A stretch of DNA of 26,125 nucleotides from a virus (Duplodnaviria; Caudoviricetes), in the IMG/VR virus record IMGVR_UViG_3300025382_000784, positions 1 through 26,125 of that record. The stretch is one strand, 5' to 3'. Below, piece by piece: positions 1 to 26,125 of the stretch (position 1 is the first letter of the stretch; the number at the start of each line of letters is the position of its first letter). The notes below the pieces were generated by a model. It was not told where the DNA came from. It saw only the letters and a program-made list of their open reading frames with translations, and did not search any database. The position numbers were made by a program, and so were the translations under genes.

Positions 1-1
1 A

Positions 2-280
2 AAGGATTGCGATGTATATCTTAAAACAGCCGCAATACTTGCCGCCTATGTTGACCAGAGTATAAGTACTAACACATTTTACAATCCAGCACATTGGGCA
101 GATCGTAAAGTGCCAACTACATTGATTATTAAAAATCTAATGCAGGCACATATTTGGGGGTTGAAGACATTCTACTACAGTTTAATTAACAAAGCTGGTA
201 GTAAGGCTGTTGAAGATATACAACCGTTAGAAGTAATAGACTTTGATAACGAAGAAGATTGCGAGGCTTGTAAACTATAA
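2..280 (+). CDS. nrdA: Ribonucleotide reductase class Ia alpha subunit, C-terminal fragment (runs off window start)
   Basis: Manual translation from position 2: ...YVDQSISTNTFY...WGLKTFYYS...EEDCEACKL*; DQSIS, KTxYY and C-terminal CxxC are NrdA signatures; TAA 278-280 overlaps next ATG. Confidence 0.95.
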   Translation, partial: KDCDVYLKTAAILAAYVDQSISTNTFYNPAHWADRKVPTTLIIKNLMQAHIWGLKTFYYSLINKAGSKAVEDIQPLEVIDFDNEEDCEACKL

Positions 281-882
281 TGCATCTAAATCCAGTATTT
301 TCGATACCTCTTTGGTCGGACATTTTATACGAAATATCTGATCAAAACTTATCCGATGCAGAAACTTATTTGCATCAATTGAATCGTCAAGATAATTTTG
401 GAAGAAATATTTCCAATCGAGGAAAATCTTTTCAAAGTAAGACTAAGTTCACAGAAGATTTTGTCGACACACCTTTAGAAAATATTTTAGAAATTATTCT
501 TACACGTTTACAAAATTGCATGGCAGACTTAGATTCTCCAAAAGAATTAGAATTCGAATCATTATGGTTTAATATTAATTCCGAATCTGGTTACAATGTT
601 GTCCATACTCATAGCGGAATTTTATCCGGCACATTTTATATTAGTATACCCGAACCTGCGGCACCATTGAAAATTACTAGAGAATTTGATATGATAAATC
701 ATTTTTGGGGATCTATCGAAAGTCGTCATCGTACACCGATAACTTCTACGGTTGCTACTCTAGTACCAGAACCTAAATTGTTAGTAGCCTTTCCTAGTTT
801 TATGCCTCACGGTGTAGAACAGAATATGGCAAAAGAAGATAGAATAAGTCTATCATTTAACACAAGAATAAAACGAACATGA
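280..882 (+). CDS. Putative 2OG-Fe(II) oxygenase (TIGR02466-like phage family)
   Basis: WFNIN...YNVVHTHSG..SGTFYI...FPSFMPHGV...RISLSFN pattern of this family. Confidence 0.85.
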   Translation: MHLNPVFSIPLWSDILYEISDQNLSDAETYLHQLNRQDNFGRNISNRGKSFQSKTKFTEDFVDTPLENILEIILTRLQNCMADLDSPKELEFESLWFNINSESGYNVVHTHSGILSGTFYISIPEPAAPLKITREFDMINHFWGSIESRHRTPITSTVATLVPEPKLLVAFPSFMPHGVEQNMAKEDRISLSFNTRIKRT

Positions 883-1979
883 GCCAAGCACAATATAATT
901 TAAACACAAAGACAGACTATCTCAATCGAAAGATGTTCTTGGATCCTGCAGGTCCAGTGACCATTCAAAGATTTGAGGAAGTAAAATATAAAAAGATTGC
1001 AGACTTTGATGCAACAGCACGTGGATTCTTTTGGCAACCAGAAGAAATTAGTTTGAGTAAAGATGCTAATGACTTTAAAGATGCCAGCGAAGCTATCAAA
1101 CACATCTTTACAAGCAATCTATTACGACAGACTGCGTTAGATAGTTTACAAGGACGCGGCCCAACACAAGTGTTTACACCAGTATGCAGTATTCCTGAGC
1201 TAGAAGCATTAATGTATAATTGGGGATTTTTTGAAACAAACATTCATAGCAAAAGCTATAGTCATATAATCCGTAACATTTATAATGTGCCTAAGGATAT
1301 ATTCAACACTATTCACGACACACAAGAAATTGTTAGTATGGCATCAAGTGTTGGCAAATATTATGATGCACTTCATCTTATCAATTGCCGTAAAGAAGCC
1401 GGAGAAAAGATCAATGAACAAACACATATTAAAGCTATTTGGATGGCTCTTAATGCTAGTTACGCCCTCGAAGCCTTTCGCTTCATGGTATCATTTGCAA
1501 CTTCTCTTGCAATGGTAGAGAATAAGATTTTTATTGGTAATGGCAACATTATCAGTTTGATTCTACAGGATGAACTACTACACAAAGGTTGGACTGCTTA
1601 TATTATCAATCAAGTAGTCAAAGAAGATCCACGTTTTGTAGAAGCCAAAGAAGAATGTGAGCAGGAAGTTTATCAAATGTACATGGATGTTATCCGTGAA
1701 GAAAAAGATTGGGCAGTCTATTTGTTTAAGAAAGGTCCGGTAATCGGCCTTAATGCAAATATTCTAATTGATTTTGTCGATTATACCGCGGTCAGTGCTT
1801 TAAAGGATATCGGTATTAAGTATCAACAGACTGCTCCAAAATCAACTCCGATTCCTTGGTTCAATAAACATTCAGATACAAGTAAAAAACAAACTGCACT
1901 ACAAGAAAACGAATCGACTAATTATGTAATTGGTATTATGGGAGAAGGTATTGACTACGATGCCTTGCCTGCGCTATAA
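879..1979 (+). CDS. nrdB: Ribonucleotide reductase class Ia beta subunit
   Basis: FFWQPEEISL, LDSLQGRGP, ETNIHSKSY (radical Tyr), LEAFRF, DELLH, C-terminal QENESTNY. Confidence 0.96.
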   Translation: MSQAQYNLNTKTDYLNRKMFLDPAGPVTIQRFEEVKYKKIADFDATARGFFWQPEEISLSKDANDFKDASEAIKHIFTSNLLRQTALDSLQGRGPTQVFTPVCSIPELEALMYNWGFFETNIHSKSYSHIIRNIYNVPKDIFNTIHDTQEIVSMASSVGKYYDALHLINCRKEAGEKINEQTHIKAIWMALNASYALEAFRFMVSFATSLAMVENKIFIGNGNIISLILQDELLHKGWTAYIINQVVKEDPRFVEAKEECEQEVYQMYMDVIREEKDWAVYLFKKGPVIGLNANILIDFVDYTAVSALKDIGIKYQQTAPKSTPIPWFNKHSDTSKKQTALQENESTNYVIGIMGEGIDYDALPAL

Positions 1980-1980
1980 T
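1951..1980 (+). promoter_or_regulatory. Possible sigma70 promoter for grx inside nrdB 3' end
   Basis: TTGACT (1951-1956), 18 nt, TATAAT (1975-1980). Confidence 0.4.
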
Positions 1981-1997
1981 AACACAAAGGAAATATT

Positions 1998-2222
1998 ATG
2001 ACAGCTATTGTATGGAGTAAAAATCAATGTCCTTATTGCGATCAAGCAAAGGCATTGTTAAAAATGAAAGGTATTGAATTCGAAGAACGCAATATTAATA
2101 AAGATTACACACGTGAACAATTACTGGAAGCAGTACCCAATGCCAGAACTGTGCCGCAGATATTTTTAGACGATAAATTAATAGGCGGGTTTACAGAACT
2201 CAAAAAACATTTCGAAGGATAA
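1998..2222 (+). CDS. grx: Glutaredoxin
   Basis: CPYC active site, TVPQIF, IGGF; follows nrdB; AAAGGA RBS. Confidence 0.95.
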   Translation: MTAIVWSKNQCPYCDQAKALLKMKGIEFEERNINKDYTREQLLEAVPNARTVPQIFLDDKLIGGFTELKKHFEG

Positions 2223-2224
2223 AC

Positions 2225-2521
2225 ATGTTAATCAATAAAGGTATTGCAGAAGGCGAAATCGTAACAATCAAAACCACAGCAGGTGAAGAAATTGTCGCCA
2301 AGCTAGTGTCGGATGGCCCATTAGGTGTTACTGTTAAGAAACCACTTTGCTTAACGGCAACTAAGGATGGAGTAGGCCTTGTTCCATTTTTGTTTACTAC
2401 AAGTTCGGATATCGATATTACTATTAATAAGAATAGTATTATGGTATTGGCTCCAACTATGAAAGATGCGGCTGACACATATATCCAGCAGACTACCGGC
2501 ATTAAATTGGCAACAGCATAA
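2225..2521 (+). CDS. Conserved phage hypothetical protein, possibly Sm-like fold
   Basis: 98 aa beta-rich; VTIKTTAGEEIVAKL start resembles Sm-like proteins of T4-like phages. Confidence 0.55.
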   Translation: MLINKGIAEGEIVTIKTTAGEEIVAKLVSDGPLGVTVKKPLCLTATKDGVGLVPFLFTTSSDIDITINKNSIMVLAPTMKDAADTYIQQTTGIKLATA

Positions 2522-2829
2522 TGGGATCTGTTTCATTAGCAGGCGATACAAATGCACATGGCGGCGCACCTTTTGATAAAGGGCTGTCGACTAATGTATT
2601 GATCAACGGCAAAGGAGTAGTTCTTGTCGGCCAAACCGGCAGTAATGAAAATGATGATCTTTATAATAGAAATCCTCGTGGCCACTCACAAGGTATTGCG
2701 GCTAACCAAACAGCGGCCGCCGGTAGCGGAACTGTTTTCATAAACGGTAAATCCGTACATAGAGTAGGCGATGCAAGAATCGACGGAACAACCGCAGGCC
2801 CTGGATCGGGCGATACCAATTGCGGTTGA
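2521..2829 (+). CDS. PAAR-motif spike tip protein
   Basis: LAGDTNAHGG, NVLINGKGV, GSGTVFINGKSVHRVGD PAAR-type repeats. Confidence 0.8.
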   Translation: MGSVSLAGDTNAHGGAPFDKGLSTNVLINGKGVVLVGQTGSNENDDLYNRNPRGHSQGIAANQTAAAGSGTVFINGKSVHRVGDARIDGTTAGPGSGDTNCG

Positions 2830-2854
2830 CAAACATTTTTTAGTGTGTTAAACT
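2826..2854 (+). promoter_or_regulatory. Sigma70 promoter (extended -10)
   Basis: TTGACA 2826-2831, 17 nt, TGn-TAAACT 2849-2854. Confidence 0.75.
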
Positions 2855-2892
2855 AGATATAAGTACTCTGTACTTGCCTAAAGGAGAATTAA

Positions 2893-3087
2893 ATGGCTAC
2901 AAATAAATTTGCAGAATTCACTGCAATCATCGAAGCAATGGAATCAGATTTTGAAAAGTTTTACGATAAAGAAGTAGGTGCCGCAGGCACTCGCGTTCGT
3001 AAGCATTGTCAAGATTTGGCTAAATTGTGCAAAGAAACACGTAACGATGTTACGGCAGTCAAAAACGCACGTAAAGAGTCAAAATAA
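2893..3087 (+). CDS. Histone H1-like Hc1-family small protein
   Basis: 64 aa; DFEKFYDK..GAAGTRVRK...LAKLCKETR resembles the Hc1 core; AAGGAG RBS. Confidence 0.65.
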   Translation: MATNKFAEFTAIIEAMESDFEKFYDKEVGAAGTRVRKHCQDLAKLCKETRNDVTAVKNARKESK

Positions 3088-3141
3088 GTCAACTAAATAT
3101 TAGTCTAAGGCGTTATTATATTATACGCTAAGGAGTATATT

Positions 3142-3465
3142 ATGAAAAAGATAGTTTTTGCTTTATCATTATTGGCATTAGTCGGATCAGCAAGTGCCCA
3201 TGAAGGTTTTTATCATCGTGGTGGTTGTTGCTATCGTGGCGGCTACGGCTTAGGGTGGGTTGCACCGGCAGTAGTAGGTGGAGTAATTGGATACGAATTA
3301 AGTCGTCCAAATACAGTGGTTGTTGAACAGCCTCCAGTTGTTTATACACAGCCTTCAGTTGTTTATACACAACCAACTGTTCAAGCACCTCCAGCAGGTA
3401 TGCATTGGCAAGAAATGATTGACCCCACATCCGGTGTACATAAAATTGTAGCGGTGCCAAACTAA
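3142..3465 (+). CDS. Small secreted Gly/Pro-rich protein
   Basis: Signal peptide MKKIVFALSLLALVGSASA, Gly/Tyr-rich segment, hydrophobic VVGGVIG, QPPVVYT repeats; AAGGAG RBS. Confidence 0.75.
   Translation: MKKIVFALSLLALVGSASAHEGFYHRGGCCYRGGYGLGWVAPAVVGGVIGYELSRPNTVVVEQPPVVYTQPSVVYTQPTVQAPPAGMHWQEMIDPTSGVHKIVAVPN
3328..3374 (+). repeat. 21-nt in-frame tandem repeat (QPPVVYT/QPSVVYT/QP)
   Basis: cagcctccagttgtttataca / cagccttcagttgtttataca / caacc. Confidence 0.85.
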
Positions 3466-3466
3466 T

Positions 3467-3847
3467 ATGGCATATAGCGACAAAGTAATCGATCATTACG
3501 AGAACCCACGTAATGTAGGATCTTTTGATAAGAATGATCCTACAGTGGGTACTGGTATGGTCGGTGCACCTGCTTGCGGTGATGTCATGAAACTACAAAT
3601 AAAGGTAGATGAAGATGGTATTATTAGAGATGCTCGTTTCAAGACATACGGATGTGGAAGTGCAATCGCCAGTTCTAGCTTGGTCACAGAATGGCTCAAA
3701 GGAAAAACGTTGGACGAGGCGGGAAGTATTAAAAACAGCGACATCGCCGAAGAGTTGGCTCTTCCACCTGTTAAAATTCACTGCTCAATCCTCGCAGAAG
3801 ACGCAGTAAAGGCCGCAATCAATGATTACCGTAACCGACAAAGCTAA
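3467..3847 (+). CDS. iscU: Fe-S cluster scaffold IscU
   Basis: DHYENPRNVG, GAPACGDVM, FKTYGCGSAIASSS, LPPVKIHCS. Confidence 0.97.
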   Translation: MAYSDKVIDHYENPRNVGSFDKNDPTVGTGMVGAPACGDVMKLQIKVDEDGIIRDARFKTYGCGSAIASSSLVTEWLKGKTLDEAGSIKNSDIAEELALPPVKIHCSILAEDAVKAAINDYRNRQS

Positions 3848-4148
3848 GGCTAAGATTAAAGAAAATCTTACCAAACGCGGCAAGGGCGTCGGTATTCGTA
3901 TAGGTGTAAGAACTACAGGTTGTAGTGGATTAGCGTATGTGTTAGAGTATGTGGACCAGTACGAAGGAACAGAAGGCATAATCAATTATGCTCAAAATGA
4001 TTTCTGTGTGCTAGTTAGTTTGAAAGATGAACCATACTTAACAGGGCTAACAATGGATTGGGTCCGCAATGGACTCAACGAAGGATTTGATTTTCAAAAT
4101 CCAAACGAGCGTGACCGTTGTGGTTGCGGAGAAAGTTTTCGAGTATAA
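3822..4148 (+). CDS. iscA: A-type Fe-S carrier IscA/HesB
   Basis: GVRTTGCSGLAY and NPNERDRCGCGESF. Confidence 0.94.
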   Translation: MITVTDKAKAKIKENLTKRGKGVGIRIGVRTTGCSGLAYVLEYVDQYEGTEGIINYAQNDFCVLVSLKDEPYLTGLTMDWVRNGLNEGFDFQNPNERDRCGCGESFRV

Positions 4149-4154
4149 ACTCCG

Positions 4155-4183
4155 TTGACATAATTTGAACAAACTAGTATAAT
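4155..4183 (+). promoter_or_regulatory. Consensus sigma70 promoter
   Basis: TTGACA 4155-4160, 17 nt, TATAAT 4178-4183. Confidence 0.9.
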
Positions 4184-4214
4184 ACTAGTATTGTTATAAC
4201 TTTTGGAGTTAAAA

Positions 4215-4526
4215 TTGACACCAGATCAGCAAGATTTTTGGAATTGTTTAAAATTTGATGCACAATACTTTGCTCATAGTTGCGGCAAAGATATGAAGGG
4301 AAAGTCAGAAAACAAAGTGAATAAAGAAGCTCAAAATTATCTTGATTTGGCCATGGGGCATTTGTCAGTAGAAGATCTAACTGGGGTAGTTAAAACCTGG
4401 CTTAGTTATTATCATTTACCATTGGATCCTAACAAGTTAGGTGAGCCATATGATAAATTTCACAAAAAGTACGGTGCTTGGATTGCCAACAATGCTAAAA
4501 ATATTACAATGATTGGATGTTACTAA
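4215..4526 (+). CDS. Hypothetical protein (TTG start at 4215 preferred over 4203)
   Basis: ORF follows promoter; GGAG at 4205-4208 spaced for TTG 4215. Confidence 0.6.
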   Translation: MTPDQQDFWNCLKFDAQYFAHSCGKDMKGKSENKVNKEAQNYLDLAMGHLSVEDLTGVVKTWLSYYHLPLDPNKLGEPYDKFHKKYGAWIANNAKNITMIGCY

Positions 4527-4924
4527 TGAGTATGCATCTATTACCGCCCATGTATTCAACTACAGGCAAAAAGAAAGGCAAAAAGAAATTCGCTTCAGCA
4601 GAACACGCAAGGAAAGCTAGAGAATTGGACGAGTCATGGAAGGAACTTCAGAAAAAATGGGGTATCGAAGCAGAAGAAAAGAAACGCAGTCGTGCGTTAT
4701 CTGCTCCTAATTTGAATACAGCATACAAATTAACTATTCCAGAAGGTCGTAATACAACAGCGCACATCAAAAGTTTGGGTACAAATTCGGGTGTTGCAAC
4801 ATTATCACCAGCTAAGGTTTATACTGGTGATAAGGTAAAGGGCATTGCAACCATGCATAAAAGCAACGCAGTGCCGGTTTTTAGTGATGAACAAGCAGTT
4901 GACATTTCTCGTATGAGGCGTTAG
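4517..4924 (+). CDS. Conserved basic phage hypothetical protein (start may be 4526)
   Basis: Lys-rich; C-terminal YTGDKVKGIATMHKSNAVPVF motif familiar from T4-like phage hypotheticals. Confidence 0.75.
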   Translation: MLLMSMHLLPPMYSTTGKKKGKKKFASAEHARKARELDESWKELQKKWGIEAEEKKRSRALSAPNLNTAYKLTIPEGRNTTAHIKSLGTNSGVATLSPAKVYTGDKVKGIATMHKSNAVPVFSDEQAVDISRMRR

Positions 4925-5095
4925 ACTGTGTATAAGTATAAACATAGTACTTTTCCTCTAGAAACAGAGGATAACTATATATTGTCCCCAAAAGGTTTTG
5001 GGGCAACGGCTATTAACTTTAGGAGAAATAGATACAGCCAAACATTAACCAATGACGGTAGTAGCGATACCTCATCCAGCGTAAAGGAGACAAAA

Positions 5096-5629
5096 ATGAT
5101 ACGCATTATCAAAATAGGAATCAATATACTAGTGGCAATGTCAATAGTATTTGTAGCACAATTAGCAGTTTCAAAGAAATTTGAACATCTCAAACAAGCT
5201 CGAGAAACAGCGAGTCCGATTACAGCACAAATGAGACAAGCACAATTAGATTGTCTAGCTCGTAATATATACCATGAAGCAGGCAGTGAGCCGTTTGAAG
5301 GCAAAGTAGCTGTCGCACAAGTTACAATCAACCGTGCAGAAAGTAGCCAATTTCCCGGCGATATCTGTAAGGTAGTATATCAAAAGAATATAGTATACGA
5401 AAAAGTTTTTTGCCAATTTAGTTGGTATTGTGAAAATCCAGGTGCCAGCTTAAAACCAATGAATGGCCCAGTTTACACAGAATCAATGGAAGTGGCCAAA
5501 AAAGTATTACTGGAAGGTTTTAGACTTCCAGATTTGAAAAATGCTTTATATTTTCACGGTGACTATGTACAGCCCGGCTGGAACAAAAAACCCGTAGCCA
5601 AGATTGGCCATCACATATTCTATAATTAA
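5096..5629 (+). CDS. SleB/Hydrolase_2 family cell wall hydrolase with N-terminal membrane anchor
   Basis: CLARNIYHEAGSEPFEGKVAVAQVTINR, CQFSW, ALYFH, IGHHIFY; AAGGAG RBS supports ATG 5096 rather than 4928. Confidence 0.92.
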   Translation: MIRIIKIGINILVAMSIVFVAQLAVSKKFEHLKQARETASPITAQMRQAQLDCLARNIYHEAGSEPFEGKVAVAQVTINRAESSQFPGDICKVVYQKNIVYEKVFCQFSWYCENPGASLKPMNGPVYTESMEVAKKVLLEGFRLPDLKNALYFHGDYVQPGWNKKPVAKIGHHIFYN

Positions 5630-5637
5630 GGATTAAC

Positions 5638-5985
5638 ATGAACACACAAGCATTTGTAGCAACTTTTAAATCAAAAATTCATGATTTGTTTGATTTAGAT
5701 TTATGGGTCAAGAACATCAAAGAACATGCTCCGCACGTAAGCGCAGAAACTATGGGTTGGGTAGCAGTAATATTATTGCATCTAGCTACCGTCCCTACTT
5801 TACTAGCAGTTTTGACAGGATTAACCGAAAAAATGCCTCCTGTAGACTTAGTACTTTTTAGTTGGGCAGGATTGTTTTGCTTTTTTATCAAGGCCGCAAT
5901 TCAAAAAGATTTTTTGAATATTGTAACCATTGGTTTTGGCTTTTTCTGCCAAGCGGCTATGCTTGCTTTAATTGTGTTTAAGTAA
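5638..5985 (+). CDS. Hypothetical membrane protein (about 3 TM segments)
   Basis: Three hydrophobic segments; AAGGA RBS. Confidence 0.75.
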   Translation: MNTQAFVATFKSKIHDLFDLDLWVKNIKEHAPHVSAETMGWVAVILLHLATVPTLLAVLTGLTEKMPPVDLVLFSWAGLFCFFIKAAIQKDFLNIVTIGFGFFCQAAMLALIVFK

Positions 5986-6027
5986 TTCTGTGGCTAAATA
6001 TAACTAATAAACTAGGAGTAGGCAATT

Positions 6028-6720
6028 ATGGCCGGATCAGGATACCAACAAGACAGTAATCAAATAACACCAGGGTTGTACCGCGTGGTGTTAACTATGA
6101 CAAATACAACATATTACCCAAATGCGTCAGGAACAGTTGCGCAAAACGGTAGTGTAAACCCATACGATTGGAGTAACTCAGCATACACCAATGCTACTAC
6201 AATGACAGCCGCTCAAGCTACATACCTAGCACAAGGAAATGTACGTTGGAATAACATTCTAAACGGATTGGACAATGTAGCCGACTGCCGCATTTTGAAC
6301 GTGGTCGTAGGTGGTAACACAAACGGTACAGATGCTACCACTCAGCCAACCAGTGTTGCTTTCACTGTAGAATTCTTCAGAGATGAATTTGTATTAGGTG
6401 AGTGGAACAATTATTTAAAATCAATTGGACAATCAACAAGTGGTACATACACTAATGCAGACGGACTAGCTGGTAATACAGCCTATGTTGGCATTGGCGG
6501 AACAGCAGTTACTACTATTCCGTTAGCAATACAAGACATTGTTACTAACGCAATTATGCAGTCTACTAGCCGTACATACAGAACATTTAATCCACCAACA
6601 AGTGGCGACAGTCAACAAAAGATTTCTGTCGTTGCTCCAAGTGCTACAGCATCAAATATTTTTGGTACTGTAGGTGTCACACAAGTATCGGGCACAACAT
6701 TGTCTGGAACTCCTGTTTAA
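6028..6720 (+). CDS. Thr/Ser/Gly/Asn-rich protein, possibly virion structural
   Basis: Low charge, beta-rich composition; TAAATA 5995-6000 and AGGAG upstream. Confidence 0.65.
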   Translation: MAGSGYQQDSNQITPGLYRVVLTMTNTTYYPNASGTVAQNGSVNPYDWSNSAYTNATTMTAAQATYLAQGNVRWNNILNGLDNVADCRILNVVVGGNTNGTDATTQPTSVAFTVEFFRDEFVLGEWNNYLKSIGQSTSGTYTNADGLAGNTAYVGIGGTAVTTIPLAIQDIVTNAIMQSTSRTYRTFNPPTSGDSQQKISVVAPSATASNIFGTVGVTQVSGTTLSGTPV

Positions 6721-6743
6721 TCTAATTTAGAAAACGCTACTGG

Positions 6744-7907
6744 ATGATATTAGCTTACTTACTCCTTTTAACTGGTCTAACAATTTCAGCAGTGGCGATT
6801 TACTATAGTGTAGTAGGTCTCACCGCAATATTCTCTGCGGCAGTAATTCCAATTATAATTATGGGGTCGGCTTTAGAAGTCGGCAAACTTGTCTGCGCCT
6901 CTTGGCTAAAAGCCAACTGGGAACGTGCTCCACGTTTCATGAGATACTATATGACCATTGCGGTTGTAGTACTAATGCTCATTACCTCAATGGGTATTTT
7001 TGGATTCCTTTCGAAAGCACATAATGACCAAAACCTTGTATCGGGCGACGTTCAAAGCAAAATCGCTATTTTTGATGAAAAGATCAAAACTGCCAAAGAA
7101 AATATCGAAGCCGACCGTAAACAACTTAAACAGATGGATGAGGCAGTGGACCAGATCATGGGTCGTTCGTCGGATGAAAAAGGTGCCGACAAAGCCAACG
7201 CTGTACGTAAGAGTCAGCAGAAGGACAGGGTTTCGCTTGCCAAAGACATTGAATCCCAACAGAAACTTATTGCTAGTCTTAACGACGAAGCGGCTCCAAT
7301 ACGTGCAGAAGTACGCAAGGTCGATGCCGAAGTTGGCCCTATTAAGTATATCGCTGCCTTTATCTATGGTACCACACCAGATGCCTCCATGCTCGAACGA
7401 GCCGTTACTTGGATCATCATCTTAATTGTTATTGTATTTGATCCGCTAGCAGTTATCATGTTATTGGGTGCTCAAATGACATTTGGATGGGCTCGAGAAC
7501 AAAAAGAAGAACAAGCACATCCTACTATTGCAGAATTGGATACGTTTGTTGGTGAAAAGCCGACAGCCGAAGAACTGGAGACTACTCCAGTGGACAATAC
7601 TATTGTAGAAGTATCTAGAGATATTGGGCCATTACCTCCATTATTTCCAGATCCTGTGCCAGAGCCAACTGCTGACAGTGAACGTTCGATTCCGATGACA
7701 GACGAAAGCGAATTGGAAAAATGGAATAAAATGATCGAAGAAGCAGAACGTCAAGTGGCAGAAGAATCTACTCTAGAAGAAAGATTAGCTTCGGGTGAAA
7801 CATACATCAATGAACAAGGTGTAGAAGTGCCTTTAGATGAAGAATCAAAAAAAAAGACTTACATGATCAAGAACGAGCAGGGACAGATGGAAATCAAGAA
7901 TCGGTAG
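6744..7907 (+). CDS. Membrane protein with coiled coil and acidic tail; has a candidate -1 frameshift isoform ending at 8179
   Basis: 3 N-terminal TM segments, coiled coil, TM with FDPLAV, acidic C-terminus; in-frame A_AAA_AAG at 7850-7856. Confidence 0.85.
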   Translation: MILAYLLLLTGLTISAVAIYYSVVGLTAIFSAAVIPIIIMGSALEVGKLVCASWLKANWERAPRFMRYYMTIAVVVLMLITSMGIFGFLSKAHNDQNLVSGDVQSKIAIFDEKIKTAKENIEADRKQLKQMDEAVDQIMGRSSDEKGADKANAVRKSQQKDRVSLAKDIESQQKLIASLNDEAAPIRAEVRKVDAEVGPIKYIAAFIYGTTPDASMLERAVTWIIILIVIVFDPLAVIMLLGAQMTFGWAREQKEEQAHPTIAELDTFVGEKPTAEELETTPVDNTIVEVSRDIGPLPPLFPDPVPEPTADSERSIPMTDESELEKWNKMIEEAERQVAEESTLEERLASGETYINEQGVEVPLDEESKKKTYMIKNEQGQMEIKNR

Positions 7908-8179
7908 GCTATGTACAAAATCAAGAACAAAAACCAAACAGTTTATGGGCAAGAGTAATAGGCATAAATCCAATAGATCAATTATATAAAGAGTACAGTG
8001 ACCATAAATTTACAGACTTTACAGTAGATGCTACAACAGAACCTGAATTGGCTGCATTTGTGGAAGAAACCAAACAGTATGGTCCACGCTTTAGTGACTA
8101 TCCTTTAGAAAAAATAACATACTTTGAAGAGCGAATACATGAACTTAGGTCGAATAACACTGATAACACCGCCGGATAA
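7856..8179 (+). CDS. -1 frame extension (107 codons) of the 6744 gene, no ATG of its own
   Basis: Manual translation DLHDQERAGTDGNQESVGYVQNQEQKPNSLWARV...NTAG*; frame closed upstream by TGA 7838-7840; fills the 7908-8138 gap. Confidence 0.7.
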   Translation, partial: DLHDQERAGTDGNQESVGYVQNQEQKPNSLWARVIGINPIDQLYKEYSDHKFTDFTVDATTEPELAAFVEETKQYGPRFSDYPLEKITYFEERIHELRSNNTDNTAG

Positions 8180-8561
8180 ACTATTCAATATGAGTTTAAG
8201 TTATCTATTAGTCAAACCATCTAATACAGTTAAAGAACAATTTCAATCAATTCTAAGTCATTTAGTTGAAGATGTAAATGTTTTTATGTTTGACCAAGAT
8301 GATTACGATATTGATTGGTTATTAAGCATTGCACAGCAAGTAGAAGTTTTAATTATTGATATCGATAATTGCGATCCAATAACCAAATTGTTTGTAACAT
8401 GTTTACTTGCTCATCCGAACAGCCATTACATAACAATGGACGACTTAGTTCCTTATAAATTGATAAGTAAAAATCGCATATATAATTTAGATTGGCTAGC
8501 CGAACAAATTAAAAATGCAACTGAACAACAAGACGAAGACGATGATACACAAGAAGAATAA
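8139..8561 (+). CDS. Hypothetical protein, alpha/beta pattern, acidic tail
   Basis: ORF track 8124-8561; first ATG at 8139. Confidence 0.7.
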
Positions 8562-8775
8562 AGGTACTGGCATTACTGTAAAGGATGGTGAAAATATTAA
8601 TGTTTCTCTACGACGATTTAAACGAAAAATTGAAGAAGCTGGAACTTTAGAAACCTTACGTGCCAAAGAATTCTACGAAAAACCAACAACTGAACGCAAA
8701 CGTAAAAAAGGTGCCGCCAAAGCACGTTGGAATAAAAAACTTCGCGATCAACAATTACCACCAAAACTCTATTGA
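8542..8775 (+). CDS. rpsU: Ribosomal protein bS21
   Basis: [19 protein letters not shown]...[14 protein letters not shown] is the bS21 signature; start may be 8515 or 8542. Confidence 0.93.
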
Positions 8776-8800
8776 CACATTGAATTGAAGGTGTTATAAT
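8772..8800 (+). promoter_or_regulatory. Consensus sigma70 promoter, likely leaderless transcript
   Basis: TTGACA 8772-8777, 17 nt, TGn-TATAAT 8795-8800; ATG at 8807. Confidence 0.9.
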
Positions 8801-8806
8801 GTTAGT

Positions 8807-9388
8807 ATGAATACCGACATTATGATAGATTTGGAGACTCTAAATACAACTCCCGACGCGGCTATCTTAACAATTGGTGCTGTAAAATTCGATCCATTTG
8901 GTTCCGAAGTTAAAGAACCAAAAATGGATAGTTTTTATTGTAAAGTAGATTTAGATAGTTGTGATCGTATTGGATTAACTACTAACGATGATACAATCGC
9001 TTGGTGGGCTAATCAAAGCAAAGAGGCACAAGAAGCTGCCTTTGACCCCGAAGGAAGAATTGATATAGAAGATGCATTTGCACAACTATACAAATTCTGC
9101 TGGGGTGCTAAACGTGTTTGGTCAAATGGTAGTTGTTTTGATATTATCATTTGCGAACATGTATTCCGTAAAATTAATCGTGCTATCCCTTGGAAGTTTT
9201 GGGAAGTGCGAGATGTACGTACAGCATTTGATTTAGGAATTAATCCACAACGCCCGCCAGTTACGGCCCACCATGCTTTAGAGGATGCGTGGAACCAGGC
9301 AGTAGGCATTCAAAATGTCTATAACACACTACGTACTAGTACAACAACAGAAGGCAAATATATTGCCCCATTTGCAAATCAGAGGTAA
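8807..9388 (+). CDS. DEDDh 3'-5' exonuclease (DUF5051/Rv2179c-like)
   Basis: MIDLETL, IGAVKFD, TIAWW, WSNGSCFD, RDVRT, HHALEDA. Confidence 0.9.
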   Translation: MNTDIMIDLETLNTTPDAAILTIGAVKFDPFGSEVKEPKMDSFYCKVDLDSCDRIGLTTNDDTIAWWANQSKEAQEAAFDPEGRIDIEDAFAQLYKFCWGAKRVWSNGSCFDIIICEHVFRKINRAIPWKFWEVRDVRTAFDLGINPQRPPVTAHHALEDAWNQAVGIQNVYNTLRTSTTTEGKYIAPFANQR

Positions 9389-9389
9389 T

Positions 9390-9560
9390 ATGATTAAAAT
9401 TAAAAAATCCAACGATATTTGGTGGGAAATAACTGAATGGAATTGCAACAACAACTACATCGTTGAAATGGAGGATGGCGAAAAATGGTTCACAGCTACT
9501 CCTTGTAATTCTAAAGCCCAATTTTTATTTTCATTAACATTCTCAGAATATATTTTATGA
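9390..9560 (+). CDS. Small hypothetical protein (56 aa)
   Basis: GAGG RBS before ATG 9390; stop overlaps next ATG (ATGA). Confidence 0.55.
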   Translation: MIKIKKSNDIWWEITEWNCNNNYIVEMEDGEKWFTATPCNSKAQFLFSLTFSEYIL

Positions 9561-9841
9561 ACAGTCAAACTAAAGAAGTAATGGACATTCTCCAAGAAGA
9601 GTGCGCAGAAGTTATACAAGCGATAAGTAAAATCAGCCGCTTTGGACTTGATAATTTTAAACCAGGAAAACCCAAAACTAATAGGGAACACTTGGAAGAA
9701 GAGTTAGGCGATTTAATGGCTATGATAGATATTCTACAACAACTGGACATTGTTAGCTATACTAATATTGAACTAGCTAGTCAGGCTAAAGTAGAAAAAC
9801 TTAAAAAATGGTCAAATATTTTCAACGAAAATATTTCTTGA
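9557..9841 (+). CDS. MazG-like NTP pyrophosphohydrolase
   Basis: LQEECAEVIQAISK...LEEELGDL motif. Confidence 0.8.
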   Translation: MNSQTKEVMDILQEECAEVIQAISKISRFGLDNFKPGKPKTNREHLEEELGDLMAMIDILQQLDIVSYTNIELASQAKVEKLKKWSNIFNENIS

Positions 9842-9855
9842 GAGATAAATAATTA

Positions 9856-9930
9856 CGTGCTGAAACGCCGTAAGGGTTTAGTACATAGGGCATGGTGCCC
9901 GAATTTACTTGCTTAATTAAGGAGAAAATT
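9856..9930 (+). promoter_or_regulatory. Structured 5' UTR of dnaK, ROSE-like thermometer candidate
   Basis: Two hairpins (GTAA loop; GGGCA-TGG-TGCCC) then TTGCT 9909-9913 opposite AAGGAG 9919-9924. Confidence 0.55.
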
Positions 9931-11826
9931 ATGAGCAAAATCATCGGTATCGATTTAGGTACAACAAATAGCTGTGTGGCAATCTTAGAAAACGGAGTTG
10001 CTAAAGTAATTGAAAACAGCGAGGGTGCTAGAACAACACCATCAATCATTGCGTATACAGATAAAGAAATTTTAGTAGGCGCAACAGCAAAACGACAAGC
10101 AGTCACAAACCCAAAGAATACAATTTACGCAAGTAAGCGTTTAATCGGACGTAAGTTCGAAGAACAAGCTGTGCAAAAAGACATCGACTTGATGCCATAC
10201 ACTATTATCAAAGCTGATAACGGTGATGCATGGATCGAAGCTAACGGCGAAAAGCTAGCACCACAACAAGTGTCAGCAGAAGTTCTACGCAAGATGAAAA
10301 AGACTGCCGAAGACTATCTAGGCGAAACAGTAACACAAGCGGTTATTACTGTACCAGCTTACTTTAACGATAGCCAACGTCAAGCAACTAAAGATGCAGG
10401 ACAAATTGCTGGTTTAGAAGTTCTACGTATTATTAATGAACCAACAGCGGCCGCACTAGCATACGGTGTTGATAAGGCAGATAAACGTGATCGTAAGATT
10501 GCTGTATATGACTTAGGTGGTGGTACATTTGATATTTCAATTATTGAAATTGCCAACATCGATGGTGATAAACAAATCGAAGTACTTGCTACTAACGGTG
10601 ATACATTCCTAGGCGGTGAAGATTTTGACCAAGCTATTATGGATCACTTGGTAGCAGAATTTAAGAAAGAAAATGGTATTGATCTTAAGACAGACGTACT
10701 GGCATTGCAACGTTTAAAAGAAGCCGCAGAAAAGGCCAAGATTGAATTGTCCAGCGCCGCAAGCACTACAGTTAATCTGCCATACGTTACAGCAGATGCA
10801 ACCGGTCCTAAGCACATGAACGTAACAATTAGCCGTAGCAAGTTTGAAGCTATGGTCGAAGCATTGATTCAACGTTCAATTGAGCCATGCAAAACATGTA
10901 TGTCCGATGCTAAAGTTACAGCCGCAGACATTGACGAAGTTATCCTAGTTGGTGGACAAACACGTATGCCAGCAGTACAAGCCGCAGTTGAAAAATTGTT
11001 TGGCAAGGCTCCACGTAAGGATGTTAATCCAGATGAAGCGGTTGCCGCAGGTGCCGCAGTACAAGGTGCTGTTCTAGCAGGCGACAAGACAGACGTATTG
11101 TTGTTAGACGTTACACCATTGACCTTGGGTATTGAAACAATGGGCGGTGTGTTTACCAAGTTGATTGCTAAGAACACAACTATCCCAACTAAACACAGCC
11201 AAACATTTAGTACAGCAGATGATAATCAACCAGCTGTTACAATTAAAGTAGCACAAGGTGAACGTGATTTGTTCAAGTACAATAAATTGCTTGGCGAATT
11301 CAATCTAGAAGGTATTGATCCTGCTCCACGCGGCATGCCACAAATTGAAGTTACACTTGACATCGATGCTAACGGCATTTTGAATGTTAGTGCAACTGAT
11401 AAGAAAACTGGTAAGGCTAACAAGATTACCATTAAGAGTGATTCAGGACTAAGCAAAGAAGATATCGAGCGTATGATTGCAGAAGCGGAAGCCAATGCTG
11501 AATCGGATAAGAAAGCCGCAGAATTAATCAACGCACGTAATAGCGCAGAAAGTCAATTGCACTCAATGGGCAAAGATTTTGATACGTACAAGGATCAAAT
11601 CACCGACGAAGAAAAGACTGCATATGAAACAGCAGTCACTAGCGCACGTGATGCGATTGCAGGAGAAGATATCGAAGCTATCAATTCTAGCATGAGCAAA
11701 TTGTTTGAATCAGCAGGCCCAATCTTAACTAAGAAACAAGCCGCTGAAACAGCGCAAGCAACTGATACAACCGGTGCACAACCTGCAGAAGGCCAAACAG
11801 TTGATGCGGCGTTCAAAGAAGTTTGA
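9931..11826 (+). CDS. dnaK: Chaperone DnaK (Hsp70)
   Basis: [38 protein letters not shown]; true start 9931 after AAGGAG. Confidence 0.98.
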
Positions 11827-11851
11827 CACACAGACAGACTAGTAGTATAAT
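11823..11851 (+). promoter_or_regulatory. Consensus sigma70 promoter for small Hsp
   Basis: TTGACA 11823-11828, 17 nt, TATAAT 11846-11851. Confidence 0.9.
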
Positions 11852-11856
11852 AAACG

Positions 11857-11913
11857 TGTAGGGTGCCCATGGTGGGGCCCTACAGAGTTCTTGCTTAATA
11901 TAAGGAGACCAAA
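11857..11913 (+). promoter_or_regulatory. ROSE-like RNA thermometer candidate in small Hsp 5' UTR
   Basis: GC-rich hairpin TGTAGGG...CCCTACA then TTGCT 11891-11895 opposite AAGGAG 11902-11907. Confidence 0.6.
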
Positions 11914-12342
11914 ATGTCACAAATGCAACTAAGAACTATTAACCCAGCTGACTTAGCACAGATCAGCAGAGCCCTTGTAGGATTTGATCAATATTTCAAT
12001 AATCCTCGATTACAAAACAGCAACTATCCTCCACACAATATTGTGAAGTTTAGTGATAGTGAATATGCTATCGAAGTAGCAGTAGCAGGGTTCAGTAAAG
12101 AAGAAATCACAGTAGAAGTAGACCAAGACCAACTTGTTGTTCGCGGTACTCAAAAAGTTTCAGATGAAACTACTAAAGAGTATTTGCACAAAGGTCTAGC
12201 TAGCCGTGATTTTGAACAAACATGGACTTTAGCAGAGTACATGGAAGTCAAGGATGCAGAAGTCAAGGATGGTATGTTGATTATTAATATTCAACGAATC
12301 ATTCCAGATTCACTAAAGCCAAGACAAATCGAAATTAAATAA
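11914..12342 (+). CDS. Small heat shock protein (Hsp20, IbpA-like)
   Basis: NYPPHNI, IEVAVAGF, YLHKGLASRDF, DGML, C-terminal IEI. Confidence 0.95.
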   Translation: MSQMQLRTINPADLAQISRALVGFDQYFNNPRLQNSNYPPHNIVKFSDSEYAIEVAVAGFSKEEITVEVDQDQLVVRGTQKVSDETTKEYLHKGLASRDFEQTWTLAEYMEVKDAEVKDGMLIINIQRIIPDSLKPRQIEIK

Positions 12343-12348
12343 TCAACC

Positions 12349-12370
12349 GGGGGAGGAAACTCCCCCTCTT
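12349..12370 (+). terminator. Hairpin, probable intrinsic terminator with weak U tract
   Basis: GGGGGAG-GAAA-CTCCCCC followed by TCTT. Confidence 0.65.
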
Positions 12371-12386
12371 AATAGAAAGAGAAAAC

Positions 12387-12689
12387 ATGTCGACAACTGA
12401 TATCCAATTAGAAGAAAAGATTAAAGTAGTAATCAGTGAACCTAAGCGTTGGAAAGTAATCCTATTGAACGATGATTCCACCCCAATGGAATTTGTAATA
12501 TCATTGTTGATGGAAGTTTTTAGACATAACGAAAACACAGCCCGAGATATCATGCTTCAAATACACGAGCAAGGTAGCGGTGTTGCTGGAACATATAGTT
12601 TTGAAATTGCCGAAGCTAAAGCAGTAGAAGCTACAAATGCGGCAAGAACTAACAACCATCCTTTACAAATTAAATTGGAAGAAGAATGA
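12387..12689 (+). CDS. clpS: ClpS N-degron adaptor
   Basis: KVILLNDDSTPMEFVI, MLQIHEQGSGVAGTYSFEIAEAK, HPL. Confidence 0.95.
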   Translation: MSTTDIQLEEKIKVVISEPKRWKVILLNDDSTPMEFVISLLMEVFRHNENTARDIMLQIHEQGSGVAGTYSFEIAEAKAVEATNAARTNNHPLQIKLEEE

Positions 12690-13237
12690 GTTTACGTGAT
12701 CTCACTAAAGAAGCACATACTAATGCTGAACGTCAGGAATTTGTAAAAATTCTGTTTTCCGGTAACATGGATCCAAAACTCTATGCTACATTTTTAAAGA
12801 ATCAACATCCGTGCTATGAGTTATTAGAAGTATGCGCAATGACACATGGACTACTAAGTGATATGCCCGATGTTCGTAGAGCTCCTTATATTTTAAGTGA
12901 CTTTATGGAACTATGGGGATCCGATAGTACTGAAGCACCAAAGATTTGTCCAGTTGTTCAAGAATACTTAGATCACATAATGAGTATTAAGCATGATCCC
13001 CATAAATTAATGGCACACTTATATGTACGCCATATGGGAGATTTAGCTGGAGGCCAAATGATTGCTAAACGAGTACCTGGTAGTGGTCGTATGTATCAAT
13101 TTGAAAATCCTGAAGAAATTAAAACAGCGATTCGTGCTAAAATTAGTGATGATATGGCAGATGAAGCAAATATATGCTTTGGATTTGCTACCCAACTGTT
13201 TAAAGAAATGTTAGAAATTGCCGATGAACTCAAGTAA
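12686..13237 (+). CDS. Heme oxygenase (biliverdin-producing)
   Basis: TKEAHTNAE proximal His; HLYVRHMGDLAGGQ distal helix signature. Confidence 0.92.
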   Translation: MSLRDLTKEAHTNAERQEFVKILFSGNMDPKLYATFLKNQHPCYELLEVCAMTHGLLSDMPDVRRAPYILSDFMELWGSDSTEAPKICPVVQEYLDHIMSIKHDPHKLMAHLYVRHMGDLAGGQMIAKRVPGSGRMYQFENPEEIKTAIRAKISDDMADEANICFGFATQLFKEMLEIADELK

Positions 13238-13910
13238 AGTTTGGGATACTCTAATAAATATTCAACATTTATTGGAGACTGAGTTTGGCAGGACTGGCAC
13301 TGAAATCTTTGAGCCTGGAATGGATCGCTTCAATCAGCCTGGCTGGATTAATCGTGTATGGAGTTCTGATCTTTATCGCCGTGCTCACGTTGACGTGGTT
13401 GATGCGAGAGATTCAAAAGGACTCTGGATGATGCATTGTTGCATCTTCCCACATACTCACAACCCTGCTCCTATATTTGGCTTTGATGTAATAGCTGGCA
13501 AGAACAAAATAACTGGTTGTTTTCACGATTTCAGTCCAGCAGGCGATACATTCCATCCTATGATTGAATGGTTTGGTTCTGAAGTTGCCAAACTAGAATG
13601 GCGTAAATCACGTGCTTTGCCTGATTGGGCACAGCGTATTTTTACAGAACACATGGTGGCCGCAGGCAATGTTAGCGATGAAGCAGAGTTAGATCAGATT
13701 ACAGAAATGGCTAGAACTACCCTAGCGCATTATTTGGACTCTGTGGGTGAAACTAACCATACTGTAGCAGATACTACCAGTTTCCAAAACTATTATTGCG
13801 ATAATCAAAAACAAAATCCACATACTCCCCGAGTTATGGCTAGCTTGGGTTTAAATGAGGACGATGTACACGCATTCATACAGGAATGTCTCTTCCCTGA
13901 AATAGTATAA
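13224..13910 (+). CDS. Ferredoxin-dependent bilin reductase, PcyA/PcyX-like
   Basis: RRAHVDVVD, MMHCCIFP, PIFGFDVIAG, HDFSP, LPDWAQRIF, QNYYCDNQKQNPHT; adjacent to heme oxygenase. Confidence 0.88.
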   Translation: MNSSKVWDTLINIQHLLETEFGRTGTEIFEPGMDRFNQPGWINRVWSSDLYRRAHVDVVDARDSKGLWMMHCCIFPHTHNPAPIFGFDVIAGKNKITGCFHDFSPAGDTFHPMIEWFGSEVAKLEWRKSRALPDWAQRIFTEHMVAAGNVSDEAELDQITEMARTTLAHYLDSVGETNHTVADTTSFQNYYCDNQKQNPHTPRVMASLGLNEDDVHAFIQECLFPEIV

Positions 13911-13913
13911 ATA
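13906..13913 (+). promoter_or_regulatory. T4-type late promoter TATAAATA
   Basis: Exact TATAAATA, 7 nt before ATG 13921. Confidence 0.7.
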
Positions 13914-13920
13914 TTGTACT

Positions 13921-15597
13921 ATGCATATTTTAGACATTTTATCAGAAGCCAGCCTAGTTTCAGGTGCAAAAAGTTACAGCTACGGCCATGCTGTTCGTCT
14001 CAAGGACAGCCCTACCGCTATGAAAGGCGGAGTACAAAAAATATTAGATGCTGTACCTGGTTTGGAAAACGATGAAAAATTAGAATGGATTGATCCCAAA
14101 TCCGTTAACAAAAAAACAGATGAAATTTATCCAGTAATACTTGGCAGAGGCGGTGATTCATTGTTTTTTAGACGAGCAGACAACTCAGTTCTATTAATAC
14201 AAGGTCCTGTCAAAACAATAGAAGGACTGTTACTACATTACGAATCCTTCAATAGAGGTGATATTGCAGAAGGCTTGTTAGGTGCGGCACTTACTGCGAA
14301 ATTGGTCAAACGTGGCGGCGATAGAATTGGTAAAATTGATATAACCGATATCAAGAATATTTTGAATCAGGCAGTGGCCCGCGGCGATAACACCATGGTT
14401 GTTAGAGTAAATGATAAAAATAGCGAAATTGCTGACAATGTAAATTTTTATTTAAGATTGCCAACCAACAGCATGGCTTTTATTAAAACCCCAGCCAACT
14501 GGGATCGTGTTCAAGATTTGTTCAGCAGTGCTCTAGAATATTGCAACGGTACAGATGCGGAACGTTATAGCAATTATTTTTACCGCAACGGCAAAGTGGA
14601 TGATGTTAGAATTGTCAGTGACGGAGTTGGCGGTTCAAAAGAACGTAAAACTGATGTACAAGCAGTGGTATATGAGACTGACCCCATCACTGGTAAGAAA
14701 ACCAAACGTGATCTAAAAAATGTAGATATCAGTCTCAAAGCTGACAGCGATACTATAGGACAAATGACTTCAGGAGGGTTGCAAGCCAAACCAGATGTGT
14801 GGCTTGCAAATGCCAATGAAATGTTTAATCAATTGGGTGTGAGTGTGGTTATGCCTTTGAAAGGCAAAAATGATATTATATCTTTTTGGAATAATGTATA
14901 TAAACAAGCCTATAATCAATTAAAAACTATTTTGGCTGAATCCAATGCCAACAAAGAAACTGCCATCATAGAGAAAATAGCTGATTTTCTTGAAAAACAA
15001 GGTTCACAACAATTAGATAAAGAAACTAATACATGGAGTGTGAATAAAAATTTAAAACTGCTGAGTTTTAAAGGCGGCACTTATACCATGCACAGTTTTG
15101 CCATATTAAAAAAACAATTGATTAATAAAGGTATCAATTTAGATGTAAAACTTGTGGTTGGAAAAGCCAGCCAGAAACCTAAGATAGTGTTTTTTGATAC
15201 AGGAGCGACTGGTTTAGCCCTTGCAGAAATTAGATATACACAAGGTGCAACAAAATCCAGTAATTATTTCACCAAAGGTCCGTTAATGAGTGAATTAACT
15301 AAAATAGAAAAACATAAACAAGATCCCGGAGAAATTATTGCTCCTCCACCCGCAGATGCAACTCCTCAAAAACCTGTAACAGCACAACCGGTTAAAACTC
15401 CAGCAGGAGCTAAACCGTTAACTATTAAACCAGTTAAACATGATAAGTTCCCACAATGGACTGGACGTCAGCCTACAACTCCAGGACTTGCACCAGTTGG
15501 AACAATATCTGGCACAACTTCAAATATTCCATCATCGAAAAAATCATATGTAGATGAACCGGATGAAATTGTAACAGAAACCAAAAAACGCAAGTAA
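13921..15597 (+). CDS. Large hypothetical protein with Pro/Thr/Lys-rich tail; possible PD-(D/E)xK-like domain
   Basis: 558 aa ORF; NRGDIAEG ... KTDV ... DISLK motif order. Confidence 0.75.
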   Translation: MHILDILSEASLVSGAKSYSYGHAVRLKDSPTAMKGGVQKILDAVPGLENDEKLEWIDPKSVNKKTDEIYPVILGRGGDSLFFRRADNSVLLIQGPVKTIEGLLLHYESFNRGDIAEGLLGAALTAKLVKRGGDRIGKIDITDIKNILNQAVARGDNTMVVRVNDKNSEIADNVNFYLRLPTNSMAFIKTPANWDRVQDLFSSALEYCNGTDAERYSNYFYRNGKVDDVRIVSDGVGGSKERKTDVQAVVYETDPITGKKTKRDLKNVDISLKADSDTIGQMTSGGLQAKPDVWLANANEMFNQLGVSVVMPLKGKNDIISFWNNVYKQAYNQLKTILAESNANKETAIIEKIADFLEKQGSQQLDKETNTWSVNKNLKLLSFKGGTYTMHSFAILKKQLINKGINLDVKLVVGKASQKPKIVFFDTGATGLALAEIRYTQGATKSSNYFTKGPLMSELTKIEKHKQDPGEIIAPPPADATPQKPVTAQPVKTPAGAKPLTIKPVKHDKFPQWTGRQPTTPGLAPVGTISGTTSNIPSSKKSYVDEPDEIVTETKKRK

Positions 15598-15637
15598 TTC
15601 TGCCAAATCAGTTGTAATTTTTGTTAACATGTAGTAT

Positions 15638-15645
15638 TATAAATA
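15638..15645 (+). promoter_or_regulatory. T4-type late promoter TATAAATA
   Basis: Exact TATAAATA, 6 nt before ATG 15652. Confidence 0.7.
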
Positions 15646-15651
15646 CTAGAC

Positions 15652-16023
15652 ATGGAAATTTTCATATTATTACTATTACTTCAAATCAAACATTGCTACG
15701 CTGATTTCGTAATACAAACTTACAAGCAAACGGTGCATAAGGGCATCTATCGTGACCCTATTGGCATCAGCCATAGCGTTGACCATGTCTGGACAAGTCT
15801 AGTAGCATTACTTGTCTTTAGTTTTTTCTATACTACAAATCCTTTTACAATCATGTGGTTATGTATTGCAGAGGGTATACTACACTATCACATCGACTTT
15901 GTCAAAGTTAAGTTTGGCAGTAAAGATCAAACAAAACCTATATTTTGGGCACAGTTTGGTCTTGATCAATTAGCACATCAAGTAACATATTTGTTGATGG
16001 CCGCTCTCTTATTAAAATTATAA
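15652..16023 (+). CDS. DUF3307-like membrane protein
   Basis: KHCYADFVIQ, HSVDH, HYHIDFVK, FGLDQLAHQ in a hydrophobic protein. Confidence 0.8.
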   Translation: MEIFILLLLLQIKHCYADFVIQTYKQTVHKGIYRDPIGISHSVDHVWTSLVALLVFSFFYTTNPFTIMWLCIAEGILHYHIDFVKVKFGSKDQTKPIFWAQFGLDQLAHQVTYLLMAALLLKL

Positions 16024-16033
16024 TATTACTGTC

Positions 16034-16056
16034 GTATTAAAGTACTACTTTAATAC
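16034..16056. repeat. Perfect 11-bp inverted repeat upstream of csgF
   Basis: GTATTAAAGTA-C-TACTTTAATAC. Confidence 0.85.
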
Positions 16057-16097
16057 CGTTCGGATGTACTTAAATAAAGTATAGAGGAGCGAAACTC

Positions 16098-16610
16098 ATG
16101 AAAAAACTACTGGTATTCAGTACTTTCTGCATACTGACTGCAAATTTTGCACACGCAGAATTAGTACAACAATTCAAAGATCCAACATTCAGCGGGAATG
16201 GTTGGGCTACCCAAGTGTTGACTTTACAACAAATGGAAATGAATAATAAAGCTGCCAATCAAAGTAAAGTCGATGCCGCCGCCGCACAGGCTAAAGCTGA
16301 TGCCGCAAATACTCCAATATCTAAATTTATGAGTTTGTTCAGTAGTCAAGTATACAGTCAACTTGCTACACAGTTGAGCAATAATTTATTTTCAACTTGC
16401 AAAGATTCCAGTGGCGCGGCTATTCCAGGATGCAATCCAGCTACAACAGGAACATTTAACGTAGATGCTAACACTACTGTTAACTGGTTCAAAACTGTAA
16501 GTGATCCTGCTTATAACGGACAAAGTAGTGTTACATTAAAAGTAACAAATAAAGCAGACGCTAGTCAAAACACAACATTAACTGTGCCGATTGCCAGTTT
16601 TGCATTTTAA
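16098..16610 (+). CDS. csgF: Curli assembly protein CsgF-like
   Basis: Signal peptide then ELVQQFKDPTFSGNG (compare CsgF FQFxNPxFGGN), SQVYSQLATQL, GTF; precedes csgG. Confidence 0.75.
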   Translation: MKKLLVFSTFCILTANFAHAELVQQFKDPTFSGNGWATQVLTLQQMEMNNKAANQSKVDAAAAQAKADAANTPISKFMSLFSSQVYSQLATQLSNNLFSTCKDSSGAAIPGCNPATTGTFNVDANTTVNWFKTVSDPAYNGQSSVTLKVTNKADASQNTTLTVPIASFAF

Positions 16611-16624
16611 GGAGAGCTAGATAA

Positions 16625-17476
16625 ATGAAAGTATTAAAATTAACAGCACTAGCCCTTGCAATAGCAATGATGGCAGGTTGCAGTACCGTACGCCCATTGG
16701 GTAAAGTAGATATTCAGGATCAACCTACTGTCAGTAAGAATATGACGAAGGAAATTGATCGACTACCGTCACCAGATGGAGCTCCGATTGCTGTAGCTGT
16801 ATACGGATTCAAAGATTTAACAGGGCAACGTAAAAATAGCCAAACACTAAGTTTGTTCAGTACAGCCGTTACACAAGGTGCTGAAGCATACATGATTAAG
16901 ACCCTACAAGAAGCTGGTAATCGTCAATGGTTTACAGTTGTAGAACGTGTTGGCCTAGACAACTTGTTAAAAGAACGTCAAATGATTAAACAAACACGTG
17001 AGATCTATGAAGGACAAAATGCTAAATTATTACCTCCATTAACTATGGCTGGTGTAATTATTGAAGGCGGTATTATTGATTATAATAGTAACGTTCTTAC
17101 AGGTGGTACAGGAGTAGCTGTATTTGGAATTGGTCCGTACACGCAGTATACACAAGATCAAGTTGTCATCAGCTTGAGATTAGTAAGTGTACAAACTGGC
17201 GAGATCTTAACAACAGTAACCATTGAAAAGAACTTATTGAGTACACAAGATGGTATTACAGCATTAAAATTCTTTAATCAAAACACAGACAGTTTTGAAT
17301 TTGATTCAAGCCAAAGTTTCAATGAGCCAGGAAACTATGCATTGCGTAGTGCCATTGAACAAGGTGTTGTTGAATTGATTAAGAAAGGCGAGCGTCAGGG
17401 ACTATGGCGCTTTAAGACTAGTGTTGTAAATCCAACACCTGTTGAAAATCCCACACCTGAAGTGTTGAAAAAATAA
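16625..17476 (+). CDS. csgG: Curli secretion channel lipoprotein CsgG
   Basis: Lipobox MAGC; VAVYGFKDLTGQRK, FSTAVTQGA, WFTVVERVGLDNLLKERQ, IIEGGIIDY, LRLVSVQTGEIL. Confidence 0.95.
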   Translation: MKVLKLTALALAIAMMAGCSTVRPLGKVDIQDQPTVSKNMTKEIDRLPSPDGAPIAVAVYGFKDLTGQRKNSQTLSLFSTAVTQGAEAYMIKTLQEAGNRQWFTVVERVGLDNLLKERQMIKQTREIYEGQNAKLLPPLTMAGVIIEGGIIDYNSNVLTGGTGVAVFGIGPYTQYTQDQVVISLRLVSVQTGEILTTVTIEKNLLSTQDGITALKFFNQNTDSFEFDSSQSFNEPGNYALRSAIEQGVVELIKKGERQGLWRFKTSVVNPTPVENPTPEVLKK

Positions 17477-17575
17477 CAGCGGAGTATTTCTTTTAGATAC
17501 TTCATATTAAATATTTTAGTAAAGGTAGGTTTGTAGAAGTTTATTTGGGTTAATAGCCCGCGGAGAGTAACAAAA

Positions 17576-18346
17576 ATGAAAATAAAAATAATAGCAGTAG
17601 CCACAGCAATGATCTTGGCACAAACTGCATGGTCACAAACAGCGCCAACAGCGCCAACAGCAACAGTTATACCAGCGGCCGTACAAGCCACTGATGCTAA
17701 TTTTGTCGCAGGCGTAACAACGGCATTAAGCAATGCTACAACCAACATTGTTTACTTACAGCAAAGTGGTAGCACTCCAACTGTAAGTATTACACAAGAT
17801 GGCAACAGCAATAAAATCGGTTATGGTAACGGAACAGCTAACCCTGTTATGTTGAATGGTAGTAATCAAACTGTAAATATTATTCAATCAGGAAATTTGA
17901 ATAGTGTAAACACTTTGACATTGACCACAACTAGTGGTAGTAGCACAGTAAGCCTATTACAAAACGGCAATAGTAATTCAGCAAACATTACTTGTGTTAC
18001 ATGTAACGCATTTGAAGCTAACTGGCAATTTACTGGTAATAGCAATACACTAAACTTCCAAGGCAACGGTGCTAACTTAATCAGTGGTGCTAATGTTCAA
18101 GGAAACGGCAATACTATTAACAGCTTAATGACTGGTGACGGACATCAACAGTTAGTAGATGTTAGCGGTAACAACAACACAATCAACTTAACACAAACTA
18201 GCGCAACCGCTAGCAGTATTAATTTGGCTCAAACTGGTACAGGCACTACTTTTAATATCAGTCAAACAGGCACATATAGTAACGTAGCAAATATTCAAGC
18301 AACTGCTAACGGCGGTAGTTTTAATATTACACAACATAGTCACTAA
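17576..18346 (+). CDS. Secreted curlin-like repeat protein
   Basis: Signal peptide; repeated QxGxxN / xxGxxN units (TQDGNSN, IQSGNLN, LQNGNSN, SQTGTYSN). Confidence 0.8.
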   Translation: MKIKIIAVATAMILAQTAWSQTAPTAPTATVIPAAVQATDANFVAGVTTALSNATTNIVYLQQSGSTPTVSITQDGNSNKIGYGNGTANPVMLNGSNQTVNIIQSGNLNSVNTLTLTTTSGSSTVSLLQNGNSNSANITCVTCNAFEANWQFTGNSNTLNFQGNGANLISGANVQGNGNTINSLMTGDGHQQLVDVSGNNNTINLTQTSATASSINLAQTGTGTTFNISQTGTYSNVANIQATANGGSFNITQHSH

Positions 18347-18355
18347 GGAGTAGCT

Positions 18356-19534
18356 GTGAAATGTTTTGCCCTTTCATTGTTGTTAGTCGCAACAGCGGCT
18401 GTGGCGGACATTGGTTCGGTAACGGATGTCACTGGAATTGCCATTATTAAACGTGGCAGTTCCAGTGTCGTTGTTTCGAAAGGTACTCTGGTGGAAATGA
18501 ATGATCGAGTAGAGGCAAAAGCAGGCGAAGTAAAGATAGTATTCAAAGACGATACAACCGTGCGAGTAACGGCAAGTAGCGCATTAGTCATAGACGATTT
18601 CGTTTACGATCCTAAAACTAAAGGTGGTAAACTTGGCCTTAAGGCCGCGGAAGGCACAGTACGTTATGTGTCTGGTAATATTGCTCACAATAATCCAAAT
18701 AGTGTGAACATCAAGACCCCCACAGCCGCTATTGCGGTTCGTGGGACCGATTTTGTTATGGCGGTTGGCGAAACAGGTGCAAGTACTGTTATTCTTATGC
18801 CAACTTGTGAAATAGAACATAACATTAATTTAAAAGGCTTAATCTGCGGTAGTGGTGCTATTGATGTACAATCAGGCGGGCACATTATACACATGACTAA
18901 ACCTTATGAAGCGGCAATGGTAATGAATCAAGACGATGCACCAATGGGCCCGGTAGTTGTTGACCTAGGCGGCGCTCCTATTGGTAATAACTTGATGATA
19001 ACTCCACCTAAGACCCCAACTGGTATGACTATTCAGCAGGCCGCAAGAAGTGCCGCTGAAAAAACAGGTGATGTTAGAAAGAAAGAAAGTGTAGATAAAA
19101 AAGAAGATAACAAACAAGCACAAGGCTCTGAAAATAACAATCCAACTAGTGGTGAAGCGGCCGCACAACAACAGCAACAACAACGTGAACAACAAGCACA
19201 GTCTAGTGAACAACAGCAACAAGAACAAGCGGCTTTGTTAAACAAAGTTATTGATACTAGTGCTCTTAAAGCCGCAGGTGTAAATGTTAGCAATGCCGCC
19301 AGCGGTGATCCTAATGTATTTGAAATACACAAAGACAACAACGCCACATTACAGCAATTAGGTTGGGGATATGCTAGTTTGAGTGCTAACGGTCATAATT
19401 ATGCTAACATAGCATTACCAACAGACAGCCAAGTGCTAGTGATTGTAACACAAGATCGTGTTACTGATGCTTATAATTTTTCTAGTAGTACTAAGGCATA
19501 TGGTAGCATAATAATCAATCAGAGTTACAAATGA
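18356..19534 (+). CDS. Secreted FecR-domain protein with Gln-rich linker
   Basis: GTG start after AAGGAG; signal peptide; IGSVTDVTG, IVFKDDTTVRV, LVIDDFVYDP, IKTPTAAIAVRGTDF. Confidence 0.88.
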   Translation: MKCFALSLLLVATAAVADIGSVTDVTGIAIIKRGSSSVVVSKGTLVEMNDRVEAKAGEVKIVFKDDTTVRVTASSALVIDDFVYDPKTKGGKLGLKAAEGTVRYVSGNIAHNNPNSVNIKTPTAAIAVRGTDFVMAVGETGASTVILMPTCEIEHNINLKGLICGSGAIDVQSGGHIIHMTKPYEAAMVMNQDDAPMGPVVVDLGGAPIGNNLMITPPKTPTGMTIQQAARSAAEKTGDVRKKESVDKKEDNKQAQGSENNNPTSGEAAAQQQQQQREQQAQSSEQQQQEQAALLNKVIDTSALKAAGVNVSNAASGDPNVFEIHKDNNATLQQLGWGYASLSANGHNYANIALPTDSQVLVIVTQDRVTDAYNFSSSTKAYGSIIINQSYK

Positions 19535-21585
19535 AACGTTTTTTAATTTGTTTATTCTCTTTAATAGGAATTCATTTCAGCGCCTATAGTCAAGCAGGCG
19601 ATCTTCCTGCTGGATACTTGGGTAGTGTTCTAAATTATTCATACGGAACACAACCATACAATTATTCATTTACTCCTACAACTTCGGGAGTAGACTATGT
19701 GGGATTTGCTTTTAGACAAGATCCAGGATTTTGGACATTTACTAATCCAGATGTAACCGCAGGCAATAGCTCTACTAATTTATTAATTAACGGCAACTTA
19801 CAATACGGCGGTGGTTTGTCAGTAAACACTACAAATTATGGAACACAGTATATTCAAGCACCTAGTGATTGGGGAGTATGGTATCAAAATGGAACATACC
19901 CTAGTGCGGCAGGTAGTTGGAGTCCCGGTCAATGGTACGATGGTGCTGTAGGTTCGTACGATGGTATCTATCAAGGTATAAATGTAACAGCTGGTACAAC
20001 TTATCATATTAGTTTTAGTTTGTCAGGAACTAATCCTAGTAGTAATCCTAGTATTGAAGTAGGAACTTATATGGGTACTTGCGCGGCCGGTACAAGCATT
20101 TTTACTTGTGTGCCAAATACAAGTGCCAGTATGAGTGCGATTGCGGCGCCACAAGCAACACAATCAGTAGGCGGCGCTCCTGCTCCTGTAGTTCCTGTTG
20201 CACCACCTAGTGTTGCATTTACAGATTTGAAATTCAGTGGCAATCAAATCGCCGACACACAATGGAACGTGGGATCATGTACTAATGCTGGCGGAACTAA
20301 TTGTCAAATTTACAGTAAGAATCCTGGCCCAACCTGGAACACAGGTAGTCCAGTATATCCAACAAGTACACAATATATTGCCTTTACTGCTACTGGCGAC
20401 TCAACCAATCCTTGGCACATGTGGTTATACAATAGTGATGGAAGCGTAGCAAGAGATTTAGGTGTAGGACATATATTAAGTCAAGGTTTAGGCAGTGACG
20501 GACATCATTATTTCTTTTTTAGTAATGCCAATTTTAATGGAACATTGTTTAGTACAGATTGGGGTATGAACAACACAGCTGGCGTTACTATTAACGGAAC
20601 TAATAGTCCTACCGTAGCACAAACTAATGACTTTGCCAGCACAGGATCTACAACACCATTAGCCGCAGGTGCAACTGGTGGTAGCGGAAGTTCTGCACCT
20701 ACTGTTACTGGTACAACTACTTCAAATACAACAACTACAAGTTCAAGTGATGGTGCTACAACTACTACTAACAATAACTACACTTTTGGCGGACAAAATT
20801 ATACAGTAACAGGAACTAGCACACCTACTACAACAACAGTAACAGTAACTCCTATAACTACTACAACATATAGTGATGGGTCGACAACTACTACTCCTGG
20901 TACAACTACAACAACATCAACTACTACTTGGAATTATACAGTAACTGGCCCAGCTAATGGTCCAACTAGTCCTTATGCTGGAACTAATACTAATGGAGTT
21001 TATATAACACAGTCTACTGGTAGTAGTAATACAGTCAGTGCTTATCAAAGTGGGCATGGCAATTATGAAAGTATCAATTTATCAGGTACTGGTAATACTA
21101 TAAATGCTGGGCAAGGATACACATTTAATACCATTGGTATTGCTAGTGAATCGTTAACAGTTAGCAATTACAATGTCTTAGGATTATCAGTTACTGGCAA
21201 CAGTAATAATGTTACAACTACACAATTAGGTACAGCTAATAGTGCAATTATAAATGTTGCAGGTGGAACTAATACTATAACTGTTGCACAAAATGGCAAC
21301 AACAATCAAGAGTACAATATTATCAATGGTTCAGGCAATGCACTATCAGTTAGTCAAACTGGCAACAATCATATTGTTGCGGTTAACTTATATGGCAACA
21401 GTAATGTGGCCAGTGTATCACAAACAGGACCAGCCGCAATGGGTGCTGTACTGAGTTTGACAAACGCCGGCGGACCTAACAACATTACTGTGTCGCAAAC
21501 TGGATCAACTAGCCAAAATTTTAGCCTACAACAAACTTGTACGAATGGTGCAGGTTGTAACGCAACTGTAACACAAGGTCATTAA
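19531..21585 (+). CDS. Large secreted protein: aromatic-rich beta domains, Thr-rich linker, C-terminal curlin repeats
   Basis: Signal peptide; Trp/Tyr-rich N-terminal domains; poly-Thr linker; YQSGHGN, TQLGTAN, AQNGNNN, SQTGNNH repeats; ends CTNGAGCNATVTQGH. Confidence 0.8.
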   Translation: MKRFLICLFSLIGIHFSAYSQAGDLPAGYLGSVLNYSYGTQPYNYSFTPTTSGVDYVGFAFRQDPGFWTFTNPDVTAGNSSTNLLINGNLQYGGGLSVNTTNYGTQYIQAPSDWGVWYQNGTYPSAAGSWSPGQWYDGAVGSYDGIYQGINVTAGTTYHISFSLSGTNPSSNPSIEVGTYMGTCAAGTSIFTCVPNTSASMSAIAAPQATQSVGGAPAPVVPVAPPSVAFTDLKFSGNQIADTQWNVGSCTNAGGTNCQIYSKNPGPTWNTGSPVYPTSTQYIAFTATGDSTNPWHMWLYNSDGSVARDLGVGHILSQGLGSDGHHYFFFSNANFNGTLFSTDWGMNNTAGVTINGTNSPTVAQTNDFASTGSTTPLAAGATGGSGSSAPTVTGTTTSNTTTTSSSDGATTTTNNNYTFGGQNYTVTGTSTPTTTTVTVTPITTTTYSDGSTTTTPGTTTTTSTTTWNYTVTGPANGPTSPYAGTNTNGVYITQSTGSSNTVSAYQSGHGNYESINLSGTGNTINAGQGYTFNTIGIASESLTVSNYNVLGLSVTGNSNNVTTTQLGTANSAIINVAGGTNTITVAQNGNNNQEYNIINGSGNALSVSQTGNNHIVAVNLYGNSNVASVSQTGPAAMGAVLSLTNAGGPNNITVSQTGSTSQNFSLQQTCTNGAGCNATVTQGH

Positions 21586-21603
21586 CAAAATTATAAATAC
21601 AGT

Positions 21604-21666
21604 ACGGGCACAAGATAAGGTGTCGTGGGAATCCGTAATCCACAGAGGACCCTTGGTCCTTTTTTT
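21604..21666 (+). ncRNA. Candidate small RNA (about 60 nt, three hairpins)
   Basis: Lies between TATAAATA 21592-21599 and an intrinsic terminator; no ORF. Confidence 0.4.
21646..21666 (+). terminator. Intrinsic terminator
   Basis: AGGACC-CTT-GGTCCT followed by a T run. Confidence 0.85.
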
Positions 21667-21698
21667 ATGACTAAATATTTGTCAAGGAGGAACTTGCC

Positions 21699-21857
21699 AT
21701 GAAACAATCGAAATTAGTTCGTAAGTTGTACAAGGCCTGCTTCCGACACGATGAAGATGCAATTATGGAACTTCGCAAAGAAGAATTCCGTAAGATACTA
21801 AAGCACCGCGCCGAAGGTAAGCCATTTGATACAAAATGGACGGTGGTTAGGATTTAA
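21699..21857 (+). CDS. Small basic hypothetical protein (52 aa, absent from ORF track)
   Basis: [20 protein letters not shown]...KWTVVRI*; AAGGAGG RBS 21684-21690; TAAATA 21672-21677. Confidence 0.75.
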
Positions 21858-21869
21858 TAAATCTGTAAC
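21852..21869 (+). promoter_or_regulatory. Putative Pho box
   Basis: ATTTAAT-AAAT-CTGTAAC versus consensus CTGTCAT-A(A/T)A(T/A)-CTGT(C/A)A(C/T); GATACT -10-like hexamer 11 nt downstream. Confidence 0.45.
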
Positions 21870-21900
21870 ATAAGCACTCGGATACTGCGATAAATATTGG

Positions 21901-22680
21901 ATGACACCGAAAACTTATCGCAGTATTTTTATTTCTGATGTACACCTCGGCACACGTGACTCACAAGCGGCCAAGCTCAACAACTTTCTTAAACACAACA
22001 CCTGCGAAACACTATATCTTGTAGGAGATATCATTGATGCGTGGAAAATCCAACAAAACAAATGGCGATGGAAACAAGCGCACACCAACGTTGTTCGACG
22101 TGTGTTGGGTCACGCTAAACGTGGTACTCGTGTTGTATATGTTGCTGGTAATCATGATGAGTTCTTAAGACCGATGATACCATATGGATTTAGTTTTGGG
22201 CTTGTTGAAATACATAATCAAACAGACCACATTGGTGCAGACGGTAAACATTATCTTGTTACACACGGCGATTTATTTGATGGTATTACTCGTCTTGCTC
22301 CGTGGCTTGCATTTCTAGGTGACAAGTTATACGATCTAGTATTAGAATGGAACAGCAAGTTTAACTGGATACGCCACAAGTTAGGTTTTGGATATTGGAG
22401 TCTTAGTAAATATCTCAAGCATAAAGTTAAGAAGGCCAGTGACTTTATGTTTCAATTCGAAAACAACATAGCACGTTACTGTAAGAAACGAGGGTTCGAT
22501 GGTGTAATATGCGGACATATACATCACGCAGAAATCAAAACAATAGATGGCGTCATTTATATGAATGATGGCGACTGGGTTGAAAGTTGTACAGCACTAG
22601 TTGAGCATCATGATGGTCAATGGGAAATAATTACATGGACACGAGAAAATGACAAAGACGATACTGATAATAACGGATAA
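21901..22680 (+). CDS. Metallophosphoesterase, PlcP/LpxH2-like phospholipase C
   Basis: ISDVHLG, LVGDIID, GNHDE, THGD, CGHIH, NDGDWVES; paired with GT4. Confidence 0.9.
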   Translation: MTPKTYRSIFISDVHLGTRDSQAAKLNNFLKHNTCETLYLVGDIIDAWKIQQNKWRWKQAHTNVVRRVLGHAKRGTRVVYVAGNHDEFLRPMIPYGFSFGLVEIHNQTDHIGADGKHYLVTHGDLFDGITRLAPWLAFLGDKLYDLVLEWNSKFNWIRHKLGFGYWSLSKYLKHKVKKASDFMFQFENNIARYCKKRGFDGVICGHIHHAEIKTIDGVIYMNDGDWVESCTALVEHHDGQWEIITWTRENDKDDTDNNG

Positions 22681-23647
22681 TCTTCCGGATCAAATAAATG
22701 GCGTTGTCACTACGTACAAAAATATTGAAGCGTGTGCGCTTCTGGACGGTTATAACGTTGTTTTTCTTCATCCCGGGTGGTTCAGCTATATTGATTGCCC
22801 TGGCTACAACGAAGTCAAGATTAGCTATCCCAGGAATATGGGCAAGAAGATTGCGTCGGTCAATCCGGATTATATCCATATCGCCACAGAGGGTCCTCTT
22901 GGCATGTGGGCTAGAGCATATCTTTCATTGGCTGATATTCCTCACAATACCGCTTATCACACTAAGTTTCCTGAAGGGCTCAAAAAGTTATTTGGAATAC
23001 CTGAGTCATTTACTTGGCGTTTTGTACGTTGGTTTCATAAACATAGTGGCAAAGTTTTAACAACGACTGACAGCATGGTTGCTGAATTAAAGGCACACGG
23101 ATTTAGTGGTGAAGTTATTCCTTGGACACGAGGTGTTGATCGTACAATATTCACCCCTAATCTAAGAGAACAAGTTCCGGCAAAATACTTATTGTGTGTT
23201 AGCCGTGTTAGTAAAGAAAAGAATTTAGAAAAGTTCTTTGAATTAGATTATCCTGGATACTTAAAAATTATGGTAGGAGATGGTCCTATGCTAGAAACTT
23301 ATAAGAAACGATATCCTGATGTACATTTTACGGGATTCAAGACAGGAGTTGATCTAGCCAAATATTACGCTAACGCAGAAGCGTTTGTATTTCCTAGTCA
23401 ATGGGAAACATTTGGCATTGTTATGATAGAAGCAATGGCTTGCGGAACTCCTGTTGCGGCTTATCCTTGCCAAGGGCCTGAGGATGTTGTTGATCAAGGC
23501 ATAACAGGATTTATGAATGATAGTTTAGAAGATGCTGTTACAGCTTGTTTACAACTAGATAGAAATCGTGTATATGAAGGAAGCCTGCGCTGGACTTGGG
23601 AAGCCGCTTGGGCAATATTTAGGGACAATTTGATTCCGGCTAAATAG
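22649..23647 (+). CDS. GT4 glycosyltransferase, Agt-like glycolipid synthase
   Basis: QINGVVTT, HIATEGPLG, YHTKFPE, RGVD, RVSKEKN, VFPSQWETFGIVMIEAMACGTPVAA. Confidence 0.9.
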   Translation: MTKTILIITDNLPDQINGVVTTYKNIEACALLDGYNVVFLHPGWFSYIDCPGYNEVKISYPRNMGKKIASVNPDYIHIATEGPLGMWARAYLSLADIPHNTAYHTKFPEGLKKLFGIPESFTWRFVRWFHKHSGKVLTTTDSMVAELKAHGFSGEVIPWTRGVDRTIFTPNLREQVPAKYLLCVSRVSKEKNLEKFFELDYPGYLKIMVGDGPMLETYKKRYPDVHFTGFKTGVDLAKYYANAEAFVFPSQWETFGIVMIEAMACGTPVAAYPCQGPEDVVDQGITGFMNDSLEDAVTACLQLDRNRVYEGSLRWTWEAAWAIFRDNLIPAK

Positions 23648-23670
23648 TAGCACTTAATGAAAGGGCTACT

Positions 23671-23817
23671 ATGTTTGCATTGTATTTTGTAGGTGCCGGC
23701 TTCTTTACTGTGTTCGGATGGAACGCAGGTCAAATAGTGTGGGACAAATGGATCGATCCTCCCGCAATTGAACAACCAGCAGTAAAAAATGACAGAAAAG
23801 AAAAAAACGTGGATTGA
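23671..23817 (+). CDS. Small hydrophobic protein (48 aa, absent from ORF track)
   Basis: MFALYFVGAGFFTVFGWNAGQIVWDKW...; AAGGG RBS-like; TAAATA 23641-23646. Confidence 0.55.
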   Translation: MFALYFVGAGFFTVFGWNAGQIVWDKWIDPPAIEQPAVKNDRKEKNVD

Positions 23818-23905
23818 TCACTACGAGAGAATAGTAGACAATGTATTACGTATATTGTGGCTAGTGTTACTCTTAGGATGGTTAATTAACAATCACCAAC
23901 TATGA
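23789..23905 (+). CDS. Small single-TM protein (38 aa, absent from ORF track)
   Basis: MTEKKKTWIDHYERIVDNVLRILWLVLLLGWLINNHQL*; ATGA overlap with next gene. Confidence 0.5.
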   Translation: MTEKKKTWIDHYERIVDNVLRILWLVLLLGWLINNHQL

Positions 23906-24546
23906 AAAAAACTATCGCTTTATTCATTGCTGATCCTAAGTGTTCAGTACAAAGCGCAAACGGTATAATGAAAGCCTTAGGCAGTCGTTATAATTTTAAG
24001 ATTTTTAGTAAAAATCCTGTAGAAGATAATTTCTTCAATCATGTAGATTTAATTGCTGTACCTGGAGGATTTGGGGATAGTGATAGTTACGACAGTTTGT
24101 TTCGTCATAACGGACAAAATGTAAAACATTTTGTACAGAATGGCGGCAAGTATTTAGGTATCTGTATGGGCGCCTATTGGGCAGGAAGCCATTACTTGAA
24201 TCTATTAGACGGAGTAGACGCAGAACAATATCTAAAAAGACCCGGAGCAGATACTCGACGTCCACATGCTAAAAATATAGCAATAACTTGGCGTAATAAA
24301 CCTATGAATATGTTTTGGTATGATGGCTGTGCATTAGTGGGAAACAAATCCAAATTTGAAATAGTAGCTACCTATGCTAATGGTGATGCTATGGCTATTA
24401 TACAACGTAACATAGGACTAATAGGTTGTCATCCAGAAAGTGAAAAATTTTGGTATGATAGTTATACATGGATGCGTAAGCATTGGCATGATGGACAACA
24501 TCACGCATTACTTCTAGAGTTTGTAGACCAGTTAATGCACAGATAA
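23902..24546 (+). CDS. Class I glutamine amidotransferase-like (BPL_N) protein
   Basis: VPGG, GGKYLGICMGAY nucleophile elbow, GCHPE; Cys-His-Glu triad intact. Confidence 0.85.
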   Translation: MKKTIALFIADPKCSVQSANGIMKALGSRYNFKIFSKNPVEDNFFNHVDLIAVPGGFGDSDSYDSLFRHNGQNVKHFVQNGGKYLGICMGAYWAGSHYLNLLDGVDAEQYLKRPGADTRRPHAKNIAITWRNKPMNMFWYDGCALVGNKSKFEIVATYANGDAMAIIQRNIGLIGCHPESEKFWYDSYTWMRKHWHDGQHHALLLEFVDQLMHR

Positions 24547-24554
24547 ATATTTGC

Positions 24555-25313
24555 ATGAGAGCAACAGAATTCCTTCCCGAACTATTCGACCCTAAACATG
24601 TCCAACCCATAGAGTGGGACGACGATAATCACGCTCGAGCAAAACTAGGCGAAAAAACCATACATATTACATTCTTTGAAACAGGCGGACATGCATACCT
24701 TGAATTTAGTGTTGACCATGAGTTTCAAGTAACTGGCCGAGGTGACGCAAACGCAGTCTTTGCCACCGTTATACAAGCAGTAAAAGAATACGTGGCAAAA
24801 TGGAAGGGTGTACATACTATAACATTTAATGCTAGCGAAAAAAGTCGTGCAAGAATGTACGATGCACTAGCCAAACGTGTAAGCGCACAGTTGGGCTGGC
24901 ATGTAGTTCCTTACGAGGAGATGATGGCCGATCCTAAATATGAAAATATTAGAAAACATGGCGGCTATACATTTGCTATTGAGAAAGGTGCGGCACCTGA
25001 ACATAGACAATCTGCACAAAAGCCACAGCATGAAAAGTTCAAAGACATTTGGTATATAGGTAGTTTGGAAGATACAACTTTACCTGTGTATAAAATAACT
25101 GGTGGTAAAGGTTGGGAAGCTGAACAAATGGTTTTGCGTACCAAACCAGAATATAAAGGTTTCCATCCTATGGGTATGTATAGTAGACATACTCCTCCCA
25201 AGGGACAACAGATTATTGACTTAGGTGATTATAAACCACCGTATAAAGCACCACCGCAAGATCCTAATAGTTTAGGCGCAAAGTTAAGAGCAAAACTGGA
25301 CTTGCCACAATGA
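24555..25313 (+). CDS. Hypothetical protein, candidate head-packaged protein
   Basis: 252 aa; begins MRATEFLPE; TAAATA 24544-24549 directly upstream. Confidence 0.7.
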   Translation: MRATEFLPELFDPKHVQPIEWDDDNHARAKLGEKTIHITFFETGGHAYLEFSVDHEFQVTGRGDANAVFATVIQAVKEYVAKWKGVHTITFNASEKSRARMYDALAKRVSAQLGWHVVPYEEMMADPKYENIRKHGGYTFAIEKGAAPEHRQSAQKPQHEKFKDIWYIGSLEDTTLPVYKITGGKGWEAEQMVLRTKPEYKGFHPMGMYSRHTPPKGQQIIDLGDYKPPYKAPPQDPNSLGAKLRAKLDLPQ

Positions 25314-26125
25314 AAACTGAAACCAAAAACTTAATTAAAAAAGTAGTTTGGAATCCATGGACAGCACTAATAACACTAGCTCTTATAGTAGGCGTAAGAA
25401 TTGCTGATCCTGCATTTGTAGAAAGTGTTAGATTATTATATTTTGATAGACTAATAATAAGTCAACCTGCAAAAGATATTCCTGTTAGTGTAGTCAATAT
25501 TGACGAACCTACGCTAGATAAACTTGGACAGTTTCCATTTCCTAGAGATTATTATGCAGATATCATACAAGACTTATATCAGCATGATGCAGGCTTAGTT
25601 GTATTCAATGTGCTAATGCCAGAAAAAGATCGCTTCAAACAAGATGCTGTCTTAGGGCGTACAATGCAAGCGTTTCCTACAGTATTGCCTACTATTGCTG
25701 GACAAAAGAATAAAAATACTAGTCACGGAAGTCCTGTTCAACCAGTAGGACAAGATCCAGCTGGCAAAGTAGTTGAGTATCCTGGATTACTATCAAACAT
25801 AGAACCACAAAGTAGTGTTGCCGCAGGCATTGGTATTGTTAATACATTTCCTGAAGTAGACGGTAAAGTGCATCGGATGCCATTGGTAATCATGGTAGGA
25901 GATCAGCTGTATCCTAGCCTCGCAATAGAAACCTTACGTGTTGCGGCACAAGATACTCGCATACAAGTTAAAATAGGCGAAGCAGGTGTTGAAGCATTAC
26001 GTATTCCTAAACTAGATCGTATTAATACTGATAGTCTAAGTCGTGTGTGGATTGACTGGAGTGCAACTCCTAAAGAATACAGTTATACAGAATTACCTAA
26101 GTCATTTAACAAAGGCATTGTTATT
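25310..26125 (+). CDS. CHASE2-domain membrane sensor, probably adenylate/guanylate cyclase (runs off window end)
   Basis: Manual translation: N-terminal TM, VVNIDEPTLDKLGQFPFPR, AGLVVFNVLMPEKDR, PEVDGKVHRMPL, YPSLAIETLRV; catalytic domain not visible. Confidence 0.85.
   Translation, partial: MKTETKNLIKKVVWNPWTALITLALIVGVRIADPAFVESVRLLYFDRLIISQPAKDIPVSVVNIDEPTLDKLGQFPFPRDYYADIIQDLYQHDAGLVVFNVLMPEKDRFKQDAVLGRTMQAFPTVLPTIAGQKNKNTSHGSPVQPVGQDPAGKVVEYPGLLSNIEPQSSVAAGIGIVNTFPEVDGKVHRMPLVIMVGDQLYPSLAIETLRVAAQDTRIQVKIGEAGVEALRIPKLDRINTDSLSRVWIDWSATPKEYSYTELPKSFNKGIVI

Follow-up and report, generated by a model that had tools for sequence, protein, structure and literature searches.

Curli-type secretion genes have been described in pelagiphages, where the viral T8SS region is arranged as (HK)-csgF-csgG-csgA/B-fecR-csgA/B-adenylate cyclase (Wittmers et al. 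2022, PMC9599517). The same block is annotated in GenBank for HTVC008M (KC465899, 7562-13807) and Melnitz (MZ577097, 50731-56876), and three competing proposals for its function have been published since 2020. FecR was treated by Wittmers et al. as an iron-dependent regulator, and the main text of that paper makes no mention of CHASE, lectin, signal peptide or jumbo (PMC9599517). Neither an experimental test of the phage block nor a plug model was found in the literature searched, which included few subscription journals. The canonical curlin takes the form of a beta-solenoid that is left-handed and bears N-x-psi-x-psi-x-Q motifs (PMC10192328).

Here, the locus at 16098..21585 of the virus record IMGVR_UViG_3300025382_000784 (positions 1-26,125; the whole stretch of 26,125 nucleotides is called the window) was examined. 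All five ORFs of the cluster reported in the initial annotation, encoding CsgF, CsgG, a 256-aa curlin-like protein, a FecR-domain protein and a 684-aa curlin-tailed protein, were present and correctly placed, and CsgF, CsgG, FecR and Curlin_rpt were found by Pfam search. Its boundaries were too narrow, since they omitted the CHASE2 cyclase gene (25310-26125) and the DUF3307 gene (15652-16023), and its remark that csgF and csgG had been reported in some aquatic myophages fell short of the published state, which covers the whole block including curlins, FecR and adenylate cyclase (PMC9599517). The block is a member of the already published viral curli kind and adds no new gene type. Its features are as follows.

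15638..15645, + strand: TATAAATA, motif resembling a T4-type late promoter, 5' of the DUF3307 gene
15652..16023, + strand: DUF3307 small membrane protein, 123 aa (PF11750, E 5.8e-7)
16071..16076, + strand: TAAATA motif, beginning 27 nt 5' of the csgF start
16098..16610, + strand: CsgF-like protein, 170 aa (PF10614; phrog_35372)
16625..17476, + strand: CsgG outer-membrane lipoprotein pore, 283 aa (PF03783, E 1.3e-46)
17508..17513, + strand: TAAATA motif 5' of the first curlin gene
17576..18346, + strand: first curlin-like protein, 256 aa (family profile match to solved curlins)
18356..19534, + strand: FecR-domain protein, 392 aa (PF04773, E 6.5e-10)
19531..21585, + strand: second curlin-like protein, 684 aa (Curlin_rpt, E 2.9e-5, over the cut-off)
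21644..21672, + strand: terminator-like hairpin (21644-21662) plus T run, intergenic, after the last of the five genes
21901..25313, + strand: cargo between second curlin and cyclase, namely a metallophosphoesterase, a GT4 glycosyltransferase, a BPL_N/GATase-like protein and a 252-aa protein
25310..26125, + strand: CHASE2 class III adenylate cyclase, 5' part (272 aa, cut by the window end; CHASE2, E 1.1e-26)

The reading favored here, to which we assign a probability of roughly 0.5, is that CsgG displays an adhesin and that the FecR protein links this display to the synthesis of cAMP.

Composition and relatives of the block

The pelagiphage region of Wittmers et al. 2022 has these six genes as well, with order and strand unchanged; both lack CsgC and CsgE, the cyclase combines CHASE2 and class III domains in both, and the second curlin of HTVC008M likewise carries a PA14 head. 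CsgG is 42-46% identical to its HTVC008M and Melnitz counterparts, whereas the CsgG of the present phage group, which are T4-like jumbo phages, forms a separate clade (support 100/98). The tree comprised 57 of the 61 chosen loci plus an outgroup, after L057, L068, L105 and L108 had been removed by a motif filter, and because of the long branches at its root no donor is claimed. The record that hosts the block is a virus record, T4-like gp23 scored over the cut-off in 3 of 5 related records, and related phage records reach up to 383 kb. No tRNA genes were found in the window. Viral contigs carry the block very commonly, with about 3,900 IMG/VR stretches estimated to match the CsgG patterns; a 1.5-kb 'Salmonella phage' record with csgG probably represents host csgG.

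In contrast to the pelagiphage region, the second curlin is longer and two-headed, and the cyclase is displaced 3.7 kb by cargo. Of 76 other viral loci, 6 have the phosphoesterase and 4 have GT4 at the corresponding place, and the inserted cargo (21901..25313) is not core to the block. The DUF3307 gene stands where small 'HK' (histidine kinase) genes do in the pelagiphage podovirus form, and the DUF3307 profile labeled none of the small upstream genes in Melnitz or HTVC008M. With a greedy ORF caller, which loses genes to opposite-strand ORFs, DUF3307 was detected in 49/51 close loci versus 2/63 distant ones; it lies directly upstream of the block in 47 loci and is moved yet nearby in L029, L038 and L041. 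Its linkage to the block is limited to this phage clade.

Co-occurrence was counted in six frames over 71 well-flanked viral loci. The csgF, first curlin and FecR genes were each present in 71/71 loci and the second curlin in 66/71. The cyclase lay within 10 kb in 67/71 loci, and a 686-711-aa CHASE2 ORF was located further downstream in the remaining 4/4 records, so that all 71 records carry it, despite cargo displacing it up to about 18 kb from csgG. At 90% CsgG redundancy, the counts were 53/53 for csgF, first curlin and FecR, 51/53 for the cyclase and 49/53 for the second curlin. The cyclase is the sixth core gene of the block, co-occurring more strictly than the second curlin, and it had been overlooked in the initial annotation. 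It shifts the weight from aggregation or shielding towards sensing, the third option offered there.

Twelve genome-contig matches were obtained, three of which (L064-L066) have housekeeping flanks. L060, L063 and L067 group among viral CsgG and the L063 flanks carry phage-type DNA polymerase and ligase, indicating that these three are probably phage contigs binned into MAGs. Three bacterial chromosomal copies hold the curli genes and FecR with a single, unlinked CHASE2 cyclase, which counts against the favored reading.

TAAATA and TATAAATA are taken here to resemble the T4 late promoter consensus. TAAATA is overall rarer than chance in the window (22 seen versus 39 expected), with 18 of the 22 copies on the + strand. 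Eleven of these 18 lie at most 100 nt upstream of a start, in zones that make up 15% of the window (binomial p 9e-6), and this placement is the highest among 15 same-composition hexamers (range of those, 15-45%). The proposed position of the cluster behind such motifs holds for csgF (16071) and the first curlin (17508) and not for the other cluster genes. Similarly, a hairpin with a T run does occupy the gap after the last gene, as proposed, but the number of terminator-like sites in the window is not above chance (5 versus 3.9 expected). A sigma-70 promoter scan of the window gave 19 sites versus 20 expected.

The pore and its curlin-like substrates

CsgF matched PF10614 (E 3.5e-7, 30.9 bits versus a cut-off of 25.8), has a signal peptide and a phage-type C-terminal extension, and showed no meaningful match among sequences of solved structures. 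CsgG matched the E. coli CsgG structure across residues 9-265 (E 1.2e-43); at 161 bits it stayed under the 505-bit cut-off of the E. coli-type equivalog in NCBIfam. A lipobox is present in 120/129 family members, and cysteine C19 is invariant in 18/18. CsgE and CsgC, which the initial annotation had not recognized either, were each absent from 5/5 complete related phage records, with positive E. coli controls, and no csgD was seen in the window. Compared with enterobacterial curli (csgBAC, csgDEFG), the phage block shares the CsgG pore, the CsgF domain and curlin-repeat substrates with Sec-type signals; it differs in having degenerate repeats and lacking these accessory genes, and it adds large lectin passengers, a FecR protein and a cyclase.

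The missing CsgE gate, the extended CsgF and the phosphate-related cargo often found within the block would suit a pore that has lost fiber secretion and now times lysis in a pinholin- or secretin-like manner or takes up nutrients (PMC9004378, PMC7029224). This proposal was built on an apparent lack of curlin genes. Both are annotated beside csgG in Melnitz and HTVC008M, and the first accompanies it in every locus counted; moreover, pinholins work in the inner membrane, and CsgG is a lipoprotein of the outer one. We consider it very unlikely.

Export signals were scored by a simple rule, a basic-plus-hydrophobic N-terminus, against five cytoplasmic control families. The rule was satisfied by 126/127 CsgF, 127/129 CsgG, 126/127 first curlins, 106/112 FecR proteins and 86/89 second curlins, versus 1/32, 4/42, 1/43, 3/46 and 6/29 in the controls, in agreement with the signal peptides initially assigned to all five proteins. 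By these N-termini, the curlin-like proteins are likely exported to the surface of the infected cell via the CsgG/CsgF-type pore. Of the outer-membrane pore and surface fiber first envisaged, the pore with likely exported curlin-like substrates is retained, while the purpose of the fiber is reweighted towards sensing.

The 256-aa protein had no Pfam match of its own at E≤0.1, but a profile built from 80 of its homologues matched the solved curlin 8C50 (E 1.8e-17) and E. coli CsgA 8ENQ (E 3.3e-5), indicating that its repeats are degenerate curlin repeats; the earlier label of curlin-repeat protein thus survives at the level of the family. Its two strict curlin motifs were reached by 505 of 2000 shuffles. 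The length is conserved (5-95% range, 220-319 aa), and the protein is likely the base or major subunit.

The 684-aa protein consists of a signal peptide, a head (22-215), a second head (226-388), a Thr-rich stalk, a curlin tail (~484-684) and a terminal cysteine pair. The first head is galactose-binding-like (ESM Atlas 0.92 to galactose-binding/DUF642 clusters). For the second, no usable ESM Atlas match and no Foldseek PDB match at E≤0.001 were obtained, and in VIA-align it was hidden by a match list filled by the tail. Eight strict curlin motifs were counted, a number reached by 0/2000 shuffles. A fold model of residues 226-684, based on an alignment of 27 rows, gave a beta-solenoid tail, as the proposed solenoid check had anticipated. 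Its best match was curli CsgA 8C50 (Z 18.4) at an rmsd of 8.4, whereas SufB/SufD helices fitted at 3.1-4.0, so that curli geometry of the tail is not established.

Second curlins range from 86 to 764 aa in 86 complete copies, and 86/91 end in the cysteine pair. Lectin heads scored over the cut-off in 23 of 69 scanned copies (17 discoidin and 6 PA14), the head order is swapped in L009 and L018, and an autotransporter sits in the second-curlin slot of L102. In L004, the heads are 95% and 93% identical, yet the tail is 62% and CsgF 52% identical. These patterns suggest that the second curlin is likely a swappable adhesin with hypervariable, shuffled, predicted sugar-binding heads. Such heads resemble tail fibers, and together with the late-promoter motifs they could point to virion fibers or receptor-binding proteins. 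The signal peptides and the conserved cysteine pairs argue against this identity, as does the presence of curli-FecR genes in the bacterial chromosomal copies, leaving it extremely unlikely.

Alternatively, as was the main idea of the initial annotation, the curlins may polymerize into long amyloid fibers that aggregate cells ('sibling capture') or block other phages as a superinfection shield, with the cyclase acting upstream to switch on the block or host adhesion genes, as proposed for the fibers in PMC7029224 and PMC9599517. The curlin motifs, the predicted solenoid and the adhesion-suited lectin heads agree with this, and in S. meliloti one of the targets of cAMP is a gene with a FecR domain (PMC5498481). 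However, the repeats of the first curlin are degenerate, the cysteine-pair end of the second is more like a cap, CsgC is absent from the 5 complete related records, the TAAATA motifs point to phage late promoters rather than cAMP control, and cultures infected with Melnitz showed no clumping (PMC9004378). Long fibers are thus possible but doubtful.

The FecR-domain protein and the cyclase

The FecR protein comprises a signal peptide, a FecR-fold head (about 18-240), a poorly conserved linker and a beta-rich tail ending in a curlin-like strand. Hydrophobic residues form a single segment (4-22), and the conserved fold begins at residue 19; neither a cytoplasmic anti-sigma (sigma-binding) domain nor a later membrane helix was found. 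Mean column identity is 0.65 in the head, the most conserved part, versus 0.19 in the linker, and the segment P218-G336 spans at least 67 residues in all 81 sequences. A curlin-type strand ends the tail in 65/81 sequences versus 0/61 cyclases and 0/18 CsgG; the tail matched the first curlin by hhalign at E 2.8e-4 with a probability of only 41%.

In the AlphaFold2 model (pLDDT 86.9), the head superposed on PupR (Z 15.1, rmsd 2.6, 133 aligned). It thus shares its fold with FecR/PupR anti-sigma factors, from which it differs by the signal-peptide-like N-terminus and the lack of the anti-sigma domain, and no FecI or TonB-dependent receptor was seen in the window. The first ~95 residues of the head also superposed on the MpIBP cell-surface anchoring domain 5IX9 (Z 7.0, rmsd 2.2, 73 of 76 residues; Foldseek TM 0.74 on the target, E 1.7e-3; profile E 0.24), a match under Z 8, the level flagged as a possibly common arrangement, and weaker than that to PupR. 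According to 10.1101/198937, 5IX9 is the template for the LapA retention module, which tethers an adhesin in its pore. The RTX adhesin module and the FecR protein would share a layout of plug, linker and exported part; the former uses type 1 secretion and TolC, whereas Sec and CsgG would serve here with presumed threading through the pore, and no RTX repeats or LapG were seen.

The curlin-like tail, and a weak similarity to the model of Lsa33, a surface adhesin of Leptospira (E 3e-8; 33 bits versus a cut-off of 420), would also fit a FecR protein wholly exported via CsgG as an added stalk adhesin, the cyclase sensing envelope stress or the open pore and being linked by shared purpose only. This is unlikely, given that the head is so conserved, unlike the variable heads of the second curlin, and that FecR-like genes adjoin CHASE2 cyclases in bacteria. 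Among the best 29 bacterial FecR-like loci, 4 have a CHASE2-type cyclase within 1.5 kb, with no curli genes in the 1.5-kb flanks.

The cyclase gene is an open ORF at the window end, with its CHASE2 domain after an N-terminal membrane helix. Since it is cut before the class III domain, the catalytic half was judged from its closest relative, L134 (86% identical, full-length 693 aa, same GT4 and GATase-like neighbors). D437, K479, D483, D557, R564 and K603 are invariant in 61/61 sequences; the transition-state position is Asn in 35/61, including L134, and Ser in 26/61. We assume the usual roles, namely two metal-binding Asp, a purine-selecting Lys and the transition-state Asn and Arg. Apart from this Asn, the active-site residues are intact in the relatives.

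In Campylobacterota, CHASE2 cyclases and FecR-domain outer-membrane proteins occur in clusters (PMC9239204), and in S. meliloti such cyclases relay what is received by NsrA, a receptor in the outer membrane (PMC7529298, PMC13001267). The phage block shares the CHASE2 class III cyclase and a FecR-domain partner gene with the S. meliloti NsrA-CyaD1/CyaD2/CyaK-Clr pathway and the Campylobacterota CHASE2/FecR/TPR cluster. The signal enters those systems at the outer membrane, as is proposed for the phage, through a beta-barrel receptor in place of the curli pore. The S. meliloti FecR-domain protein SMc02177 is a cAMP target dispensable for signal perception (PMC5498481), the reverse of the direction proposed here, and counts against the favored reading. 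Unlike in S. meliloti, no cAMP reader was recognized in related phages: a cNMP-binding domain was found in 0/10 records (6 at least 90% complete) and a Crp-type HTH in 0/5 complete records. When the FecR head (18-240) and the L134 CHASE2 domain (33-320), each with an alignment, were predicted as a complex, the score was 0.01 versus a mark of 0.32, a result that bears neither way.

Proposed function of the phage block

In the favored reading, a CsgG/CsgF pore on the infected Gram-negative cell would bear a short stalk of curlin type, at whose tip sit swappable heads predicted to bind sugars. When the infected cell touches a surface or a second cell, its cAMP would change via the inner-membrane CHASE2 cyclase. 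Late T4-type promoters would drive the genes, and host Sec and Lol would place the proteins. Both curlins would cross CsgG unfolded and stack on CsgF. The curlin-like tail of the FecR protein would dock on the stalk while its folded head stays periplasmic, where it would also serve as the missing CsgE gate and modulate the CHASE2 domain. When new hosts or particles are nearby, cAMP may act on the host or on an unrecognized phage receptor, tuning lysis timing or host metabolism. In E. coli, passengers that are large and folded are not exported by CsgG (PMC6302416), a difficulty for heads and stalk that together make up 460 residues. The absence of clumping in Melnitz infections, the Ser at the transition-state position of many cyclases and the lack of a recognized cAMP reader in the related records also speak against this reading.

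A more specific version, which we hold to be tentative and rather unlikely, is that the FecR protein is a plug-and-tether threaded through CsgG, with its tail in the stalk, its linker in the pore and its retention-module-like head on the CHASE2 cyclase, forming a virus-encoded touch sensor by which an infected cell would detect cells or particles nearby and time lysis by cAMP.

The comparison makes the function of the block more testable, with the cyclase as a core gene and the second curlin as a likely swappable adhesin, and the head-linker-curlin-tail layout of the FecR protein predicts a specific topology. If the coupling is true, a lytic phage would equip its host with a trans-envelope sensor that the phage itself encodes, and curli pores would gain a signaling role beyond biofilm amyloid.

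Gene content and expression signals of the window

All five open reading frames of the curli-type cluster proposed in the initial annotation were found, and CsgF, CsgG, FecR and Curlin_rpt each scored above the Pfam cut-off in HMM searches. The Pfam search of window proteins gave no match for the 256-aa first curlin; a profile of 80 first-curlin sequences matched the solved curlins 8C50 (E 1.8e-17) and 8ENQ (E 3.3e-5). Two genes had been overlooked, an upstream DUF3307 gene and a CHASE2 ORF running off the window end. The 26-kb virus record also carries jumbo-phage-type cargo (DnaK, bS21, IscU, heme oxygenase and bilin reductase).

Features of the window
2521-2829 and 4928-5629: PAAR-motif protein; Hydrolase_2 cell-wall hydrolase (Pfam)
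3467-4148, 8515-8775 and 9892-11826: phage-encoded IscU, IscA-like protein, ribosomal protein bS21 and DnaK
11914-13910: Hsp20-like and ClpS-like genes (presumptive names, given from sequence), heme oxygenase and ferredoxin-dependent bilin reductase; conserved on the 5' side of the block (42-46 loci)
15652-16023: DUF3307 His-rich membrane protein
16098-21585, plus strand: csgF, csgG, first curlin, FecR and second curlin
21901-23647: metallophosphoesterase and GT4 glycosyltransferase
25310-26125: CHASE2 protein

The signal peptides claimed for the cluster were borne out by a simple rule, positive in 95-99% of proteins per family versus 2-21% in five cytoplasmic controls, and a lipobox was present in 120 of 129 CsgG proteins. 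Because export signals and a lipoprotein pore require a Gram-negative host, we infer such a host. That the curlin-like proteins are virion fibres is hardly credible. The pore was discussed by Zaragoza-Solas et al. 2020 (PMC7029224) and Buchholz et al. 2022; its repurposing for lysis or uptake is very unlikely.

The TAAATA motifs were depleted across the window, yet their plus-strand copies were concentrated before starts, 11 of 18 lying within 100 nt upstream of one (p 9e-6; top of 15 same-composition hexamers). Read against the T4-type late promoter consensus, this placement fits such promoters. The proposed terminator, a hairpin at 21644-21662, was well positioned, although such sites were not above chance in number.

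Related loci and the CHASE2 cyclase

The existence of the block is confirmed. Up to the window end it is intact, and it adds a new member to an already published kind. Wittmers et al. 2022 described pelagiphage podo- and myoviruses with csgF-csgG-csgA/B-fecR-csgA/B-adenylate cyclase (PMC9599517), and the records of the cultured pelagiphages Melnitz and HTVC008M showed the same gene order. That article's main text (PMC9599517) nowhere uses the terms CHASE, lectin, signal peptide or jumbo, and no experimental test of the phage block was found in the literature searched.

CsgG scans of IMG/VR yielded at least 119 viral loci; in the second of these scans, 589 of 600 listed stretches were confirmed and about 3,900 were estimated. 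Among the matches listed, 71 loci had at least 9 kb downstream and were analyzed by six-frame profile searches. CsgF, FecR and a curlin preceding FecR were present in 71/71, the second curlin in 66/71 and the cyclase in 67/71; the other four carried a 686-711-aa CHASE2 ORF 12-18 kb 3' of csgG. Close relatives reached 383 kb, and T4-like gp23 was above cut-off in three of five relatives tested. In a tree of 57 of 61 chosen loci, the window CsgG fell in a 100/98 clade separate from Melnitz and HTVC008M. CsgG extended 100-170 aa past the pore at its C-terminus in six loci (L006, L007, L067, L082, L090 and L130), while the window CsgG tail is short.

The closest full-length relative of the window cyclase (locus L134, 86% identical) is a 693-aa CHASE2 class III cyclase with the same GT4 and GATase-like neighbours. 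Residues D437, K479, D483, D557, R564 and K603 were invariant in 61 homologues, and position 560 was Asn in 35 and Ser in 26. Small stand-alone genes (94-123 aa) before csgF were homologous to the last ~100 cyclase residues (E 1.8e-13 to 4.5e-6) and are possible candidate cyclase regulators.

Stand-alone homologues of the cyclase C-terminus, by related locus
L006: 9083-9433
L016: 8098-8400
L042: 1313-1597
L073: 9194-9496
L091: 6185-6556
L094: 7853-8209
L103: 2147-2497

The DUF3307 gene was present in 49/51 close and 2/63 distant loci, and its product may be a clade-specific seventh component. The gene remains close to the block even where relocated (L029, L038, L041). Of 76 other viral loci, 6 from different CsgG clades have a phosphoesterase gene in the interval from FecR to the cyclase; together with PstS-like genes in two loci (L046, L112), this recurrence hints at a phosphate-stress hotspot within the block.

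The FecR protein and the second curlin

We conclude that the FecR protein is no anti-sigma factor and that the block does not form a FecR anti-sigma system. The model of the protein (pLDDT 86.9, 81-row alignment) predicted an N-terminal signal helix followed by a beta head, a linker of low confidence that includes a single long helix, and a tail of beta structure; the head-to-tail segment spans 67-141 weakly conserved residues. Structural matches of the head were PupR at Z 15.1 and BDI_1681 at Z 13.2. Of the 76 residues in the MpIBP anchoring domain 5IX9, the initial part of the head covered 73 (Z 7.0, rmsd 2.2; in Foldseek, TM 0.74 and E 1.7e-3). This cell-surface anchoring domain served as template of the LapA retention module, which tethers an adhesin in its pore (10.1101/198937); that the FecR protein acts as a plug-and-tether touch sensor is doubtful. 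The last 45 FecR residues aligned with the first-curlin end (E 2.8e-4, probability 41%), and a terminal psi-x-psi-x-Q occurred in 65/81 FecR proteins, 44/80 first curlins, 0/61 cyclases and 0/18 CsgG. That FecR is itself an exported adhesin is improbable.

The second curlin appears to act as an interchangeable adhesin. Its length in complete copies ranged from 86 to 764 aa, while the first curlin stays at ~262 aa. Among 69 second curlins scanned out of 86 complete (near-duplicates and fragments excluded by eye), discoidin was above cut-off in 17 and PA14 in 6. The first head of the window protein resembled galactose-binding/DUF642 clusters (0.92), which is a lead. Its two heads were in reversed order in L009 and L018, and locus L004 had heads 95% and 93% identical to those of the window with a tail of 62%, a sequence pattern that points to recent swapping. 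Other exported or outer-membrane proteins occupied the slot.

Proteins in the adhesin slot, by related locus
L102: 12915-14966, autotransporter
L082: 14483-17362, 959-aa protein, no Pfam match
L017: 12866-13576, Gcw_chp protein

The second-curlin tail contains eight strict curlin motifs (definitions as in PMC10192328), reached by 0 of 2000 shuffles, and a cysteine pair ends 86 of 91 copies. The tail was predicted as a beta-solenoid (pLDDT 75). Its best match was CsgA 8C50 (Z 18.4, rmsd 8.4), with SufB/SufD-type helices at rmsd 3.1-4.0; Foldseek gave SufB/SufD and no curli among the matches listed. The model may differ from curli in hand or twist, or contain a modelling error. The block is not canonical curli, and amyloid aggregation or shielding, as proposed initially, is possible but less than likely.

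Bacterial counterparts and a proposed display pathway

Three gammaproteobacterial MAG loci (L064-L066) carried curlin-csgF-csgG-curlin-curlin-FecR flanked by housekeeping genes; each genome encoded one CHASE2 cyclase of the same architecture, unlinked to the curli genes. These clusters are a possible cellular counterpart usable for genetics. FecR-like matches occurred in 90 of 400 gammaproteobacterial genomes, and a CHASE2-type cyclase adjoined 4 of the 29 best other FecR-like loci (30 fetched, 1.5-kb flanks). FecR-domain outer-membrane proteins are reported to cluster with CHASE2 cyclases in Campylobacterota (PMC9239204), and CHASE2 cyclases to relay NsrA signals in S. meliloti (PMC7529298, PMC13001267).

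Several observations count against the pathway proposed here. A cNMP-binding domain was found in 0/10 and a Crp HTH in 0/5 related phage records. The S. meliloti FecR-domain protein SMc02177 is reported to act downstream of cAMP and to be dispensable for signal perception (PMC5498481), E. coli CsgG not to secrete large folded fusions (PMC6302416), and Melnitz infections to proceed without clumping (PMC9004378).

The block works most like curli-type adhesin display coupled to a CHASE2 cyclase pathway. Its gene content, the joint occurrence of the genes, their signals for export and the variation among heads were observed, and the folds are predicted; secretion, topology, relay and output we infer, giving the whole scheme about an even chance (roughly 0.5). 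Late in infection, the cell would acquire a CsgG/CsgF pore bearing a short curlin stalk with variable lectin heads at its tip; the FecR protein would form the link between this stalk and the CHASE2 cyclase, and cAMP in the infected cell would change on contact.
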